Positions 1-64,000 of a stretch of 64,000 bases of DNA are shown in pieces. The translations under genes and the position numbers were made by a program. How positions within the stretch are numbered: position 1 is the stretch's first letter; every line of letters starts with the position of its first letter. The notes beneath the pieces were generated by a model, which saw nothing but the letters and a program-made list of their open reading frames with translations, had not been told where the DNA came from and did not search any database. The stretch is from assembly GCA_965112735.1 (NCBI GenBank), contig OZ218963.1, positions 1,550,001 through 1,614,000 of the forward strand. The letters run 5' to 3'. The stretch comes from Phaeosaccion multiseriatum (lineage: Eukaryota; Protista; Ochrophyta, other classes).

Positions 1-1049
1 GCACACGGTTTGGACCATCTGCTCCAATTGCTTGAAGCGACCTCCAAAGAGCTCACTGTCCGCCCTGCGTGCATCCTCCATCAATGTCTCTCGGATGTTT
101 CCCTCGCGGGTCGTGCTGTGCTTGACCGGATGCGAGATGTTTGTGTAGTCGAGCACTTGCAGCCTATCCAACAGCGTGGTCATGAGGTGCGACGGGAAGC
201 TCCACAGCTCGAAGAGTCCCGTCATGGAGCTATTGAAGGCGACATTGTCTGTAATCTTGTGCATGCAATAGGCGTACATTTCGTGGGCCTTGGAGCATAT
301 CTCGAGCGTAGAAAGCCACATGAAGCGTTCGAACGCCTCAAACCTAATCATTTCCGCCACCACCGCATCGTGCGTGCGGTTGGTATGGAGCATTCTGGTG
401 AGATACTCAGCGTATGACTCCTCCTCTAGTGTAGGCTCGACTGATTGGCACCACCTCGCGAAGTCCTCGTTGTTCGCGTCTGGGCAGCCAGCATTCTTCG
501 ATGGTCCGAGCTGGCCGACGCTAAAGTGCGTGGGAGGAAGAATCGCGCATTTCGTCAGTGCCTCGCCATTAATGCAATTTCTGCTATAGTTATATCTTGT
601 CGGGAGTGGTCTCTCCGTCCAATACGCCTCCTCTCCTGCAGCGTGATAAAGGACGCCTGCGGACAGCGTAGGGCAAGGTGCAAGGTTTAGTATAGGAGGA
701 GCACCTACCTACTAGACTTGTCCCCCCCCCCCCTTCTTCTTATGCACTCACCACTGAGGATGGCCTGGAAGGGGTCCCGGATGAAGTGGCCGACAGCGAG
801 CGAGTCGAGATCGGAAGGAAAGTGCTGCCGCCCACATGGCCCTGACCTCCGTGGGCCCTCCCAGGTTTCAGCAACCATACGCGCCGTGCTGATAGCGTGT
901 TTGGAGAGAACGAAGCCTGTCTTGTGATGGGCACAGACAATGGGCTCCAAGCCGACTGAGTTGTCCACAGCGGCGGACACGAGCATGATCTTCGGCACGC
1001 TCATTGCAAGCACCGCTGCGAGCATGAACGTCATCCACAGTGCCATCAT
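1..1049 (-). CDS. Sulfotransferase-like (P-loop fold) secreted or membrane-anchored protein; 2 exons (1049-752, 656 to <1), runs off the window edge
   Basis: Hydrophobic N-terminus, HHKTG and HFIRDP motifs. A GT-AG intron at 751-657 joins ILSG to VLYH and the frame stays open to position 1. Confidence 0.65.
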
Positions 1050-1134
1050 CCCGGTTTTATTTCAACAAGGGGTACTAATTAGAAAAGAAAAGTAATCGGT
1101 GGAAAAAAATCGGTGGAAAAAAGGGGGGGGGGTA

Positions 1135-1239
1135 AAAAAAATACGCTTTATTCACAAGCGACAGCCAGGATTCGAACTCGCAATAGTCTTGTTAGAAGTC
1201 GTACTTTTGCTAGACTGATACCTCCCGACTATTCTAACA
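1135..1239. mobile_element. Degenerate copy of palindromic-repeat element family P1 (part of internal region plus internally deleted repeat at 1190-1239)
   Basis: TGTTAGAAGTCGTACTTTTGCTAGACTGATACCT at 1190, ending TTCTAACA at 1239. Upstream ~55 bp resembles the internal segment at 38570-38620. Confidence 0.8.
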
Positions 1240-1471
1240 GGCGGCCTAAGACTTAGGCGGGGGCCGGAGGCCCGCGGCCTAGGGCAGGAGACGCCAACTA
1301 GGCGCAGGTCCAGGGCGGGAATATGCTCATATGCCCCTGGGCTGGCCCGGAACCCGCCCGTGTCTTCCCTTTCCTTTTTTTTTTTTAACACTCGATTTCG
1401 TAAGGATCGCCCAAATCGCCCGATTTCCCCCCCAATTTTTTTTGGCACATACTCGACCCCTGACACGCTAT

Positions 1472-1696
1472 TGTAAAGAGTCACGTTCCTCTCCACCTAG
1501 GATAGGAGTAGCCGCATGGACAAGGTAACAGCAACCCCAAAGCCAGCCTGGCAGCCAGCCTTGTCTCTATTAGCTTTATCCGTGAGCCATCCTAAACGAC
1601 CAACCTGCTGGGAGGTGAGTGAGAAACGGGCCACGCACCGTTTCTCACCGTATTTGCCTGGGCCTGGGCCATTTGGCATAATACTGACTTTCAACA
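1472..1696 (-). mobile_element. Solo LTR (Gypsy-type) with 4-bp TSD CTAT
   Basis: TGT...ACA ends, CTAT at 1468-1471 and 1697-1700. The reverse complement aligns with the LTR-like segment at 29713-29929. Confidence 0.85.
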
Positions 1697-1792
1697 CTAT
1701 CCACTATCCGCTATAGCCGGCGCGCTAAGTAAAACGACATGCGCACGACCGACATGCGCTGTCGTGTAAAACGACGTACGCACAACCGACAT

Positions 1793-2010
1793 GCCATCAC
1801 AAAAACGAAAACCCTTAAATAGGCCAAATTGGGGCTAAATTAAGGGCTTAATTAAGGATCCGATTGGCAGCTTAATTTCAGCTTATGTGGGAGACCTTTA
1901 GGCCTTAAATAAGCCCGCCTGGTTCTGCTTATTTAACACCTTATTTAAGCCCGCCTTATTTAACATCTTATTTAAGCCAGCCTAATTCAATTAATTAAAA
2001 CAAATAAAAT
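1793..2010. repeat. AT-rich dispersed repeat (probable DNA-transposon end)
   Basis: Starts GCCATCACAAAAACGAA like 29932 and is followed by reiterated TTAAAT/TAAGG/GGCC motifs in both copies. Confidence 0.5.
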
Positions 2011-2238
2011 ATCACAGTAATAACCACAATGAGGGGAAATCATATTTTAATTATCTCGTATGTAATTGTATCTCGGACGTGCTAAAAAAATAGAGGCCGC
2101 AACGCTTGGGCGCGGAGTGATTGGGCACAACTACACTGCTACGCTGCGTGCTCCACCTCTAGCCGACCCGGCCTCCTTGTCCTATTCAGCCTGCTTCTCG
2201 GCGTCCAAGGTGCCTTTGATGAGCTTGGAGACCACCTG

Positions 2239-2773
2239 TGTTACGATATAAGGCATCCCAATATGCCTTCAGTATTATCCAAACGTTTGGATAATACTGA
2301 AGGCATATTGGGATGCCTTATATCGTAACAAAAGGTGGGTTCCTTGAGCCCTACACCTTCGCACCGGGGGGTTGGCGCTACCGACACGTTCGTCCCTAAA
2401 TACTGTCCCTTTGTTTATCCCACCAGTTTTCACGTGCTTTTTTCAACAGGGTACGACCCTCTGGTATCTCCTTGGGAACCCCCCTCGGGAAACATCATAT
2501 TATTTTTTCCTCTTTCCTCAGGTAGGACTCGAACCCCTCTTTTGTTACGATATAAGGCATCCCAATATGCCTTCAGTATTATCCAAACGGCGTTTGGATA
2601 ATACTGAAGGCATATTGGGATGCCTTATATCGTAACAAAAGGTGGGTTCCTTGAGCCCTACACCTTCGCACCGGGGGGTTGGCGCTACCGACACGTTCGT
2701 CCCTAAATACTGTCCCTTTGTTTATACGTTTGGATAATACTGAAGGCATATTGGGATGCCATATATCGTAACA
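2239..2773. mobile_element. Palindromic-repeat element family P2, tandem array P-X-P-partial X-half P
   Basis: Perfect 92-bp palindrome at 2239-2330, internal segment 2331-2542, second palindrome 2543-2637, repeat of the internal start 2638-2724, half palindrome to 2773. No TSD visible. Confidence 0.85.
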
Positions 2774-2916
2774 CCAACCCACCTGCATGACATGACGAGC
2801 GGCGTGATGTGATGCCTCTCCTGCAGATGCTGCTGCTGCTGCTGCTGCTGTCTCGGCGCTGCCTCTGCGGAGCTTTGAGCCGGAGGGACGGAGGGGGGAG
2901 GGAGAGAGGGAGCGCA

Positions 2917-3666
2917 TCAATTCCTACGGGCATCTTCTGCTTTTCTCCTATGCCTCTCTTCCCATGCTTCTCTTCTATGCTCCCTCCCCTCCCCAAAGGA
3001 CTCTCTCTCTCTCTCTCTCAGCCACCCACCCACCTGCATGACGAGCTGCGTGACGCGATGCCTCTCCTGCAGACGCCTGCCCTCCCTTGGCGCCAGCCGC
3101 AGCTGTTCCTCTCCTCCTGAGCTATCTGCCGGTGTCCCTCTTGCTGATGCTTCCTTGGTGCAAGCAGCAGCTGCTTCGGCGCGTGGGAGGGCCGGAGAAG
3201 ACGTCTTTGCTGGTGCTACAGATGGTAGTGGAGAGCCCAGAACTGTGCCCTCTCTCTCCTCAAAGCTGCCTGGAACTACAAATCCCATCTTGGCCCAATT
3301 ACCCCGATTTCTGTCGACCGTTTCCTGGCGTACAGGACCTGGCTTTGCACTTCCCTTCGCGCTCTTGCTCCCTGTGGGTCCTCCTCGCCCTCTCTTTACT
3401 GGCCCAGCAGCCTTCTTTGCTGGCGCTGCAGCTCCATCCAACTTGGCGGAAGTGTCCTTGCTCCCTCGGGGACGTCCTCGCCCCCTCTCTTTCTTCGCAG
3501 GAGGAACTGTAGGAAAAGCAGCAGCAGGAGCAGCAGCTACAGCAGCAGCAAAAATGGCAGTGCGTGCGATGTAGGGGTTAATAGACCCCCGTGCTGCTGC
3601 TTCGAATATCGTGCTAATAGGGCTGGCCCGAAGGGCCAGCCAATTAAATTCAAATTCCCCCACCAC
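2917..3666 (-). CDS. AT-hook-containing ORF fragment, function unknown
   Basis: RGRGRPRGS and KRGRGGP motifs in an Ala/Lys-rich ORF. No other support. Confidence 0.35.
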   Translation of the reverse strand: MVGEFEFNWLALRASPISTIFEAAARGSINPYIARTAIFAAAVAAAPAAAFPTVPPAKKERGRGRPRGSKDTSAKLDGAAAPAKKAAGPVKRGRGGPTGSKSAKGSAKPGPVRQETVDRNRGNWAKMGFVVPGSFEEREGTVLGSPLPSVAPAKTSSPALPRAEAAAACTKEASARGTPADSSGGEEQLRLAPREGRRLQERHRVTQLVMQVGGWLRERERESFGEGREHRREAWEERHRRKAEDARRN

Positions 3667-3720
3667 AACTGGCGACTGGCTAGTGGATTACAACAAGCGA
3701 AGAGACTTTGCCCCCCTTTT

Positions 3721-5828
3721 TTGGCCCTGTATTGGCCTTTCTATGGCTTAGAAGCTGCGAATGAACTGCAGAATACACACTCACAGGGCCCACCATACAT
3801 CTTGCTGGCGGACTGGGTCTCTGGAATGAGCTCGCCATTGCGATTGCGCTTCCAGGTCCGCTTGTCGGTATGCAGCAAGTCTTCTCCTTCCCTGTGTGCA
3901 CGCTCACGCCACCCCTCCCAACCTCCTGCTAATGCCCACACTTCTCGCACATCTTACAGGCCCTATCAACCGCCGCAACAACCACCAGAACCTCCTCAAT
4001 GCACTCAGAGGCAACCTCGGGCCGCTCAGCACTGGCGACAACACCAAGGGACATTCGACATGGGCCCAACCCAGCAGCAGACACAAGAGACGACGATGCT
4101 TCAGCAGCCCAGTGAGCGAAGAGGGTCTTGTCAGGATACGTTTGGATAATACTGATGGCACATCAGACGCCATATATCCTGACAAAAGGTGAGCTCTGGG
4201 AGTCCTACCTTCACATCGAGGGGGTGGATGCTACCAACACGTTCGCTCCTAAATACTGTCCCCATGCCCATACCATTTTTCTAGTTGTTTCACACTTAGG
4301 GTACCACCCTAATCTGGTATCTTTCACGGGCTCCCCCTCCCGGGAATATCTTTTGCCTCTATGGCGCTGGTAGGACTCGAACCCACATTTTGTCAGGATA
4401 TATGGCGTCTGATGTGCCATCAGTATTATCCAAACGTTTAGGTCTCCCCTTCACGGACACCGCAGCGACAGTGGCAGCTCATCATCCAGCAGAGCCGTCC
4501 GTGACAGTCACGCTTGTAGAGGACGGCAGTCGAGGGATGAGCAGCACTCTCTGCCTCAGCTTCAGCATACAGAGAGCTCTCAATCGCGACAGCAAGAAAG
4601 GAAGGAGCAAGAACAGAAGCGTCGTAGACTGCTGGAAATGGTGCTGCAGCTGAGGGAAGACGCTGTGAAGCGCCTTGACTCCATGAAGAGGATACTGCAA
4701 ACACCAGTCAACCACCAGCAACTCTCTCCCCACCGGCAGTCCTCTCCTCCTTCTCAGCGTATGGAGCGGACTCCTTCACCACCACGAGGACGTACTCAGC
4801 AGCGCTCGTCTACAATGTCGCGGCAGCAGCATCAGCAACCTCAGCGCTCGTCTACAACGTCGCGGCAGCAGCAGCATCAGCAGCAGCAGAGACTGGAGAG
4901 TGGGGGGAAGCTCGAGGTACTGGAGGAGGAGAAACAGCGGCTGCAGGTGGAGAAGGAGACACAGCGGCTGCAGGTGGAGAAGGAGAAACGGCGGCTGCAG
5001 GAGGAGGAGGAGAAGGTGAGACAGCAGCAACAGCGCTCACAGCGCCAACAACAAAAGCTGACCAGTGGCGGGCCACAGCAGCACCCGCAGCCCTGTCAGG
5101 AGCAGCTGCTGCAGCGGGAACAACAGTACCATCGGCAAGAGCGAGCACCGCAACAGCAGAGATTGGAGCAAGACCAGAAACGTGAGGGACAGCTCGAGGT
5201 GCAGGAGAAGCGGGAGCAGCTGCTATTGGAGCAAGAGATAGTGAAGGAAGAGCAGCTGCAGCTGGGGGGAAAGCTGGAGAAGGCGGAGAGAGTGAAGGAA
5301 GAGCAGTTGCAACTGGGGGGAAAGGAGGAGAAGACACTTGATCAGCAGCAACTGCATGAGGATGAGACGCAGAAGAAGCAGAGGCAGCTGCTGGTGAAGG
5401 AGGAGCCTCTGCAACTGCAAGAAGAAGGGAAGGATGAGGAGCTAAAGTTGCGATTGGGGAAGGAGGAGTCAACACTGCAGTTGTCTCCACAGGTGGTGCT
5501 GCAGAAGCGCGAGATTGAGCTGCAGGCCTCTCTACAGCAGGATGTGGAGGAAGAGGAGGGCAAGGGAAGCTCCGCTGAGTGGGAGGAGCTTCATTTGTCT
5601 TTGGGCCTGCCGATGGTGGACGCGAACGGGCCTCAGCGCTTAGGTCAGCTGTACCCTGGGCGGATGGCACCAGTTGGCATTGGTACCGGGAGGTTATCAC
5701 CCTTCAGTCATTGGCAGCTTAGTACTGACAGCTTTTGCGGCAGTACTTGTGGATCTTGGATGGGCATGCAAGGGCGCGGAAGATCATGGAGAGAGATGGC
5801 AGCAAAGAGCGGTATGGGGAATGACTGA
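3721..5828 (+). pseudogene. Long Gln/Glu-rich ORF interrupted by a P2 element; probably an accessory or 3' ORF of an LTR retroelement
   Basis: Removing 4129-4445 joins ORF 3721 (…ERRGS) in frame through PLHGHRSD… to ORF 4638-5828. A PPT and LTR follow at 6593-6905. Confidence 0.6.
4129..4440. mobile_element. Palindromic-repeat element family P2 (subfamily b), P-X-P with arm deletions, TSD GGTCT
   Basis: GGTCT at 4124-4128 and 4441-4445. Arms at 4139-4184 and 4391-4436 are inverted copies. The internal region is homologous to 2331-2542. Confidence 0.85.
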
Positions 5829-6604
5829 GAGGGGGATGGCGGAGAAGAGGGAGGGGCAGCTGATGATGGTAATGGTGTGCCTCTTCCGCATACTGTGTCT
5901 CTTGTCTCACAGCTGACAAGGGAGAGACAATACCAGCGGGGAGTGGTCGTGTTGGTACGAGGTTCGGTGTGGGGGGATGCTTGGGCGACGCGGGCTTGGC
6001 CTTGTCTGGTGGTGCATGTGCAGCCTGATCGTTCGCTTGAGCTTGTCCCTCTGGATTTTCGTGTAGGGCTCACAGGACGTGAGGCTCTGCAGCATCTGGA
6101 GGGTGTGTTTCGTGGGTACCCTCGGCGGAATGGGCGGTTTACGGCAGATCAGAAATGGTTCATCAATCAGCGACTCATTTCAATTCGACCGCTTGACTCC
6201 GCCGATGTGGTGGGCTGTGACCCCGAGTTTGGAGGAGAGCAGCTGTGGACCTAGCATGCTCGCGATTGGAGGGAGACGCGAGAGGCTGGGGCCTCTCTAA
6301 CATGGCGGCGCTCATCTGCACGCGAGGATGAGTGTTGGTGACTAGTAGAACCTTCTAGTGAGTAGGTTTTTACGACTGTAGCTGCGGGCGCGTGCTAGAG
6401 GTGTTGGTTGCTCTCTGGGTATTGGGGTTGTTTACTACTTAGTATTTCATATAAACGGCCTTGGGTTGGCTGGCAATGTTTTCTTTTCATATAGACGACT
6501 GAGTGTGTCGGACTTGTTTGCTTTCATATATTTAGCACGTCAGTGTTACGTGTTGAGCCTTTGACTGGTTGCCTCCACACAGAGTGTCTCGGCAAGGGGG
6601 GATC

Positions 6605-6905
6605 TGTGGTGGAGGTGGGACAGGCTCAATTACGTATTATTAGGTAGGCAGGGTAGTAAGTCAATGATGTGGGAGTGGGACGCGGCCTTTTTTAGGGCCT
6701 GGTTGGCCCCTCGGCACTCCTGAACCCGTATAGACCAAGTGGGTAGCTCTCCTATAAAACAAGAAAGCTTAGGGTGGGATAGTCTCTATTATTAAAATAC
6801 TTGGTGCCAGGATTGGTCTCTTCTCTCCCCTATTGAGATCGGAACAGCACGCTCAGCTTGGGGGTACCTTCCTCCTCTTAGGCAGAGGGAGGTAGCGGCC
6901 CCACA
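6605..6905 (+). mobile_element. Probable 3' LTR preceded by a polypurine tract
   Basis: AAGGGGGGA just upstream, TGTGG...CCACA termini, TATAAAA near 6753. No partner LTR in the window. Confidence 0.55.
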
Positions 6906-6981
6906 TCTGTCTGAAGTGCGCACGCTGGACTTGAGCACATTCCAAATTCCAGCTCCTCATCTAGTTGTTTTGATATTGCTC

Positions 6982-7884
6982 TCAGGCGCATGTTAAATCG
7001 ACGTTGGAATGTCTATCCTTCCACACCCCTTCTTCCAGCAACGGGTCGCAATGTTCCAGCCGGTAGACTTCGCCGGCCCACGCATGGTGGACGAATGAAA
7101 ACTCCACGCACTTGAAGCCATCACATCCCCAGCTGTTGCGCTCTTTGTGGAACAAAAGCATTCCGCTTCGATCCATGTCGCTAAAGAACTCTACATGCTG
7201 GTCGAAGTGCTTGCCGTGAACCTCAACTTGTACTTGCTGAATCTTGATTGCGTCACTGCCTCCCGCCAGGTCGGCAACCGATTTGAATACGCCGAACTCG
7301 CATCCTTCACAATCCACCTTTAGCACAGTAATCGTCCGACCCACGTGCCCAAGGTGCACCATAATTTCCTGGAGGCTGAGCAGTGTGCCATCGCCAAGCG
7401 TGCTGCCTGAGTGTTCTTTGTCTGCAAGCCCAATCAAATGGAAATGGTATCCATGCTCGGAAGCCAATGCATTTGCGGCAGCAAGGTCCACCGTCGGGTC
7501 GAAAGTGTGAACTTCACAGTTTGGAGCCAGCTGGAGTATACTCTTCTCAAAGTCATCTTGCAAGTGGGAACCCACCGAGTACACAAGACAGTCTTTCTGC
7601 TGCGAGAGGTACCTTGAGCCGCAGACGAATTTTCCACCATCCCCAACATCCCCTCCCACACGATCCTCCTCCCCACAGCCCCATTCGGGTTCCCAAGCAT
7701 CATAGCTTTTCTTCATGCTTCCTGTAAAGCGAGAGCTATGTTCGCTCAAAATTTGAAGCCTGCTGCAGTGCTTTTCGTGCCAAGCTTCGACTTTTTGGGC
7801 CCAGTGATCGAAGCAGAAGTCACCCCAATCGACGGCCAGAGCAGAGGTAAGGCACAAGGCCATGATTGCGATGAAACTCTTCAT
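6982..7884 (-). CDS. Methyltransferase, Methyltransf_22/METTL24-like, with signal peptide; intronless
   Basis: GDGGKFVC, CLVYSVGS, CEVHTFDP, LKVDCEGCEF and QVQVEVH motifs in a 300-aa ORF. Confidence 0.9.
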   Translation of the reverse strand: MKSFIAIMALCLTSALAVDWGDFCFDHWAQKVEAWHEKHCSRLQILSEHSSRFTGSMKKSYDAWEPEWGCGEEDRVGGDVGDGGKFVCGSRYLSQQKDCLVYSVGSHLQDDFEKSILQLAPNCEVHTFDPTVDLAAANALASEHGYHFHLIGLADKEHSGSTLGDGTLLSLQEIMVHLGHVGRTITVLKVDCEGCEFGVFKSVADLAGGSDAIKIQQVQVEVHGKHFDQHVEFFSDMDRSGMLLFHKERNSWGCDGFKCVEFSFVHHAWAGEVYRLEHCDPLLEEGVWKDRHSNVDLTCA

Positions 7885-8183
7885 TGGAATACAATTGTAC
7901 AGAAGCAGGGCCTTGGTAGCTTACGCCTTCATACAATCGAATCGTGTCCCTACAGGCCGGCCAAATTTGGAGCTCGGCCCCAAGGGGGCCGGCCCAATGG
8001 GTCTAAAAAATTCAGAATTACAATTTCCTTTTTTTTTCAGCGTTGCGCAATCATGAAATGATCATGATCCAGGATCATGATCCATGATCCATTTGGTCGT
8101 GATCGCATCGCATCATGGGTAGGATCAGGGGCAGGGGCCACCAGCAGGATCACATCATGGGTCGGATCAGGGGCAGGGGGCCA

Positions 8184-8228
8184 CAAGGGTACTTAAAGAA
8201 AACGACACGTTTTCTTTAAGTACCCTTG
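8184..8228. mobile_element. 45-bp hairpin micro-insertion with 7-8-bp TSD
   Basis: 21-bp perfect arms CAAGGGTACTTAAAGAAAACG around an ACA loop, flanked by (G)GGGGCCA direct repeats within an otherwise regular repeat unit. Confidence 0.7.
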
Positions 8229-8399
8229 GGGGCCACCAGCAGGATCACATCATGGATTGGATCACACCGAGGATTGAGAACATGATGCAGATCATGGATC
8301 ACGATCCAACCTTGATCCAACTGTGATCCAGTTCTAATCCATTAAATGTAACTGATCCTACTTTTTTTGTGGCTGTGTTCGATTATTCAAAGTGGATCG

Positions 8400-8865
8400 T
8401 ATGGTCGTGAGGGGGGGGCTTTGGACGTAGACGAGATTGAGGACCTTGATGTCATCGATAATTTGCTCTCTCTTGATGTGATGAAGGTGTACAAGCGTAT
8501 GGCGGAGAAGAAGGACGAGTACGGCTGGATTCCGGCGATGGCGAGGGCCCGCTTGGGCAGTGTCATGTGTTACCTCCCGGTCTGAATTCAGAGGGTAGGT
8601 ACCAGTCTAGCAAAAGTACGACTTCTAACACATGGCTGAAAGCTTTTGCGAGCGTGTACTCTCCTGCGCTAACAATGTTGTTACGGAAGGCAACACACTG
8701 CTCAACGCGAAGGAGGTGGAGATGGTGTGTGTGCTGCGCATGAACAGAGACTTTATGGAGTACATGAGGACAGAGTATCGGGCTGGGGACCCTGCGTGGA
8801 AGGCTAAGGTGTCGGGAGCTGATCGTAAGGCCAGGGACACAGAGTGTGAAGGAGATAAACAGTGA
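8400..8865 (+). pseudogene. hAT transposase C-terminal dimerisation-domain fragment, split by a solo P1 insertion
   Basis: WIPAMARARLGSVM|AESFCERVLSCANNVVTEGNTLL…EMVCVLRMN matches the hAT C-terminal pattern once 8568-8634 is removed. Confidence 0.7.
8568..8630. mobile_element. Solo P1 palindromic repeat (left arm internally deleted) with TSD CATG
   Basis: CATG at 8564-8567 and 8631-8634, TGTT...AACA ends. Excision restores the hAT reading frame. Confidence 0.9.
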
Positions 8866-9159
8866 ATATACTATGATCGCATCACATCACGTCACTAATG
8901 TATCGGATCACATGGGCGGGCGAGCAGATCATGACAAGATCATGCAGATCATGGATCACATCATGGATCGGATCAGGGGCAGGGGGCCACCAGCAGGATC
9001 ACATCATGGGTCGGATCAGGGGCAGGGGGCCACCAGCAGGATCACATCATGGATCGGATCATGCGTTGCTCACTCATGATCGGATCGGATCACACCTGTC
9101 ACTTTGGTGGATCACACACAGCAAAATCATGATCCATGGATCACATCATGGATCAGATC

Positions 9160-9570
9160 TGTGGAGGTATGCTCACAAATGGTCGTCAGTTCATAGTTTC
9201 AGTTTCTTCGTTCAGTTTCAGTTTCCTTTTAGTTCTTTCCAGCCATCTCCTAAAATATTACTCCATCTCTCGTCTTTCTTTTCTCACGAGTGCTCCACCT
9301 CTGGTGGGTAGCGACTGACCTCCTGCTATGTGCAGGTAGGGTCTATTGCTATTGGTAGTCATCCTTTCAGTGCACGACTCCACAATAACTAGTTATTACC
9401 GGATAGTATACATTTCATTTCATCAACGTCAGCGGCGACCAATGTCCGTCTCGCCACTACAACACCCGGTGGTAGGCTGTACACCACCCGCGGTAGGCTC
9501 TTCCAGCATCGAGGTCTACATCCAGCCTTTTTTCGCCGATCCCAGTCAGAGAGCGGCCGCAGTGGATCGA
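9160..9570 (+). mobile_element. 5' LTR (9160-9384) plus leader and gag start of LTR family B, truncated
   Basis: TGTGGAG...CTCCACA termini. Near-identical to the reverse complement of 33150-33554, diverging abruptly at ~9570. Confidence 0.9.
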
Positions 9571-9992
9571 GCACCAACACCCCCTTCGCCACCCGCGAGT
9601 CGTACGTACACCGACAACGACATCGACAACGATATCACCTATCCGTGCATCAACCGCCCGGATTCACCAAACTCAACCCCGAGCGCATCTTCTTATACGT
9701 ACTCGGACGGGGAACTCAACCGCGCACCGAGCGACAACGACAGTGACAACGACAGCGGAGTCGAGGAGGAGAAGGAGAGCGTGGAAGCCTAGACTTGAGT
9801 TGGCTCGGGATTAAAATCTCGTCCTTTCAGGTTTAGATCGAAACTGTACCCTTGAGAGTAGAGGCAACTGCCTTTAAAACCCTCAATACAGCTTCGTTTA
9901 TCCACTCTCACAAGACCCCGTCATCCTCCTTCACACGAAATACGGAAAACCCCTTGACATATTTCCTCCCGTTACGGAAATAGCGGAGAATT

Positions 9993-11109
9993 ATGGCCAC
10001 CAAGGGGAACGAGAAAAGCATCAAGGTGATCCCCTTCCCCACATCAGCCGTCCCGTCTCTCGAAGACTTCGACGACTGGGCACGTAGCTTTACTGCCCAC
10101 TGCGGACTCTACAATGACCTCGACGACATCATCGCAGGCACTGAGACGCCACCACGATTCATGCGGGCCATTCCAACAGGGCCTCAACCGAGGACCAGAC
10201 AGCAGCATGAACTTAGCGAGGACACTCCCCAAATGGAGCAGATTCCTCACGCCGAACTGAGCGAGGAGCAGCTTGACAAGATAGCTGCCTTCCACAAGCG
10301 CAACAAGACACTCTTTCACCGGCTGTACCTCAGCTGTGAAAACCACTCCACTGCTAAGAAGCTGGTCCTCGCCCACGGAAATGACGGCACCAGCATTCGC
10401 AACGACGGCCTGCGCGCCTGGACAGCGTTGAAGGAGAAATATGAAACCTCCCATGGGCCACGCATCGCACTCCTCTATGGGAGACTGCAGAACTGCCGCA
10501 TGGACACCCAAGACGCTGACATGGACGCCTACATCCACGACCTAGAAAGGATCAGGGACATGCTGCAATTACAAGGTGAGAGCGTCAGCGACGCTCACCT
10601 TTGCACACAGCTACTGACCGGAGTACACTCATACTACGGCACCACGCTGCGCTTCATTCGAGCCCAGCACTGCGACTACGAAGCCGCCAAGAAGATTCTA
10701 TCGGAGGCGCAACAGCAACGCCTGATCGAGCAGGCCACCAAGCGCTCCGGCACTAAACCAGACACGAAACAAGAAGGCCGACAGGGACGCGGAGGACAAA
10801 GCACTTCACACCCTGGCCAGCAAAACAGACACCACGGCAACTCCGCCCACAGCGCGATTGCCCCCGTACGCGGCCGCGGAGGAGGCGGCCGAGGCTCCGG
10901 CCACAACAACAATGCCCGGAACAACAACAACAGCGGTCGCGGACCACCCCGGAACACCAACGGAGGCAACAACCGTACCAACGACACCCGACCCCGATGC
11001 TACAACTGCTACAGGCGCGGGCACACCGCGCAGGAATGCCGCAGCAACGCCTACTGTGTGATATGCAAGACGGAGGGACATCGCACCCAAGATTGTACCC
11101 ACGACGCTC
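9993..11109 (+). CDS. gag: Copia-1 gag (first part of a gag-pol ORF interrupted by Copia-2)
   Basis: Copia gag signature (DGLRAWTALKEKY) and two CCHC knuckles, CYNCYRRGHTAQEC and CVICKTEGHRTQDC. Confidence 0.9.
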
Positions 11110-11408
11110 TGTTGTGATAAGTATCGCCATTTGTGACTGAGCACTATATCGACGTACAATATCGATGTGGATATCGATATTCATGTATGGCCACGGCCAT
11201 CACTTCCTTGAACGCATCTCTCAGTAGGTATTATTAATACACGAGTTGACACTACTCTAGCTTGTCCCTGTCATCGTAGAGGAGATATCGCAATACGACA
11301 GCTGTCGCGACACTTCACAGCTAGCTGGTTCTACGTAGTCGGCGACGGCACACAGGCGAGTTTTGGTCGGATAACTCAAGTGAGAGAGAAGGAGTCCTTT
11401 CGTTAGCC

Positions 11409-12239
11409 ATGCCAGGCGCGGAAGAAGAAGGCGTTGAAAAGGCGGACGCAGCGGCGCCCGTCAGTGCGAGTTCCGCGATAGAAGGAGACGCACAGCAGCA
11501 GATGGCTGAAATGATGGAAAAGATGATAGCGGCAGCGTTGGCCAAACACATCACACAGCAAGGAGTGCCCACGGCAGCGGCCGCAGCACCAGTCACTATC
11601 TCCTCAGTCGGAGGAACAGTGACCCCCAGCGGGGGGGGGAGTACAGCACAGCAGCTGCTAGAACTCACGTTCAAGCCGAAGAACAATGAGTTTGACAAGA
11701 AGTTGGAATCGGAGGGAGTGATGCCTCTCTTGCGATTTATGCGAGCGGTCACGGATCACATAGGGGGGATGGGGGCAAAGGCATTCTTGGTGGATAGTGA
11801 TAAGATCCCCAACGCAGACGACGCCTTCCGGGACTCTAAGTATGCCCTGACGTTCAGTCTGTACCAACAGACGGGCCTCAAGATTTTGGAGGCCATTCCC
11901 TCGGACATGAGGGATGCCATAGAAGAACGCACTCGCACAGCGCGGTTCCAAGTGGACCTGGTACTATTGATGCAGGCAATCAAGGAGGCAGTGATGGGGA
12001 GCACGCAGTCACAGCGACAAGAGTTTCTCACCTCCGAGATGCACGATCTGAGGCCAGGGGTGGGGGAGACGGGACTTGCCTACCTCAACAAGTTTCTCCA
12101 ACTCAACGTGTTGATGACGGAGGAGCAGCTTCCTATGTCCTACTCCATCATCAAGGACAAGTTCCTCAGGCGTATGGGGCAGAGATGGGAGTCGTTCGGC
12201 CAAGTGCACGGTCATTCGGTAGAGACAGGACGAGTTTAA
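11409..12239 (+). CDS. gag: Copia-2 gag N-terminal part (frameshift near 12222-12239)
   Basis: First ORF after the 5' LTR. The +1 frame is open from ~12223 and leads into the Zn knuckles. Confidence 0.8.
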   Translation: MPGAEEEGVEKADAAAPVSASSAIEGDAQQQMAEMMEKMIAAALAKHITQQGVPTAAAAAPVTISSVGGTVTPSGGGSTAQQLLELTFKPKNNEFDKKLESEGVMPLLRFMRAVTDHIGGMGAKAFLVDSDKIPNADDAFRDSKYALTFSLYQQTGLKILEAIPSDMRDAIEERTRTARFQVDLVLLMQAIKEAVMGSTQSQRQEFLTSEMHDLRPGVGETGLAYLNKFLQLNVLMTEEQLPMSYSIIKDKFLRRMGQRWESFGQVHGHSVETGRV

Positions 12240-12255
12240 TCGGTTCAAACAGCAA

Positions 12256-14547
12256 GTGCAGCGGTTTGACAGTGACCTCCAAGCGCAAGCGAGGGAGGCG
12301 GGAGAGGACCTTGAGCGGGGCCTTTTCCACATTTACCAGCAAAGGCAGAAGACACAGCAACCAGCAGGGGGGGGTAGACAGACCACCACAGGGGCAGGAG
12401 AGAAAGATCGGTCCAACACACGCTGTTACAGGTGTGGGAGAAAGGGGCACATGCGGACGACGTGTCCGTCCAAGGAGGAGCTGTGTTTCAACTGCCACAA
12501 GCCGGGGCACCAGCGTGCAGACTGCCCAAACAGCAGGAAGAAGAAAGATGGCGAGCATGTGGAAGGCTCCACCAGCGCCATTTTCAGCATTCCGTGGACG
12601 CTACAGGAGAGGGGGAGCGGCCATTCTCTCTACCATATGTCCAAGCTGAAGTCGGGGGCGGATGGCACACGGCAGGGGCTCGCAGACAGCGGATCGGCGC
12701 TCAATGTGTGGCCCAACTTGGATGGACTGTACGATTTCTGCGCTCATCAGAGTTTAGTGCAACTCGCAGACGGCAAGTCGCACGCGCAGATAATGGGCAA
12801 AGGGAAGGTGAACATCAGCTACGTCTCCAACGACGGCAAAAGAGGACTGAAGGGGCTGGAGGTAGTGGTGTCGCCAGACGTACCTTTCTGCATTTTTGCA
12901 GAGAAGAACCTCTCAGACCTACTGGGGGGGAGCGCAAGGCCAGCGGGGAAGCCAGTCTATTTCGGCCCCTCAGCAGACGCACCAGAGACGGTGCACACGA
13001 CGCAGGACCCAGAGCTGGGGCTTGACATGCTACAATTCAAGATCGAGGAGACCACGGAGCAGTGGAGTGATTACATGACTTACCACTGCAAGAAGGGCCA
13101 CCGCAACGATCAAGAACTACGGCGACAGGCCAAGCTGGAGGGCGTGACACTGTGCGGGAAGAGGGCGCCGTGCAAGACTTGCGCAGAGGTGAAGATGACG
13201 AAGGCAGCTCAGAGTAAGCAGTTCATCGACTACCCCAAGGCACCGCTGGCACAGGTAACGCTCGACACCATTCCTCTCGAAGGAGAGCACGTGTTGCAGG
13301 CGTGCTGCCCGCACACGGGTATGGGCTGGTGCAGGAAGGTGGGGGGAAAGACGGAGGCGCACTTCCAGAGCGTGTATGACGACCTCAACACCACAGTATT
13401 CATTCCAGGGGAGAGGACAGCGGGGTACAAGGTGCAGTGTCTGTCAGCAGACAACGGATCGGAGCTCATCAAGACGAAGGCAGCGAAGAAGATGCTCTAC
13501 TCCCAGGGCATTGAGGTCAAGCTGACGGACCCCAATTGTCAAGCGCAGAACGGACTGAACGAGGCTCGACACAAGGAGCTGGCGCGAATGTCTATTCTTT
13601 TCATTGAGGAGGCGAAGCTGGAGGAGCACTCGAAGCAGCTGAGGTTCGTAGCGTACAAGTTGGCGCAGCTTCTCTACAACACCAGGTGCAGGAGGGGGCA
13701 GCAGCAGTCCCCCTACGAGCTGTATTTCAAGCGCAAGCCTGACCTACAGCACCTACACATCTTCGGAGAGCAGGCGAAGGTGCGGGTGGGCAACAAGAAG
13801 CACAAGCAGTGGCACAACGACAAGACGCACTCGGCAGTGTACGTGGGACAGAGCCCCAACCACAGATCAGCCTGTCTCCTTTTCTACATCCCTTCACAGA
13901 AGCGGTTCATCTCCAGCTCGTCCTACACATTCGTGACGAACCGCAGACACGACGGCACGGTGTTCGGGAGTCACGTGGAGAAGGGGAAGCTACCAGAGAC
14001 AGCGGAGAAGGAGGATGACAGCGAGGACGAGGACCAGCCCTCGAGCAGCGGGAGCAGCAGCAGGAGCAGCAGCAGGAGCAGCAGCAGGAGCAGCAGCAGT
14101 AGCGCGAGCGGGGGAGGTGGGGGCGGGACCAAGAGTGGAACCGTCACATGGAACACGAGATTAGAGGAGGCACAGCCAGCCCCACAGCAGCAACAGACAT
14201 CACGCTGGGAACAGGTTCTCACCCGAGAGTTCGTGGAGAAGTTACAACTCGAAGGAGAAGGCCTGGAGCGACGTCAGCACGCCGAGCGGCAACAGAGGGA
14301 GCAGACGGCAAAGCAGCAACAGAGAGAGCAGCAGAAACAGCAAGTAGAGCAGCAAGAGCAGCAGCAGCAGCAGGCAGAGCAGCAACAGGCAGAGCAGCAG
14401 CAGGAAGAGCCAACGCAGCAGGCTGAGCCGCCAGAGAGAGGCAAACTCTGGACATACGAGGTGGCCAAAGATGGCGACAAGGGAGCCAAGGAGCACGACT
14501 GGGGCCACGATCCCAGCCTGGGCCGCACGCGTAGCGGCAAGCACTGA
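12256..14547 (+). CDS. pol: Copia-2 Zn knuckles, aspartic protease and integrase
   Basis: CYRCGRKGHMRTTC, CFNCHKPGHQRADC, ADSGSA, HCKKGH…CKTC, SADNGSE, QNGLNE. Confidence 0.92.
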   Translation: MQRFDSDLQAQAREAGEDLERGLFHIYQQRQKTQQPAGGGRQTTTGAGEKDRSNTRCYRCGRKGHMRTTCPSKEELCFNCHKPGHQRADCPNSRKKKDGEHVEGSTSAIFSIPWTLQERGSGHSLYHMSKLKSGADGTRQGLADSGSALNVWPNLDGLYDFCAHQSLVQLADGKSHAQIMGKGKVNISYVSNDGKRGLKGLEVVVSPDVPFCIFAEKNLSDLLGGSARPAGKPVYFGPSADAPETVHTTQDPELGLDMLQFKIEETTEQWSDYMTYHCKKGHRNDQELRRQAKLEGVTLCGKRAPCKTCAEVKMTKAAQSKQFIDYPKAPLAQVTLDTIPLEGEHVLQACCPHTGMGWCRKVGGKTEAHFQSVYDDLNTTVFIPGERTAGYKVQCLSADNGSELIKTKAAKKMLYSQGIEVKLTDPNCQAQNGLNEARHKELARMSILFIEEAKLEEHSKQLRFVAYKLAQLLYNTRCRRGQQQSPYELYFKRKPDLQHLHIFGEQAKVRVGNKKHKQWHNDKTHSAVYVGQSPNHRSACLLFYIPSQKRFISSSSYTFVTNRRHDGTVFGSHVEKGKLPETAEKEDDSEDEDQPSSSGSSSRSSSRSSSRSSSSSASGGGGGGTKSGTVTWNTRLEEAQPAPQQQQTSRWEQVLTREFVEKLQLEGEGLERRQHAERQQREQTAKQQQREQQKQQVEQQEQQQQQAEQQQAEQQQEEPTQQAEPPERGKLWTYEVAKDGDKGAKEHDWGHDPSLGRTRSGKH

Positions 14548-14583
14548 CATGCTGTCTCCTCCATACTAGGCCCACTCTTTCTG

Positions 14584-16191
14584 ATGCCAGGCCTAAAGGA
14601 GAGCGAGGTACCGATACCGCGGTCTCTGGCCCAGGCTCAAGCAGGAGAGTACGCGGAGCAATGGACGGAGGCGTACTGGGCAGAGCTCAACGCGATCGAG
14701 CAAAGCCAGGTATGGGAGGAGGTTGATTATCAAGAGGGGATGAATGTGCTGCATACAGTCATGCTATTCAGAGCAAAGGTGACTGGGGGACTTGTGGATA
14801 GGCTCAAGTGTCGATTTGTCGTGATGGGGAACGAGCAGATCGAGGGGGAGGATTACTTTGATACCTTTGCACCAGTGGTGGGGAGCTCGACGATGAAGAT
14901 GTTCTTTGCTATCACGTGCCAGAAGAAGTGGGTATTGGAGTTTGCAGATGTGGAGACGGCTTTCCTGCATGCACCTCTGCATGAGGGGGAGTACGTGTAC
15001 ATTAGAGCACCAGAGGGCATGAGAAAGTTCGGGAAGGTGCTGAGGCTGTTGAAGAGTCTGTACGGTCTTCATCAGTCTCCCAAGAGGTGGAACGAGACAG
15101 TGGTGGCATTTCTACTCGCAATGGGGTGGGTACAGTGCCCAGTGGATCCGTGTCTGTTCGCCAGGTTCGAGGAGGGGGAGCTAATAGGGCTCATCATTCT
15201 ATATGTAGACGACCTAGGAGGGTCAGGGGAGGGAAATCTCATTGACTGCACTTTCAAGGAGATTGACGAGCGTTTCAAGTTGAAGCGTTTGGGGTCGAAT
15301 GTGGGGAAATTTCTGGGAGTTGAAGTTGACTACGCATTCGAGGCGGGACAGCTCAGGCTTTCGCTAGGAGGGTATCTTAGAGCGATGCTTGAGAAGTTCG
15401 ACATGACGGAGGTACCTGTGTACGGCTCACCAGCAGAGCAGGGGGTACATTTGTCAGTGGGTATGGAGCCAAGCACCACAGAGGAGGAGGAATTCATGCA
15501 GGACAAACCATACTGCTCAGCGGTAGGGTCAATCCTATGGGTTGCCAACTGGGTGAGGCTTGATGTATCCTTCGCCATCATGCAGTGTGCTCGTTTTATG
15601 AAGAGGCCGGGGCCTCGACACTGGGCAGCATTGCAGCGCATTTTCGGGTACTTTAGAGGTAGTTTAGACTTGGGAATTGAGTTTGATCGAGAGGCGGGGC
15701 TTCATCTGGAGGCATACGCAGACTCGAGCTGGGCAGATGACGTCGACAGGCGCAGGAGCTCAGGGGGATACGTCGTGACATTCGGCGGGGGAGTGATTGC
15801 TCACAAGGCAACACTATTTAAGGTCATAGCACAGTGCTCTATGGAGAGTGAGTACATGGCCGCAGCGGAAGCAGTGAAGGAGTTGCTGTTTCACAGAGGG
15901 ATTCTGGAGTTTCTGTTTCCAGGAGCCAACATGACGGAGTCGATTGTGCACGAGGACAATCAAGGGTGCATTCAGATGGCAAATGGCAACGCGGGCACCA
16001 AGCGCGTACGTCACATCGACATTCGTTATCATTTCCTGCAGTACCACGTGGACAAGGGACACGTTCGGTTTCAGTACATCAGCACAAAGGACCAGCTTGG
16101 GGACATCATGACCAAGGCATTGGCACCTCAGGTACACAGCGGTCTGGCGGGGCAGATGCTCAAGAAGGGAGACAGGAAAGGGGGGGACTAG
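14584..16191 (+). CDS. pol: Copia-2 reverse transcriptase plus RNase H
   Basis: DVETAFLHA, LKSLYGLHQSP, LYVDDL, YADSSWA, EDNQGC, RHIDIRYH, DIMTKAL. Same frame as 12256-14547 after one TGA. Confidence 0.96.
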   Translation: MPGLKESEVPIPRSLAQAQAGEYAEQWTEAYWAELNAIEQSQVWEEVDYQEGMNVLHTVMLFRAKVTGGLVDRLKCRFVVMGNEQIEGEDYFDTFAPVVGSSTMKMFFAITCQKKWVLEFADVETAFLHAPLHEGEYVYIRAPEGMRKFGKVLRLLKSLYGLHQSPKRWNETVVAFLLAMGWVQCPVDPCLFARFEEGELIGLIILYVDDLGGSGEGNLIDCTFKEIDERFKLKRLGSNVGKFLGVEVDYAFEAGQLRLSLGGYLRAMLEKFDMTEVPVYGSPAEQGVHLSVGMEPSTTEEEEFMQDKPYCSAVGSILWVANWVRLDVSFAIMQCARFMKRPGPRHWAALQRIFGYFRGSLDLGIEFDREAGLHLEAYADSSWADDVDRRRSSGGYVVTFGGGVIAHKATLFKVIAQCSMESEYMAAAEAVKELLFHRGILEFLFPGANMTESIVHEDNQGCIQMANGNAGTKRVRHIDIRYHFLQYHVDKGHVRFQYISTKDQLGDIMTKALAPQVHSGLAGQMLKKGDRKGGD

Positions 16192-16519
16192 TTTTAGTTC
16201 AGTAGTTTTAGTATGAGGTTTTCAGGACTTTGTCTCGGGGGGGTTTTAGGACAAGTCAGGTGTTTCCTCATTGTGTTTGTGGTAGAGTGTCAGCTATCAA
16301 GAGAGATAGTGATTCAGTCATAGGAGGGTGTTGTGATAAGTATCGCCATTTGTGACTGAGCACTATATCGACGTACAATATCGATGTGGATATCGATATT
16401 CATGTATGGCCACGGCCATCACTTCCTTGAACGCATCTCTCAGTAGGTATTATTAATACACGAGTTGACACTACTCTAGCTTGTCCCTGTCATCGTAGAG
16501 GAGATATCGCAATACGCTC

Positions 16520-17625
16520 GCGGCTGCTCGAATGGAGCACGCGCACAAAGCATGATGTCCAACACTCCACCACCTATGGAGCACGCTTACGACTCTGACG
16601 AGGAGACTGTACTGGACACGCCTCCTCGACGAGGGGGCGGGCGCCCCAACGCATCCATGGCCGTCAGCATGATGGCAGCAGACGAGCACACCCCCGGACT
16701 TCGCTTCCTCGTCGACTCCGGCAGCAATCAGTACATCACCAACGTCTACACGGATTTGCTCAACGCCCGCCCCACCCACTCCGAGATCAAAGTCGGTGGC
16801 GGCACAGTGAATGCCACCGCCATCGGCGACGCCCACTTCATGCTCACCGCTTCTACTGGCGACTTGGTCTACATCACCCTTCGCGACGTCCTTTACGTCC
16901 CTCGCATGGGCGCACGCCTCATCTCGGTCCAGCGCAGCATCGACGATGGCATCAGCTGCACCATGACGAAGACCCACGCCTACATGACACTGCCAAACGG
17001 CGTGCGGCTCCCCTTGGAGCGCACCAACCGTCTCTTCGTTCTGCACGCCCGACCGGCCGATATCTACACTGCCTATACGGCCACGGTGCCTCCCTCCGAG
17101 GGGGCGACCACCACGCGCGCTATAGCGCCCAGGACAACAGAGCGAGTCACCGCGCCGCCCAACGACGATGAAGACAGCGCACTTCCTGGGGGCGCTGCCC
17201 CACATGCCAGCGATCACAGCAAACGCATGCTCTACGGAGTGCGTTGGCACTGTCGACTAGGCCACATCAACGTCGCGGACCTCAACCGAGTACTGGCAAC
17301 GCGCAGCACCAAACCATCACGACCCTACTCAGCGATCGAATGCGCCGTTTGCACAACATGCAAATCACATCACCAACCACTCACTGGCGGAGACTCGATG
17401 GCTCCTACCAGACGAGCAGAGGCCCTCTACATGGACCTACTGGGCAAATTCGACCCCTCCATACGACGGCACCGGTATGCCCTCGGCATCATCTGCCGCC
17501 TCACCAGCCGCAAATGGATCTTCACAATGAAGAAGAAGGAGAGCGTGCCGGAGCTCATCGTCGAGTTCTTCGACACCGTCATCCGCCCGGACGATCTCAA
17601 GGTGAGCCGCATAAAGAGCGACTAT
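16520..17625 (+). CDS. pol: Copia-1 protease and integrase N-terminus (continuation of ORF 9993, interrupted by the Gypsy)
   Basis: LVDSGSN, WHCRLGH…CAVC, YMDLLG, RIKSD. In frame with gag once Copia-2 and one TSD are removed. Confidence 0.9.
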
Positions 17626-17872
17626 AGGTCGCTTTTACAACCCGTTTTGACACAATTGCTGGTGAGGATATCCGAAAAACAAAGGAAGGAGAGGAAGGAA
17701 GGACAGGACCGGGAAGGCAGGAGGCACACAGGCCACCTAGGACCAGACTCGGAGGCGGTAGGCAGTACCAGCACACGGCCTACAGGGGACAGTGGCTGCC
17801 ACAGCGGTGGGCAGAGGATAGGCAGCAGGCAGGGAGCGAACAGCAGAAGCGGCACAGCAGTGTGGAGGTGAC

Positions 17873-19543
17873 GTGAGGGGCGCTCGGTCGGCCACAGCGG
17901 CACCCATGGCGGATTCTCCCACCAGTGTGGTCCCGAGTGGTGTTCGGACTCGCGCCCAGCGCGCTGCCGCTGAGGAAACACGTGCTGCAGGCGAGGCAAC
18001 AGCGACGGTCACGCCCCCATCTACCCCTCGTACGTCAGGATTTCTCCAGCGTCTCTCTGGTGGTTTCACTGGGTTCCTCTCTCGGCAGTCGGCGGCCCTC
18101 TCGGCGGCTGACGAGGCGGAGGTGGACGCTCAGGCTGAGCGGGATGTGGACCGGGTTATACAGGCTGCTGCTGCCCTCGAGGCTGATGCCGCGGCTGGAG
18201 CGGTGGAGGAGGAGGAGGAGGAGAATTCGGAGGAGGAGGAGGAGGAGGAGGCGGAGGAGGAGGAAGGGACGGCTTCGGCGGCAGCGGGGATGGCAGGGGG
18301 TACTGTGGGCGCTGTGGCAGACGGCAGGGCTGCGACTGCTGCAGCCCCGACGGTAGCGGAGGCAGCGGGCGGCATCGCTGTCGGTGACGGGTTGGGGGTG
18401 CAGCAGCGGTTGCTAGCGGCTCAGATGTTGGGGCTGCAGCAGCAGATGGCCAGTTTGCATCTCCAAGCCTTGCCGACCGGTGGCCCTGTGCTGGGGGGGG
18501 GGGTGCAGACGATTCGGAGCTTGCCCGCTAAACTCTCTCTCATGCCCACGCTCACCTGGGGCATGACGCACCGGGCCACGTTGGAGGTCGTCTCCGAGTG
18601 GATGCAGCAGCTGGAGTCCTGGGGCTACATGCGGCACGGGGAGGTGAAGGAAGAGCAGTGGGTGGAGGTGCAGCGTCTCATGACTGAGGGTTTCTCGGTG
18701 ATGGAGCGGAGTAAGCTCGATACAGCGGTGAGTGTGGAGATGTCTGCACCTGACACTCCGCCTTTCTACCACGCGGCCGTGAGGGCGCTATTCCGGTTCT
18801 TTCACACGGTCGAGCTGCAGAGCGCCGCGGTGGTACGGAGCCTGGTGACGTCCGAGTTGACGGGCTGCATGGAGTCCAATCTCAAGCTGGTGACGGGGGT
18901 GTATCAGGTTAACGGCCTCAGGGCCTTGTTGGCGCAGGTCGGCGGCGATGCTCTGGCCGCCATCGTGGATCAGGAGGGGATGGCGGTTCTGGAGGCTCAA
19001 GCCATGCATCGGCGCAGGGGCATCAGTCAGCAGTCGCTCACCAACGCCATCCTGCAGGAGGTGAACATGGCGATGGCACACAAGCACTCCTGGGCGGCCT
19101 TGGGGACTATGTTGGAGCGGAAGTGCCCCCAGGAGTTCGAGCAGGTGCTCATGGATCACAGCCAGTTGTCGTGCGGGGGTGGCGGTCGTGGCGGTGGTGG
19201 TGGGGGCGGTGGGGGTGGCAGGCCTAGGAGGGAGAGCATGGACATCAACGCCGTGGATCTGCCGGCTTCTGCTGCCGCTACCACCTCCATGGCGGCATCG
19301 GGTGCCACCCCGCAGACTGTGGGGGCCGTGGTGCCGGCTCTGCACGCGCCGGCGGATCGCTGCTATGGGTGTGGTCAGACAGGGCACTTCCGTTTTGGGT
19401 GTAATGTGGTGCCCCCAACCCCGGGCCTGAAGCGCGCGTTGATGAAGCAATTGAAGCGGAAGCTGGCGGAGGACCCGGATTTCGACGCCATCTCCGAGAT
19501 GGTTCGGGGCGTGCAGGCAGAGGCAGCGGGTGGTCTGTTGTGA
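17873..19543 (+). CDS. gag: Gypsy gag
   Basis: 556-aa ORF with an MDINAV motif and CCHC knuckle CYGCGQTGHFRFGC, upstream of pol. Confidence 0.85.
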   Translation: MRGARSATAAPMADSPTSVVPSGVRTRAQRAAAEETRAAGEATATVTPPSTPRTSGFLQRLSGGFTGFLSRQSAALSAADEAEVDAQAERDVDRVIQAAAALEADAAAGAVEEEEEENSEEEEEEEAEEEEGTASAAAGMAGGTVGAVADGRAATAAAPTVAEAAGGIAVGDGLGVQQRLLAAQMLGLQQQMASLHLQALPTGGPVLGGGVQTIRSLPAKLSLMPTLTWGMTHRATLEVVSEWMQQLESWGYMRHGEVKEEQWVEVQRLMTEGFSVMERSKLDTAVSVEMSAPDTPPFYHAAVRALFRFFHTVELQSAAVVRSLVTSELTGCMESNLKLVTGVYQVNGLRALLAQVGGDALAAIVDQEGMAVLEAQAMHRRRGISQQSLTNAILQEVNMAMAHKHSWAALGTMLERKCPQEFEQVLMDHSQLSCGGGGRGGGGGGGGGGRPRRESMDINAVDLPASAAATTSMAASGATPQTVGAVVPALHAPADRCYGCGQTGHFRFGCNVVPPTPGLKRALMKQLKRKLAEDPDFDAISEMVRGVQAEAAGGLL

Positions 19544-22500
19544 CGATGCCCCGCCGCTACAGAGTCGGTAGCAGCGGGGCCCGGAGCCCTGGGGCGGGGG
19601 GGGGTGGTAACGGCAAGTAGTAGGGCAGTAGATACGGGAGTTAGAGAGGGTAACAAATCACATAATGTAACACCTCATCGAGCTTGTGTATCGTCTTCCT
19701 TCAGCTTGCTAGCCACACTTCCTCCCTCCCCGAGGGGCGAGATTCACACAGTTGACAGCGGTAGGCCCGTTGACAGCGGTAGGGGGTGGGTTGACGGTGA
19801 TGGGGTGGAGCAGAAGGCGGAGAAGGCGAAGGAGGAGGAGGAGGAGGCGGCGGTGTGGGGTGCGGTAGGGGGCATGCCGTTGTGGCGGCAGCGAGCTTGC
19901 CGTGAGCCACGCCTTCCGAACCATATGCTGCGCATAGGGCGGCGGAAGCAGCAAGCGCTCACTCTGCGCGCAACAGCTGACGCCGCACGGGCTCGGGCGG
20001 CCGCGTTCCTACGTTGTGCAGTGGGGCTCCCAGCCGCTGGGGGTGCAGTCGAGGGTGCGGCCGTTGGAGGGTTGGGGGCTGCCCCGCTCACGTTGGTGGC
20101 GGTGGAGGCGGAGGCAGAGGCGGAGGCGGTGGAGGTGGAGGAGGAGGAGGAGGAGGAGGAGGAGGAGGAGGAGGAGGAGGAGGAGGCGGAGGAGGCGGAG
20201 GAGGCAGCTGACGCAGTAACGGCAGCGGCACAGGAGGGGCCGGCGGAGGAGGAGGAGGAGGAGGAGGAGGAGGAGGAGGAGGAGGAGGAGGAGGAGGAGG
20301 AGGAGGAGGAGGAGGAGGAGGAGGAGGAGGAGGAGGAGGAGGCGGAGGAGGAGGATGAGGAGGAGGAGGCGGCGGAGGAGGCAGCTGACGCCGTAACGGC
20401 GGAGGCACAGGAGGGGCCGGCGGAGGAGGAGGAGGAGGAGGCGGAGGAGGAGGAAGAGGAGGCGGCGGCGGAGGCAGCTGACGCAGTAACGGCGGCGGCC
20501 CAGGAGGGGCCGGCGGAGGCGCAGGCGGAGGAGCAACCGATGTCGGCGGCGCTGGAGGCGGCGGAGGAGGAGGGGGAGGAGGAGGAGAAGGAGGAGGAGG
20601 AGGAGGCGGAGGAGGCGGAGGCGGAGGAGGCAGCTGCCGCAGTGACGGCGGAGGCACCGGAGGGGCAGGAGGAGGCACAGGCGGAGGAGAAACCAATGTC
20701 GGAGGGGCTGGAGGCGGAGGAAGAGGCGAAGGAGGCTAAGGAGGAGCCGACGGAGACGGTGGCGGACAACGGGAACGAGGCTCGACAGACTGGTGCAGCA
20801 GCCGATGCAGCAATAGCAGCAGCGCTCTTTGGGGCTGAGCTGCAGGCAGAGGTTGAGGCCGCTGCACAGGGGCCGGCATGCGGGCTGGTGGGGGCGACGG
20901 CGGAGGCACAGCGGCGGGTCTGGAGGGCCCGACAGGTGGTGGTCATGCGGCGGTGGCGTGAAGGGCATGTGTTCCGCTGCCCTGCGTCTGCGGCTGCTGG
21001 CGTGCCCCGGGGGGTCATGGCTCTGCCGCTCGGGGTCCCTCCATGGGAACAGTCTCTCCGTGACCCCAGCCTGCTTCGGGAGTGGGTGTGGGCGGCGCAG
21101 GAGTGGGTGATCAGCGACGCACAGACAGCTACGCAAGCTGCACAGCGCTGGGCGGCAGAGTGCGCGGCCGCTCACGTGCGGGTGCTGACGTGGGCGGCCG
21201 AAACGTTTGTGATTCCGCCGGCTGGCCGTCGCGTACCTTCGGGGGTGGGGGTTGGGCCTTCAGCCGCGCCGGCAGGGAGTTCTGCTCTGCGGGTCGACGA
21301 CTGCGATGATTTCGACGCGCTGCTCGCGGAGCACGTCACCCTGCTGCCGGAGTGTAGTGGTGCTCTTCCTGCATTGTCTCCGACGGCGAAAGCGTGTCGA
21401 GCAGCTGCGCTCCTGGCACCAGCTGCCGAATCGGTGGAGAGGGAGTGCGTCAGTGGGTGCTCTCTGAGTGCGGAGCGGGAGCCCTGTGAGGTGTGCGTGC
21501 AGCGAGCGAGGGTGGAGATGGCGGCGCTCTCAGTCACTGACGATACAGGGGCAGCGTATCTGCGGCGGGAGGCGAGGCGGAAGCAGATTGAGATGACTCT
21601 GGCGATTAAGCAGACAGGGCGTACCGGGGTGTCGGTCAATCCGCGCGGGCATACGGTATCGGTGGTGCTTCAGTCTGCCCTTCAATTGCGCGAGCAGCTG
21701 CCACGGGCTCCGGTGTCGCTCACGGTGCAGGCCTTGGTGGACACCGGCGCCACTCACACGTGTGCCTCACGTGCGACCTTTGATCGTGGCGTCGCCGCAG
21801 GGGTCTTTCAGGTGCGCGATTTGGCGGAGGAGCGAGTGGCAGTTCGGTACGCCACGACTCAGGCCGCTACGTCAGCCTCGCTCGGTCGGGTGTGGGTGCA
21901 AATCGCCCTCACGCCTACGTGTCAGCCGGTGGTGGCCATGTGGGTAGTGGAGCACCTCGCCCGTCCCTTGATATTAGGCCAAGACGTGCTCACGATGGTG
22001 GGGGCGGTTACTGACCACAAGGTTCATCAGCTGTACGTGCATCCCACGGAGGCGAGTTCTCCGTCGTCGGAGCCGCGGTCGGAGGTTGACGATACCATCG
22101 CCGTGGCCGCTGTCAGCTTGGGGGAGTGTCAGGTGCTGGCGACTGAGGCACTTCGCCTCGCCCCGGGCGGCAAGGCCGTGCTCGTGCTGGAGGCGGACGG
22201 AGGTGTCGCAGGCGGGCGTCTCAGTGTGGAGTTGGGTGCCCACGGGCAGTTGCAGGCGCAGCAGGAGGCGTTGTGGTGGCTGAACCACGAGCAAGTCCTG
22301 GTGAGTCGTGCGGCGTGCGTGGTCGGTGCCACGCAGCAGTGGAGCATCGGTATACACAATCAGCACAATGAGACGATCGTCGTGGTCCCTGGGCAGGCTG
22401 TGGGCGTGGGCACGTATCTGCTGGCGGAGGAGGATCGGCGAGCAGCGGTGGAGGTGGCGTTGTGTGAGCCGGCTCCTCTTGTTGCGCCTTGCACGCCGGC

Positions 22501-25500
22501 CGGGGGCCTTCGTCCGCTCCCGCGTCGCTGGGCACGCTGGGGTGCGTCTCGTGCTGTGGTCGGTGGCGAGGAGCGTGGTGGTGGTGTCGGTGGCGGAAGT
22601 GCAGCAGCAGCCGGAGGAGGAGGAGGAGGAGATGGCGGAGGAGGCGGAGGAGGAGGCGGAGGAGGCGGAGGAGGAGTAGGAGGAGGCTCAGAAGGCGAAG
22701 GAGGAGGAGGAGGAGGAGGAGATGGCGGAGGCGGCGAAGGTGGAGGAGGAGGAGGCAACGACGGAGCGCCCCGACAGGCGTGGCTCGAGGCTGTGGCTTT
22801 GCGTGAGCGCTGGGGACGCGAGACAGTGGCCTCCGATCTGGTCGATGGGCCTGAGGATGTTTTCCGCCCTGTGCCGCTGGGGCCCGTGGCTCTGGGAGCC
22901 GTCCGTGCTCCGGTCGTGCAGGCAGTGCGGCCCGTGACGAGGGAGTCGGGCAAACACAGGCCCTGCAGGCCTGCTCGGCTGGGGCTCGGTCGGCGTCTAC
23001 GGGTGGCGCGGCGGCACGTCTCACTCTCGGTGGAGGGGCCTTTTACTGCTGGTCCTAGCATCTTGGCTCGCCACGCACGGGCTGTAGCGGCCGCAGCAGC
23101 AGCTGGCGGCGGCGGCGGAGGCGCAGCAGTCGCAGGAGGAGGCGCAGGAGGAGGAGGGGGAGGAGGAGGAGGAGGAGACGGAGGAGGAGGAGGAGGAGGA
23201 GGAGGAGGAGGAGGAGGAGGAGGAGGAGGAGGAGGAGGAGGAGGAGGCGGAGGAGCAGCAGGAGGAGGAGCACCTTCCCTGTGCGTGTCTGAGGCCGGTG
23301 TGGCAGCGGTGGACGGGGGGCCCTCAATTGGCGACGCTGGGCCTGGAGGAGGAGGAGGCGATGGAGGAGGAGCCAGCGGAGACGCAGGAGGAGGCGGGGG
23401 AGGAGGAGGAGGAGGAGGAGGAGGAGGAGGGGGAGGAGGAGGAGGCGGAGGAGGAGGAGGAGGAGGAGGAGGAGGAGGAGACGCAGGAGGAGGGGCACCT
23501 TCCCTGTGCGTGTCTGAGGTCGGTGTGGCAGCGGTGGAAGGGGGGTCCTCAATTGGCGACGCTGTGACTGGGGAGGTGGAGGTGGTGCCGACCACGGAGT
23601 CTCCCCAGGCCGCCCTGCATGCATTGCAGGATGACGTGACGGCTGGGCAGCAGGTTGAGGCTACTCAGGGCTGTCTACAGGGCCCGACCTGGACTATCGA
23701 CGAGCATGGTGCCTTGACGTTGGGCGGCACGGGTGAGGGACGGCAGGCGGGCACACGGGAGGCCGCTCACAGCTTGATCGTGCGTGAGTGGGCGCCTCGC
23801 CTCGCAGCGAGTGGGCAGGAGCGGCTCCGTACGTGTTTGGCGGCTGCGGAGGTGGGTGCAGTTACGGCTCTCCTGCTCCTCCGCCCACACGTGCAGCAGA
23901 CGCAAGGGGGCCTGGAGGGTGTCGATGATGTGGTGGTGGCTCAGTGGTTGGAGCAACTCTTGTCCATGTGGAGCAGTCACTCGTTGCTGAAGCAGGCCGG
24001 TGTGGAGACGGAGCTGAACGCAGCACTGCAGTTGTTTCTCACCATTCGGCGGCTCCTGTGGCAGTGTCGTGCCCTGCGGGCGGAGGTGGGAGGGTTGGCA
24101 GGTGGTGAATGTGTGCAGCAGCAGAGGCGGCGGGCGCAAGCAGCAGTGGCACGGGCCAAATTCTACCAGGCGCAGCTGCCCCAGCACATGCACGCAATGA
24201 CTATCGGTGATGAAGGTTGGACAGAAGCGCAGCGGTGGGGCTTGGTGGTGGTGTTGAAGCAGCGAGTAGCGGCCTTCTGCGTGGATGGGAGCGATGACGG
24301 CCGCACAGATTCGGGCCGGTTTGGGTTTCCGTTGCTGGACCCGAAGCAGCCGCCAATTCGGAGTGCGGCACGGCGCTACCCTCCTCCGGTCCGGCGCGGT
24401 ATTGAGATTGAGTTGAACAAGATGTTAGCAGCAGAGATCATCCGGCCCAGCACAGCAGCCTGGGCCACTCCACTCATGGCCGTGTTGAAGACGGACGAGC
24501 ACGGCAACACCAAGTGCCACGAGGACGGCACTCCGATCGTGCGGATGACGTGTGACCTGTCGCAGCTCAATGACGCGTGCCGCACGGAGGCGCCCGCCAT
24601 GCCAGTGGTGGATGATTTGCTGGCGGAAATGCAGGGGTCTACGGTCTTTTCGGTGATGGACATCATGTCTGGCTACTTCAATGTGCCCATGGCCACCACG
24701 GAGGATGAGGACATCTCTACATTTGTCTGCCACAGTGGCACGTACGCCTGGAGAGTCATGCCACAAGGAGCGAAGAATGCACCCGCCACGTTCGTACGCC
24801 TTATGAACACGGTGTTGCAGGGCCTACAGGCATTCGTGGCGTGCTTCGTGGACGACATTGCAGTTTTCTCCGCCACGGTGGATCAGCACATTGGCCAGTT
24901 AGACCAAGTTCTCGGCAGGATGGTGCAGCACAAGCTCAAGCTGGCGCCGAGCAAGGTGGTGTTGGGGGCATCTCAGGTGCTCTTCTGTGGGCATTTGGTG
25001 GATAGTGAGGGGGTGCGGGCCGATCCAGCCAAGTATGCAGCAGTTCGAGCGCTGGCCAAGCCCACTGCGCAGTCAGGCAATCAGGTGCGACAGGTCAGGC
25101 GCTTTGTAGGCATGCTCAGCTACTTCCGCAAATTCATTCCGGCGTTTGCCATGAAGGTGCGGCCGCTCAATGAGCTCTTGCGCAAAGGGGTGGATGTGCG
25201 GTCAGCGTGGGGGCCGAGGCACGACGCGGCGTGGGAGGGGCTCATCGAGGACCTGCTCCGCTCGCCCGCGTTGGCCTTCCCTCACTATGGCTCGGAATCG
25301 GTGTTCACGCTCAGCACCGACGCTTCAGCAGACGGGTTAGGGGGTGTGCTGTCGCAGCGGGATGCCGAGGGGGTGGAGCGAGTCGTGACGTTCATCAGTC
25401 GTGCCACTACCCCCACGGAGGCTCGGCTAGGCAGTACGGAGCTCGAGCTCTTGGCGGTGGTTTGGTGTGTGCGCAAGTTGAGCATGTACATTTGCCACCA

Positions 25501-25702
25501 TCCCTGCACGGTGGTGACGGACCACCAACCCTTGCTGTGGCTGGCGACGCACAAGGACACCAACTCCAAGCTCTTTCGGTGGTATGAACGGCTCTCTGCT
25601 CATCATCTCAAGTTTGTCCACAAACCGGGGCGGGAGCTTGTGGTGCCTGACTGCTTGTCACGCGACCCCTTGCCAGTGACTGAGTGGTGTGATTGCCAGT
25701 GA
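19544..25702 (+). CDS. pol: Gypsy pol part 1: poly-Glu linker, protease, dUTPase-like fold remnant, poly-Gly linker, RT, RNase H
   Basis: LVDTGAT, DIMSGY, MPQGAKNAP, CFVDDI, TDAS, TELELLA, TDHQPL, PDCLSR. The frame is open directly from the gag stop. Confidence 0.95.
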   Translation, partial: RCPAATESVAAGPGALGRGGVVTASSRAVDTGVREGNKSHNVTPHRACVSSSFSLLATLPPSPRGEIHTVDSGRPVDSGRGWVDGDGVEQKAEKAKEEEEEAAVWGAVGGMPLWRQRACREPRLPNHMLRIGRRKQQALTLRATADAARARAAAFLRCAVGLPAAGGAVEGAAVGGLGAAPLTLVAVEAEAEAEAVEVEEEEEEEEEEEEEEEEAEEAEEAADAVTAAAQEGPAEEEEEEEEEEEEEEEEEEEEEEEEEEEEEEEEAEEEDEEEEAAEEAADAVTAEAQEGPAEEEEEEAEEEEEEAAAEAADAVTAAAQEGPAEAQAEEQPMSAALEAAEEEGEEEEKEEEEEAEEAEAEEAAAAVTAEAPEGQEEAQAEEKPMSEGLEAEEEAKEAKEEPTETVADNGNEARQTGAAADAAIAAALFGAELQAEVEAAAQGPACGLVGATAEAQRRVWRARQVVVMRRWREGHVFRCPASAAAGVPRGVMALPLGVPPWEQSLRDPSLLREWVWAAQEWVISDAQTATQAAQRWAAECAAAHVRVLTWAAETFVIPPAGRRVPSGVGVGPSAAPAGSSALRVDDCDDFDALLAEHVTLLPECSGALPALSPTAKACRAAALLAPAAESVERECVSGCSLSAEREPCEVCVQRARVEMAALSVTDDTGAAYLRREARRKQIEMTLAIKQTGRTGVSVNPRGHTVSVVLQSALQLREQLPRAPVSLTVQALVDTGATHTCASRATFDRGVAAGVFQVRDLAEERVAVRYATTQAATSASLGRVWVQIALTPTCQPVVAMWVVEHLARPLILGQDVLTMVGAVTDHKVHQLYVHPTEASSPSSEPRSEVDDTIAVAAVSLGECQVLATEALRLAPGGKAVLVLEADGGVAGGRLSVELGAHGQLQAQQEALWWLNHEQVLVSRAACVVGATQQWSIGIHNQHNETIVVVPGQAVGVGTYLLAEEDRRAAVEVALCEPAPLVAPCTPAGGLRPLPRRWARWGASRAVVGGEERGGGVGGGSAAAAGGGGGGDGGGGGGGGGGGGGGVGGGSEGEGGGGGGGDGGGGEGGGGGGNDGAPRQAWLEAVALRERWGRETVASDLVDGPEDVFRPVPLGPVALGAVRAPVVQAVRPVTRESGKHRPCRPARLGLGRRLRVARRHVSLSVEGPFTAGPSILARHARAVAAAAAAGGGGGGAAVAGGGAGGGGGGGGGGDGGGGGGGGGGGGGGGGGGGGGGGGGAAGGGAPSLCVSEAGVAAVDGGPSIGDAGPGGGGGDGGGASGDAGGGGGGGGGGGGGGGGGGGGGGGGGGGGGGGDAGGGAPSLCVSEVGVAAVEGGSSIGDAVTGEVEVVPTTESPQAALHALQDDVTAGQQVEATQGCLQGPTWTIDEHGALTLGGTGEGRQAGTREAAHSLIVREWAPRLAASGQERLRTCLAAAEVGAVTALLLLRPHVQQTQGGLEGVDDVVVAQWLEQLLSMWSSHSLLKQAGVETELNAALQLFLTIRRLLWQCRALRAEVGGLAGGECVQQQRRRAQAAVARAKFYQAQLPQHMHAMTIGDEGWTEAQRWGLVVVLKQRVAAFCVDGSDDGRTDSGRFGFPLLDPKQPPIRSAARRYPPPVRRGIEIELNKMLAAEIIRPSTAAWATPLMAVLKTDEHGNTKCHEDGTPIVRMTCDLSQLNDACRTEAPAMPVVDDLLAEMQGSTVFSVMDIMSGYFNVPMATTEDEDISTFVCHSGTYAWRVMPQGAKNAPATFVRLMNTVLQGLQAFVACFVDDIAVFSATVDQHIGQLDQVLGRMVQHKLKLAPSKVVLGASQVLFCGHLVDSEGVRADPAKYAAVRALAKPTAQSGNQVRQVRRFVGMLSYFRKFIPAFAMKVRPLNELLRKGVDVRSAWGPRHDAAWEGLIEDLLRSPALAFPHYGSESVFTLSTDASADGLGGVLSQRDAEGVERVVTFISRATTPTEARLGSTELELLAVVWCVRKLSMYICHHPCTVVTDHQPLLWLATHKDTNSKLFRWYERLSAHHLKFVHKPGRELVVPDCLSRDPLPVTEWCDCQ

Positions 25703-28700
25703 CTGAGTGGTGTGATGCGGTGGGAGTGGAGGTGGCGTTGGTGGATGTGGTGGGTGACACCCTCGCGTTAGGGTGGGAGGATCCGGTGGAAGGTGCGGTG
25801 CTGCGGTTTGCTGCCGCGGCGCAGCAGTTGCAAGGGGAGGCGGTGGCGGCTCAGTCAGTGCCTATGGAGGGACTCTCGTCGGTCACGGCGAGACAGCAGG
25901 CGTCGGCAGGTTTGGAGGCGCTGTGCGTGGACAGTGTGGCGGTCGCGGCGCCAGGCGGCTTCGGGTCGGCTCGGTTGCAGCACGTGGAGCAGATGCGGCA
26001 ATGTGGCTGGGCTCCAGTGACCCTGTCCCACATCAACGAGAAGAAACGGGTGATAGAGGAGTGGTCTCAGCTGCCGCTGCTTCTCAGCCACGTGCCAGCA
26101 GCGCGGTGCACGTACATACGCACGGAGGAGCAGGTGTGGGACATGCGAGCGGCACTGCGGGAGGCGACAGTGGTGGCCATGGACTCGGAGTGGGCTATAC
26201 GCACTCCTCCTCGGCCGGCGTCTCTGCTGCAATTGGGTGTTCAGTATAGCGGCGTCGCCAATTCGGAGCGTGATTGTGGGTTCTGGGTGGATTTGGACAG
26301 TTTGAGTGGCAATGGTGGTATGGAGGCGCTGGCGGCGGTGCTGAGTGAGCTGTGGGGCGACGGGGGGATTATGAAGCTGGCGCATCACTGGAGTCACGAC
26401 CAGCGTGCCCTAGGGAAGTGGCCGGCGTTGGCGCCGCATGTGTGGACCATCGCCAACTTGGTCGACACGACGCATCTATTCAAGGAGGTGTGGCCTGAGC
26501 ACTGCCGTCCCATTGGCTTAGCAGACCTGGTTAGTATGTTCCTGCAGCGTTTTATGAGCAAGGAGGAGCAGAAGACGGATTGGACTCAGCGGGAGCTCAC
26601 TGCGGCCCAGCTCAGCTATGCCTTCGACGATGTGGCCGCATTACTACAGTTGCTGCCGAAGATGCGGGCTTGTGCAGTTCCGGTGCCGTCTGCGATGGAA
26701 GTGAGCGCGGTGGATAGCGGGGTGGCGGGTGTGACGCGTGCTGAGATGCGCGCAGGACAGTTCGTCTCTGCCGGGGTGGGGTATTGGGCCGATCGGGAGC
26801 AGGCCAGTCCACTCTTCATTTTCTCAGCGACCGCTAAGTCAGTGGAGATGATCGACCTGATCCTTCTTTCTTACCGACATCCCCAGTGGACCTGGACGGA
26901 GCTCATGGACGCAGTGGAGCAGTTCAGGGCGCGCTATCGGCCGGCCGCGGCGCGGAGGCGTGGCAAGCTGTCACTACCTCGAGCGGTTATGATTGAGAAG
27001 ACGTGGAGTGCCACCGCCGCAGATACGGGCGGCTACTACACCATGGTGACCCCCACAGAGGCCCAGCAGCAGTGGCAAACCCAAGGTGTGGCGTGGGACA
27101 TCCCTGCCGCCGTCGAGGCCGCGGGCGTGGTGGGTGCATCGACGGTGGAGGCGGAGCGCACACCGACCGCGGCCACAGCAGACGCCACAGCCGGCGGCGG
27201 TGACGGTGCGGGTGGTGCAGGCGGCGGAGGAGGGGTTGAAGGCGGCGGCAGCGGCGGAGGCGGAGGTGGAGGAGGAGGAGGAGGAGGAGGAGGAGGAGGA
27301 GGAGGAGGCGGAGGAGGAGGAGGAGGAGGCGGCGGACTCACAGTTGGCGGCTCGGCCACGGGGGTGGAGGGACGAGAGGCTGGAGCGACTCCAGCGGCTG
27401 CGGCGAGCGAGGCAGCAGCGCTGGCAGACGTGGAGGCCGCAAGGCAGGCTGCTACGCGGCAATTTGGGTGGTCCCTTCCTGGTGTTCCCCCGGCAGTGGG
27501 TGAGCAGTCGTGCGCAGCCCGCATATTGCATGGGGCTCGCACTTACGAGCCCGCGTGGTGGGTGAAGGCGCAGCAGCAGGACCCTGAGCTGGAGGGGTGG
27601 CGTCAGAAGGTCTTGACAGCCTCCCCGGGTGAGGGGGTGTTCGATGCGGGCGGGGGGGAGTTCTCTCTCGATGGCGATGGAGTCCTTCGTCGCAAGTGGG
27701 CCCCCGGGGGCCGACGGTGGCGAGTAGAGCGAACGAGGTTGCAGCTTTGTGTCCCCAAGGCGCTCAGGCCTGCACTACTGCATGCAACTCACGGCGATGC
27801 AGTCTCAGGCGGACACCACGGGCCCGGGCGGATGCTGGACGCGCTGCAGGAGCGCGTGTGGTGGCCCTCCATGAACGGGCACGCGTTGTACTGGGCCCGT
27901 TCGTGTCTTGCGTGCCAGACACGCAAGACCCTACGGAGGCGCCCTCCGCAGGTTCCGCTCTCGTCCATCTCATCGGAGGCCGTGAATGGGCCATGGGCGG
28001 TTATGGGTGCTGACGTGGCGGGACCATTCCCCATGGCCATGGGGGGGGAGGAGTACATTTTGGTGTTTCAAGATTGGTTCACAAAATGGACGGTGGTGGT
28101 ACCATTGTGCGCCAAGGACTATACTGCGGAGGGCATTGCTAGGGCATTCGTGCGGCATGTAGTGACGGTGCTGGGGGCGCCCAAGGTGCTGGTCAGTGAC
28201 CAAGGATCGCAATTCACGAGCACGCTCAAGGCCGATGTGCTGCGCGTGCTCCAGACATCACAAGTCTTCACTACGCCGATGCATCAGCAAGCCAATGGAC
28301 AAGTGGAGCGCTTCATGGCCACGATGAAGGACATGCTGGCGACGACGGTGGAGGCCCAGATGCAGCAGTGGCCTGAGTATGTTCCCGCGCTCACGTACGC
28401 GTACAACTGCAGAGCTCACAAGACCACAGGCCTCTCCCCGTACTATACGCTCTTTGGGCGACACCCCCCGATCCCGCTTCAAGCGATGCTGTCTGCCCTC
28501 GAGGAGGACGGCTCGTTCGAGACGCCTTCGGCATGGGTGCATGAGCTGAGGGCGCGGATGGCAGCGGCGACGCAGGTGGTGACAGGCAGGCGCGAGGAGT
28601 ACCGCAGCAGACTACAGCTCAAGAACCGTGAGCGTCGCTGGCCAGCGCCGATGCCTCCTGGCACCAAGGTGTGGTTGTACCGTCCAGGGGGGGCGGCGCA

Positions 28701-29415
28701 GGAGGAGGGAGAGGCCATGGAGGAGCAGAAGGCACTGACGCTCAAGGCGCTGAGTCATGCTTGGGACGGACCGTTCCAAGTCCTGGCTTGGCCCACACAG
28801 CAGGCCTTTCAGGCGCGACATGGTGGGGTTCTCAACGCTGAGCACTACGCGGTGATGCGCCGGAGCACGGTGTATCTGGATGTGCCTAGGGTCAGAGGCG
28901 GGGGAGTGGAGTTCAAGCAAGGGGCGTACCATCGGGACCTCACCAAGCTGTTCGTTGATGGGGTGAGTGGCCAGCCGGAAGGGCTACCAGATGGGTTCGC
29001 TCGATACCACATCCGTTACTGCTCAGCCCACTGGGGTACTAGTGCACTGCAGGAGAAGCGTAGCGTGACCGATGACGAGGTTGGGATAGGGCGGGCGCCC
29101 GAGCTGGCGCGGATAGTGAAGATGAGGTGGCGTAAGGCCACAGGGCAGCCCCTACGGCGTGAGTACTGTGTACGTTGGGCTGTACGGGAGGGTGGCAGTT
29201 ATCAGACGTGGGAGTGGGACGATTGGCTCTTGCGGCGCGGGGAGAGGGCGGCAATAGAGGCATTCGAGGACTCTTTGGCGCCAGGGGCGTTGGACCCGAG
29301 CGTGCAGCGCAAGCGTGGGCAGCGGTCTAAACGAGAGCGCACCGTGCGCGCCATGTTGCACGAGAAGTGGGGGATGGGCATCGCTGCGGAGACGGCGCAA
29401 CATTTGGGGTTCTAG
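25693..29415 (+). CDS. pol: Gypsy pol part 2: DEDDy 3'-5' exonuclease, integrase (H2C2, DDE, GPF), chromodomain
   Basis: MDSEW…HHWSHD…SKEEQKTDWTQRELTAAQLSYAFDD, GGHHG…CLAC, GADVAGP, SDQGSQF, NGQVER, WDGPF, REYCVRW…TWE. Separated from part 1 only by a 23-bp tandem duplication at 25671-25716. Confidence 0.95.
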   Translation: MPVTEWCDAVGVEVALVDVVGDTLALGWEDPVEGAVLRFAAAAQQLQGEAVAAQSVPMEGLSSVTARQQASAGLEALCVDSVAVAAPGGFGSARLQHVEQMRQCGWAPVTLSHINEKKRVIEEWSQLPLLLSHVPAARCTYIRTEEQVWDMRAALREATVVAMDSEWAIRTPPRPASLLQLGVQYSGVANSERDCGFWVDLDSLSGNGGMEALAAVLSELWGDGGIMKLAHHWSHDQRALGKWPALAPHVWTIANLVDTTHLFKEVWPEHCRPIGLADLVSMFLQRFMSKEEQKTDWTQRELTAAQLSYAFDDVAALLQLLPKMRACAVPVPSAMEVSAVDSGVAGVTRAEMRAGQFVSAGVGYWADREQASPLFIFSATAKSVEMIDLILLSYRHPQWTWTELMDAVEQFRARYRPAAARRRGKLSLPRAVMIEKTWSATAADTGGYYTMVTPTEAQQQWQTQGVAWDIPAAVEAAGVVGASTVEAERTPTAATADATAGGGDGAGGAGGGGGVEGGGSGGGGGGGGGGGGGGGGGGGGGGGGGGGGLTVGGSATGVEGREAGATPAAAASEAAALADVEAARQAATRQFGWSLPGVPPAVGEQSCAARILHGARTYEPAWWVKAQQQDPELEGWRQKVLTASPGEGVFDAGGGEFSLDGDGVLRRKWAPGGRRWRVERTRLQLCVPKALRPALLHATHGDAVSGGHHGPGRMLDALQERVWWPSMNGHALYWARSCLACQTRKTLRRRPPQVPLSSISSEAVNGPWAVMGADVAGPFPMAMGGEEYILVFQDWFTKWTVVVPLCAKDYTAEGIARAFVRHVVTVLGAPKVLVSDQGSQFTSTLKADVLRVLQTSQVFTTPMHQQANGQVERFMATMKDMLATTVEAQMQQWPEYVPALTYAYNCRAHKTTGLSPYYTLFGRHPPIPLQAMLSALEEDGSFETPSAWVHELRARMAAATQVVTGRREEYRSRLQLKNRERRWPAPMPPGTKVWLYRPGGAAQEEGEAMEEQKALTLKALSHAWDGPFQVLAWPTQQAFQARHGGVLNAEHYAVMRRSTVYLDVPRVRGGGVEFKQGAYHRDLTKLFVDGVSGQPEGLPDGFARYHIRYCSAHWGTSALQEKRSVTDDEVGIGRAPELARIVKMRWRKATGQPLRREYCVRWAVREGGSYQTWEWDDWLLRRGERAAIEAFEDSLAPGALDPSVQRKRGQRSKRERTVRAMLHEKWGMGIAAETAQHLGF

Positions 29416-29712
29416 ACCTTGCGGTGGTGGTGGTCGCAGAGACGGGATAGGCATTGGGGATGTTGGAAGGTTACGGGATGTTGGAAGGCCTCAGAGTGAG
29501 AAGGACCATAAGTCAATGGTCGGTGTGTCCTATATTACGTAGATTCTGAGTGGAGGAGGACGTCAGAACGGTGATCTTGGTATAAGGAGAGCCTAGCAGC
29601 AGGGCTTGCAAACGGGTTCCATCCCGTATAATATATCAAGTGTTACCACTTGTCTAAGCGGCTTAGGTCGCTTTTACACTATGAACAAGTGTTTGATAGC
29701 GAGGAAGGAAGC

Positions 29713-29929
29713 TGGAAGGCCTCAGATGAGATGGGCCATAAGTCAATGGCCCAGGCCCAGGCAGACGCGGTGAGAACGGGTGGCGTGGCTCTCACTATCC
29801 TATGTGCGAAGGTGGTCGTTTAGGACTAGCATGCGATAAGTTAATAGAGGCAAGGCTGGCTGCTAGGCTGGCTTTGGGGTTGCTGTTACCTTGTCCGTGT
29901 GTCTAGTTCTATCCTATCTGTAGGCGACA
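29713..29929 (+). mobile_element. 5'-clipped solo LTR related to both the Gypsy 3' LTR and the solo LTR at 1472-1696
   Basis: Start matches 29482-29519. The body matches the reverse complement of 1500-1672. Ends GACA. Confidence 0.75.
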
Positions 29930-29931
29930 GC

Positions 29932-30170
29932 GCCATCACAAAAACGAACATGGCTTATTTTTGTGAAATAGGCTTTAATTAAGGATTTTGCTAAAGAAGG
30001 CTTAAATTAAGCCCAAAAACCTTAAAAAATTTGGGGGTCTCTCACAGAATTAGGCCTTAAATTAGGAAAAAGGCCTTAATTAAGGACTTTGCTAAATAAG
30101 GCTCAAATTAAGCCCAAGGACCTTTAAAGTCTGCGGCCCTCCCTTCTAAAATAAGGCCTTAATTTAGAGA
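29932..30170. repeat. AT-rich dispersed repeat, second copy
   Basis: GCCATCACAAAAACGAA start and TTAAATTAAG-type reiterations as at 1793. Confidence 0.5.
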
Positions 30171-30419
30171 CAGCCGTTTGCTGCCTGTGTGCCCAAGGGG
30201 GTCTACATGGTACGAATAAAATATTCATATCTAGGCACATACAGTATCGTTTACATGTGTGTGGTAGGGAAGTTGCCGCCGCGGACAGAGGCCGGCTGGG
30301 GAAGGCTGGGAGCGAGAGGGCAGACGCACATGGGGGAGGAAAGCAGGCAGGCAGGGAGAGTAGGGAACAGGGAAAGACTGACTGCGAAAGATGCCGGAGG
30401 GGGAGGGGGGGGGGGGAGA

Positions 30420-31200
30420 TTCTCTTCTCCTGCCCCCATCCTTGCGTCCGCGGGCCTGGAGCTGCAGTCCGTGCTTGCCCATGTAATCATGTATGCTGCG
30501 GTCTAGCGCTTGGCCCTGCTCTGCCTTGCGCACGCTTCAGAGGTGGTGCAGAAGCCAAGGTTGTCCAACGGCATTCCCACGGCAAACGGCAGGTGTGTAC
30601 CGACGAGAGTGTAGCCTGTCCGCTCTTCTCCCACCCTCTTCCTTCCTTTCGCCTCCTTCCCACTTCCGTCTTCTTCCCTCTCCTCTTCTTTCTTGCTTCC
30701 GCCGCCCGGTAGCTACTCAATGAGACGGGGAGATAGATGGAAGGGTTAAATGTATGAGCTCTTCTCCTGCCCTTCCCCCGCGCCACGGCGGGCCTGAAGC
30801 TGCTAACTGTGCTTATCCGTGTACCCATGTATGCTATGGTCTTGTGCTTGCCCCTGCTCTGCCTTGTGTACGCTTCAGGGGACGGTCCAGAACCCAAGGT
30901 AGTCCAACGGCACACCGACGGCAAACAGGTGTGTACCGACCAGAGTGCCACCTGTCCGCTCTTCTCCCACCCTCTTCCTTCCTTTTGTCTCCTTCCCGCT
31001 CCCCTCTTCTTCCCTCTCCTCTTGTTTCTTGCTTCCGCCGCCCGGTAGCTACTCAATGAGAGGGGGAGGTAGATGGAGGGGTCGTGATGTGTGAGCTTCT
31101 CCTGCCCCTCCCCCGCGCCGCAGCGGGCCTAAATCTGCTAGCCGTGCTTACCCATGTGCCCATGTATGCTATGGTCTTGCGCTTGCCCCTGCTCTGCCTC
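30420..31200. repeat. Diverged tandem repeat, ~335-bp unit, about 2.3 copies
   Basis: CTTCTCCTGCCC recurs near 30424, 30761 and 31096. CTTGCTTCCGCCGCCCGGTAGCTACTCAATGAG recurs near 30692 and 31028. Confidence 0.8.
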
Positions 31201-31499
31201 TTCGCTCGCCTTGGCTAACCCCCAGGAGATGTTCTCTGAGTCCTTCGTTCTCCGCGGCGATGCTCTTCCAGACGAGTCCTTCCTGCCCGACGCTTCCATT
31301 GCAGCACATGCGACGGCCCGCGAGCCACGCCTGCGGACACTGTGGCTCAATATTCTGCGCTCCACGGCACCCGCGCGGTGGACTAGCCCTAGTAAGGTCT
31401 TTGGAGCTCCCACAGACAGGGCTGATGTGTACTCTCCGTACGCCCAAGCGGTTATCCTTCTCACTATGGACAAGGTGAGCGCTCCTCTGAGGATACGCG

Positions 31500-32092
31500 T
31501 TCTGTCTGTCTCCATCGGCCAGCCTGTCTGGCTTTCTGGCTGTGGGTCTCTTCTGTCTGCCTGTCTGTGTCTCTGCCTGTCTCTCTCTCCCTCTGTCTGT
31601 CTGTCCATCTCTCTGTATTGTGTGTCTGTCTGTCCCTCTGTCTGTCTCTCTGTCCCTCTGTCTGTCTGTCCATTTCTCTGTATTGTGTGTCTGTCTGTCT
31701 CTCTGTCTGTCCCTCTGTCTGTCTGTTGTATTGTGTGTCTGTCTGTCCCTCTGTCTGTCTGTCCATTTCTCTGTATTGTGTGTCTGTCTGTCTCTCTGTC
31801 TGTCCCTCTGTCTGTCTGTCCATCTGTCTGTCTCTCTGTCCCTCTGTCTGTCTGTCCATCTCTCTGTATTGTGTGTCTGTCTCTCTGTCTGTCTCTCTGT
31901 CTGTCCCTCTGTCTGTCTGTCCATCTCTCTGTCTGTCTGTCTGTCCATCTCTCTGTATTGTGTGTCTGTCTGTCTCTCTGTCTGTCCCTCTGTCTGTCTG
32001 TCCATCTCTCTGTATTGTGTGTCTGTCTGTCTCTCTGTCTGTCCCTCTGTCTGTCTGTCTGTCTGTCCATCTCTCTGTCTCTCTGTCCCTCT
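31500..32092. repeat. Complex (TCTG)n-based micro/minisatellite
   Basis: Reiterated TCTG, CCATCTCTCTGTATTGTGTG and TGTCCCTC blocks. Confidence 0.95.
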
Positions 32093-33554
32093 TGTGGAGT
32101 CGTGCACTGAAAGGATGACTACCAATAGCAATAGACCCTACCTGCACATAGCAGGAGGTCAGTCGCTATCCACCAGAGGTGGAACACTCGTGAGAAAACG
32201 AAAGGACGAGAGATGAAGTAATATTTTAGGAGATGGAAAGAACTAAAAGGAAACTGAAACTGAACGAAGAAACTGAAACTATGAACTGACGACATTTGTG
32301 AGCATACCTCCACAGTCCCCCCTTTGAAAGCATGTGTGCATACGCAGACATGATAAGGAAAGAGAAAGAGATGAACACAAATAGGAGAGAAGGAAGTAAG
32401 GAAAAGAGGGAATCCACACAGACTGGCTACACCGACTTGGGAACAGAACAGATGGAGGGAAAAGCTGCCTCACACAAGGGGGAGGGAAAAAGCGGCCACA
32501 CAAACAGTCCAGAAACACCAGAGAGTAGAGAGAATTAGCCCTAGCTACACCGACTTGGGAACAGAACAGATGGAGGGAAAAGCTGCCTCACACAAGGGGG
32601 AGGGAAAAAGCGGCCTCACAAACAGTCTAGAAACACCAGAGGGTAGGGAGAATTATTTCAGGGCACATTGGTACTCAGAAGGTATAGGAAAGAGTCCGAG
32701 GGAAACAGAAGAAGATTAGAAGTGAGGAGAGTAACGGTCACGGAGAAAGGTGACAGTACGTTCCGACGCCTGACGCGGAGGGCCGGTGGCGCCGTCTTTG
32801 ATGTGCTGCGTCGCTGCTGCCTTACCAAGGGCCTCTTGGATATTAATGCCGAGCTCCTTCAGGGTGGCGCGGCCCACGGTAACCAACTTGGTCATGTCGT
32901 TATCCGTGATGGCATAGCTGATCTTGGGCACCAAGAGAGGGCCCTGGAAGGTGTGAAGAATGAGGTCCAAAGGTGGAGTACGCCGCTTGTAGGAAAACAT
33001 GTTGGGGCTTGAGGCCGGCAGCGAGGCCTCCGCTGATTGCAGAAGCTGTGCCTTCTACCCATTCGTCCGCACTCTCGTTGTAGACCACGGCGAGCTGCCC
33101 ACATTTATCCAGCGCCGAAAAGAGCTGCACAATCTGCTGCTGGCATCGATCCACTGCGGCCGCTCTCTGACTGGGATCGGCCAAAAAAGGCTGGATGTAG
33201 ACCTCGATGCTGGAAGAGCCTACCGCGGGTGGTGTACAGCCTACCACCGGGTGTTGTAGTGGCGAGACGGACATTGGTCGCCGCTGAAATTGGAAAGTGT
33301 ATGAAATGTACTATCCGGTAATAACTAGTTATTGTGGAGTCGTGCACTGAAAGGATGACTACCAATAGCAATAGACCCTACCTGCACATAGCAGGAGGTC
33401 AGTCGCTATCCACCAGAGGTGGAACACTCGTGAGAAAACGAAAGGACGAGAGATGAAGTAATATTTTAGGAGATGGAAAGAACTAAAAGGAAACTGAAAC
33501 TGAACGAAGAAACTGAAACTATGAACTGACGACATTTGTGAGCATACCTCCACA
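32093..33554 (-). mobile_element. Internally deleted non-autonomous LTR element (family B), identical 222-bp LTRs
   Basis: LTRs 32093-32314 and 33333-33554, PPT AAAGGGGGA before the 3' LTR, gag start (33274) joined to a protease-like tail (VGRATLKELGINI), ~118-bp tandem duplication at 32426-32655. No TSD. Confidence 0.9.
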
Positions 33555-33970
33555 GGGTGCTGGTATCATCGTCGTCGTCGTCGTGGTCGTTGTCATCTTC
33601 ATGGCCTTCACCCTCCCCGCCCGCGGGACGTTTCGCCCCCACATCAACACCACCCCCCGCCACGCTCACAACCTTCGCCGCCAGCTGGCGCTCGTTGTTC
33701 TGTTCCTCGTGTTGCCTCTTCTTCTGGTTCTTCTTGGCTGCTCTAGCATCTCCGCCCTTCAGCGACTGCATGTATTCCAAAGATGTCAGGAACTCCTGTT
33801 TCTCGCTGTCTTCGAGCGAGGAATCTCGGACCAAGGTCATGGCGTCTTCGGTGGCTTCAGCAGACTTCAGCATCGTGTTCATTCTGTTCTGCATGTTCTT
33901 TGCTGAGATTTCCTGAGTGTATCCGAGAGGGATGGAGAGAGGAGGGGATGGGGCGCGGGGTGGGGGGAAA

Positions 33971-34003
<33 letters not shown>

Positions 34004-34362
34004 TGAGAATCCAGACCAAGTAGAGGTGGGAGGGAGGAAACCAGGGCGTCGTCGAATCGTTCCTTCGCCATTAGTTTTTTCTCCCCCCTCTCTCCCTCCC
34101 GCTCTGTCCCGGCTTTCATCTGGCTTCATACCTTCGTGTAGAGGAAAATTGGTGCGCTGTTGAGGGCTGTAGCGATGTCTTCGTAGAGAGCGCTGTCTTT
34201 TCGTCTCTCGCTCTTTTGTTTGCCATCATTCTTCTTGTGGCTCTTAGCCACTTGAATTACAAACGCGGCCAGAACGCCTGGAGCTCTCCAGTTCGCCTGC
34301 TTCAAAGCAGCATCTCCGTCTCCTGCTGCTCCTCCTGCTCGTCCATTTCCTTTAGACGTCAT
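33555..34362 (-). pseudogene. Myb/SANT-like (trihelix) DNA-binding protein gene, two exons, truncated by LTR; possibly a PIF/Harbinger accessory ORF
   Basis: A GT-AG intron at 34131-33913 gives LYEDIATALNSAPIFLYTK|EISAKNMQNRMNTMLK followed by a charged coiled coil. Confidence 0.5.
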
Positions 34363-36454
34363 GGTCGGAGGAGAAGGAGGGCGGGATACTGAGCCCGTGT
34401 CGTCAGTGGGAGTGCCATGGCTGGCTCTCTGCCTCCCTGGGTAGGATTCAACCGATTGATGGGGATGATGGGATGTCCATTCTCAACAAAAGCGACGACC
34501 ACCATCGTGAATAACAACAGCTTTTACGTAAGAGTACGTAGTTTTTATCTGGGAAAGGACAGACACTCTCCCAACTTCGCAAGTGCTCTACGATCGGGAT
34601 TCCCGGTCCTCAATCGGCTCGGGAAAACGATTGAGGAAAGGGATTTGGGAAAAAAATCGCAGACACCCTAATGGAAAAACTTGTGAGTGTGTGGTTATTT
34701 TTTCAACGAAGAGTCGTAGCGGCCGCTGGTTCGATTACCATCGGGGCCGGGGAGGGGGATACACTTTCGGCCAAGTCGTAGGTGCCTCACAAGACGCACG
34801 GAGTGGGCCCTCAGGTGGACCCAACACCTCGTAGATGGCACTCTATTGATTGATAACGTACTCACCTAGCATGCTGACGGAAGGTGTGGCTTCCGAACAT
34901 AGGCTTGACGATGAGGGTAAAGCCGCTCCCGGTTGTAGACGTAGTTCGTCTTCAATAAATTGTGTCAGCCTGGACAATTTAAGACATGGAATATGGAATG
35001 CAGACAATGGGGGAAGAACGAGGTGGTGCAGAGGATGTGCAAGCGGGAACAATGGGCACGAGCGGGAGTTGTATTAGCGGGGAGTGACTTGAGGCAGTGG
35101 GGTTGTGAGTCACTTACCATCGTTTTCTCGGGGCTTACCTGGATCAACTCCATCTCTAATGGCCTTGATGCTGACCACTGCTTGGAGATGTTTCTTCCTC
35201 TGGGAGTATAGCAACAACTAGAATCAGATCATGCAAAAAGGCCGCATCCTCGCTCCCCCGCGGAAGTTTGCGCGTCCTTCCTTACCATTCTGACTCCCTT
35301 CTCCATCGCGCACGCGCCAGAGTTACAATGCTTTGCCATGAGGGCGACGAAGGGTCTCCAGCAACTCGACTGGGCAGTGATAAGTGCACCGACTCGTAAT
35401 TCCCTTTTGGCCCAACGCCGGCCAAGTACGAGTTCTTCGCCGATGCTCTTGCCGCAGTGGCCCTTGCTGTTGCTGATAACAAGGGCCTTGCCGCCGCCCC
35501 GGGCTTCAATTCTGTCTTGTCGTTTTCTTCTTGCTTTCTGCAGGCCCAGTAGCCTTTGCGGGGGCAAGAAGGGGGTCACACGTCTGCCACATCCTGGTCG
35601 CTCTTCGCCTCTGCCGTCAACAAAAGGAAGAGGCTCCGATCCATTCCCATGTAGTGAGCCGTAATCCTGGCATGGATCTCCCCCTTCTTGCCGCCGGTGG
35701 TCAATCAAAGCGAGCGGGCCGTAGCCTGTGGATAAGCTTAGGAGTTTGAAGGGTGCAGGGTCTTCTCCTGGTGCTCATCTTGGTCGTTGCTGGCCGCGTG
35801 CGGGTGATGCGAGTTGATAAAATTCTCATTCTCTTTGATTTCCTGCCAGCCTTAAGTTTTAAGTTTCAATATCCCTAAACCGCAAATTTAAGACCCACTA
35901 AAGTGGGTCTACAACTTTGGAGGCCCAAAAGCAGGTGATCCCGTCGGAGATGACCCATGCATCTCTCGTACAAAATGAAAGAACAAGATGTCCTTAGTCG
36001 GTATAGAAAGTTGTGCGGGTAACGGGGGACGAGAAGAGGCCATTTGGGATGAAGGAAAATGCTCAGTCAAAATTGTGGCTAAGACCCACTTTAATGGGTC
36101 TTAGCGGCTAAGACCCACTAAAGTGGGTCTTAGCGGGTGGGTTTCTAGGGGCTGTATATGAGTATTGGTGCCCTCCCAGAGGCCCTAGTGTGGCTCACGG
36201 GAGCGGTGAGAAGTGTTCGTAACATACAAGACCGCTCCCCTCCACCCCCATGGTCACATCACAACAAATGGCGTGCACAGGTGCACCACACGTCTTGCAC
36301 TTGTGGTTTCTCTCTTCCACCATGGGCATACGGCACGCTTGCCCGCCACCTGCGGCCGCACACGCGTGTGGCCCTCCCGTTGTACATGCTCCTCCACCTC
36401 CACTCTTGTTCCCCCTTCGTGCTGGCCCGGCTCTGCTGTGCGGTCGTCGCGAGC

Positions 36455-36754
36455 TGTTAGAAGTCGTACTTTTGCTAGACTGATACCTGCCCTCTGAATT
36501 CAGACCGGGAGGTATCAGTCTAGCAAAAGTACGACTTCTAACAAGGCTAGTTGTGAGTTCGAACCTTAGCTGTCGCTTGTGAAAAAGCGTATTTTTCGGC
36601 GAAAACTGTTACCAGCTTGCTGGCCCATGATGCTGATTCTCAGACTGCGAGTTACTTCTCTCCACTATGTGCGGTGGGGGGGGGGGGTTCGTCTTCTAGC
36701 AACGGTCTTGTTAGAAGTCGTACTTTTGCTAGACTGATACCTGCCCTCTGAATT
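36455..36754. mobile_element. P1 element: full 89-bp palindrome, 165-bp internal segment, half palindrome
   Basis: P 36455-36543, X 36544-36708, half P from 36709 ending at the GAATT symmetry centre. Confidence 0.9.
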
Positions 36755-37439
36755 TTCGAATCCTCCCTGAAGTACTCGTGCGAGAGCGTCGCGGCCTCCT
36801 TCTGCCGCCGCCGTGGCTGTCTCGAACTCGCCTTCTTCCCTACATGCCGACCAGCAACCCCCTCTGCTGGCTGCTTTGCCACCACTGCTCCTTCCGCTGC
36901 GGCCCTCATGCCGCTGGACCCGACTCCACTGCTGCCCCTCGGCGGATGCGCTCTGTCGCGTGATGCCGCTGCCGCCCCTGCACCGTCTCCTCCCCTCCCG
37001 CGCCTCTCATCTCCTCCCGCAGAATATCTCCTCCTCGTCCCCTGAGCCTTGCTTGTTCCGTCCGCCCCCCTTCTTCCTTCTCCACCACTACCACTGCAAT
37101 TGCTCGAGACAGATCCGCCGTCCCCCCCTCCTGCGCAGTCTTCTCCTCCGCGACCACCAGTGCGTCCTCCGCTGCCCCCTCCTAAGCGGCGGTGGGCAAG
37201 CGCGTGATGGTGGGGGCTTCCTCCAGTGCCACTGTCCCCCCCCCCGACGTCGTCGAGCGGGTATGGCTGTGTCTCCTGGGCGCCCCCACCTGTGCCCTCC
37301 CTCCCTGACCTGCGCCTGCCGCAGGAGCGCTGTGCCGTCGGTTGGCTCCTCCTCCGCCTCCTCCTCCACTCGCTCCACCCACCCGCTTTTCCCTGAAGTA
37401 GTAGAGTGCCCTCTCTGGACGGCACATCCCGCAGCTCCA

Positions 37440-40320
37440 GCGAGTCGCTTGCGGGTGTGCCATCTCCGGAAGCACGCCTCCTCTCCTTTGGAGTTAGAGA
37501 CGCAGAGGTACACTCGACATGTGGGACAGCGATACCAAGACCGTTGTTCTTGGCAGTACTGGCTGGCAACGAGGACTCTGCTTGGGCACGCCGTCCGCCC
37601 CCGCCCTGTGCGACATGCTCTGCGGGATGTGGTCGAGGGAGCGGTTGAGTCTGAATGCACAGCCTTCTCCGCCCTCGTCGAAGTACGGTATCCTGTACCT
37701 CGCAGGGGGGGCACAGATGCGCGAGTCCCGCGGCGCCCTTCCGGCCGAGCGGCCCTCCTTCCTCGAGCTGCTGTTATCCTCCTCATTGACTGCTGACTGA
37801 GCAACACCCTGCTGCCTACCCCCTGCCTTCCCGTCCTCTGGACTTGGCGTGCCTTCCTGAGCTTCCTCCAACAGCTGGAACCCCGCGGCGTAGGCGAAGT
37901 CCGCCAGGCTGCAGACTCTGTTGAGCTGACGGCGGTGTCCATTCATCCCACGGTATTGGCCTTTTTGGAGATGCTCAGCGCCGACCTTACGCATGCGGAA
38001 GGCGAGGAAGGCGTTGGTGCTGAGGCTCTGCAGTGTCGAAAGCACCACTCTCTGCTGCCACGTTGCGCGTTGGTTCTCCTTCGTTATCACTTGACGCTAT
38101 TGCGTGTGGCCGTCCACCCCCCCCCTTTGTCCGGGAGTACACAAGACTTCTTGTACGCCGTACGCTCGAACTCGCCAACCAAGCTCGTAAGATCGCGTGC
38201 GCCTACCCAGGCGCCCTGCTTGGACACCGCCAGACGAAAGGAAGGGTGAAGAGAGGAGGAGGGGGAGAGGAGTGTGGGTGTTGGGCGCGTGGTTGGGGCG
38301 GTGGACGGCAGCAGGCACGGACTGGGTGTAAAGGAAGTCCCAACAGCGGATGCGGACAAGTCGGAGTGTTAGAAGTCGTACTTTTGCTAGACTGATACCT
38401 GCCCTCTGAATTCAGACCGGGAGGTATCAGTCTAGCAAAAGTACGACTTCTAACAAGACCGTTGCTAGAAGACGAACCCCCCCCCCCCACCGCACATAGT
38501 GGAGAGAAGTAACTCGCAGTCTGAGAATCAGCATCATGGGCCAGCAAGCTGGTAACAGTTTTCGCCGAAAAATACGCTTTTTCACAAGCGACAGCTAAGG
38601 TTCGAACTCACAACTAGCCTTGTTAGAAGTCGTACTTTTGCTAGACTGATACCTGCCCTCTGAATAAAATAATAAATAAATATTATTATTTTATTCAGAG
38701 GGCAGGTATCAGTCTAGCAAAAGTACGACTTCTAACAAGGCTAGTTGTGAGTTCGAACCTTAGCTGTCGCTTGTGAAAAAGCGTATTTTTCGGCGAAAAC
38801 TGTTACCAGCTTGCTGGCCCATGATGCTGATTCTCAGACTGCGAGTTACTTCTCTCCACTATGTGCGGTGGGGGGGGGGGGTTCGTCTTCTAGCAACGGT
38901 CTTGTTAGAAGTCGTACTTTTGCTAGACTGATACCTCCCGGTCTGAATTCAGAGGGCAGGTATCAGTCTAGCAAAAGTACGACTTCTAACAGGAGGAAAC
39001 ACTGACTACGGCTGTTCCACTACAACCTCCCACGCGCACCATCCTTCCTACTCACCTGATGGTCCTGCAGCGGCATGGGAGAGTACGGCAGGAGGTACCC
39101 CATGATCTCATTGAATCGGTCCACTGTAAGGGGCGTCAGGCCCAAGCGCTCCATTATGTCCACGTCCATCTTGAGTGACTTGCTGCTCGTAGACGTAATC
39201 AGGAACATCCCCATCCACTGCTCCATCTCCTTTGTCGTCACGTCCGCCCTTTCCTTCGGCCCCTCGCCCGTCCTCCCCCCTGCTGCCTCCGAGTCGTTTA
39301 AGTGAATACTTTCGTTCGCCCACTCCCTCAGGAGACGCACCGCATCGCCGACAAAGAAGCGAATAGCGTCCGCCTCCGAGGATGGATAAATTCTTTGCCC
39401 GCATGTAAATCCTGAGTTTGTTCACGACACTGGCAGAGACCAACCTATACCTCTCTTCGATGAAGTCTTCCCCAACACTTTCCCCCTGCTGGAGCTGCAG
39501 ATTGAATTTCGTGCCAGCACGGCCAGGCTTCACGAGTCTTTTCCATCCATGCGCCGGGCCCTTCTCCTCTGCCCAACCATCGGCCAGCCCTTGCCTCCGC
39601 GTCGCTCCTCGCCCTCGCCCAGCTGCTGCCACTCCACCTCCTCTGCCTCGTCCTCCTCGGCCTCTTCCTCTGCTCGATCCGGGGCCTTGTAACCCTCCGG
39701 CGAAGACTGGGCCATTGGTCCTTAAGCCCCCATTCGGTTGACCACTTCCTGCCTCCCGTTCTGTGCTCATGTTCACACCACCTCCTCCTCCTCTTCCCTT
39801 CCCTCCTGCGCCTCTACTACTTCCCGCCAAATTCGCGACGCTAGCAGGCGCCGCAGATGGTGCGATACCAGTCGCACTGCCACTTGCACTGTCCTGCCTA
39901 AGGTGATGGCCAGACAGAGGCTGCAGTGTGGCGCTCCAGTTCTCCTTGTCTGTGAGCTGCATTCCCGTATCAGCACCAGAGTCAAAGAACCGTGGGCCGC
40001 CTGCTGCCGAGGCCGCCCCCCCGCCGAGTTGAGCTGAGACTGGTGGTGCGGCTCCTTCTTTCCCCGCCATCTTCGTCGACGTACTCGCTGTCATAGTACC
40101 GTCTACTTTGGGGTTAGCTGCACACGCCGACACACTCATTCTTCTCTTGCTCTGGTCTCCCCCCTGTCCTGGTTGCTGCGGTTCTGCTGACCCACTATCG
40201 GCCACATTTCCATCCTTAAACCTGGAATTCTCCTTCCGTTTCCTCTGTCCCCTCCTTATGTGTGACGGCGAAGGCTCCTGAGCCATCTTGCGCTGCTGTG
40301 TGCCCGTCTGCATGGCATTT
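37440..40320 (-). pseudogene. piggyBac-type transposase pseudogene with intron (39055-38216); most of the catalytic core is missing
   Basis: VTTKEMEQWMGMFL…DRFNEIM, KGGVD-like segment near 38110-38130, WQQRVVL…NAFLAF, C-terminal Cys-rich domain RSWYRCPTCRVYLC…CFRRWH. Several frameshifts. Confidence 0.75.
38367..38991. mobile_element. Head-to-head P1 dimer forming a 625-bp palindrome, TSD GGAG
   Basis: P 38367-38455, inverted X 38456-38620, central P with AT filler 38621-38737, X 38738-38902, P 38903-38991. GGAG at 38363-38366 and 38992-38995. Confidence 0.92.
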
Positions 40321-40754
40321 GCCGACCTCTCCGTGAAGACGCGGGAAGGAGCTATGCCCGGAGCGGAACGAGCGTATGTGCTACAATCGGTGTCTTCACC
40401 AACCGAAGCTCTCGCAGAAGTTACAGAGTGATCTTGACTACCTTCTGTAAAGAGCTGGAGTGTTGATACGTCTGCAACAAGGAGAGAGATGCCCTGAAAC
40501 AAGAGGCAAAAAAAGGCGCTAAGACCCACTTTAGTGGGTCTTAAAATTAATTTTCCCGAAAGTCGATGACCTCTAAAACCCACTTGGGGAGGTTTTCGCG
40601 GTTTAGGGATATCGCATCGATTTTCTGATCTAAATCGATGCGATTGTGGAAGTGGCCATAAGCGGTAGAGGAGACGAAATGCGTATCATTTTTTTTCCTC
40701 GCCAACACAAGCCAGGCGGGATGGGATGAGGAAGAGCGAGAAGCTTACTGTCGA

Positions 40755-42413
40755 ATGCACGACGGGACAGCGATGGCGCGGGGAGAAGCAGATGGAGGAG
40801 GAGACACACTCCCACCGTCGGCAGCACCAGCCCCAGCACCAGCACCAGCAGCACCAGCAGCAGCACCAGCGGGGGGGGTTGCGTTCCGAGCGTCTCACGT
40901 CGATCACCCCGAGGAGCCTCGCCAGATCATCGCCATGGTGTGCATGGTGGGGGTGGTGGCGGGAGTGGGCCTACGACGAGAGAGCTCCGATCCTCGCGAC
41001 AATGCTAGGGCCGCCTTGCTTGGGGGCATGGTGATTTACCTCACACACTCCTTCCTGCAGCTGCGTGACAGTGTGTTTGTGAGGCCGCATCCCGGGTTCT
41101 GGAGAGTGGTGCACGGTGCGGGAACCATGTACCTTGTGCTGCTGGGTGCGGCCCTGTTCCTCAGCAGAGACAACGCCGTCAACATGGTGGACATTTTGTT
41201 CTCTTCGGAGAAGCCTTCGCTTGCTGCTGCTCCTGCTGCTGCTGCTGCCGCCCAGGTGCCGTCCAATCATCCGGTTCAGATGAAGTGCGAGCTGACATGG
41301 CAGCACCTGTGGGGCCAGCTGACGGAGGTGTGGTTCTTTGCGCATGTGTCCGGCTGGTGGGGCAAAATGTGCATCTTCCGGGACTGGAAAATCTGCTGGG
41401 TACTGTCCATTGGCTTTGAGATTTTGGAGCTATCAATGGGATGGATGGTGCCCCAGTTTAAAGAGTGCTGGTGGGACTCGCTCTTCGTGGACCTCCTGGG
41501 CGCCAACCTCATTGGAATGGTCCTCGGCACATACACCCTCCGCTTTCTGGAGAACCGTAACTACGACTTCGCCGGACATCGGCCGAGGAACGGAGGAGGT
41601 ACCAGAGTGCAACGGGCGCTAGTACGCTTCAGCCCCTTCAGCTGGAACAAGTGGGAGTGGGAGGTGTTCTCGTCCCCCAAGCGCTTTATGCAGATTGTCA
41701 TGCTGGTGTCGGTGGTGCTCATGACGGAGCTCAATGCCTTTATGCTTCTCAATGCCCTCGACATTCCCAAGAGCAGCATTTTCCACAAGGCTCGGCTATG
41801 CCTCTTGGCCCTTGTGGGGTCGCTAGGCACCGCTGAATTTTACGAATACATCACCAAACCCGCAAACCAAAGGATTGGGCCCAACATGTGGCTCATCAGC
41901 GCCCTCATGCAGCTCGAGATTCTGGTGTGGGTGAAATTCATGCCCTCCCAAATCCTCTCCCAGAACAGCCCCATGGCCGTCAAAGGCCCCCTGCTTCTCA
42001 CCATGTCCCTCTTTTGCATGTGGGCGCTGCTCTTTTTCACCATGAACAAGCCTTCGACAGTGAGCGGGGGGAGTGGGTTGTGCACCACAGCTGGAAGCAG
42101 CAATAGTGGTAGCGATGGCAGTAGAGGGAGGGAGGGCAGCGGTTGCACCAACGGATGTAGAGGAGGCACGCAGGGGATGGAGAACGTGGACAGCGCTGTC
42201 TCGCTACAGCAACCGCAGCAGCAGGAGCAGGAGCAGGAGCAGGCCGAACGGCAGCGCAAGGACTGGGAGGGTGGGCCGGCGGCCTCGGTTGGGGTGGTGG
42301 AGGCTTTGAAGCACCTCAACACCGTTGACCTGCTGAAATGGCTGGGACTGGACTTGCTCTTTTTTGCGTCCTTTCTCCCTCTCGGCTGGCTCGTCAAGCA
42401 GTACTACTACTGA
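40755..42413 (+). CDS. PSS: Phosphatidylserine synthase, base-exchange (PTDSS) type; intronless
   Basis: RPHPGFWRVVHG, AHVSGWWGK, SIGFEILEL, FKECWWDSLFVDLLGANLIG and TELNAF motifs with multiple TM segments. Confidence 0.95.
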   Translation: MHDGTAMARGEADGGGDTLPPSAAPAPAPAPAAPAAAPAGGVAFRASHVDHPEEPRQIIAMVCMVGVVAGVGLRRESSDPRDNARAALLGGMVIYLTHSFLQLRDSVFVRPHPGFWRVVHGAGTMYLVLLGAALFLSRDNAVNMVDILFSSEKPSLAAAPAAAAAAQVPSNHPVQMKCELTWQHLWGQLTEVWFFAHVSGWWGKMCIFRDWKICWVLSIGFEILELSMGWMVPQFKECWWDSLFVDLLGANLIGMVLGTYTLRFLENRNYDFAGHRPRNGGGTRVQRALVRFSPFSWNKWEWEVFSSPKRFMQIVMLVSVVLMTELNAFMLLNALDIPKSSIFHKARLCLLALVGSLGTAEFYEYITKPANQRIGPNMWLISALMQLEILVWVKFMPSQILSQNSPMAVKGPLLLTMSLFCMWALLFFTMNKPSTVSGGSGLCTTAGSSNSGSDGSRGREGSGCTNGCRGGTQGMENVDSAVSLQQPQQQEQEQEQAERQRKDWEGGPAASVGVVEALKHLNTVDLLKWLGLDLLFFASFLPLGWLVKQYYY

Positions 42414-42841
42414 CGGAATTGGGTTGCTGCTCTATTTCGCGATAAATCGCAGTGGCGCATCAGGGCAGAGTGCCGTGGCAACAATATACATTCACGGGTT
42501 GGAGTTTTCTACATATGTATAGGATGGGAGAATCTTGCTCCGACCCTCTGGCGTTTGTCTCTTCTCCCTCACCTCCGTACCCTGCCCATCCCCCTTTTCT
42601 TTCTTTTTTTGCTCGTGGTGTCTATAAAAGAAAGAACAATTGACCCCTCCATTTCCAAGCTCTTGTTCACAGCGGCACAGAGGGAGGGGGCGTCTAACGT
42701 CTTCTTGGCGGCTGCTCCTCCCCCAGAGCTCCCCAACCCCCTTCCTTACCCTATTTATACTTGGCTCTGGTGTCTACAAGAATTGCGCAGCTCAAGCTTC
42801 GGGATGCCCCGCCCCCCCAGGGGAAGAACCAACCAAAGTCA

Positions 42842-45980
<3,139 letters not shown>

Positions 45981-46057
45981 AAAAGAGTGTTTGTGCCGAG
46001 GGGGGGGGGGTTCGGGATGGCACTCCATGTCACCTTCCCTTTCACTAGCTTGACTCC

Positions 46058-47666
46058 ATGCGGCCATTATTATCGCAGAAGGGAAAGAGAGCGAGGGCTA
46101 GTGGCAGAAGTGGCAGCAGTAGGAGCTGGGATGGGCCTCGAGAACGGCTGCGGCTTCAGGCTCGACGCTGGCTCTCCCGCGCTCGGGCGGCTCCATTGTC
46201 GTGCCTCGTGTTGCTGTTGGCCCTCGTGGGGACAGCTGTAGTGTTACTGGTTCGCTTGTGCTGGTACATGCATGTCCACTCCTATGTGTGGCAAGTGACG
46301 GCGTTCGCGGGGCTGTGGCGCCAGCCCCGTGAGCCCTGCTCCCTGCTGGTGGACATTCACCAGACGTATGACCTCCTGGGAGCACCTCCCAAGGACGAGC
46401 AGCAGCAGCTCCGGATAGCTATCGTGCTCCTGTACAGCCCGCTAATGTGGCCGAACAGGTGTGGTTGAGAGCTGCTCTGTACCGCTGCCCGAGCCAACAA
46501 ACGGGCTCACAACGCTCGCTTCCTTACTCGCGCTCTTCTCCCCCACAAGGTACACTGAAATAAGCTTGTCCAACAAGCGTGGCTACGCATCTTTGCATGA
46601 CTACACATTGATTGTGGCCGATGAAAGCCACCCTTCCGTGGACCACAGCAGACCGATGGCTTGGAGCAAAATCCTCCTAGTCCAGAAGTACCTACCCGAG
46701 TATGACTACATTGCCTATATGGACATGGACACATTGGTGAGTAGCAAGAGAAGATATACTCGCCTCCTTGCTCGTTCTGTGCCCCCCTTGTTGCGTCACA
46801 ATGTTCCTTTGCCCCCCTCCCCCCCGGTCTCCCCCTCTCTCCCTTTGTACCCGCCCCCCCAGATTATGGATCCCAGCATCAAGCTCGAGTGGATCATTGA
46901 GCGCAGCAGCACCGCAAACCTCAAAAGTAAGGACGCCGCATCTGGAGCAGCAGCCGGCGCATCGGCGAGTGTGTCGTCCCTTTCCGTGTCCTCCGCCGAC
47001 CGGCAAGAGCGGTCCGGTTTGACCGACATGATTATGACTGAGGATTGGAATGGACCCAATACAGGCGTGTTCTTGGTCCGGAATTCCGCTTGGTCGCACT
47101 GGCTGTTGAAAGAGTGGTGGGGGCAGGAGCAGCTCGTCAAGGGTGCCTTCACCTTCGAATACGAGCAGCGAGGTCTGCACTTCCTCTTGCAGGTGAGCCC
47201 CACTTGTGTCATTTTCCCTTTTTGCTTTTGCTGGGCTGCACCCTTTCCCCTGCAGTTTGAGGGGTCTGAGGACTTTGGGTATGGCAAGCGGAGTAGAGCA
47301 TGAACCTGGAGTATGGTGGCTGTTTGGCTGACGGGTGACCGCCTCCACTCCACCTGCCCCCGACAGACTAAGGTCTGGAGATCTCGCCACCCGGAATTGG
47401 TCTATTCGGGCGTGTCGTCTGCCATTTGGAAGCACATATCTGTGCTACCTCAGTGTGTGATGAACAGCTACATTGTGCACCCGCTTCAGAGTGGCAACGC
47501 GTTGGTGAGGGCGTATGGCGACCACGCTAGATACAACCCCACCTGCGACTTCGTGCTACACATGGCGGGCAAGAAGGGAGAGGTGCGGCTCCGGCTCATG
47601 GACTTCTTTGCCGTTCAGGCGGCGTCTGCCTTGACTTTAGCGCGCATGGCAACCAATGCCGGTTGA
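46058..47666 (+). CDS. Glycosyltransferase family 34 (GMA12/MNN10-like); exons 46058-46458, 46550-46736, 46863-47192, 47367-47666
   Basis: N-terminal TM anchor, AWSKI, YMDMDTL (DxD), NTGVFLVRN, YEQRGL, FVLHMAG. Phase-consistent GT-AG introns. Confidence 0.9.
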
Positions 47667-48190
47667 TGTCAGGCCAAGCCTTGCCATTGGGCCAGGGGTG
47701 AAGTGCTGCTGGCGATACTAGAGGACAGAGGGGGGAGAGGAGGGCGTACTGTCGGATCAGCTGGCGTCCATGCTTCAGACTTTGCACAGCAGTGATATGC
47801 GCTACAGCAGGGCAGCTGAAGCTACTACCGGCGGATAGAGCCGAGTCCAACTGCTGCTCCTGGGCTGTGACTCCTGTCGTAGATCTCCAAAACGCCGTCG
47901 GCACGCTGCACTTCCATCATTCTCCTTTCACTCCTCCCGTGTAGGAGAAGGGCTGCTCAGCATCCAGCAGGAAAGAGTGACAGCAACTAGCCCAACCCCA
48001 GCGTCAGCGTCTTGCATATCAACAAGAATATACGATTTCAAACATACGATTCTTAGGTTGTTTCCTTGTGTAACAGACAGAAAGGTGCAGTGGGATGCAG
48101 CAAAACCTGTGAATTTCTCTTCTGCCTCTCCACTTTCTTCTCCTTCCCCTTTCAGTTTCTTAGGTGACTCCTATGAGTCAATAAATATCA

Positions 48191-51100
48191 TCAGTACTTG
48201 GGCCATAGGCCTGCGCTGAGGTCTCCAACGAGTTTCCGGAACACCGCAGTACTCCCGCCGTTGCCGTGCAGCGCTGCCGGGTGACTGTTCGTGAGCTTGC
48301 TATGCACCTGCCCAGCCTCCGGCCCCACCGTAAAGTGTTCGTACGCGACCTCATGCAAGGTGTGGAAGATGATGCCCTCCCCGTCCAGCACGATCCGCCG
48401 TCGGAGCGAACGGTTTCGCAGGTAGAAGCGCGTAAACCAGCGTTGGTCATCGAGGTTGAGGGGGTCCGCGCCCCATCGGCTGTGGTGTTGCTCAATGTCT
48501 TGCTGGATCTCATCGAGCATGGCCTTGACCGCACCTACCGTGCCGATATATGTGCCTGAGGGGGCGAGGTGGGAATGGGGTTGAGTGGAGTAAGGTTGAG
48601 GATGGATTACATTGACATACAGAATTAACCAAAGAATGTGTGGTGGGGCAAGGGCGTCACAGAGGGGATAAAAGTGGATTGAGCCCAGAGCCGCGCTGTA
48701 GGGGATGGCGTGGGGAGCAGAGCAGAGCATATGGCGTACGACACAAATGGCACAAGCCCGACAGAAGTTTGTTTGTTGGTCCCCTTTTCTTTCTCACAGG
48801 GAGAGCTCCTCGCTAATACGATTTTACTAACCTGAGTTGAGGTACGGTAAGGAGGGCTGCTGCCCCTGACCCGACCCGTACGGATAGAGCGACTGCAAGC
48901 CTCTGTCCGGGGAGCTGGCTACCTCACCGCTGAAGACGAGGGCCGAGCCAAAGCCGCGATACAGGGCCACAACCTCGCGAGCCTCCTCAAGTAGCACCAC
49001 GTCATACGCGTCTGCAAGGGAGGGGGTGGAGAGTGGACGGTGGAGGGTGGAGGGTGGAGGGTGGAGAGTGGAGGGGGGAGATTGGAGGATGGAAGGTGGA
49101 GGGTAGAGGATCGGGGTGGGGGGGTGATATATTATGTACATACACACATATGATTATACATACATGAGGGTGAAGGGAGAAGGGTCAAGGGTGGAGCGTG
49201 GAGGCAGGATCCTCCCTCTACTCTCCACCCTTCATCCTCTACCGTCCACCTCCTCCCTCCACTCCCCGCCCTTCATCCTCTACCCTCCACCTCCTCCCTC
49301 CGCTCTCCGCCCTTCATCCTGTACCCCCCACCTCCTCCCTCCACTCTCCACCCTTCATCCTCCACCCTCCACCTCCTCCCTCCACTCTCCGCCCTTCATC
49401 CTCTACCCTCCACCTCCTCCCTCCGCTCTCCACTCTTCATCCTCTACCCTCCACCTCCTCCATGCACTCTCCACCCTTCATCCTCTACCCTCCACCTCCT
49501 CCCTCCACTCCCCGCCCTTCATCCTCTACCCTCCGCTCTCCACCCTTCATCCTGTACCCTCCACCTCCTCCCTCCACTCTCCACTCGTCATCCTGTACCC
49601 CCCACCTCCCTCCACTCTCCACCCTTCATCCTCCACCCTCCACCTCCTCCCTCCACTCTCCACCCTTCATCCTCTACCCTCCACCTCCTCCCTCCGCTCT
49701 CCACCCTTCATCCTCTACCCTCCACCTCCTCCCTCCACTCTCCACTCTTCATCCTCTATCCTCCACCTCCTCCCTCCACTCTCCACTCTTCATCCTGTAC
49801 CCCCCACCTCCTCCCTCCACTCTCCACCCTTCATCCTCTACCCTCCACCTCCTCCCTCCACTCTCCACTCTTCATCCAGTACCCCCCACCTCCTCCCTCC
49901 ACTCTCCACCCTTCATTCTCTACCCTCCACCTCCTCCCTCCACTCCCCGCCCTTCATCCTCTACCCTCCACCTCCTCCCTCCACTCTCCACCTTTCATCC
50001 TGTACCTCCTCCCTCCACTCTCCACTCTTCATCCTCTACCCTCCACCTCCTCCCTCCGCTCTCCACCCTTCATCCTCTACCCTCCACCTCCTCCCTCCAC
50101 TCTCCACCCTTCATCCTCTACCCTCCACCTCCTCCCTCCACTCTCCACCCTTCATTCTATATATAAAAATATATACCCTCCACCTCCTCCCTCCACTCTC
50201 CACTCTTCATCCAGTACCCCCCACCTCCTCCCTCCACTCTCCACCCTTCATCCTGTACCCCCCACCTCCTCCCTCCACTCTCCACCCTTCATCCTGTACC
50301 CTCCACCTCCTCCCTCCACTCTCCACCCTTCATCGTCTACCGTCCACCTCCTCCCTCCACTCCCCGCCCTTCATCCTCTACCCTCCACCTCCTCCCTCCA
50401 CTCTCCACCCTTCATCCTGTACCTCCTCCCTCCACTCTCCACCCATCATCCTCTGCCCTCCACCTCCTCCCTCCACTCTCCACCCTTCATCCTGTACCCT
50501 CCACCTCCTCCCTCCACTCTCCACCCTTCATTCTATATATATAAATATATACCCTCCACCTCCTCCCTCCACTCTCCACCCTTCATCCTCTACCCTTCAT
50601 GCTCTACCCTTCATTCTATATATATAAATATATACCCTCCACCTCCTCTCTCCACTCTCCACCCTTCATCCTCTACCCCCCACCTCCTCCCTCCACTCTC
50701 CACCCTTCATCGTCTACCCTCCACCTCCTCCCTCCACTCTCCACCCTTCATCGTCTACCCTCCACCTCCTCCCTCCAATCTCCACCCTTCATCCTCTACC
50801 CCCCACCTCCTCCCTTCACTCTCCACTCTTCATCCTGTACCCTCCACCTCCTCCCTCCACTCTCCACCCTTCATCCTCTACCCTCCACCTCCTCCCTCCA
50901 CTCTCCACTCTTCATCCTGTACCCCCCACCTCCTCCCTCCACTCTCCACCCTTCATCCTCTACCCTCCACCTCCTCCCTCCACTCCCCGCCCTTCATCCT
51001 CTACCCTCCACCTCCTCTCTCCACCCTTCATCCTCTACCCTCCACCTCCTCCCTCCACTCTCCACTCTTCATCCTGTACCCTCCACCTCCTCCCTCCACT

Positions 51101-54100
51101 CTCCACCCTTCATCCTCTACCCTCCACCTCCTCCCTCCACTCTCCACTCTTCATCCTGTACCCTCCACCTCCTCCCTCCACTCTCCACCCTTCATCGTCT
51201 ACCCTCCACCTCCTCCCTCCACTCCCCGCCCTTCATGATCTACCCTCCACCTCCACTCTCTACCCTTCATCCTGTACCCTCCACCTCCTCCCTCCACTCC
51301 CCACCCATCATCCTCTGCCCTCCACCTCTTCCCTCCAGGGTAGAGGAGGCCACCTCCTCTCTCCAGAGGAGAGGATGAAAGGTGGAGAGTGGAGGGAGGA
51401 TGTGGAGGGTACAGGATGAAGGGTGGAGAGTTGAGGGAGGAGGTAGAGGGTACAGATGAAGGGTGGAGAGTGGAGGGTGGAGCGTGGAGGGAGGAGGTGG
51501 AGGGTGAAGGGAGAAGGATGGAGTGGGGAGTGGAGGGTGGAGGCAACAAGGGGTTCGCTCGCTCGCTCGCTCACGCACGCACCCACTCACTCACCAACAA
51601 AGAGCAGAACATGATGGTCAGGTATGTCTTGGAGGTGCTCTGAGAGCCACTTAATCTTCTGCCCAAGCCCGACCCACTTCTCGTCGAGACCCAAGATGAC
51701 GAGCTCATATCCCAGAGTGTAAGCCGACGCCTATACAGTTTCGATTGGAGAGGGGAGCAAAATTCCATTCCACAGGGTGAGGTGATAACATGAGATTAAG
51801 TTCTCCGTTTCCGAGTGCACACACACACCGTACACACACGCACTCACACACAAAACACACACATGACGCACTCATTGAGATGCTCAAGTCGAATCAAATT
51901 TGATACCTGAAGGATCTTCAGCTCCTCTTTGAACTCTGTGGCCACAGTCACCACATGCAAAAGCACATCGTCGTCTCTCTGGTCCTGCTCGTCCCCACCC
52001 CCTGCTGCTGCTGCTGCTGCTGCTGCTACCGCTGTATCATCGACTGCCACGGTCTCCCCCGCTCCCGTACCCGGGCCCGCACAGTCACCGACGCTGTCAC
52101 TGCCCTTCTCAGGGCAGTCTCCGAGATCCTTCCCATATTGAGAAGATGGGGTGAAGGAGGCAAGAGGAAGCGCCAGAGCAGAAGAAGCAGAGCACCAGCA
52201 GAGCACACGACAAGCGAAAGAGAGGGACGCGGGTGGGTGAAAGATCGAAGAGGTGGTATCGAAATAGATGAGGCTTACTCGGGGCCAAGGCACCCTGCCT
52301 TCCTTCCTTCCCTCCCTTGTCCGGAGACCTGGTCGTTGCCCCCCCCCACTACTGAACCACCCTCGAGCTCTGCAAACGTCACAATGCCTCAGCAACAACA
52401 GGCGGTCAAACATCCCCGTCTCCTCTTTGGAGGGGAAGCAGCCGTCCGTCCTCTTGCTCGTGTATACCTCAAAAGCACGCCTCGTTCGCCTACCACCGTC
52501 TGGTGCCATCCCTACCTGCTGCTGCTGCGCCACTGGGACGGCGACCGGCAAGGTCCTGCTCACGACAAAGGCAGCCTCGTCCCGGAGAGTCTTTGCCTCA
52601 AACGCCCCCCCGTCGTGTTTCAGCTCCAACGCTAGCGCCTTATCCTCGAGCTGGTTGCTCAGCAAGTGAGCTGAGATGGCGAAATCGGGGGCCTCCTTCA
52701 GTGTGTGGACGGCGCCAGAGTCGACATTCGCGCACGCACGCACGTTCAAGGGGTGGAGATACACGAGAGCGAGGTGGGTTGTGAGTGGTGTCAAGACGCG
52801 GAGGGAGACGTTGGAATGTGCGCACACAAGACGAAGGAAGGATGTCGTCCATGCGACATGTAAAGAGCGTGTCGAGCCGCAGCATAACAGAATCCGCCCT
52901 GTGATCTACGTATAGTGCATTGGCTTCATCACAGCGTCCACTTTGACTTGATCTGCCTCTTCCTTCCTTCCTTCCTTCCTTCCTCTCTTCCTTCCTGTTC
53001 CTTCCTTTCTTCCGTCCGTCCGTCCTTCCGTTCTTCCCGCTGTATTCCCTCTCTCCCTCCCTTCCTTCCTTCCTTACCTGCACGCAAGACCTAAGGAAGG
53101 CCAATCCACCGGCCTTGATATGCTCGTAATCCTCGATGGGGAAGAGCTTTGTCGCGCGAGACGTCATCCCATCATCCAACACCTATTGGGGGGGGGAAGA
53201 GAGGCGGAGAGCAAACAAGGACAAGCACAATTCAGCAGTGCACGTTAGCTCTACTAGAATGAGGGCGGGGAGGTTGCCTCTCACATTGCTTCCATACGTT
53301 TCATTTCCCCCAGGGAGCGGTCAAGTTTCTGTTACGATGAGGCAGCAGCAGCAGGTGGCACCAGAGAGTGCACATGGCTAAGAATGGAGACACGGTGGGA
53401 TCAAACCCTCCTCCTACCTGCGAGAAGGCCAACTCTGCTTTGTGTGTATAGTTACGGCCCGAGCACAGCCCTCGCAGGTCGAAGAAAGTTCCTGGAGGGT
53501 CACTGTGGGTAAGGACAGTCCTCCGCAGCTCCGTTCTTATCGAGTATGTCTGCGCCAGAGGTGAGGGGGTAGGGAAGAGGGCCCGAAGGGAGGCGAGGGA
53601 GACCGCACAGACGCGGACAGAATCAGCGTGAGGGCAAAGGTGGAGAGGGGAGGCAGTCAGGTTACGTTTGCGGGGGGGGGGGGGCATCCACCCTCTGACT
53701 GTGAAAAGGCTCTCTTAGGCCCTGCGCCCTCTAAGTTCCGACCGAAGCAGCCGCGGATGTTCACTACAATACAGCCCTAGTCAATGTCAATGGCACAGCA
53801 CTCGAGAGTCTTCCAAAACGGTTGACTCCCCCGCCACACAAAAGGACTCCCTCCCTCCTTTCCTCCAGGTCTTCCGGCTGTGAGCCCCGGCCTTGCTCGG
53901 CCCGCCACCCTCCGTCCTGACAACCTCTGTCCTGACACCCCTTGCCACCCCTTGCCACCCCTGCCGGCAGGCGAACAAGGATAAGCGCGCGAGGACTTTG
54001 CGTTGCTTTTGGTCTGCCTGCCTGCCTGCCTGACTGACTGACTGACTGACGGACTGGCTGAGGAGGCCGATGTCTCACCATTTGCACAATTTTCCCCGCC

Positions 54101-55431
54101 TTGAGGTTGTCCTGAAGGTCCCCCCTGGGGTCTCCAGTGGCATCCACCAGCTCCTCTAGCATGCGCAGTCCCGCGTTGCAGTGTGTCAAGTCCCCCCACT
54201 CAATATACATAGCAGAGAGGTTGCTTCGGTACCTGTCCGTGTGATATCGTATGAGACACAAAGCAACCAAAACACAACAAAACAAAACAAACCAAAACAA
54301 TAGACCAACGGGAGAGATGTGTGTGAGAAAAGTACTTATAAGGAGAGAATGAATCGTCTTCTCCACATGCGCGGCACACTCGGTGGAGGGTCACAGGTAT
54401 TTCCTTGTGTCCTTGTTTCGTACATGCCCTGCCGTACGTCTCGGTCAGAGATTGGGCCCCCTTGGGGACAACCCTATACTCCCCGTGCCGTTCTCGCTCT
54501 CTCTCTGTCACACACACACTCCATGCAGAGCGATGACCCACAACTCCAGACAGTTCCGTCCGTAAAGTGCGGGACCTTCTCCCCCGAGATCACCCACCTC
54601 ACGTCATCGGGTGCCATCTGAATGGCTTTGATGAACTCCGCCTCCGCTTCCTCGAAGCTTCCCTGCATGTGGAGGGCACTTGCGAGGTACGCTCTGTGGG
54701 GAAAGAGAGGAGCATTGCACCAGCGGGAAAGGAAATATACTGGTTGGACAGATAAGCACGGCCCCCCTCGGTCTAGTCGAGCGGCCTGCCGGACCAACGC
54801 TAGCACTTGCCCCCTCCCGTTCGATGGAGCCCCGAAGCGTCTCTACTCTACGCTCGTGGGTTCTCTTCAGCGCTCTTCTTTCCCATTCACCTGCTGCTGA
54901 CCCTTGACTGAACCATCTATTTCGGAAAGAGTCCTGCCAGAAAGGAACCATTCTTGTGGACGCTATCCTCGCCACCATCACCATCATCACACCATTCCGC
55001 CCCCCATCGTTTGCAGGACTTACCGCCTTGAAGCGTCCTCCGGACTTGACACTACCGCGCCGCGAAACACCTCCGCTGCAGCTTCGTAGTCTCCCATCCG
55101 ATACGAATTAACACCTGTGAAGAGCCGAGGTGATGTTTCGAAGGCCCAAGTGAGGTAAGGAGCTGAGCTGTGGGCCATTTCGAACATGCTCCTTCTTTTT
55201 GATATATGTTGATGTCTGTGACTGTGCTGCTGAGTCTCACATGTCCCGCACGAGAATATCGTAGTAGGCTGCGTCCACCACCATGCGATTGCACAAGACA
55301 CCTTGCTACTGCTGCTCGCCATGCCCACCTTTTTGGAGTAGAGTTCGGTCATCGGCACCGGCAGTTGACTGTGCGAGGGGCAAGACTGCAGCGGCTATAA
55401 CGGACACTCCAAGCCAACAAATCCAACCCAT
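48191..55431 (-). CDS. Secreted multi-exon protein with N-terminal TPR repeats and a C-terminal PLOD/LH3-type glycosyltransferase domain
   Basis: Signal peptide MGWICWLGVSVIAAAVL and TPR-like exons at 55113-54120. LHVVTVATE, LGQKIKWL, LLFVDAYDVV, LVFSGE, YLNSGTYIG, DDQRWFT and LHGNG motifs. Middle exons only partly resolved. Confidence 0.75.
49210..51335. repeat. Intronic 41-bp pyrimidine-rich minisatellite, ~50 copies
   Basis: Unit CCTCCACCTCCTCCCTCCACTCTCCACCCTTCATCCTCTAC, inside intron 51594-49012. Confidence 0.95.
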
Positions 55432-55763
55432 CTTCTCGAAGACTATGGGGAGAAGGAGCCAGGGGGGTACACCATGAGCAGTGAAGGATAGAGGGGCCAG
55501 GAGGAGGTAAATAAGAGGGGAGATGGCCTACCTAAAGCTATGAAGACACACGATTTATTTTTTTTAACGTTTGAGCGAAGAACCAACATGGAAACCAAGT
55601 TACGTATCTTACGTATGACATTACTTTTAGACAACCATAGATGGCACTTAAGGGTGTATAATATATGTATGCTTGTTGGCCTTACATTTACATTTGGTGC
55701 CCTCCCCCCGCCCCCCGGACCCTCCCCGGGGTGGCGAGCGAGAACCCTTGCAGGTCAGCAGGA

Positions 55764-58700
55764 TTAGAGAAGCGGGGGAAGCAACAGCGCTTTTTGAAAG
55801 GCAGCAGTGCTACCCACGGAAGGATGCAAGGGGGGGTCCCCTCCGACCAGAGCCACCAGAGGAGGAGCAGTAGGGGCACCAGGAGCCCTCTTCGGCGGCG
55901 CCACCGCCGCCCCCCTGTTGAGTACCATGTCCAGAGCCTTCATAAGGTCAATGTGACTCATCTCCAGCGAGTAGATGCGATTCTTCAGATCTCTGTACGC
56001 ATCCTCCCCCAAAGCCTTTCGGAGTGGATCGCACGTTTCACTATCCTCCTCCTCGTCGTCGCCCTCTCCGTCACCAACACCCCCCTCCTTTTCTTCACCG
56101 CCTTGAAGCTCCTTTTTTCTTTCTTTCTTTCCCTTTCCAGCCTTCTCCTCCTCCTCCTCCCCCTCCTTCGCCTCTGATAGGGCCACGGCTCGTCGTTGCT
56201 TTATCTTCTTTAGTCTCCTCTCGTCCTCATCCTCTTCATCGTCGACGTCGTCTTTGTCATCATTGCTGAATATCCAGTCCTGAGATGTGGAAAGAGAAGG
56301 GGCAGGGGTCGGAGCATCAGGACGCGAACATTTCAAGCAAGAACAAACCTAGCTACGCATAACACACAAACACACACGCGCGCGCGCGCTCGAGCCTGAT
56401 CATAGCATTCACTTGCTTTTGTTCCGTGGTTGACTTTCTTTCGTTTCGATTGTCACTCACCACCGCAGCTTTACATTTGGTAACGATAGCCGCCTTGATG
56501 CGCAGCAGATCATAGGAGAATGGATCGTGCATGTGCAGAGCTTCTTGCCGCAGCAACTCCACCCTCACAGCCTCGTAGGACTTGTCCACAGTCGCCAAGA
56601 ACATAGACATAACCACGAAGAACCTAGTACACGTTCACACGTATGCATACATAAGCAAGATGCAGGAGGGAGAGGGAGAGGGGGAGGCGCAGCGGTAGAG
56701 AGAAGAGAAGGGCAGCGCGAGGGTGGGTGTGAGAATCAGACAAACAAGCAAGTGCATATCGGGCTAGCAATCTTGGTCGACGAGTACCCTCCCAACCATG
56801 CTCTCCTCGACTGCTGGGGCCAATGAGCTGAAACTGAAGCCATCAACTTGTTCCGCGGCTTGTAGTGAGTTTCAGGCGTTCTTCGAGCACATGGAACGGA
56901 AGAGGTGCTTGTACTTGCTCAGAAACACACGCGAACAAGTCCTCGTGAGACGCTCGAACCAGCTTGCTGTACATACACACAAAGTTCGCTACACCTTCCT
57001 TACCCGCCCAGCCCCCTGTTTCTGCCGTCACACCACTCGCTGAACTTGCTGACTAACTAGTTGACTAGCTAGCTGTCTATTGGCTGACTAGCTGGCTGCC
57101 TAGCTATCTACTCACATCAGGAATACGTAGGAGAGGAAGAGCATAGTGCCGCAGATGGGCGATGCCTGCTTGATGGCCTGAAAGTCGAAGTCGCCGAGCA
57201 GCATGCTGAAGAGCGTTACTATAGACTCGGTCACGTTACGGTAGTCGGGTACAATGTTCCCAATGGCCTGGTGGAACAGAGACGGAGAGAGAGATGACAG
57301 CGAGGGAAATGGAGAAGGAGGGGAGGGGGGGGTGGGAGAAGCGTTGAGGCCAGCGCACAGAGATGCAGTGAGGAGCGGTGGTAAAGAGAGAAGGTCAATC
57401 AAGAGAAGAGCCAAGAGCCATATGGGCGGTATGTTGGCTTTTTCGTTGACATGGGTTCTCTTTCAATCACAGATGCTCAGTGCCAGGCCTTCCTTGCATG
57501 TGTGCATGTACGTGTAGCTATGACTGGGGTGCGAGAGCGGGTTGTGACTGAACCTATCTTACAAGTGTGAAGGCGAGGGAGTAACCAAGGAAGAGAATGA
57601 AGATGATGATGCAGAGCACGAGCATGTCCTTGTAGGCGAGCGCCATGGTGTCGTTGAACTGCGCAAGCTTTTTGTTCGAGTTGAGGTACTTGAAGCACTT
57701 TAAGAAGCAGAGCACGGCGTTCAAGCTGGGGGTGGACACAGCACGTTTTTGGGACGGGGGAGTGGAAGGTGAGGGAGGAGGGCTCCACAGATTCAGGTTG
57801 CACTGGCGCTGAGAAGGGGGTACCTTGCTGAAGAGCTTTACACAGCCCGCCCCCCCCATTTCGTGTGAAGTCACAGACCCCCCAGCTTTGTATTGGTGAA
57901 TTCAACCCTCTCTCGAGGCCGTCGGGCAAATCGATAGGGGCGTGGGAACAGTAAGCACCTTGCTTCGAAGCATTCGGAAAGGGAGCGAGAACGTGGTACT
58001 AGAAGAGGAAAGAGACGGCCAAAAGTGGTCGACCTCATGCCCGCTCATTGCCTATCTCTCGCTTGGCACGGGCCGAATCATACCTGTTCCCACTGTCGAC
58101 AAGAACGCTCATGCTCGCGATTGTGACCATATTGATGTACTCGTCATCGATCAAGTGGTCCCTCAGGGTGTACACCTCGGCTATCACGGCCAGGCGTAGG
58201 CACATGGTGCACACAAAGAGGAAGTAGTTGAGGCAGTCGATCTTGTTCCAGCCTGACTCAAAGTATTTGTCATAGCCCTGTTCACGCAGCTCGCCGTACT
58301 ACACAAGGAAGGGCAGGCAAGTGTCCAGGGCATTGGTATTGGTGGTGGCGAGTGTAGGTGACGAAGATGTAGGCAAGAGCGGCGAACAAGGAGCAGCAGC
58401 CGGAGGGAGGAGAAGCAGTTAAAGAGAAAGACGACACGACAAGAAAGCAAAGCAACCCGAGTCTTTTCTCCCGTTACGGCCCAAAGCTCCCCTCACCAGC
58501 CCACACCATCGATTCTCGCCCCTGCCTGACGCACTGAGAAAGCAAAGGTCTCTCTCGCGGTTCTCGACTCTCTCTGGTGACGGCAGCGCTCCATCCTGCC
58601 CTCGGACCCCCCTCCACCCCCTGCCTTGGCCAGATGGACTATACATGGCACATGCTCACACAAACACACGCGCACACGATCGTCCACGCATACACGCACA

Positions 58701-61309
58701 CACGCACACACGCACACACGCACACACGCACACGCGTACATACACACGTACACACACGTACACGTACGCACCCACCTCTCTGATGATGTAGAAGATGACG
58801 AGGCAGTACAGCACGACTTCCATAGACAGCATGGTGCTTTGGTACAGGTTGGAGTCCAGCTCAAGCACGCGCAAGGGGCGGAGCAGAGGTGCCACTCGGT
58901 CACGGACCGTCACCACCACCGCCTCCGCAGATATGATCTCCATCTGTCGGAAAGGGGCAGAGGACGGAGGGGAAAGCTCGAGTCACATGGGGGTTTGTGC
59001 GGATGGATCGATGGAGGGGGGGGGGGCTCCAAGGGCGAGTGTAGTCACGCGCTACAGATCCTTGGGATCGATCGAGTGGGCCTGCTGACGCTCAGCATCC
59101 CGCGGCTCTTCTTTTCAGTGGAAACCCTACCAAGCCGGCATGGCTTTCAAGAAGATAAGAGTCCTTGAAACCTCCAAAAAAGTTGGGGTGCGCGCGCTGC
59201 CATCCAACTTCCCGGCCTCCGAACAGATTCCCAAACAAGCGCAGCTTTTGTCTTTAGAGACTCCCCTCACCCACTCTCACCCCTTCACACACACACACAC
59301 GCACACAAAGCCGGAGCTGGCTGGGTGGAGCCTTCTCACCGCTGCCGTCTGCACGGAAAAGAAGTCAATAAAGGGGCTGTAGACAGTGTAGTCCAGCAAG
59401 ACCACTCGGGTGCTCGTGTCGATGAAGTCGGACGTCTTGAGTTTCTGCAGCATGAGCGACGCATTGGTGAAGCTGTTGGGCAGGTCTATGGCGTAGCCAG
59501 AGCCTGGGAGGGTTCGGAGGGGGGGGGGAATTGTTGTGTTTGAGAACGAGATACCCGAAAAATGAACAAACACACGGCGGTGCGAAATGTGAGCCGTGGA
59601 GAGACGACACAAAGAGAGAGAGAGAGACGAAAGAGAGCTCTCCCTGGCCTCTCTAGCCTGCAGAGAAGGTTCCCAACGTGTTAGTGTGTTGTATGTGTTG
59701 TACCCTTTTGTAGGGGCGAGTGTGTGTGTGTGTGTGTGTGTGTGCGTGCATGGTGCTTCTACCGCACTCTGCTTCCCATCCAGACCCGACCAGGGGTGGG
59801 GGAGCTATCTGTGGGACCACACCCTTCCCCTACAAAGGTACCTTACCTTCGTACTCTATTCCAGTGCGTAAGGAGGAGAAGGTGGGCATGTCCAGGTCCG
59901 AGGCAAAGGCGATCCCCTCGTGCGGAGTCGAGTTGCGCCCCTCGTCCACGTCTCCATAGCACAGGTCGATGATGTTGGCGAAGGATGAGGGAACGAAGCA
60001 GCCTGAGTCGGCCAGGGATCGCTGAGTACGCAGCCGAGCCCGGCCTATACGCACGTTGGTGTCGTCGCTCAGTAGGTGCGAGGTGGGCTCCTGCAGACTC
60101 CACGTCGTGGTTCCGTTGACCGTCTAGAGCGGAGTGGCGAGGTGTGTATTCAATGCAAGAAGAACTTTAGGTTAAGCGTTGGGGGTGTGTGCGTGTGTGT
60201 ACCACCAAGACCGACCCCTCGTCGTAGGTTTGGTTCCAATTCTCATCGCTTTCCTTATGCCGAGGTGATGTGAGTGCTGTTCTAGGCCCTCTCACACGCT
60301 TACCGTTGATACATTCTCCGATCGATCAGGCAGCCAGTTTGGGAGAAATTGCAACTCCATCCAGTTGAACCACTCATCCACATTATTAATACTGAAAGAG
60401 GAGTAGAAAGTGGAGAGTGAGAGCTTCGCCTCTTACAGAAGCAAGCCTGAGGGCGATAAGGATCACGGCGAGAGCGGACCGGAACCGCTACCTGGCTTGG
60501 TTTGCAGCTGGCAAGGGTTGACCTCAGTAAGACTGCTCCCCGTCTCGATCCTCACCTGTAAAAGTTCTCCTGATACGCATAAGTGGGCTCGTACACCAGC
60601 AGCTCCATTCTGTTGTGCAAATGGTAGGCGAAGGGGGTGCGTGGACCGAAAGTCGCCGCACAAAACACCACTGCAACAACCACCACAACAGCAGCAACAC
60701 CGACACCAACACCAACACCAGCAGTGACGACGAGGATAAGAACAAAAGCACCAGAGGAGGCAGGGGAAAGCAGAAGGGCAGACCAGCCCACGTAAGAATG
60801 CATGAGATTCCAGCCAATGTATACCACATTCGTGTTTCTTCTCCGTCATGAACACAAGCTCTTTTCCCTGCTAGTCCCCACCTCCCCCCCCCCCTCTCTC
60901 TTCTCGGCATCTTACAAAGGAAGCAAAGGTAGTAGAACGCCTCCTTGGTCTCGGCTGTTAGTGTACTCCACCGCATTCCGCCCGCCCTGTCCTGCACCTC
61001 CTTCTCCTCAACAATATGTTCCATATCGACCTTTCGCTGCTCCAATCTGCGCTTGGCGTCTAAGGATGCAGCCATAAGGCTTGCAGATTGAACTTTCAGC
61101 AGAGGAAAGGGGGGCTTTTCCTTGACCATGATGGGCATCATGGGCGACAGATGCTGAGAAGAGTCACCGCTTCCCTCTGTTGCTGCTGCTGCTGCTCCGG
61201 CAACCTTCCCGGGATCAGCAGCAGCGTGAAATGGTCTCACATCGTCCTTCCCCCCCCCCTGCATAGCACCGTATGTGCGCTCAAGCCAGACGAATGCCAA
61301 ACCTTGCAT
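55764..61309 (-). CDS. PKD2: Polycystin-2 (PKD2/TRPP)-like cation channel, multi-exon; start at 61309 or 61264
   Basis: IGRARLRTQR, GSGYAIDL…FIDTSTRVVLLDYTVY, LKCFKYL, LFSMLLGDFDF pore motif, MSMFLATVDKSY, C-terminal coiled coil. Confidence 0.88.
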
Positions 61310-61394
61310 ATTGGCGTTTCCTCTCCGCCGTCGGATATTTTTCCTTACTCTTTTCCCTTTGTCCGCTCCTGTGGGGGGCACTGACTGCAAAAGG

Positions 61395-64000
61395 ATGATA
61401 GCAGCGAAGTCCGGGCTTCGGAGACGCAGGCTGGACGGCGTAATGAGGGAGCTTGATTTGCGGGACGCCTCTGGTACGGATGGGGCCGAGAAACAGGAGC
61501 AAGATGGGGAGGAGGGCACTTTCGGAGAGAAGGACATGGTGGCGAATGGCGCCACCGACTGGCTGGGGGGGAGCAGCTGGCTGAGAGAGGATTCAAATCC
61601 AACTTCCTGGGAGTCGGTCACCGTCGAAGACATTGGAAGCCACATCCTCGAGAGCGGGAGCAGTGGCCTCTCCTTCCCTTTGAGTGAAAAGGCGCGTCAG
61701 TTCTTGGAGGGGAGGGAAAGAGAAGTTTCCTCCCGTGGTCCAGACGCAAGTAGTCGAGGCAATAGTCGAGCTGCGAGGGAGAGGGACCAAATCGTGCTGG
61801 AGCACTTTCGTGTGGGGTATGTGCCTCTTCAGCCACGAGAGGCCGCCAAAGCTCTCCACCGACTAGACGAGCACGCGTACACAACGGCGTGCGAGGAGGG
61901 AAGGGAGGTGTCGCTGAGGATGAGGGGGACCGGAAGAGCCCCCACGGCCCACCTGAGACCTGCCTACGTGAAGCTGCGTACGCTTGGCAGATCCCTCCGA
62001 CCCCACGTAAGATTCCTTCCCTCTCCAAATCGTTGTGTTTGAGCAAAGCAGAAACTTGTCGTCCTTTTAAACTTCTCACCTCGGCCTCTGTCTAGTCATC
62101 ACGGGTCTGGCTCCGTTCCTCCACCTCCCTACCCTCCCTTTGTGCTTTCCCCTCGTGCGACGCCACGTATCGTCTCTCAGCGCCAAGCTTTACTGCGCAA
62201 GATTGAGGACGCTCGAGCCCGTCTGAGCATTGTCAAGGGGGAACTCAACGTAAGAAAGGACCCGCTTAGCCTTACCACCTGGGGCCCGTGGTCGACAGTC
62301 CGATTGAGGGAGCCTCTCTCCTCTTCCCCCCGCTCTCGATAGCGTACTCTAATCACCGTCCTTCGCCCTCCCCTCCTCCTCCAATCCCCCGCACTATCTC
62401 CCCACCCCTCTCTCAGTTATGCCGAGTGAAGCTGGCTTCAAAAAGACGGCGCCTCATTGTCGCTCGAGGCGTATGGGATGAGTGGTGCGAAGCAGCAGAC
62501 CTCACTTATCCCATCGAGGAGGACCAACACGAGCCCGCCCTGCACGCAACGCACAGCCTGAACGAGAGACCGGACTCACGTGCCCAGCAGCAGAAGAACA
62601 CTGAGGAGGGTATAGAAGGGGGGGCGGTAATAGTACCCTCGTCATCTGTGGGGGGGGTAGTAGTAGTACCCTCGTCATCTGTGGGGGGGGTAGTAGTAGT
62701 ACCCTCGTCTGTGGGGCTAGGGGGGAGGGACCTCCTGCGCCCAGTGCTGGGGCATCCGCTTGCAGCAAGGACCTTTGTGGCGTGTGCAGAGGAGTTCGTG
62801 CAACAGGTAGGGGGTGGGGATTCCGGGTTTGTATTGCGTTGTAGACTTAGGTTATTGTGAGGCGTTTGGACAACTTCACCTTTCATCTTTGCTTTTGCTG
62901 TATCGCACTGCTTCCTCGTTGTGAATTGCGTAAATCGGCGGGCAAAGAGAGTAGAGAAAGTGCCGGTGGAGGCACCAGCGTTATGGTGGAAGCTAACCTC
63001 TCTTGAACCGTGTCGGAGAGAGCTCTTCTACCTCTGTCACATCTCATCTGCGCTCGAAAATTTTCGCTCGCTCACTCTCTCGTACTCACACGCAACCCTG
63101 CTTCTCCCTCCCCGATACACATGCACCCACTCGTTCTGCTTCTTTCTCTGTCTTTGCTTTGCTACCTGTGTGTCTGTCCTTATCGTCTTTACTCTCTCTT
63201 CTCTTCTCTGATCTCTTTTCTCTGATCTCTCTTCTATGCTCTCACTTCCTCGCCCTCGCCCCTCTCCCTCTCCCTCTCCCTCTCCCTCTCTCCCTCTGCG
63301 GACGCCTGCAGAAACGACACGGCGGCGAAGAGAAGGGCACACTGTCACCCACTGTACAAGGCGTCTCGGGCGCGACCGTTACATCAGACAGACAGCAGGG
63401 AGAGGGCGAGGTGGGGGGGTCCTCTCCCACACCCCACGCACTGCTCGGCAAGCAAGCAAGGGGGGGGGAGGAGGAGGAGGGACAGAAGCAGGAGGAGGAG
63501 GGACAGCAGCAACAGGAGCAGGAGGAGGGAGAGGCCATTGAGCCCATCGAGCTGTGGAAGGCCATGTGTCGACTCTTCAGCGGCCATGGAGACGCAATGG
63601 TCATGCACATGGAGCACGGTAAGGCACGAGGGGATGGCAGTAGATGGGGTAAATCACTGAAGGGCGGGGCATGGGGAGGTGGATGGATACTTGGAGGAGC
63701 AAGTCGGATTTTTATGGGAGCCTAGAGACCGAGGAGAGAGTCGTCGTTAGTATACGTACACCCACACTTGCGCCACCTCCACCCCTGGTCACAGTCTCAG
63801 TATCATCCGCAGGCCATTCTCTTGTGCTTGCCTCCCACGCCCATCCACGCCTTCCCTCCTGGACCCCTCCCCTCCGTCACCCGTCGTCTTGTTCCATCGT
63901 CGGCTTCGGCAGATTCCGGAGTGTCGCCCTCTGCTGCCATCGAGTTCTGCCAAGACTGGCTGGGGCTCGGCCAGGAATGGTGCCTACCGTTCCTACCGGC
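61395..64000 (+). CDS. Multi-exon gene of unknown function, 5' part, runs off the window
   Basis: ATG at 61395. Open exons ~61395-61907, 62181-62249, 62417-62806 and 63312-63618 bounded by GT/AG with polypyrimidine tracts. No recognisable domain. Confidence 0.55.
62618..62716 (+). repeat. 33-bp coding tandem repeat (GGVVVVPSSSV) x3
   Basis: GGGGGGGTAGTAGTAGTACCCTCGTCATCTGTG-like unit repeated three times. Confidence 0.85.

Follow-up and report, generated by a model that had tools for sequence, protein, structure and literature searches.

What kind of element ends in a perfect palindrome, and how are its two arms kept complementary? The question is raised by the 64,000-nt window analyzed here (the whole stretch of Phaeosaccion multiseriatum DNA under study; positions below are those of the window), in which TGT..ACA palindromes border a short non-coding segment at 2239–2773 and a diverged relative interrupts an open reading frame at 4129–4440. 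An earlier note on this DNA assigned both to one family, P2, and proposed that the arms are copied from each other during replication. The present analysis confirms P2 as a genuine family of non-autonomous elements that moved recently in this stramenopile alga.

Structure of the array at 2239–2773

The locus was confirmed as an array, composed of a palindrome, a core, a second palindrome, a truncated core and half of a palindrome. The first palindrome (2239–2330) is perfect over 92 bp and has TGT..ACA ends. Its 46-nt arms, a (2239–2284) and a′ (2285–2330), meet at the centre AAACGTTT, and as single-stranded DNA it folds with −50.4 kcal/mol (z = −23). The core on the plus strand (2331–2542) comprises 212 nt and is non-coding. 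The ~13 nt at either end of the core form inverted repeats, which lengthen the arms to a terminal inverted repeat (TIR) of 59 nt (97%). An invariant motif resembling a tRNA T-arm/B box, GGGTTCGAGTCCTACC, lies on the minus strand at 2521–2536, 9 nt from the palindrome.

The second palindrome (2543–2637) retains both arms intact around a 3-nt centre insert, ggc; short-read contigs contain ggc-type as well as gcgc-type centres. The second core copy (2638–2725, plus strand) is truncated after position 88, and a single arm a′ (2726–2773) with one mismatch and no partner arm ends the array. The initial description of 92-bp palindromes around a segment of ~210 bp in tandem therefore needs amendment: it fits the first palindrome and its core, whereas the second palindrome carries an insert, the second core is cut short and the supposed third palindrome is one arm. 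No clean target site duplication (TSD) was found for the array; ACCTG recurs 7 nt past its right end.

A diverged copy within an open reading frame

The copy at 4129–4440, representing subfamily B, is flanked by 5-bp TSDs, GGTCT, at 4124–4128 and 4441–4445, as had been proposed. Its left palindrome consists of a 10-nt outer-arm remnant, TGTCAGGATA (4129–4138), and the inner arm a′ (4139–4184). The core (4185–4390, plus strand) is 71% identical to core A and ~81% identical to the core type of locus L019, and the B-box-like motif lies on its minus strand at 4369–4384. The right end (4391–4440) comprises the inner arm a followed by GTTT and A as the outer-arm remnant. The outer arms are thus nearly lost, with 10 nt on the left and 4 + 1 nt on the right.

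The B inner arms (4139–4184 and 4391–4436), which belong to separate palindromes, are 46/46 complementary to each other and yet ~20% diverged from A. A B-type palindrome is present at locus L060, with a centre deletion. Arms of A and B differ at ~10 of 46 positions and by one indel, and each end of the element shows these differences in mirrored form. That the subfamilies diverged while each kept its own arms complementary is supported by these mirrored differences, with the qualification that the 46/46 match in B spans two palindromes.

Deleting 4129–4445 in silico left the frame open through the junction for at least 602 aa, compared with 148 aa in the presence of the element, in agreement with the claim that its removal re-fuses the frame. 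In contigs from two further runs, 4129 is followed directly by 4447 and 317 nt are missing. This gap has the length of the 312-nt element together with its 5-nt TSD and hence indicates an empty allele or orthologue. An empty site is also known for a second P2 insertion, L016 (C14:1547035–1547363), located in an upstream gene paralog. The flanks of L016, joined without one TSD, aligned unbroken to window positions 4978–5136, with the paralogous empty site AGGTG at 5014–5018.

Copy number, target sites and mode of insertion

P2 elements are ~400 bp long, lack coding capacity and carry a palindrome at either end with a core between. The genome count was ~111 arms at ~40 loci, and the read depth of the arms was ~100x single copy, in line with the assembled copy number. 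Young copies are 99–100% identical to one another. Further TSD-flanked copies, whose absence would have refuted the earlier proposal, do occur: clean 5-bp TSDs lie outside TGT..ACA at no fewer than 18 loci, and likewise at L073. The 20 TSDs compared showed no consensus. The termini are TGTTA or TGTCA, i.e., TGTNR. Multimers with cores in either orientation bear TSDs of their own, as do lone 92-bp palindromes (L064, L065) and centre-altered ones (L066, L067, L073). Because such near-solo palindromes have their own TSDs, the 92-bp palindrome by itself may suffice for insertion.

The TSDs and empty sites rule out a satellite or segmental duplication as the identity of P2. No longer element bearing P2 arms was found in the genome; extra matches of the outer 16-mer were all truncated remnants, and an autonomous copy carrying these arms was rejected on this ground. 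Searching metagenomes with the arm 16-mer, a pattern too short for this use, returned 120 single chance matches, none extending beyond 24 nt. The existence of a second family of the same design was borne out by P1, which has the P2 architecture and occurs mainly as inverted dimers whose two units meet at one shared palindrome.

P2 is inserted as linear double-stranded DNA, TGTNR..ACA, by a 5-bp staggered cut without target preference. This combination is the signature of a DDE integrase of the retroviral/LTR-retrotransposon type. Termini of this TGTNR form also occur in Gypsy LTRs and in Ginger elements (PMC2836005). Gypsy and Copia elements resident in the genome are of recent origin, with Copia LTRs identical at 188/188 positions; similarity between the P2a end and the resident Copia U5 end is weak (9/12). 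Judging from sequence features, we favor, with a probability of about 45%, a reading in which P2 is a TRIM-like mini-element that owes its insertion to a retroviral-type integrase and the rebuilding of its ends to fold-back synthesis.

TG..CA ends with a 5-bp TSD, arrays with shared repeats (P-core-P-core-P), solo repeats and young resident Gypsy and Copia elements would also fit a classical TRIM/SMART LTR retrotransposon, whose LTR became palindromic through selection for a hairpin (promoter, packaging or dimerisation) and which passed through ordinary strand transfers. We regard this as quite improbable. No primer binding site (PBS), i.e., no tRNA-complementary TGG.. after the 5′ repeat, was found at the P2 core edges, nor was a polypurine tract (PPT) found upstream of the 3′ repeat. 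Moreover, units within an array differ from one another as much as unlinked copies do, and the junctions between them vary, so that unequal crossing-over offers no explanation for the arrays.

The same absence of PBS and PPT fits the main rival, in which P2 is a MITE of a Ginger/TDD-like cut-and-paste transposon and the palindrome plus core edge forms a long TIR. Concordant arms and centre inserts would then date from after insertion: the palindrome would extrude as a hairpin or cruciform, mismatches in its stem would be repaired, and error-prone repair would act on its tip. P2 has its TGTNR ends and 5-bp TSD in common with TDD-4/5 (PMC2836005). Both core edges read ACA/AAAG(R)GGGTTC inward, and this full symmetry of the ends (59-nt TIR, identical inward motif), with no PBS/PPT asymmetry, resembles DNA transposons and argues against a retroelement. 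Deletions at microhomologies (ACG) and duplicated arms, both characteristic of unstable palindromes, were also numerous. However, the TSDs show neither the CCGG/CCGT preference of Ginger1 nor the RTATAY preference of metazoan Ginger2, and no autonomous element with P2 arms was found. We judge the MITE reading somewhat unlikely.

Copying between arms

Among 36 palindromes, 8 arm substitutions were concerted and 12 affected a single arm. In four centre inserts, a sequence N is followed by a loop and then by the reverse complement of N. Inserts of this form require synthesis across untemplated sequence into the arm, with one arm serving as template for its partner; a palindrome can therefore gain its second arm as a copy of the first. 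The concerted substitutions and mirrored inserts uphold the copying proposed in the earlier note, but not its timing at replication or transposition. Copying could occur when a hairpin is repaired in situ or through gene conversion between arms, and the private concerted substitutions of the L007 array fit in situ conversion, as the Ginger/TDD MITE reading would have it. For a classical TRIM/SMART element these data are unfavorable, since the mirrored hinge inserts demand fold-back synthesis and selection alone is unlikely to have produced the ~10 compensatory pairs of changes that separate A from B.

Variation at palindrome centres

Centre inserts were present in 14 of 36 palindromes, with arms intact to the last base in 14/14, and they are unlike at the two ends of one element, which speaks for separate construction of each end. 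Centres differ within L002, L004, L009, L010 and the window copy, with cores 99–100% identical between copies; P2 copies more than 99% identical nearly all have different centres. The intact arms and the unlike centres both weigh against the MITE reading; in the case of the intact arms, this is because repair of a break at the centre usually deletes sequence. LTR-type strand transfer also fits badly with a young element whose two palindromes differ at the centre, given that LTRs are identical at insertion, and the label "LTR-like" is accordingly doubtful. In P1, as in two simple P2 copies, asymmetric centres nevertheless point the same way at both ends, in the manner of direct repeats and of a classical TRIM/SMART element. 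Direct and inverted arrangements of the whole repeat are indistinguishable, the repeat being palindromic.

At position 43, which lies 4 nt from the centre, an A/G mismatch was inherited in at least 11 independent insertions. Independent CpG decay was rejected as its source, because ~20 palindromes are heterozygous at this position and none is G/G. Assembly artefacts at the centres were also rejected, as short-read contigs hold both variants at depths matching the assembled copy numbers. The heritable asymmetry indicates that the central ~8 nt are templated separately and that a palindrome is not rebuilt over its whole length from one arm; the arms are thus not fully regenerated in every cycle. 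Passage of the mismatch as DNA is what the MITE reading would predict.

Asymmetric centres exist in flip and flop states, and each P2 arm contains a small internal hairpin. These features, the palindromic termini at both ends and the single-junction inverted dimers predominant in P1 would suit a defective parvovirus-like or hairpin-telomere replicon that multiplies through rolling-hairpin synthesis with a HUH Rep or telomere resolvase and is secondarily integrated. We consider such an origin very improbable. Flip and flop are concordant, not independent, between the ends of the few informative copies; regular 5-bp TSDs with TGTNR..ACA point to a DDE integrase, HUH insertion being normally TSD-free; the agreement of arm depth with assembled copy number gives no sign of an episomal pool; and no linked Rep-like gene was found. 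A Replitron/HUH reading was rejected because of the regular 5-bp TSDs at non-specific targets. In P2 inverted dimers the outer centres are not mirrored, contrary to the expectation for whole-element snap-back, and this counts against the fold-back reading favored above.

Core motifs and predicted transcript

The T-arm/B-box-like segment is the most conserved part of the core and is invariant across all subfamilies. ARAGORN called no tRNA in the element and Rfam yielded no match at the gathering score, with only spurious miRNA-hairpin matches below it; a tRNA gene or permuted tRNA was rejected. P2 also differs from tRNA-derived SINEs in having the B-box-like segment only, no 3′ tail and a TSD fixed at 5 bp.

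The minus strand of the core contains A4+ runs and no T4 before the border. In the minimum-energy fold of the predicted RNA, the 3′ UUUU+C pairs at positions 46–50, directly after the arm, with a fold z-score of only −1.5. On the minus strand, wobble pairing can accommodate the changes in the core-end helix, although these number ~4 and are non-independent. The P1 core has T5 runs on both strands; a full-length Pol III transcript is therefore not general to the design.

Proposed mechanism and significance

For P2 as an integrase-inserted, TRIM-like mini-element, the template would be a minus-strand Pol III transcript, which we infer to start near the palindrome centre. The putative promoter would combine an A-box-like motif in the inner arm with a perfect B box on the edge of the core. 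The transcript would end at TTTT, at the far core/palindrome border. Its 3′ end would pair next to the arm, so that self-primed reverse transcription would copy the arm. A 3′ end finishing at, or 4 nt beyond, the AACGTT centre, often with a few untemplated bases, would fold back or anneal to a like end and be extended. This fold-back step would generate concerted arm changes and mirrored untemplated hinge sequence, and would give every palindrome an individual centre with the central ~8 nt templated apart. Direct and inverted multimers may result from joining or from recombination at palindromes, and the enzymes would be supplied by resident LTR elements.

A broader version, which we judge unlikely, would unite P2, P1 and sister families in an undescribed class of retroelements. 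Here a centre-started Pol III transcript would self-prime, fold-back or end-annealing would rebuild the palindromes, and a resident Copia or Gypsy integrase would insert the product, including even the bare 92-bp palindrome formed from two strong-stop-like arms. Perfect terminal palindromes combined with LTR-like insertion and arm-to-arm copying are described for no transposon class that we found, and the literature search on palindromic or inverted LTRs returned nothing relevant.

If correct, palindromic repeats rebuilt by fold-back would represent a third route of end regeneration besides LTR strand transfer and TIR cut-and-paste, and natural integrase substrates would extend down to 92 bp. 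P2 provides a sequence record of in vivo snap-back synthesis in its mirrored untemplated hinges and concerted arm changes, and arm copying accounts for the persistence of normally unstable perfect palindromes at dozens of loci. Two exon insertions predicted to be precisely spliceable hint at another route of intron gain. With several families of one design in a single stramenopile genome, the question is testable using RNA and long reads from the same strain.

Comparison with known systems

Parvovirus and AAV ITRs are hairpin-forming palindromes with inner hairpins, flip/flop states and head-to-head dimers, in which one arm is repaired or copied from its partner. P2 has these palindrome, hairpin, flip/flop, dimer and arm-copying features by analogy only: it is a gene-free chromosomal algal repeat of ~0.4 kb with an integrase-type TSD, and no Rep gene or nick site was identified. 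Like Foldback (FB) elements and hairpin MITEs, P2 is strongly self-complementary, unstable and internally variable. In FB elements, however, the TIRs consist of subrepeats in long arrays and the TSDs measure 9 bp, whereas each P2 end is a single exact palindrome with TGT..ACA ends and a 5-bp TSD.

Introner elements are transposon-derived introns. The exon insertions at 4129 (GGTCT) and L016 (AGGTG) are similar in that GT is predicted to come from the TSD and AG from the element end plus TSD; predicted splicing at both sites would remove exactly the element and one TSD. Unlike introners, P2 occupies only ~40 loci, mostly non-genic, and its predicted splice sites depend on chance TSD sequence.

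Ginger2 and TDD-4/5 have TGTNR termini, TIRs of 50–180 bp, a 4–5-bp TSD and integrase-related DDE chemistry (PMC2836005). P2 shares the TGTNR termini, the presence of a TIR, the 5-bp TSD and the signature of a DDE integrase. It differs in that no transposase-bearing partner was found among elements with P2 arms, RTATAY/CCGG preference is absent and every TIR comprises a full palindrome with a hypervariable centre.

In contrast to TRIM/SMART elements, the terminal repeat of P2 is a perfect palindrome, its two repeats differ at their centres, PBS and PPT are lacking, inverted repeats mark both edges of the core, cores lie in either orientation and some copies are inverted dimers. In common with TRIM/SMART, P2 is shorter than 1 kb and non-coding, has TG..CA terminal repeats and a 5-bp TSD, forms arrays that share terminal repeats and leaves solo repeats. 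Cassandra, a TRIM, carries a Pol III 5S promoter within its LTR; similarly, P2 has a Pol III-type promoter motif in or beside the repeat and presumably relies on resident LTR enzymes.

Structure of P2 in the Window

The window covers C14:1550001-1614000 in an assembly of 67.1 Mb and 22 contigs. The array of the P2 family (subfamily A) at 2239-2773 begins with a perfect 92-bp palindrome, P (2239-2330), directly followed by a core of 212 nt (2331-2542). P consists of a 46-nt arm a, starting with TGTTACG and ending with CCAAAC, and its reverse complement a'; folded as single-stranded DNA, it reaches −50.4 kcal/mol (z = −23 versus shuffles). The outermost ~13 nt at both core ends are inverted repeats as well, so that inner arms and core edges together form 59-nt terminal inverted repeats with 97% complementarity. 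The earlier note had described a direct tandem array here, built from a perfect 92-bp palindrome flanking a ~210-bp segment, and a diverged copy at 4129-4440. This was confirmed with corrections: the second palindrome (2543-2637) has both arms intact but carries ggc in its centre, the second core (2638-2725) is broken off after position 88, and the supposed third palindrome is a lone arm a' (2726-2773) closing the array.

The diverged copy (4129-4440) represents subfamily B, with arms 80% and core 71% identical to A. Its inner arms are complementary at 46/46 positions, and all that remains of its outer arms is 10 nt at the left end and GTTT + A at the right end. No clean target-site duplication (TSD) was found for the window array; ACCTG repeats 7 nt past its irregular right end. 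A tandem duplication of ~246 bp spans the right flank (2774-3076; 2791-2830 versus 3037-3076, 90%), which makes the target site harder to read.

Mobility and Insertion Sites

P2 is a mobile element. The genome contains ~111 arm matches, versus 0 for the reversed-pattern control, at ~40 loci, many of them on C14, the contig of the window. Further TSD-flanked copies, on which the earlier note had made its proposal depend, exist: the outermost TGT..ACA is flanked by a 5-bp direct repeat at at least 18 loci (including L073). The TSD-flanked forms include single P-core-P copies, lone 92-bp palindromes (L064 and L065; with altered centre L066, L067 and L073), deletion derivatives (L056 and L057) and whole multimers (L019, with four cores in 1014 bp; L002, L010 and L026, with inverted cores).

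Contigs from another sample with the same organism label join 4129 to 4447, skipping 317 nt (312 + 5), as do contigs of a 90-95% related organism from a plant metagenome; the exact 4129-4440 copy is present in the source sample's own runs. Deleting 4129-4445 from the sequence restores a reading frame of at least 602 aa, in agreement with the ORF re-fusion previously claimed. Another insertion (L016, C14:1547035-1547363, TSD AGGTG) sits in the upstream paralogue of the gene hit at 4129, and when its flanks are fused with one TSD left out, they give an uninterrupted alignment with window 4978-5136. Recent activity is indicated by young copies that share 99-100% identity.

Both insertions (window 4124-4445 and L016) lie in coding exons of two paralogous Q/E-rich coiled-coil genes. 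With the TSDs GGTCT and AGGTG, a GT in the left TSD and an AG formed where the element end meets the right TSD would, as splice sites, remove exactly the element and one copy of the TSD (chance per site ~0.04), a configuration that appears introner-like. Elsewhere in the window, a phosphatidylserine synthase ORF (40755-42413) has at most 49% identity to Tribonema, brown algal and oomycete proteins, which places the host among the stramenopiles, probably as an ochrophyte alga.

Evidence for Arm-to-Arm Copying

The proposal that arms are copied from each other is supported by concerted substitutions, mirrored subfamily differences and mirrored centre inserts. Among 36 complete palindromes, with position 43 counted apart, 8 complementary substitutions were present in both arms (L007, L019, L056, L061, L062) and 12 in a single arm; at 1-2% divergence, identical chance hits in both arms would be vanishingly rare. 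At each end of the B copy, the A/B differences (~10 positions and one indel) recur in mirrored form. Hairpin mismatch repair in situ could also produce concerted arm changes.

Centre inserts occur in 14/36 palindromes, all with both arms whole to the last base. Nine consist of G/C only and measure 1-10 nt (g, ggc, gccc, gcgc twice, ggggc, gcgcgc, ggccccgc, gggcgccggc), while four have the form N + loop + rc(N) (one 14-mer, two 16-mers and one 48-mer). An inverted dimer of P1, the second family with palindromic ends, has a similar mirrored hinge that is AT-only (38367-38991). A mirrored untemplated N is explicable only if synthesis continued past the end of the first arm and through N, then turned back to copy N followed by the arm; such inserts are direct evidence of synthesis by snap-back or end annealing. 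Short-read contigs also contain the ggc and gcgc centres, with read depths of about 1 and 2.6 times that of a single copy; these variants are therefore real.

Position 43, 4 nt from the centre, limits the inference. In older subfamilies the two arms differ here, with A in one and G in the other; this pairing occurs in ~20 palindromes, which stem from at least 11 independent insertions, in either orientation relative to the core, and G/G never occurs. The asymmetry is therefore inherited rather than recurrent decay, and for the ~8 nt around the centre, templating must take place as a unit. Some ends finish at a + GTTT (window 4437-4440; L068), which fits a strand reaching 4 nt beyond the centre and annealing via the AACGTT hexamer.

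Arms also collapse or duplicate recurrently (L014, L016, L066, L073; window 4129-4140) at two microhomologies, ACG (arm positions 5-7 and centre) and the 7-nt inner hairpin AAGGCAT/ATGCCTT, yielding mini-palindromes of 42-50 nt or tandem arms that keep TGT..ACA ends. Partnerless single arms lie inside a (GAGT)n microsatellite in L054 (C1:1232606-1232977; three arm + microsatellite repeats spaced 157-169 nt) and L068 (C16:164353-164445).

Apparent Separate Origin of Palindromes

Centres differ between the two palindromes of the same young element in L002, L004, L009, L010 and the window copy. In the four-core array L007, units differ among themselves as much as unlinked copies do, and every junction is distinct. 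Each palindrome was thus apparently made separately, and the arrays look joined rather than duplicated. That P2 is an ordinary TRIM is improbable, since its terminal repeats are not identical in young elements and neither a primer binding site nor a polypurine tract (PBS/PPT) could be recognised.

Few simple copies are informative on the asymmetric centre (P1 at 36455 and the one in the dimer; L017 and L019 of P2); in these it points the same way at both ends, and its orientation relative to the core flips from copy to copy. Core inversion via recombination of the inner arms would explain the flip. L007 (C12:3039993-3041386) interrupts a P1 inverted dimer at its hinge: on either side lie P1 arms and cores in mirror image. 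At least 75 genome matches belong to P1, many as minus/plus pairs ~212 nt apart; unlike P2, its main form seems to be an inverted dimer with one common palindrome.

Candidate RNA Stage

Read on the minus strand, the edge of the core that adjoins the palindrome is GGGTTCGAGTCCTACC, a perfect B box invariant across all subfamilies, and an A-box-like AGGCATATTGG lies ~36 nt upstream in the inner arm. Given their positions, Pol III transcription would start close to the centre of the palindrome. The minus strands of A, C and B contain A4+ runs and no T4 until a TTTT is reached where the far end of the core borders the palindrome. When the predicted RNA is folded at minimum energy, its last five bases pair with positions 46-50, directly 3' of the arm, which would provide the geometry required for self-primed arm copying. 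One-sided changes in the 16-bp core-end helix are all wobble-compatible on the minus strand, except for one pair broken in 2/7 sequences. An RNA intermediate is possible. Against it count a fold z-score of only −1.5, the lack of any tRNA call in P2, T5 runs in the P1 core, and an overall symmetry that looks like that of a DNA transposon.

Insertion Machinery and Relation to Known Elements

P2 termini are TGTTA in A and TGTCA in B, and P1 also starts with TGTTA; all match the TGTNR pattern common to Gypsy LTRs and Ginger transposons (PMC2836005). These ends and the transposon-type symmetry would suit a Ginger-like MITE whose palindromes change in place after insertion. However, the 20 P2 TSDs have no consensus and show neither the CCGG target of Ginger1 nor the RTATAY target of metazoan Ginger2, and no Ginger partner carrying P2 arms was found, leaving this origin rather unlikely, though a serious competitor. 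No P2 copy has coding capacity and the extra genomic matches of the outer 16-mer are all truncated remnants, which makes P2 a non-autonomous family.

At 9/12 positions, with CGATAT in common, the P2a (subfamily A) end agrees with the reverse complement of the U5 end from the resident Copia, and P1 resembles the U3 start of Gypsy; these likenesses are only suggestive. The window Copia (11110-16516, TSD CGCTC) is young, as its LTRs (11110-11297 and 16329-16516) are identical at 188/188 positions. They end in ..GCAATA instead of CA, and the 12-bp palindrome CGACAGCTGTCG occupies the expected PBS place. A Gypsy element is also present in the window.

Our preferred reading of P2, with a probability of roughly 45%, is a mini-element that an integrase inserts and whose palindromic ends fold-back synthesis rebuilds. 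No element with palindromic LTR-like ends was found in the open-access literature searched, an absence that is not proof of novelty. The features of P2 do not fit a Rep-type transposon. Its likeness to parvoviral ITRs is analogy only, and a rolling-hairpin replicon is very improbable. At the insertion step, P2 is alike to both TRIM/SMART elements and Ginger/TDD MITEs.

Follow-up and report, generated by a model that had tools for sequence, protein, structure and literature searches.

The stretch at 4362-4425 is the junction of a hairpin-shaped terminal repeat with the internal region of a small non-coding element. This element, P2b, belongs to a family (P2) that is TRIM-like, is inserted by an integrase and follows the plan P-X-P; its members are neither SINEs nor tRNA genes. 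Inward of the repeat lies a 15-nt block (GGGTTCGAGTCCTAC) that exactly matches the B-box consensus. The best single reading of this block, to which we give a probability of roughly 40%, is that it may be the TFIIIC-binding site of the element's own Pol III promoter, as in the TRIMs called TRIMp3. Unless a contig is named, positions refer to the window, the whole stretch of 64,000 nucleotides from Phaeosaccion multiseriatum that was analyzed (contig OZ218963.1, positions 1,550,001 to 1,614,000). P2b and its parts are:

4124-4128, unstranded: left TSD copy GGTCT, the identical 5 bases recurring at 4441-4445
4441-4445, unstranded: right TSD copy GGTCT, read from sequence
4129-4440, unstranded: P2b, 312 bp, an old singleton of the P2 hairpin-repeat mini-element
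4140-4184, plus strand: left inner arm a, terminating in tip-type CCTGACA
4188-4209, plus strand: degenerate mirror copy of the T-arm-like block, GGTGAGCTCTGGGAGTCCTACC
4185-4390, minus strand (the B-box-sense strand): internal region X
4362-4369, minus strand: acceptor-like CAGCGCC plus A, which differs in other subfamilies
4373-4383, minus strand: B-box consensus GGTTCGAGTCC, inside the T-arm-like 17-mer 4370-4386 and the invariant 15-mer 4370-4384
4391-4435, plus strand: right inner arm a', holding a sub-hairpin at 4402-4420

The outer arms of P2b are nearly all deleted (left remnant TGTCAGGATA at 4129-4138, right remnant at 4436-4440), its inner arms are 95% complementary, X is bounded by A4 at 4184-4187 and T4 at 4388-4391, and its closest relatives are about 80% identical. 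On the minus strand, 4362-4425 reads as a hairpin (ATGGC/GCCAT, 5-bp stem, 9-nt loop), then GTGGGTTCGAGTCCTAC (5-bp stem, loop TTCGAGT), then CAGCGCC-A. The first-pass annotation, every quoted string of which is present where it was placed, had taken these for a D-arm-like hairpin, a T-arm with its B-box and a CCA end. The hairpin exists but is the arm's own sub-hairpin (in P2a, a 7-bp stem with a 6-nt loop). The supposed CCA end consists of the last two acceptor-like bases plus an A and is found only in the old singleton P2b, a dead copy, the acceptor-like end being GCCA in P2b, GGCA in P2c and GGAA in P2a.

In the P2 plan, P is a 92-bp perfect palindrome and X spans about 210 nt. The repeat tips read TGTTACG...CGTAACA, and 5-bp TSDs are present at at least 12 loci (GGCTG, GGAGG, GCCTT, CAGAT, CCTGT, TCTAA, ACCGG, GCTTG, ATGTT, AGGTG and GGTCT among them). 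P2 thus has these defining features of TRIMs: short terminal direct repeats, TG..CA tips, TSDs within 4-6 bp and no coding sequence. The window also holds a P2a composite and a resident Copia element:

2239-2773, plus strand: P2a composite
2239-2330, P; 2331-2542, X; 2543-2637, P with a 3-nt centre insert
2638-2725, truncated X; 2728-2773, single arm
2525-2535, minus strand: P2a B-box GGTTCGAGTCC, its T-stem pairing gone
11110-16514, plus strand: resident Copia-2, with 186-bp LTRs at 11110-11295 and 16329-16514 and TSD CGCTC

P2a copies elsewhere are 98-100% identical. The tips of P2 resemble those of the Copia-2 LTR (TGTTGTGATA... and ...ATATCGCAATA) and both have 5-bp TSDs; Copia-2 is the likely source of the integrase for P2. 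TG..CA tips with fixed 5-bp TSDs (about 4 bp in the second family, P1) are the signature of an LTR-retrotransposon integrase, so the movement is not SINE-like, and the earlier label SINE-like is unsupported in this respect. A simple MITE (arm-X-arm, ending at CGTTTGG) is rejected because the TSDs sit at the outer tips of complete palindromes.

Beside the P2 repeat we found no PBS complementary to a tRNA 3' end; the adjoining sequence is tRNA-sense and does not start with TGG. A polypurine tract (PPT) is absent before the other repeat, where the tract is pyrimidine-rich or mixed on either strand. The B-box block was itself considered as a standard PBS and rejected: read away from the repeat it is tRNA-sense, with no complementarity to the added CCA, and on the opposite strand it occupies the position expected for a PPT. 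A literature search for TRIMs with palindromic LTRs found none.

The case that the B-box exceeds chance appears to have real support, which comes from sequence conservation and not from its count in the window, where GGTTCGANNCC has two occurrences, each in P2, compared with an expectation of 0.44 (two are reached in 8 of 100 shuffles). The 15-mer shows no change in four P2 subfamilies that diverge by 20-27% overall, with only 54% of X invariant. Fully invariant 11-column windows number 10 out of 205 in X and are confined to two blocks, the B-box block among them (p about 0.05 for its conservation in X). The second block, to which no role in Pol III transcription attaches, is just as invariant; the two tie as the best-conserved parts of X. 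Genome-wide, the 14-mer GGTTCGAGTCCTAC has 30 matches, 29 in P2 copies or fragments and one in a coding exon, and a control pattern has one. The mirror copy across X decays, differing among P2 subfamilies chiefly by changes that preserve G.U pairs with the right-hand copy, whereas the B-box copy stays intact, which points to a strand-specific function; in P2a, GGGGTTCGAGTCCTAC at 2522-2537 (minus strand) and the degenerate mirror copy at 2334-2357 are both as first described. The motif persists in P2a and P1 although their T-stem pairing is gone, and a DNA- or protein-binding motif fits this better than an RNA fold does.

P1, a second hairpin family with TSDs of about 4 bp, is represented in the window by:

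36455-36753, plus strand: P1 element (91-bp palindrome 36455-36545, X 36546-36709, single arm 36710-36753)
36555-36565, plus strand: B-box-like GAGTTCGAACC, 10 nt inside the hairpin (GTTCGA core 12 nt), with T5 at 36592-36596
38367-38991, unstranded: P1 composite, a 625-bp perfect palindrome with 309-nt arms 100% complementary and an AT-rich centre
1168-1241, minus strand: old P1 remnant with B-box-like GAGTTCGAATCC (reverse complement of 1168-1179), a centre-deleted hairpin keeping its tip

The X of P1 cannot be aligned by eye to that of P2, yet GAGTTCGAAYC stands at the matching place and in the matching orientation. It lies 4-6 nt inside the hairpin (GTTCGA core 6-8 nt) at about 80 sites in three subfamilies, and the composite carries two copies (38599-38609, minus strand; 38749-38759, plus strand). 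A B-box-type motif at the palindrome/X junction of both families, in the same orientation and 8-16 nt inward, is supported, and the P1 motif and its TTTTT are present in the positions first reported. A T5-T8 run, conserved in P1, follows the B-box by about 30 nt and would stop Pol III after about 100 nt, so that in P1 its transcript cannot be a full-length template; the fold of this short transcript is not better than that of shuffles (z -0.3).

Under the Pol III reading, transcription would start about 55-60 nt upstream of the B-box, near the palindrome centre, and would cross X in the B-box sense as far as the only T4, where X meets the far repeat; in P2 the transcript would be about 250 nt long. 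The A-box would contribute little or could be done without. The template would be this Pol III RNA or a copy derived from it, and the product would be inserted by the resident Copia (P2) or Gypsy (P1) integrase. The B-box-sense strand has one run of at least four Ts, at the far junction, in all P2 subfamilies, a minimal T4 that is the sole terminator there; on the opposite strand, runs of at least four Ts number 2-4. In the helix that joins the ends of X, G.U-type changes outnumber A.C-type changes 5:1 when read in the B-box sense (p about 0.1). Three truncated copies retain the X end far from the B-box and are then joined to the inner end of an arm, as expected if copying begins at the 3' end of a B-box-sense template. 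Palindrome centres carry non-templated inserts specific to each copy, so that these de novo junctions, and with them an end of the replication intermediate, would coincide with the start site given by promoter geometry. An RNA intermediate, proposed in the first-pass annotation, is kept as plausible. Its further proposal that the palindrome arm supplies an A-box fares less well: the place is the most variable part of the arm, where the hairpin is kept through compensatory change, and the candidates have 1-2 mismatches to TRGYNNANNGG and differ between P2a and P2b at 4 of 11 positions.

Points that speak against the Pol III reading are the lack of a conserved A-box, the negative tRNA detectors and the equal invariance of the second block, together with the T5-T8 run of P1, the minimal T4 of P2, the place of the B-box outside the terminal repeat and the modest strength of the statistics for both conservation and G.U bias.

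A more specific model, which we consider unlikely, has a Pol III transcript running from the hairpin centre to T4, with its 3' oligo-U on the A4 beside the 5' arm self-priming reverse transcription of that arm. Each palindrome would then be rebuilt afresh through run-off where the RNA has its 5' end, addition of non-templated bases, and either a template jump or a fold-back; insertion would fall to an integrase borrowed from Copia or Gypsy. If true, integrase-dependent retroelements would have a replication mode not described before, without tRNA primer, PPT or R region, and it would explain why the arms are perfectly concerted and why each copy has its own palindrome centres.

TRIMs with a Pol III promoter comprise Cassandra (5S), Helenus (tRNA-like) and Ajax (5S) (Kojima 2024, PMC10886601); experimental validation exists for Cassandra only (PMC10886601), on which further papers are available (PMC7215508; bioRxiv 10.1101/2023.07.14.548913). 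Like P1 and P2, they are tiny and non-coding, with terminal repeats, TG..CA tips and 4-5-bp TSDs, occur in tandem arrays, are presumed to depend on resident Copia or Gypsy for their mobility, contain a conserved promoter motif of small-RNA genes (GGTTC in box B) and total 0.3-0.4 kb, within Pol III reach. In TRIMp3, however, both boxes, A and B, fall within the LTR and can be recognised as tRNA- or 5S-like, whereas here the B-box alone is clear and sits outside the repeat, in X, 8 nt inward of it in P2 and 4-6 nt in P1; nothing recognisably tRNA- or 5S-like was found inside the P1 or P2 repeat. TRIMp3 families also have a PBS and a PPT, absent from the hairpin elements, whose repeats are perfect 91-92-bp palindromes with copy-specific centres. 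With TRIM and SMART elements in general, P1 and P2 share size, terminal direct repeats, integrase-type tips and TSDs, repeat-sharing arrays and tips like those of an autonomous partner, but they lack a tRNA-complementary PBS and a polypurine tract and have palindromic repeats. Within one young element, moreover, the repeats have different centres, an outcome that standard LTR replication would not give.

Retrozymes offer another comparison, as small non-coding LTR-type parasites in which a structured-RNA device replaces the ordinary Pol II LTR. They are said, in work by Cervera and colleagues from 2016, to be non-autonomous LTR elements with hammerhead ribozymes that keep PBS and PPT. P1 and P2 differ in having neither PBS nor PPT, and no ribozyme family was detected in them by Rfam.

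A strand-specific, conserved B-box inside the hairpin is the first concrete lead on a possible source of the template RNA. If the Pol III reading is true, the range of TRIMs with Pol III promoters, now plants, fungi and animals, would widen to take in a plastid-bearing alga and a form without PBS or PPT; if it is false, the motif would still point to a cis element on which two families depend that are otherwise unalignable.

In the foremost alternative, possible though in our view doubtful, the block is a cis-acting replication signal and not a promoter: it would be one strand of an extended terminal inverted repeat that pairs the ends of X. The pairing might set the 3' end of the template beside the arm for self-priming (Tf1-style or snap-back), or the block might be a packaging or RT-recognition site, its B-box resemblance incidental or inherited. 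The ends of X do pair over about 25 bp: the duplex energy is -29 to -33 kcal/mol, where shuffles have -15 +/- 3.6, and 177 of 182 cells are paired when read in the B-box sense. In the folds of the predicted transcripts of P2a and P2b, the 3' UUUU pairs with the A4 adjoining the 5' arm; ACAAAA and CACCTTTTGT are invariant; and the lack of PBS and PPT means that some unusual priming is needed. However, one partner of the helix is invariant while the other drifts and has a 2-3-nt bulge, the P2a whole-transcript fold is not clearly above shuffles (z -1.5), and the X ends of P1 pair weakly (z about -2) and have no A4/T4 junctions. Pairing also leaves the match to the B-box consensus in two families unexplained.

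It is improbable that the block is a neutral relic of a captured tRNA or SINE fragment that seems conserved because the copies are young. In P2b and P2c a whole T-arm precedes a GC-rich 7-mer and an A, an arrangement that resembles a tRNA gene in its 3' half, the P2a copies are as alike as noted above, and TRIMp3 are thought to have arisen by insertion of a SINE into a TRIM (PMC10886601). Youth does not account for a 15-mer unchanged between subfamilies that differ by 20-27%, when the neighbouring acceptor-like bases and the mirror copy do vary, nor for a core motif maintained over three P1 subfamilies, and the 14-mer occurs in no tRNA gene of the genome.

Still less probable is a non-autonomous DNA transposon of the foldback or MITE kind, for example a Ginger-like element using an integrase-related DDE transposase, the motif being a subterminal transposase-binding site in a terminal inverted repeat of about 115 bp. 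P2 shares with Ginger and foldback elements long inverted termini, here continuing from the palindrome into X, TGT..ACA tips and short TSDs; tips and 5-bp TSDs are compatible with such transposases, whose family properties in these respects were reportedly set out by Bao, Kapitonov and Jurka in 2010, and the lack of PBS and PPT would fit as well. Against this, the tips match those of the Copia-2 LTR, with equal TSD length (5 bp). Conservation is asymmetric, one copy only being invariant where a transposase site should persist at both ends. The junctions (de novo centre inserts, tandem P-X-P-X-P arrays and truncated units attached to the inner end of an arm) look as though copying had made them and not cut-and-paste. 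No transposase was identified in a 4.4-kb composite scanned as a possible autonomous element (C4:1782192-1786649), the ORFs of which have no Pfam match.

A tRNA gene or pseudogene, or a classical tRNA-derived SINE moved by a LINE, is refuted by the structure of the copies and retains next to no likelihood, despite the B-box, a hairpin near the A-box distance (36-37 nt start to start) and the GCCA of P2b. P2 does resemble such SINEs in its internal B-box, its non-coding body of about 250 nt and a possible oligo-U/A-tract self-priming, but it has no covariance-model tRNA head, no conserved A-box and no A-rich or LINE-derived tail; its terminal repeats are palindromic hairpins, and fixed 5-bp TSDs with TG..CA tips, marks of an integrase, stand in place of the variable TSDs and LINE-left tails of SINEs. 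The tRNA-like fold that had been proposed was not recovered by ARAGORN or Rfam/Infernal: ARAGORN reports zero tRNA genes for the window and for each of five related loci (L034, L037, L038, L054 and L055), Rfam gives no match at gathering score (RF00005 is absent), and at E<=10 Rfam on 2200-4480 yields no tRNA, only generic miRNA-hairpin matches to the palindromes. CGTTTGG, at the expected 5' position of an acceptor stem, pairs with CAGCGCC at 2 Watson-Crick and 2 wobble positions only. In a genome-wide search for a parent tRNA, the 14-mer and the T-arm-plus-acceptor pattern match only P2 copies and one ketosynthase-like exon, and a pattern of A-box plus GGTTCGAGTCC has no match. For annotation, P1 and P2 sites are neither tRNA genes nor SINEs.

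The 20-nt palindrome centre was also used to look for relatives in metagenomes; none of its 58 matching loci has further similarity to P2, and the 12 read in context are all DnaA-box-like and apparently bacterial. A looser A-box/B-box pattern returns organellar tRNAs and a few nuclear ones, none related. Among candidates for other hairpin families raised by the A-box/B-box pattern, L062 and L080 consist of coding-like DNA in large inverted duplications, and L076 is a real tRNA-Gly gene pair.

On the minus strand at 4362-4425, a small hairpin is followed by an A-run, GTGGGTTCGAGTCCTAC and CAGCGCC-A. The strings that the first-pass annotation quoted for this stretch, for P2a and for P1 were all found in place, and the observation itself is real. 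The D-arm and CCA end that it also saw there are not: "CCA" is limited to P2b, a singleton. ARAGORN detected no tRNA in the window and five related loci. Rfam gave no match at gathering score and, at E<=10 on 2200-4480, no tRNA, the matches being generic miRNA precursors only, on perfect palindromes. Together these negatives rule out a tRNA gene at 4362-4425. Of the 30 genome hits to the 14-mer GGTTCGAGTCCTAC, 29 lie in P2 copies or fragments and one in a ketosynthase-like exon; genome pattern searches returned no tRNA gene carrying it. The window (G000:C14:1550001-1614000) is nuclear. It belongs to the 67-Mb genome, in 22 contigs, of a eukaryote with plastids, in which small contigs carry organellar-type tRNA sets.

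P2 is a family of small non-coding elements whose canonical unit, with arms and internal region (X) mapped at every locus, is P-X-P: two 46-nt arms make up P, a perfect palindrome of 92 bp, and X spans ~210 nt. A genome search with P2b as query returned ~21 near-full copies. Copies of the young subfamily P2a are 98-100% identical, two others are ~87% identical to P2a, and subfamily P2c is ~80% identical to P2b. Units also form arrays (for example P-X-P-X-P-X-P-X-P at C12:3039995-3041384, C numbers being contigs) and composites with X in both orientations. Outer tips read TGTTACG...CGTAACA, flanked by 5-bp target duplications (TSDs) at at least 12 loci; P2b has lost nearly all of its outer arms on both sides and kept the tip bases.

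Positions of P2 and Copia-2 features (L numbers are genome loci compared).
4124-4128 and 4441-4445: TSD GGTCT of P2b
2284/2285: P2 palindrome centre, no insert
2589-2591: P2 palindrome centre, insert GGC
C12:3040026 (L014), C14:2310010 (L013), C10:2320607 (L021): P2 palindrome centres with copy-specific inserts
11110-11295 and 16329-16514: LTRs of Copia-2, the resident LTR element, 5-bp TSD CGCTC

P2 elements also occur inside elements of the second hairpin-ended family, P1. The four-unit array on C12 (L014) sits at the centre of a P1-type palindrome, and at C14:2618711-2619019 (L028) a P2 interrupts the poly-G stretch of a P1 X. A 4.4-kb composite (C4:1782192-1786649; L006, L003) is bounded by P2c arms with a matching 5-bp TSD, CCGGG; its interior, covered without the middle, holds 277-320-aa ORFs with no Pfam matches and a poly-T tract touching a palindrome centre.

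P1 tips read TGTTAG...CTAACA, with an apparent 4-bp TSD for the element at 38367-38991, and Copia-2 tips (TGTTGTGATA... and ...ATATCGCAATA) resemble those of P2. The TSDs and tips and, for P2, the likeness to Copia-2 mark P1 and P2 as integrase-inserted, TRIM-like parasites, and the SINE likeness first proposed breaks down on insertion mechanism. Their closest known kind is TRIMp3, the TRIMs with a Pol III promoter (Cassandra, Helenus, Ajax), in which the B-box lies inside the repeat, whereas in P1 and P2 it lies outside. P1 and P2 do not qualify as TRIMp3, because their box is placed differently and they lack a tRNA-complementary PBS and a PPT. A 1.46-kb element at 32092-33555, with identical 224-bp LTRs (TGTGGAG...CTCCACA) and a third, inverted LTR copy at 9279-9570, is probably another small non-autonomous LTR element. 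Directly after the Copia-2 5' LTR lies a 12-bp palindrome, CGACAGCTGTCG (11296-11307); it shares the 9-mer AGCTGTCGC with P1 X (36566-36574, ~24 nt inside the hairpin), which may be chance.

In an alignment of one representative per P2 subfamily, 54% of X columns are invariant, and fully invariant 11-column windows (10/205) are confined to two blocks, the B-box block GGGTTCGAGTCCTAC and GGGACAGTATTTAGG. The expectation that the B-box is conserved beyond the rest of X thus holds against X overall (p ~0.05), but not uniquely. Since the terminal inverted repeat runs beyond P into X, a mirror copy of the B-box block lies at the opposite X end. This copy is divergent, with 2-3 nt inserted, so the block must act from a single end and on a single strand. 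P2b and P2c keep the T-stem pairing, which P2a and P1 have lost; the motif persists in all of them, as would be expected of a site bound as DNA or by protein rather than of an RNA fold. In P1, GAGTTCGAAYC begins 4-6 nt inside the hairpin and points inward at every one of ~80 sites, which span three subfamilies; no alignment of P1 X with P2 X was achieved by eye. The second block (ACGTTCG...CCTAAATACTGTCCC; 2383-2412 and 4236-4265, inside P2 X) resembles the palindrome centre and arm start (CCAAACGTTTGGATAATACTG), which suggests that X holds a degenerate internal repeat unit with ATACTG as a recurring site. Two P2 copies that form an inverted pair at C10:2320425-2320575 (L021/L022) show tandem duplication of a 27-nt segment with the B-box, two to three times in each unit.

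The best single explanation, to which we give a probability of about 0.4, is that the B-box supplies these hairpin elements with their own Pol III promoter, which would in turn provide an RNA intermediate. With a B-box at +52 to +62, as in tRNA-type promoters, the start site would fall close to the palindrome centre. The B-box-sense strand (minus for P2b) carries exactly one run of T>=4 in all P2 subfamilies, a T4 at the far X/P junction, and the opposite strand carries 2-4. Three truncated units retain the X end far from the B-box and join it to the inner end of an arm, the outcome expected if a B-box-sense template is copied from its 3' end. In the helix of the two X ends, G.U-keeping changes outnumber A.C-type ones 5:1 on the B-box-sense strand, a bias that is suggestive only (p ~0.1). 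Against Pol III count the equal conservation of the second X block, the position of the B-box outside the repeat and the lack of a conserved A-box: the arm motif first taken for one (AGGCATATTGG in P2a, TGGCACATCAG in P2b) is the arm's least conserved part, and sits in a sub-hairpin that a compensatory A-T to T-A change has preserved. Only ~30 nt past the B-box of P1 comes a conserved T5-T8 run, so Pol III would there make a ~100-nt RNA, not a full-length template; the fold of that RNA is not significant.

Ranked next, and rather doubtful, is that the block is a cis-acting priming or pairing signal. Folding of predicted P2a and P2b transcripts (centre to T4) pairs the 3' UUUU with A4 beside the 5' arm, a predicted self-priming configuration; against shuffles, the P2a fold reaches z -1.5, weak statistics. 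In the helix of the two X ends, 177/182 cells pair on the B-box-sense strand versus 165 on the other, and the duplex of the B-box-sense strand is stronger by ~6-10 kcal/mol. A neutral relic and, slightly less probable still, a transposase site rank below both the Pol III promoter and the cis signal, and are improbable.

P2 palindrome centres vary among copies, and even between the two repeats of one young 99-100%-identical element. Inserts measure 0 to ~40 nt, GC-rich or AT-rich and partly palindromic around a small loop, and include CGCG-type sequences, G/C runs, A4T10 and AT-rich stems with a 6-7-nt loop. The centres look like de novo junctions, products of run-off combined with non-templated addition and with fold-back or template jumping, so that one end of a replication intermediate would lie at the palindrome centre. 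At 38367-38991 the P1 composite forms a perfect palindrome of 625 bp with 309-nt, 100% complementary arms and an AT-rich, itself palindromic centre. Two inverted ("flip/flop") versions of the P1 hairpin centre exist, one at 36455-36545 and one at 38901-38992.

Palindromes seem to form readily in this genome. Large near-perfect inverted duplications of coding-like DNA lie at L062 1400-1990, L080 1440-2140 and L076 1500-1930; the last contains two bona fide tRNA-Gly(GCC) genes in inverted arrangement, both followed by a T7 terminator. Elsewhere in the window lie a G/C-skewed satellite of ~2.4 kb with a 41-nt period (49100-51500) and, in a Gypsy-rich region, long GGA/GGC triplet arrays (18100-23000) that are likely low-complexity coding sequence.

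Follow-up and report, generated by a model that had tools for sequence, protein, structure and literature searches.

Does a short, wholly palindromic unit with TGT...ACA ends mark the termini of an undescribed class of mobile element, or does it belong to a kind that is already known? The question is raised by a unit of 89 bp, here called P, which recurs in the stretch of DNA analysed (64 kb; the window) and which the original prediction took for the terminal repeat of a candidate new class. We addressed it with evidence from this one 64-kb window, which holds four loci of the P family (family 1) and one locus each of two sibling families (families 2 and 3; Table 1). In P, two complementary arms of 34 nt enclose a core of 21 nt. 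Its core contains a 12-nt perfect palindrome around GAATTC, half a base off the centre of P, and is asymmetric (GCCC on one side, CCGGG on the other), so that the orientation of each unit can be read. The arm is perfect over 34 nt and extends to 44-45 nt if a variable patch of 4-5 nt is included. Folded as DNA, P forms a hairpin of -42.6 kcal/mol (z = -16.6). With at most one mismatch, the 34-mer arm occurs 11 times at four loci in the window; the expectation from shuffled sequence is 0.00 (0/100 shuffles). The 89-bp unit with 34-bp perfect arms and a near-symmetric GAATTC core was thus predicted correctly.

The four loci are also real, and their flanks are mutually unrelated. The arrangement P-X-P (X being the segment next to P) had been predicted for them; none of the four, however, contains two complete P units in that order. 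Nor does one element span 36455-38991, the interval given in the prediction: a single 2.5-kb element was rejected on its flanks (GAGC versus GGAG), and two insertions separated by 1.6 kb lie there. In the left one, the third arm is cut 2 nt beyond the palindrome centre and is followed by unrelated DNA; this partial arm is compatible with direct orientation. The right one is a perfect palindrome of 625 bp with 309-nt arms that are 100% complementary and 7 nt apart, and it differs from its own reverse complement at positions 310-316 only. Judged by the core asymmetry, its two end units are mutually inverted, and it is the sole complete and the sole TSD-flanked composite (TSD, target-site duplication). 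In the solo P, 26 nt are missing from one arm and 2 positions are substituted. In the older fragment, homology to X ends at the T-run. The deletion derivatives at 8568, 1190 and 4129 retain 1-9 terminal nucleotides, which is the pattern of internally deleted DNA transposons.

Table 1. Positions in the window of the P-containing elements, their parts and flanks, and the Gypsy pol region
Feature	Position	Strand	Remarks
P (family-1 unit)	36455..36543	.	ends TGTTA...TAACA
X	36544..36708	+	165 bp, non-coding; its orientation here is defined as '+'
Third arm (half unit)	36709..36754	+	P positions 1-46, 100% identity
P-X-half unit	36455-36754		no flank repeat
Perfect palindrome, 625 bp	38367..38991	.	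P-X'-arm-AT27-arm'-X-P'
625-bp palindrome, left half	38367-38455; 38456-38620; 38621-38665		P; inverted X; arm
625-bp palindrome, centre	38666-38692		AT-rich, 27 nt; unpaired at 38676-38682
625-bp palindrome, right half	38693-38737; 38738-38902; 38903-38991		arm'; X; P'
TSD GGAG	38363..38366 (left); 38992..38995 (right)	.	flanks the 625-bp element
Solo P, deleted	8568-8630	.	63 nt; with flanks 8564..8634
TSD CATG	8564-8567; 8631-8634		flanks the solo P
Older fragment	1137..1239	-	X piece and deleted P
Older fragment, X piece	1137-1189		53 nt of X, ~91% identity
Older fragment, P	1190-1239		internally deleted, 50 nt
Sibling family 2	2239..2773	.	build like family 1; ends TGTTA...TAACA
Family 2, left palindrome	2239-2330		perfect, 92 bp; followed by X2 (212 bp)
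Family 2, central palindrome	2543-2637		95 bp; followed by 88 nt of a second X2, same orientation
Family 2, lone arm	2726-2773		right end
Sibling family 3	4129..4439	.	73-79% identical to family 2; ends TGTCA...TGACA
Family 3, deleted unit	4129-4184		
Family 3, X3	4185-4390		
Family 3, arm	4391-4439		arm and 4 nt beyond the centre
Gypsy pol	19544-29412		RT, RNase H, integrase

Mobility of P was assessed from its flanks and from the reading frame that it interrupts. Both family-1 copies that keep two ends (2/2) are bordered by exact 4-bp repeats, the predicted CATG and GGAG; against the background of the window, a 4-bp flank match would arise by chance at ~0.6% per site. Deletion of the 63-bp solo insert together with one CATG (67 bp) fuses the frames ...LGSVM and AESFCERV..., and deletion of the 63 bp alone leads to a stop codon. 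We conclude from the flank repeats at both two-ended copies and from this rejoining of the frame that P is mobile. The frame had been called hAT. In the protein atlas, 28 of its 30 nearest clusters belong to the Dimer_Tnp_hAT set, with a best score of 0.95, and Pfam gave no match to either half of the frame when the halves were searched separately; its restoration stands, but its apparent hAT identity is a lead only.

None of the inner units has a 4-bp flank repeat (0/4 in family 1, 0/2 in family 2). Simple nesting of P units, which might have accounted for P-X-P, was therefore rejected. Since the whole composite has a flank repeat and its inner units have none, the composite moved as a single unit. 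We also considered an 'inside-out' element (arm'-X-arm, with its ends at the P centres) as the mobile unit and rejected it, because both the flank repeats and the restoration of the ORF are found at TGT/ACA. Taken together, these results support the prediction as regards a mobile, non-coding element that ends in TGT...ACA, has 4-bp TSDs and exists in solo and X-containing forms.

The three full-length copies of X (165 bp each) are 100% identical. Two copies of X face opposite ways, also relative to the P core, and in either orientation the same pair of arms surrounds it, with the CCGGG-type arm to the left and the GCCC-type arm to the right, as would be expected of inversion within the 34-bp arms. 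Beside P, X begins with a block that resembles a tRNA T-arm; it further contains a small hairpin, a T5 run 48 nt inside X and a G12 run 23 nt from the next P. The fold of X itself is not notable (z = -0.5), and Pfam found the DNA between the P and X copies to be domain-free. That X is a degenerate palindrome was rejected on its self-complementarity (z = 1.3, 0.0 and -0.6 for X1, X2 and X3); inverted repeats in X1-X3 are confined to ~24 nt at the ends.

Family 2 forms a tandem P-X-P-X with arms of 46 nt. It lacks a 4-bp flank repeat, and the 7-mer CCACCTG recurs 5 nt past its right end. Family 3 has GGTCT at both flanks (5 bp) only if base 4440 is the surviving last base of the element after a deletion. 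Four half units stop 1-4 nt from a palindrome centre. Because the three families have a common build, we regard it as a maintained architecture and not as a one-off rearrangement. An nhmmer profile of the arm and the T-arm-like module recovered no loci beyond those already known. Searches of public collections were negative throughout: a 24-nt word from the arm was absent from metagenome, viral and genome contigs, genome contigs contained no match to a gapped two-arm pattern, and no metagenome contig carried a 29-nt word from X. The 12-nt terminus did not occur in the literature searched, and literature searches by term returned nothing on such elements, as judged by title or abstract start.

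On our best reading, palindrome instability has reshaped a DNA transposon that is non-autonomous and either composite-like or of the foldback type. P is a real, recently mobile, non-coding unit. It most probably serves as the terminal module of a family of non-autonomous DNA transposons that an integrase-related, Ginger/IS481EU-like DDE transposase outside the window would move in trans; we hold this explanation with moderate confidence. Within the window, neither a Ginger-type nor an IS481EU-type transposase was detected, and the only integrase domains are those in the Gypsy pol, after RT and RNase H. A retroviral-integrase-type end chemistry can be fairly inferred. We propose that each arm of ~45 nt acts as one terminal inverted repeat. 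P would then be a tail-to-tail pair of such repeats, so that a single P would bring together a left and a right end and could move on its own, by cut-and-paste. Any pair of outward-facing arms might be used as ends, and composites (P-X-...), multimers and the 625-bp inverted dimer could thus move as single units, which would follow the logic of composite-like transposons such as KolobokP (LTDR-INT-LTDR). The variety of internal forms would be due to palindrome instability and not to transposition: X may be flipped by recombination between identical inverted arms, one-arm deletions and breaks would fall 1-4 nt from palindrome centres, and the 625-bp element may have arisen by fold-back inverted duplication at an AT-rich turn. 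Two features could be read in another way. The variable lengths of the flank repeats in families 2 and 3 would fit insertion based on reverse transcription better than a DDE enzyme, and the half units that end 1-4 nt from a palindrome centre could alternatively be RNA or cDNA ends.

Reverse transcription enters most directly if P is a very short LTR, with one arm as U3, the core as R and the other arm as U5. An RNA from P centre to P centre would be reverse-transcribed, possibly by hairpin self-priming, and integrated by the resident Gypsy integrase, much as the original prediction had suggested. We consider such a TRIM-like origin unlikely. It would account for the TG...CA ends, for a TSD of 4 bp, which lies inside the range reported for LTR elements (3-6 bp; PMC10045372), for solo units and the tandem P-X-P-X of family 2, and for half units that stop at the expected R site. 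The perfect 309-nt arms are the expected product of snap-back synthesis, the window contains a Gypsy pol, and the first TGT after the polypurine-like stretch of this Gypsy element reads TGTTGGAAGG, as compared with TGTTAGAAGT in P. However, the end units of the sole TSD-flanked composite are inverted, like TIRs, and not direct, which argues against the earlier proposal that the terminal repeat serves as an LTR; moreover, X occurs both ways round relative to the P core. In agreement with the prediction, neither a PBS nor a PPT was found. No recognisable start of a primer-binding site adjoins P: the tRNA-like block is sense and not antisense on both strands and is without a CCA complement (the window has no tRNA gene). 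Instead of abutting the next P, the G12 run is 23 nt away, and the bases that do abut P are mixed in all three families and do not form a polypurine tract. The Gypsy element itself has no recognisable LTR pair in the window. A lineage of miniature elements, represented by three families in this window alone, could also be envisaged in which an 89-95-bp hairpin end unit with both integrase-type ends is LTR, TIR and minimal transposon at the same time, hairpin-primed (fold-back) copying enlarges and inverts the arrays, and the integrase of an LTR retrotransposon integrates the products in trans, with no dedicated transposase. We regard this as quite improbable.

The tRNA-like block beside P might also point to a tRNA-derived, SINE-like retroposon with an internal Pol III promoter, a transcript starting at about the centre of P and insertion by a LINE-type RT, the palindromes being made by cDNA snap-back at the RNA 5' end. 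The block is conserved 4-9 nt inside the ...ACA end in all three families; in family 3 we read a T-arm with good pairing and, after it, a 7-mer resembling an acceptor, and by our count the distance from the palindrome centre to this point is 74-79 nt, close to the length of a tRNA. The loss of homology at a T-run in the old copy at 1137-1239 and the longer, imprecise flank repeats of families 2 and 3 would fit as well. Yet no tRNA model fits any family. ARAGORN predicted 0 tRNA genes, and Rfam gave no tRNA match at the gathering threshold, nor at E values up to 10 in the three regions searched at that setting, which also counts against the LTR interpretation. The TSDs of family 1 are exactly 4 bp, and the copies start exactly at TGTTA, unlike the products of random 5' truncation. 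They are without an A-rich or other recognisable 3' tail, the T5 run of family 1 at 48 nt into X would halt Pol III well before the next P, and a LINE is absent among the ORFs of at least 130 aa in the window. We therefore judge a SINE-like origin very unlikely. It is extremely improbable, finally, that no transposon is involved and that local duplication has spread an unstable palindromic repeat, or that the pattern is partly an artefact of assembly such as a palindromic long-read chimera. All copies do lie within one TE-rich 64-kb window, and the three X copies and both 309-nt arms are 100% identical. Against this, the ends of the palindromes coincide exactly with TGT/ACA and direct repeats of 4 bp flank them, one copy lies inside an ORF whose frame its removal restores, the flanks of the four family-1 loci are unrelated, and diverged copies exist (2 substitutions at 8568, ~91% identity at 1137, 73-79% in the sibling families).

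We return to the preferred reading, a non-autonomous DNA transposon family, and compare it with known systems. In classical foldback elements, the TIRs are long and consist of tandem subrepeats, and the TSDs are longer than those seen here. The elements described here resemble foldback elements and hairpin MITEs in being short, non-coding, nearly entirely self-complementary and flanked by TSDs, and this shape explains why Rfam returned, below threshold, generic matches of the miRNA-hairpin type only. They are unlike classical foldback elements in that the TIR module recurs, in alternating orientation, around a unique segment of 165-212 bp. TRIMs are small, end in TG...CA, have short TSDs and occur as solo units as well as in tandem arrays. 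All of these features are found here (a P-X-P would measure 343 bp), but neither a PBS nor a PPT was recognised, the complete composite has inverted end units, X occurs both ways round and the repeats are palindromic. Such units will mislead LTR, TIR and MITE callers as well as miRNA-hairpin predictors; an explicit family model would improve the annotation of the source genome.

According to the published accounts, Ginger1/2 elements have TGTNR termini and TIRs of 40-270 bp (PMC2836005), and IS481EU elements, reported from parabasalids only, have TIRs that are mostly <50 bp (PMC10045372). TSDs are 4 bp in Ginger1, 4-5 bp in Ginger2 and 4 bp in part of IS481EU, and non-autonomous copies that have only the ends in common are reported (PMC2836005, PMC10045372). 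The ends TGTTA (families 1 and 2) and TGTCA (family 3) match these termini, and the TIRs of 44-45 nt (34 perfect) in family 1 and 46 nt in family 2 lie within the Ginger range. The 4(-5)-bp TSD is matched by 2/2 two-ended family-1 copies; family 2 departs from it and family 3 could be read either way. The preferred targets CCGG/CCGT of Ginger1 and RTATAY of Ginger2 (PMC2836005) are not matched by CATG and GGAG, which represent two sites only. Fully palindromic end units or P-X-P arrays are not described in these accounts of Ginger and IS481EU. The combination of TGTNR ends, TIRs and 4-bp TSDs is the published signature of Ginger1/2 and IS481EU, and KolobokP provides a precedent for the type of repeat. 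On present evidence, a new class of transposable element is not called for; the family probably falls within a general kind that is already known, and what is unusual is its palindromic, composite-like build.

KolobokP has direct end repeats with their own TIRs, arranged as LTDR-INT-LTDR or as multimers, (LTDR-INT)n-LTDR, and solo end units with 3-5-bp TSDs; its authors likened it to LTR elements and to bacterial composite transposons (PMC9587614). This composite-like build is matched here by the solo unit at 8568, by P-X-... at 36455 and by the tandem P-X-P-X of family 2. The KolobokP LTDRs are ~450 or 660 bp long, with TIRs of 11-18 bp and RR...YY termini, and the interior codes for a Kolobok transposase and a His-Me nuclease; the elements are reported from animals only (PMC9587614). 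In contrast, the end unit described here is 89-95 bp long and wholly palindromic, with TG...CA ends and a non-coding interior. If a genome-wide census bears this out, these elements would offer a compact natural system in which the origin, inversion and breakage of perfect palindromes in a eukaryotic chromosome could be followed, and they would extend the composite-like architecture of KolobokP, so far known from animals, to tiny non-coding, integrase-ended elements in a protist- or alga-like genome.

In the 89-bp unit P (reference copy 36455-36543), a 21-nt core separates a 34-nt arm from its complement, and as single-stranded DNA the unit folds at −42.6 kcal/mol (z = −16.6). Its arm occurs 11 times in the window at ≤1 mismatch (0.00 expected). 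The core is asymmetric: its perfect 12-nt palindrome around GAATTC is bordered by GCCC at one end and by CCGGG at the other. P is therefore a tail-to-tail pair of arms, a and b, each ~45 nt long and differing slightly from one another, which makes the orientation of P readable. The adjoining 165-bp segment X is 100% identical across three full copies. It has no coding capacity and no notable fold (z = −0.5), and as a whole it is not a palindrome, the inverted part being only ~24 nt at its ends.

The original prediction described P-X-P at four loci (1190, 8568, 36455 and 38367), one of them as a solo unit. All four loci belong to this family (family 1), but they are not four P-X-P copies; they represent P-X with a half arm, a 625-bp palindrome, a deleted solo unit and a fragment (see table). 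Beyond 36754 the DNA is unrelated, and no flank repeat was found for the copy at 36455-36754. The 625-bp palindrome reads P, inverted X, arm a, 27 AT-rich nt, arm a', X and P', and is flanked by GGAG on both sides. Two sibling families have the same build: a palindromic unit of 92-95 bp, an interior of 206-212 bp and half units that break off at the centre of the palindrome. Of these, family 2 (ends TGTTA) is the tandem P-X-P-X form; family 3 (ends TGTCA) is 73-79% identical to it.

Features of the P families and of their surroundings
Feature	Position	Remarks
Family 1, P + X + 46 nt of third arm	36455-36754	third arm stops 2 nt beyond palindrome centre
Family 1, single palindrome of 625 bp	38367-38991	309-nt arms 100% complementary, 7-nt centre
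Family 1, solo unit	8568-8630	26 nt of one arm lost, two substitutions; flanks CATG / CATG
Family 1, fragment	1137-1239	53 nt of X (~91% identity) + 50-nt deleted P
Family 2	2239-2773	92-bp perfect palindrome, 212-bp X2 (its counterpart of X), 95-bp palindrome, 88 nt of second X2 (same orientation), lone arm
Family 3	4129-4439	deleted unit, X3 (its counterpart of X), one arm
T-arm-like block	36544-36575, 2511-2542, 4360-4390, 1153-1189	
Copia gag, integrase and RT ORFs	9984-17868	
Gypsy pol, RVT_1 + RNase H	within 19544-25699 (+)	
Gypsy pol, 3'-5' exonuclease + H2C2 zinc finger + rve core	within 25693-29412 (+)	
Phosphatidylserine synthase, host gene	40662-42410	

Just inside the ...ACA end, all three families carry a conserved block that may be likened to a tRNA T-arm. 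The family-3 version shows a well-paired stem and an acceptor-like 7-mer. The block ends 74-79 nt from the palindrome centre. ARAGORN reported 0 tRNA genes and Rfam no tRNA match. The block may be a promoter, a binding site or a relic. A profile of arm and block detected no further copies in the window.

There is good support for the mobility of family 1. Exact 4-bp repeats flank each of the two copies in which both ends are preserved, which confirms the predicted target-site duplications (TSDs; CATG and GGAG); the window background for a 4-mer match with this spacing is ~0.6% of positions. At 8568, excising the 63 bp together with one CATG places ...LGSVM and AESFCERV... in a single continuous frame, while excising the 63 bp alone gives a stop. 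The predicted restoration of a reading frame thus held; its hAT identity is a lead, because Pfam finds no match on either half separately. In the protein atlas, the right half resembles a hAT dimerisation domain, to which 28 of its 30 nearest clusters point (top score 0.95). Within 8100-9100, a degenerate hAT-like remnant has 42-43-bp subrepeats (GGGGCCACCAGCAGGATCACATCATGG...) on either side, and a palindrome with a 21-nt arm lies at 8184-8228.

Relative to the same P core, X has opposite orientations at 36455 and 38367, and at both the same arm pair encloses it, with b' to its left and a to its right. Such a flip is just what would result if recombination within the identical 34-bp inverted arms had inverted X. 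The half units all end 1-4 nt from the palindrome centre (36754; 38665 and 38693; ~2726; 4439), and one-arm deletions retain just 1-9 terminal nt (8568, 1190, 4129); such marks would be expected of unstable palindromes. Palindromes yield inverted duplications centred on themselves, as the available part of PMC3315005 describes. Flank repeats were absent from the inner units (0/4 in family 1, 0/2 in family 2) and present on the whole 625-bp composite. Nested insertion, the simple explanation of P-X-P against which the original prediction had to be weighed, therefore fails to account for the arrays, and a composite moves as one.

The analysis covers a single window, read together with published papers; this DNA is eukaryotic and transposon-rich, and pieces of SelO are also among its host genes. 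In the Gypsy pol ORF at 25693-29412 (+), a DNA_pol_A_exo1 3'-5' exonuclease domain (E = 4e-15) lies upstream of H2C2 and rve; it is not known as a standard Gypsy pol domain. The 2052-aa open frame at 19544-25699 (+) has RT and RNase H confined to its C-terminal end, and its first ~1600 residues are mostly 9-bp-periodic GGA/GAG repeats (GC up to 0.69). Inverted repeats of 412 bp (9159-9570 and 33146-33555; ~95% identical, 24 kb apart) bracket the Copia/Gypsy cluster and probably represent the LTRs of related, oppositely oriented elements; a partial duplicate of the right copy lies at a distance of 1240 bp (32092-32315; 224 bp, 100%). Between a Copia gag ORF and Copia Pol_BBD/pre-integrase ORFs sits an inserted Copia-type element (11110-16516) with identical 188-bp terminal repeats starting TGTTG. 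Its flanks show an apparent 5-bp repeat, CGCTC, provided that the end of the terminal repeat is placed two bases before the BLAST boundary. A 175-bp inverted repeat (1498-1673 and 29745-29916; 80% identical) has one copy just 3' of the Gypsy pol stop and the other next to the old fragment of family 1; it may belong to an LTR or to a different element. A long 41-bp tandem repeat array with strong GC skew spans 49100-51450, with an inverted block at 51365-51455.

On balance, we favour with modest confidence a non-autonomous DNA transposon of composite-like or foldback type, with integrase-type ends and putative DNA-mediated movement, in which P serves as the end module. A single P would carry both ends, left and right, and could move alone, and any outward-facing arm pair would define a movable composite; palindrome instability would then account for the flips, the breaks at palindrome centres, the one-arm deletions and the fold-back dimer. 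Several points count against this reading: the window holds no matching transposase, CATG and GGAG are outside the Ginger target preferences given in the available text, family 2 has no 4-bp flank repeat (instead, a 7-mer recurs 5 nt beyond its right end), and a 5-bp TSD fits family 3 under only one reading of its deleted end.

The LTR-like retroelement originally proposed would account for the TG...CA ends, short TSDs, perfect arms, solo and tandem forms, and half units whose ends fall at the expected place of R. We nevertheless consider it unlikely, as the end units are inverted in the complete composite, X flips, no primer-binding site or polypurine tract was found, and the Gypsy element in the window lacks recognisable LTR ends with which P could be compared. 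The T-arm-like block and its roughly tRNA-length distance from the palindrome centre would be explained by a tRNA-derived, SINE-like retroposon with snap-back, yet tRNA models give no match, TSDs of 4 bp and TGTTA starts are exact, and X has an early T5 run, making this origin less probable still. That the repeats are artefacts or non-mobile is very improbable, given that TSDs are present, an ORF is interrupted and some copies have diverged.

No relatives were found in the metagenome, viral and prokaryote contigs searched, and no description of such elements in the papers searched. Repbase sorts non-autonomous DNA transposons by exactly such features (termini, terminal inverted repeats [TIRs], TSDs). 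In the available parts of the sources, Ginger1/2 have TGTNR termini, TIRs of 40-270 bp and 4-bp TSDs (PMC2836005), and IS481EU has TGT...ACA termini, TIRs mostly <50 bp and TSDs that can also be 4 bp (PMC10045372); TSDs are 4 bp in Ginger1, 4-5 in Ginger2, 6 in Polinton and 3-6 in LTR elements (PMC10045372). An end unit that is both LTR-like and TIR-bearing has a published parallel in KolobokP, built as LTDR-INT-LTDR with direct end repeats (LTDRs) bearing their own TIRs; solo LTDRs with 3-5-bp TSDs and (LTDR-INT)n-LTDR multimers are common (PMC9587614, available part). The Ginger/IS481EU-type end signature and this parallel are therefore why we read P as a DNA-transposon end module. Unlike the P families, KolobokP is described there with RR...YY termini, LTDRs of 450/660 bp and a coding interior (PMC9587614), which places the P families outside it; by analogy, its composite logic would still carry over to them.

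What the first reader, a model, noticed from the sequence alone, without database searches (positions are those of the whole stretch)
38367..38991. 625-bp head-to-head dimer with AT-only hinge and flip/flop isomers
Seen: P-X(inverted)-P*-X-P is one near-perfect palindrome bounded by a single TSD. The central unit has two identical arms joined by an A/T-only filler of ~27 nt (38666-38692). The asymmetric core (GCCCT versus CCCGG arm) is oriented oppositely relative to X here and at 36455. Several copies stop or start at the symmetry centre (36754, 4436-4439, 2727). Established: inverted dimers and flip/flop termini are typical of hairpin-primed replication (parvoviruses, poxviruses). Inference: an integrated replication intermediate. 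Recombinational inversion of X between arms is the alternative.
Basis: partly seen in the sequence, partly recalled or inferred. Interest (0 to 1): 0.75.

Follow-up and report, generated by a model that had tools for sequence, protein, structure and literature searches.

The report
Fold-back dimer of palindrome-ended mini-element
Two copies of a small gene-less jumping element sit head to head as one 625-base mirror-image insertion in what is likely an algal genome, probably because a copying enzyme turned round at the centre of the element's hairpin-shaped end; the family's design (hairpin end repeats plus a predicted tRNA-type promoter) is unusual, but nothing here shows virus-like replication.

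Summary
38367-38991 is a palindrome with 309-bp perfect arms, a 7-nt A/T loop and one 4-bp target duplication. It is a head-to-head dimer of a unit (89-bp palindromic repeat P, 165-bp spacer X, half P) of a multi-copy gene-less element with TG...CA ends, in a probable ochrophyte alga. The 27-nt hinge is itself self-complementary, so the dimer was most likely made by fold-back synthesis from a strand ending at P's symmetry axis. Contigs of public runs show another copy with a short A/T hinge and one ending at the axis with AAA. New here: three sequence variants in two unrelated families share a predicted Pol III promoter (A-box in P, B-box in X) whose inferred start lies at the axis, and an X-end panhandle. 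They lack PBS and PPT. That points to an RNA-based, integrase-inserted element more than a parvovirus-like replicon: no Rep or polymerase gene was found, and flip/flop is exactly an X inversion. Whether the fold-back came before integration (favoured) or as repair in place is undecided. This copy's hinge was not verified in independent reads.

The parts
38363..38366 (+). Left copy of the 4-bp target-site duplication (GGAG)
38367..38455 (+). Palindromic terminal repeat P, 89 bp: 34-bp perfect arms, asymmetric core, TGTTA...TAACA ends
38456..38620 (-). Spacer X (165 bp), inverted copy; 100% identical to 36544-36708
38621..38665 (+). Inner arm (half P) ending one base past the symmetry axis
38666..38692 (.). 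A/T-only hinge, 27 nt: 10-bp stem plus 7-nt loop (38676-38682); first half parses as A(n)T units; longest match elsewhere in the window is 9 nt
38693..38737 (+). Inner arm, mirror copy; carries the A-box-like motif at 38715-38725
38738..38902 (+). Spacer X, promoter-sense copy; B-box-like motif at 38751-38759; T5 run at 38786-38790; its two ends are imperfect inverted repeats
38903..38991 (+). Palindromic terminal repeat P, reverse complement of the left P
38992..38995 (+). Right copy of the 4-bp target-site duplication (GGAG)
36455..36754 (+). Same family, other isomer: P - X - half P; right arm and duplication missing
8568..8630 (+). Solo P with a left-arm deletion, flanked by a 4-bp duplication (CATG); removing it rejoins a reading frame of 72 + 76 codons
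1137..1239 (-). Diverged subfamily copy: arm-deleted P plus the first ~50 nt of X with a perfect B-box
2239..2773 (-). Second family, variant 2: P2 - X2 - P2 - partial X2 - half P2 (tandem); 46-bp perfect arms with no spacer; no clean target duplication
4129..4441 (-). Second family, variant 3: both outer arms deleted; 4- or 5-bp target duplication kept; perfect B-box

Best explanation
The 625-bp palindrome is one insertion of a head-to-head dimer of a multi-copy gene-less element with TG...CA ends and a 4-bp target duplication, likely made by fold-back synthesis during the element's own, probably RNA-templated, copying and then likely inserted by a Gypsy/Ginger-type integrase. Shown: anatomy, duplication, isomers, hinge symmetry, many other insertion sites. 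Inferred steps: (1) Pol III reads an A-box in P's inner arm and a B-box just inside X and starts at about P's symmetry axis. (2) A reverse transcriptase supplied in trans makes a minus strand P - X' - half P whose 3' end falls at the axis. (3) Instead of the normal strand transfer, the end gains an untemplated A-rich tail, with slips on the terminal ATT giving A(n)T units, then snaps back and the whole strand is recopied. (4) The unfolded dimer has TG...CA at both ends and is integrated. Flip and flop are the two orientations of X between its 36-bp inverted arms, each then propagated. The fold-back step alone I put at about 0.8; the stated confidence is for the whole chain.
For: Hinge has 10 self-complementary pairs (248 of 200,000 shuffles) and no match over 9 nt elsewhere in the window; it parses as AAAAT, AAT, AAAT, AAAT, AT. 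The two halves are identical over 299 of 299 nt. The hinge sits on the B-box side of X, where a cDNA 3' end would lie. All 6 A-box/B-box pairs in the window lie in these elements, 35-38 nt apart, with the A-box 17-22 nt from the axis in two unrelated families; 100 Markov windows gave mean 0.34, max 2. In contigs of public runs: run X2 has another copy whose two same-type arms meet at a 6-nt A/T spacer; run X5 (other sample and study) has a copy ending at the same axis base with AAA, and a solo P whose flanks are consistent with a 4-bp duplication; summed depth over P is more than 100 times that of a nearby contig in X1 and X2. X ends pair with each other (21, 0 and 0 of 2000 shuffles), more stably on the promoter-sense strand in 3 of 3 variants. 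Variants 2 and 3 have no T4 inside X on the sense strand but a T4 at the X/P junction. A Gypsy element in the window has TGT...ACA-type ends, an apparent 4-bp duplication and a self-priming-type site.
Against: No transcript and no autonomous partner were shown. The A/B pattern was tuned on these copies and 4 of the 6 hits are one family; the untuned strict B-box scan gave 7 sites in the window, 3 in these elements, and the main family misses that consensus by its last base. The 625-bp family has a T5 run at X position 49, which should stop Pol III early. There is no PBS or PPT, so the priming route is unknown. Predicted RNAs of variants 1 and 2 fold no better than shuffles (z -0.9, -1.2; variant 3 z -3.0), and G-rich strands gain from G-U pairs anyway. 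A hairpin product has only one open end, so an extra step is needed before two-ended integration. P's asymmetric core is kept in all 4 copies with an intact core, which pure fold-back from the axis would erase. Axis-ended copies at 4436 and 36753 are explained as well by arm deletion after insertion.
Confidence: 0.45

Rival explanations
1. Repair in place. A normal P-X-P copy was already inserted; one P extruded as a cruciform and was cut at its tip; the end gained an A/T tail (Pol theta-like), folded back, recopied X and the other P, and annealed to the remaining 34-bp arm on the far side. The result keeps the single target duplication.
For: Gives exactly the observed sequence (reasoning). 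P arms are plainly unstable: arm deletions at 8568, 1190, 4129 and 36754. A break next to inverted repeats drives fold-back duplications in yeast (PMC10622511, abstract seen). Pol theta alternates untemplated addition and snap-back copying (PMC4912351, passages seen). No integrase has to handle a dimer.
Against: Needs the synthesis to be captured precisely at the element's far end rather than running into the flank. Gives no reason for the promoter geometry or for the hinge lying on the B-box side (a one-in-two coincidence). A-rich additions at the same axis base in three copies fit a defined template end somewhat better than a nuclease cut.
Confidence: 0.3
2. A DNA-only rolling-hairpin replicon (parvovirus- or poxvirus-like): P is a hairpin telomere with flip/flop forms, and the dimer is an integrated replicative form.
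For: P folds as a long hairpin with a bulged tip in two isomers. The unit has long inverted ends that run on into X. Variants 2 and 3 differ at 8 positions and 1 gap in the arm, yet each stays perfectly mirrored.
Against: No Rep, NS1 or DNA polymerase family in 97 of 97 ORFs. No exact match of either palindrome probe in viral or metagenome contigs. The central junction is a one-off hinge, not the normal P that a regular concatemer junction would carry. Both informative units have their P copies in direct orientation, and no mixed isomer was seen (2 events only).
Confidence: 0.1
3. Sequencing, amplification or assembly artefact (fold-back chimera).
For: No listed contig spans this copy's hinge or its flank junction (448 records not shown), and the second read-laying run gave no answer. 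The right flank differs from the laid contigs at a few places (39384 in 4 of 4 runs, 39391 in 3 of 4), so the window has either errors or a minor paralogue there.
Against: A fold-back chimera would mirror the flank; here the flanks differ and share a 4-bp duplication. It would not add a 27-nt untemplated, self-complementary filler. The same kind of symmetric A/T junction exists in contigs of run X2 in another subfamily.
Confidence: 0.08
4. Two separate half-elements, each with one good TG...CA end, were inserted together by one integrase complex, and their free axis ends were joined with filler; P-X-P is a composite Ginger-type DNA transposon.
For: Ends match the Ginger TGTNR pattern with a 4-bp duplication (PMC2836005 passages). 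Solo P copies carry their own duplications. Composite designs with solo and tandem forms are known in KolobokP (PMC9587614 passages).
Against: Plain end-joining does not make the filler self-complementary. It needs two identical molecules of the same isomer broken at the same base.
Confidence: 0.07

Closest known systems
TRIMp3 elements: Helenus (tRNA-like LTR), Cassandra and Ajax (5S-like LTR); Kojima 2024, PMC10886601 (abstract, introduction and passages seen)
   Same: Under 1 kb, gene-less, terminal direct repeats, solo repeats and tandem arrays, 4-5 bp duplication, Pol III promoter boxes without a functional tRNA.
   Different: Here the repeat is itself a palindrome, only the A-box lies in the repeat while the B-box lies in the spacer, and there is no PBS or PPT. 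The paper's main text has 0 occurrences of 'palindrom' and 'inverted'.
Ginger1/Ginger2 DNA transposons; Bao et al. 2010, PMC2836005 (passages seen)
   Same: TGTNR ends, 4-bp duplication, terminal inverted repeats; a solo P looks like a Ginger-type MITE.
   Different: No transposase seen; duplications (GGAG, CATG, probably GACG) do not follow the CCGG/CCGT or RTATAY preferences; composite P-X-P design, Pol III boxes and fold-back dimers are not in the passages seen.
KolobokP composite-like DNA transposons; Kojima and Bao 2022, PMC9587614 (passages seen)
   Same: Direct terminal repeats that carry their own inverted repeats; solo repeats; multimers sharing a repeat.
   Different: KolobokP repeats are about 450 or 660 bp with TIRs up to 18 bp and the element encodes a transposase and a nuclease; P is 89-92 bp, wholly palindromic, and X is non-coding.
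Fold-back inversions from breaks at short inverted repeats (PMC10622511, abstract seen) and Pol theta snap-back insertions (PMC4912351, passages seen)
   Same: A 3' end next to an inverted repeat primes on itself and makes an inverted duplication; untemplated plus snap-back filler.
   Different: Those duplications run into the chromosome; here the duplication stops exactly at the element's ends inside one target duplication.
Rolling-hairpin replicons: AAV/parvovirus ITRs and poxvirus telomeres (recalled, from no call)
   Same: Hairpin ends in two complementary isomers; head-to-head dimers.
   Different: No Rep, resolvase or polymerase; integrase-type ends and duplication; the dimer junction is an aberrant hinge instead of the normal terminal palindrome.

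Membership tests
TRIM / TRIMp3 (Helenus-type) | Under 1 kb, non-coding, two direct terminal repeats with TG...CA ends | tested here: met
   P2-X2-P2 at 2239-2637; the 625-bp family shows P-X-half P in direct orientation, with no intact monomer in the window
TRIM / TRIMp3 (Helenus-type) | 4-5 bp target-site duplication | tested here: met
   Present in 3 of 5 window copies checked (38367, 8568, 4129), absent at 2239 and 36455
TRIM / TRIMp3 (Helenus-type) | tRNA primer-binding site next to the 5' repeat | tested here: not met
   None of the 6 X ends begins with the TGG expected for a tRNA CCA end within 3 nt; not compared with the organism's own tRNAs, which were not available
TRIM / TRIMp3 (Helenus-type) | Polypurine tract before the 3' repeat | tested here: not met
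   3-6 purines in the last 12 nt at all 6 X ends
TRIM / TRIMp3 (Helenus-type) | Small-RNA-derived promoter (boxes A and B) inside the LTR | tested here: not met
   A-box-like motif in P, B-box 8-13 nt inside X; no tRNA found by ARAGORN or Rfam
TRIM / TRIMp3 (Helenus-type) | Mobilised by an autonomous LTR retrotransposon through RNA | not testable with these tools
   No genome held; no RNA holder listed
Ginger DNA transposons (non-autonomous) | TGTNR termini and 4-bp duplication | tested here: met
   TGTTA and TGTCA ends; duplications; definition from PMC2836005
Ginger DNA transposons (non-autonomous) | Target preference CCGG/CCGT (Ginger1) or RTATAY (Ginger2) | tested here: not met
   GGAG, CATG, GTCT/GGTCT in the window; 0 of 3 fit
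Ginger DNA transposons (non-autonomous) | Autonomous partner with shared TIRs and an integrase-only ORF | tested here: inconclusive
   The only rve hit among 97 ORFs lies in the Gypsy pol; rest of the genome not available
KolobokP | Repeat-spacer-repeat with solo and tandem forms, repeats with own inverted ends | tested here: met
KolobokP | Repeats of about 450 or 660 bp; DDD/E transposase and His-Me nuclease in the spacer | tested here: not met
   P 89-92 bp, X 165-212 bp non-coding
Rolling-hairpin replicons (parvovirus/poxvirus type) | Terminal hairpin in two isomers | tested here: met
   Sequence level only
Rolling-hairpin replicons (parvovirus/poxvirus type) | Rep/NS1 nickase, resolvase or own DNA polymerase | tested here: not met
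   No such Pfam family in 97 of 97 ORFs of at least 150 aa in the window; a helper elsewhere in the genome is not excluded
Rolling-hairpin replicons (parvovirus/poxvirus type) | Free covalently closed molecules; mixed flip/flop isomers in about equal numbers | not testable with these tools
   Two informative units only; 36-bp identical arms are too long for the laid contigs to phase

The most novel reading that the evidence does not exclude
These are a class of Pol III-driven mini-retroelements whose 'LTR' is made by fold-back: the RNA starts at the palindrome axis, its U-ended 3' end pairs back at the CA end through the X panhandle and primes its own reverse transcription, and hairpin snap-back replaces the tRNA primer and polypurine tract. 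The 625-bp dimer is a trapped, unresolved intermediate of that cycle, inserted by a self-priming Gypsy partner.
Probability: 0.2. Interest if true: 0.8.

Novelty: new variant of a known kind. Interest (0 to 1): 0.5.

Why it matters
If the dimer is only a repair scar, it is a neat but local example of known fold-back chemistry. The family matters more. A non-autonomous element whose terminal repeats are whole palindromes, with a promoter split between repeat and spacer and neither PBS nor PPT, did not turn up in 10 literature searches (listings and abstracts read, open-access library only). If it copies itself by self-primed fold-back reverse transcription, it would be a third priming route for LTR-like elements and a link between MITE-like and LTR-like designs. 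The predictions (RNA 5' end at the axis, hinges on the promoter side, hairpin cDNA) are cheap to test in a culturable alga. Such elements are also likely to be mis-annotated as MITEs or miRNA hairpins (Rfam gave sub-threshold miRNA hits at 2533-2647).

Tried and rejected
No whole genome is held, so no genome-wide census of isomers or truncations. Exact probes for both palindromes found 0 loci in metagenome contigs and 0 in viral contigs. ARAGORN found 0 tRNAs; Rfam gave 13 matches, all below gathering score, mostly generic hairpins. No RNA holder listed. The second read-laying run, aimed at the hinge and left junction, gave no answer, so this copy's hinge and the empty site remain unverified. 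In one search no listed record spans the hinge; run X2 has 2 records running over the stretch ends against 1 in X1 and X5, which could be the hinge but is not shown. An X2 record leaves the flank at 38998 and cannot be read as an empty site. Depths there are summed over contigs and are no copy number. X1 and X2 are one sample and may be the assembly's source; X6 holds a relative (33 differences in 789 nt). Removing the 625-bp element restores no long frame; for the 4129 copy 1 of 5 offsets tried restored 199+200 codons, which is weak alone. The flanking 525-aa ORF has no Pfam hit and no usable Atlas hit. Rejected: hammerhead ribozyme in X (core motif not shared across variants, by eye; no Rfam hit); canonical TRIM (no PBS or PPT); Tf1-type self-priming of P-X-P from its 5' end (only a 6-bp match, in one family); Penelope-like inverted pLTR and DIRS (they do not give TG...CA with a 4-bp duplication; recalled). 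Earlier-findings look-ups by sequence and place returned nothing. No supplements were read.
Full report
Observation. The 625 bases at 38367-38991 equal their own reverse complement except for 7 central nt; the arms are 309 nt and 100% complementary. GGAG lies on both sides. The parts are P (89 bp, 34-bp perfect arms, asymmetric core), X inverted (165 bp), a 45-nt arm, a 27-nt A/T hinge, the same arm mirrored, X, and P reversed. The copy at 36455 is the left half with X inverted, letter for letter.

Host and setting. No genome is held. A phosphatidylserine synthase in the window is closest (48-51%) to Tribonema and brown-algal proteins among 29 hits, so the host is probably an ochrophyte alga. 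The window is rich in nested Copia and Gypsy elements. The element lies beside a 525-aa ORF with no Pfam or Atlas hit, in a flank whose summed contig depth is about three times that of a nearby gene in runs X1 and X2 (the tool warns that depth is no copy number).

The family. Window copies of the same family are at 36455, 8568 (solo P with a CATG duplication) and 1137-1239. A second family, unrelated in sequence, has the same design at 2239-2773 (tandem) and 4129-4441; its two variants differ at 8 positions and 1 gap in the arm, yet each is perfectly mirrored over 46 and 50 nt. A target duplication is present in 3 of 5 copies checked. In contigs of four public runs P continues into several different flanks, summed depth over P is 12,753 and 13,337 against 72 and 110 on a nearby contig in X1 and X2, and the family is also in X5 (other sample and study) and in X6, which holds a relative. 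So this is a dispersed, multi-copy element with integrase-type TG...CA ends.

Every variant has a B-box-like motif 8-13 nt inside one end of X and an A-box-like motif 35-38 nt upstream, inside P's inner arm, 17-22 nt from the symmetry axis. All 6 such pairs in the window are in these elements; 100 Markov windows gave a mean of 0.34. The pattern was tuned on these copies and 4 of the 6 are one family; the untuned strict B-box scan gave 7 sites, 3 of them here. Type-2 Pol III promoters start about 18-20 nt upstream of the A-box (recalled), which puts the predicted start at the axis. The two ends of X are imperfect inverted repeats in all three variants (21, 0 and 0 of 2000 shuffles) and pair better on the promoter-sense strand in 3 of 3, though G-rich strands are favoured by G-U pairs in any case. 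Variants 2 and 3 have no T4 in X on that strand and a T4 exactly at the X/P junction; the 625-bp family has a T5 at X position 49, which argues against full-length Pol III transcripts there. There is no PBS or PPT at any of 6 X ends. No tRNA or other RNA family reached threshold.

How the dimer was made. Ordinary P has two different cores; the central unit has the same core twice, and the hinge has 10 self-complementary pairs (248 of 200,000 shuffles) with no match over 9 nt elsewhere in the window. Its first half parses into A(n)T units, as expected from untemplated A addition alternating with slips on a terminal ATT (inference). This is the signature of a 3' end at the axis that was tailed, snapped back and recopied its own strand. 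The event type recurs: run X2 has another subfamily copy with two same-type arms joined by a 6-nt A/T spacer, and run X5 a copy ending at the same base with AAA (one contig each).

Before or after integration. Two routes give this exact sequence. In the first, a reverse transcriptase runs off the RNA 5' end at the axis, snaps back, and the dimer is later integrated; the hinge lies on the B-box side, as this predicts, but that is a one-in-two coincidence, and a hairpin needs one more step to expose two ends. In the second, an inserted copy is cut at a cruciform tip and repaired by fold-back and annealing to the remaining arm; breaks beside inverted repeats give fold-back duplications in yeast (PMC10622511, abstract) and Pol theta mixes untemplated and snap-back synthesis (PMC4912351, passages). 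P arms are visibly unstable in place: four window copies have lost part of an arm, and the 4129 copy kept its duplication, so stops at the centre are not by themselves evidence of intermediates. I put the first route at 0.45 and the second at 0.3.

Flip and flop. The isomers are exactly an inversion of X between 36-bp inverted arms. Both informative units carry P in direct orientation; no mixed isomer was seen, but two events cannot decide. No Rep, NS1 or DNA polymerase family was hit in 97 of 97 ORFs, and exact probes found nothing in viral or metagenome contigs. A parvovirus-like cycle gets 0.1.

Artefact. The flanks are different and share a duplication, and the filler is untemplated and self-complementary, which a simple chimera does not give. 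But no listed contig spans this copy's hinge (448 records not shown), the follow-up call gave no answer, and the right flank differs from the contigs at a few places. I leave 0.08.

Comparison with known systems. It works most like a TRIMp3 element (PMC10886601; abstract, introduction and passages) but fails the PBS, PPT and promoter-in-LTR tests, so it is not filed there. Its ends fit Ginger (PMC2836005 passages) but not the target preferences, and no transposase was seen; GingerRoot has 6-bp duplications (PMC6839031 passages). Its architecture parallels KolobokP (PMC9587614 passages) at a fifth of the repeat size and without genes. TRIMs without a clear PBS, and self-priming Tf1-type elements, are noted in PMC6934838 (passages). 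A candidate partner type is in the window: a Gypsy element with a TGT...ACA 3' LTR, an apparent CTAT duplication and an 8-nt site after the 5' LTR end that is complementary to the LTR 29 nt downstream of a TATA-like motif (100 of 20,000 shuffles); its ends do not match P beyond TGTT and ACA, so the link is unproven. A search for palindromic LTRs or terminal repeats listed 23 of 24 papers, none by title or abstract about such a transposon.

Verdict. Real structure, likely a fold-back dimer of an unusual non-autonomous element; the replication-intermediate reading is plausible but unproven, and the virus analogy is not supported. New variant of a known kind; interest 0.5, with a 0.2 chance of a self-primed fold-back retroelement class worth 0.8.

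Noticed in passing
window 25693-29415 (+): The Gypsy pol region carries a 3'-5' exonuclease domain (PF01612, E 4e-15) upstream of the integrase. None of the 5 homologues found lists that domain (only the 7985 best candidates were scored).
   Followed up: partly
window 17626-17647 and 29460-29678: The same Gypsy element seems to be self-priming (8-nt complement to its LTR near the likely start), has a 5' LTR cut down to 14 nt, and an apparent 4-bp duplication CTAT.
   Followed up: partly
window 8352-8862: The solo P interrupts a frame that resembles the C-terminal part of a hAT-like transposase (resemblance recalled; no Pfam hit for either half), inside a repeat-rich element with a 21-bp-arm palindrome at 8184-8228.
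   Followed up: partly
window 49016-51540: Array of about 41-bp C/T-rich units with short inverted copies at both ends and extreme GC skew.
   Followed up: no
window 9159-17625 and 32092-33555: Nested Copia elements; 188-bp identical LTR parts at 11110 and 16329; 224-bp identical repeats at 32092 and 33332, related in inverted orientation to 9159-9570.
   Followed up: no
window 36754-36764: The 36455 copy runs from the axis into a B-box-like 10-mer; run X5 has a contig that joins the axis directly to a B-box of a diverged X. Axis-to-B-box deletions may be recurrent.
   Followed up: no
window 39108-40685 (-): 525-aa low-complexity ORF in a flank of raised contig depth; no Pfam or Atlas hit; conserved at about 95% in the relative in run X6.
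   Followed up: partly
window 1498-1673 and 29745-29916; 36078-36134: An 80%-identical inverted pair of A/T-rich non-coding repeats, and a small element with 16-bp inverted arms.
   Followed up: no
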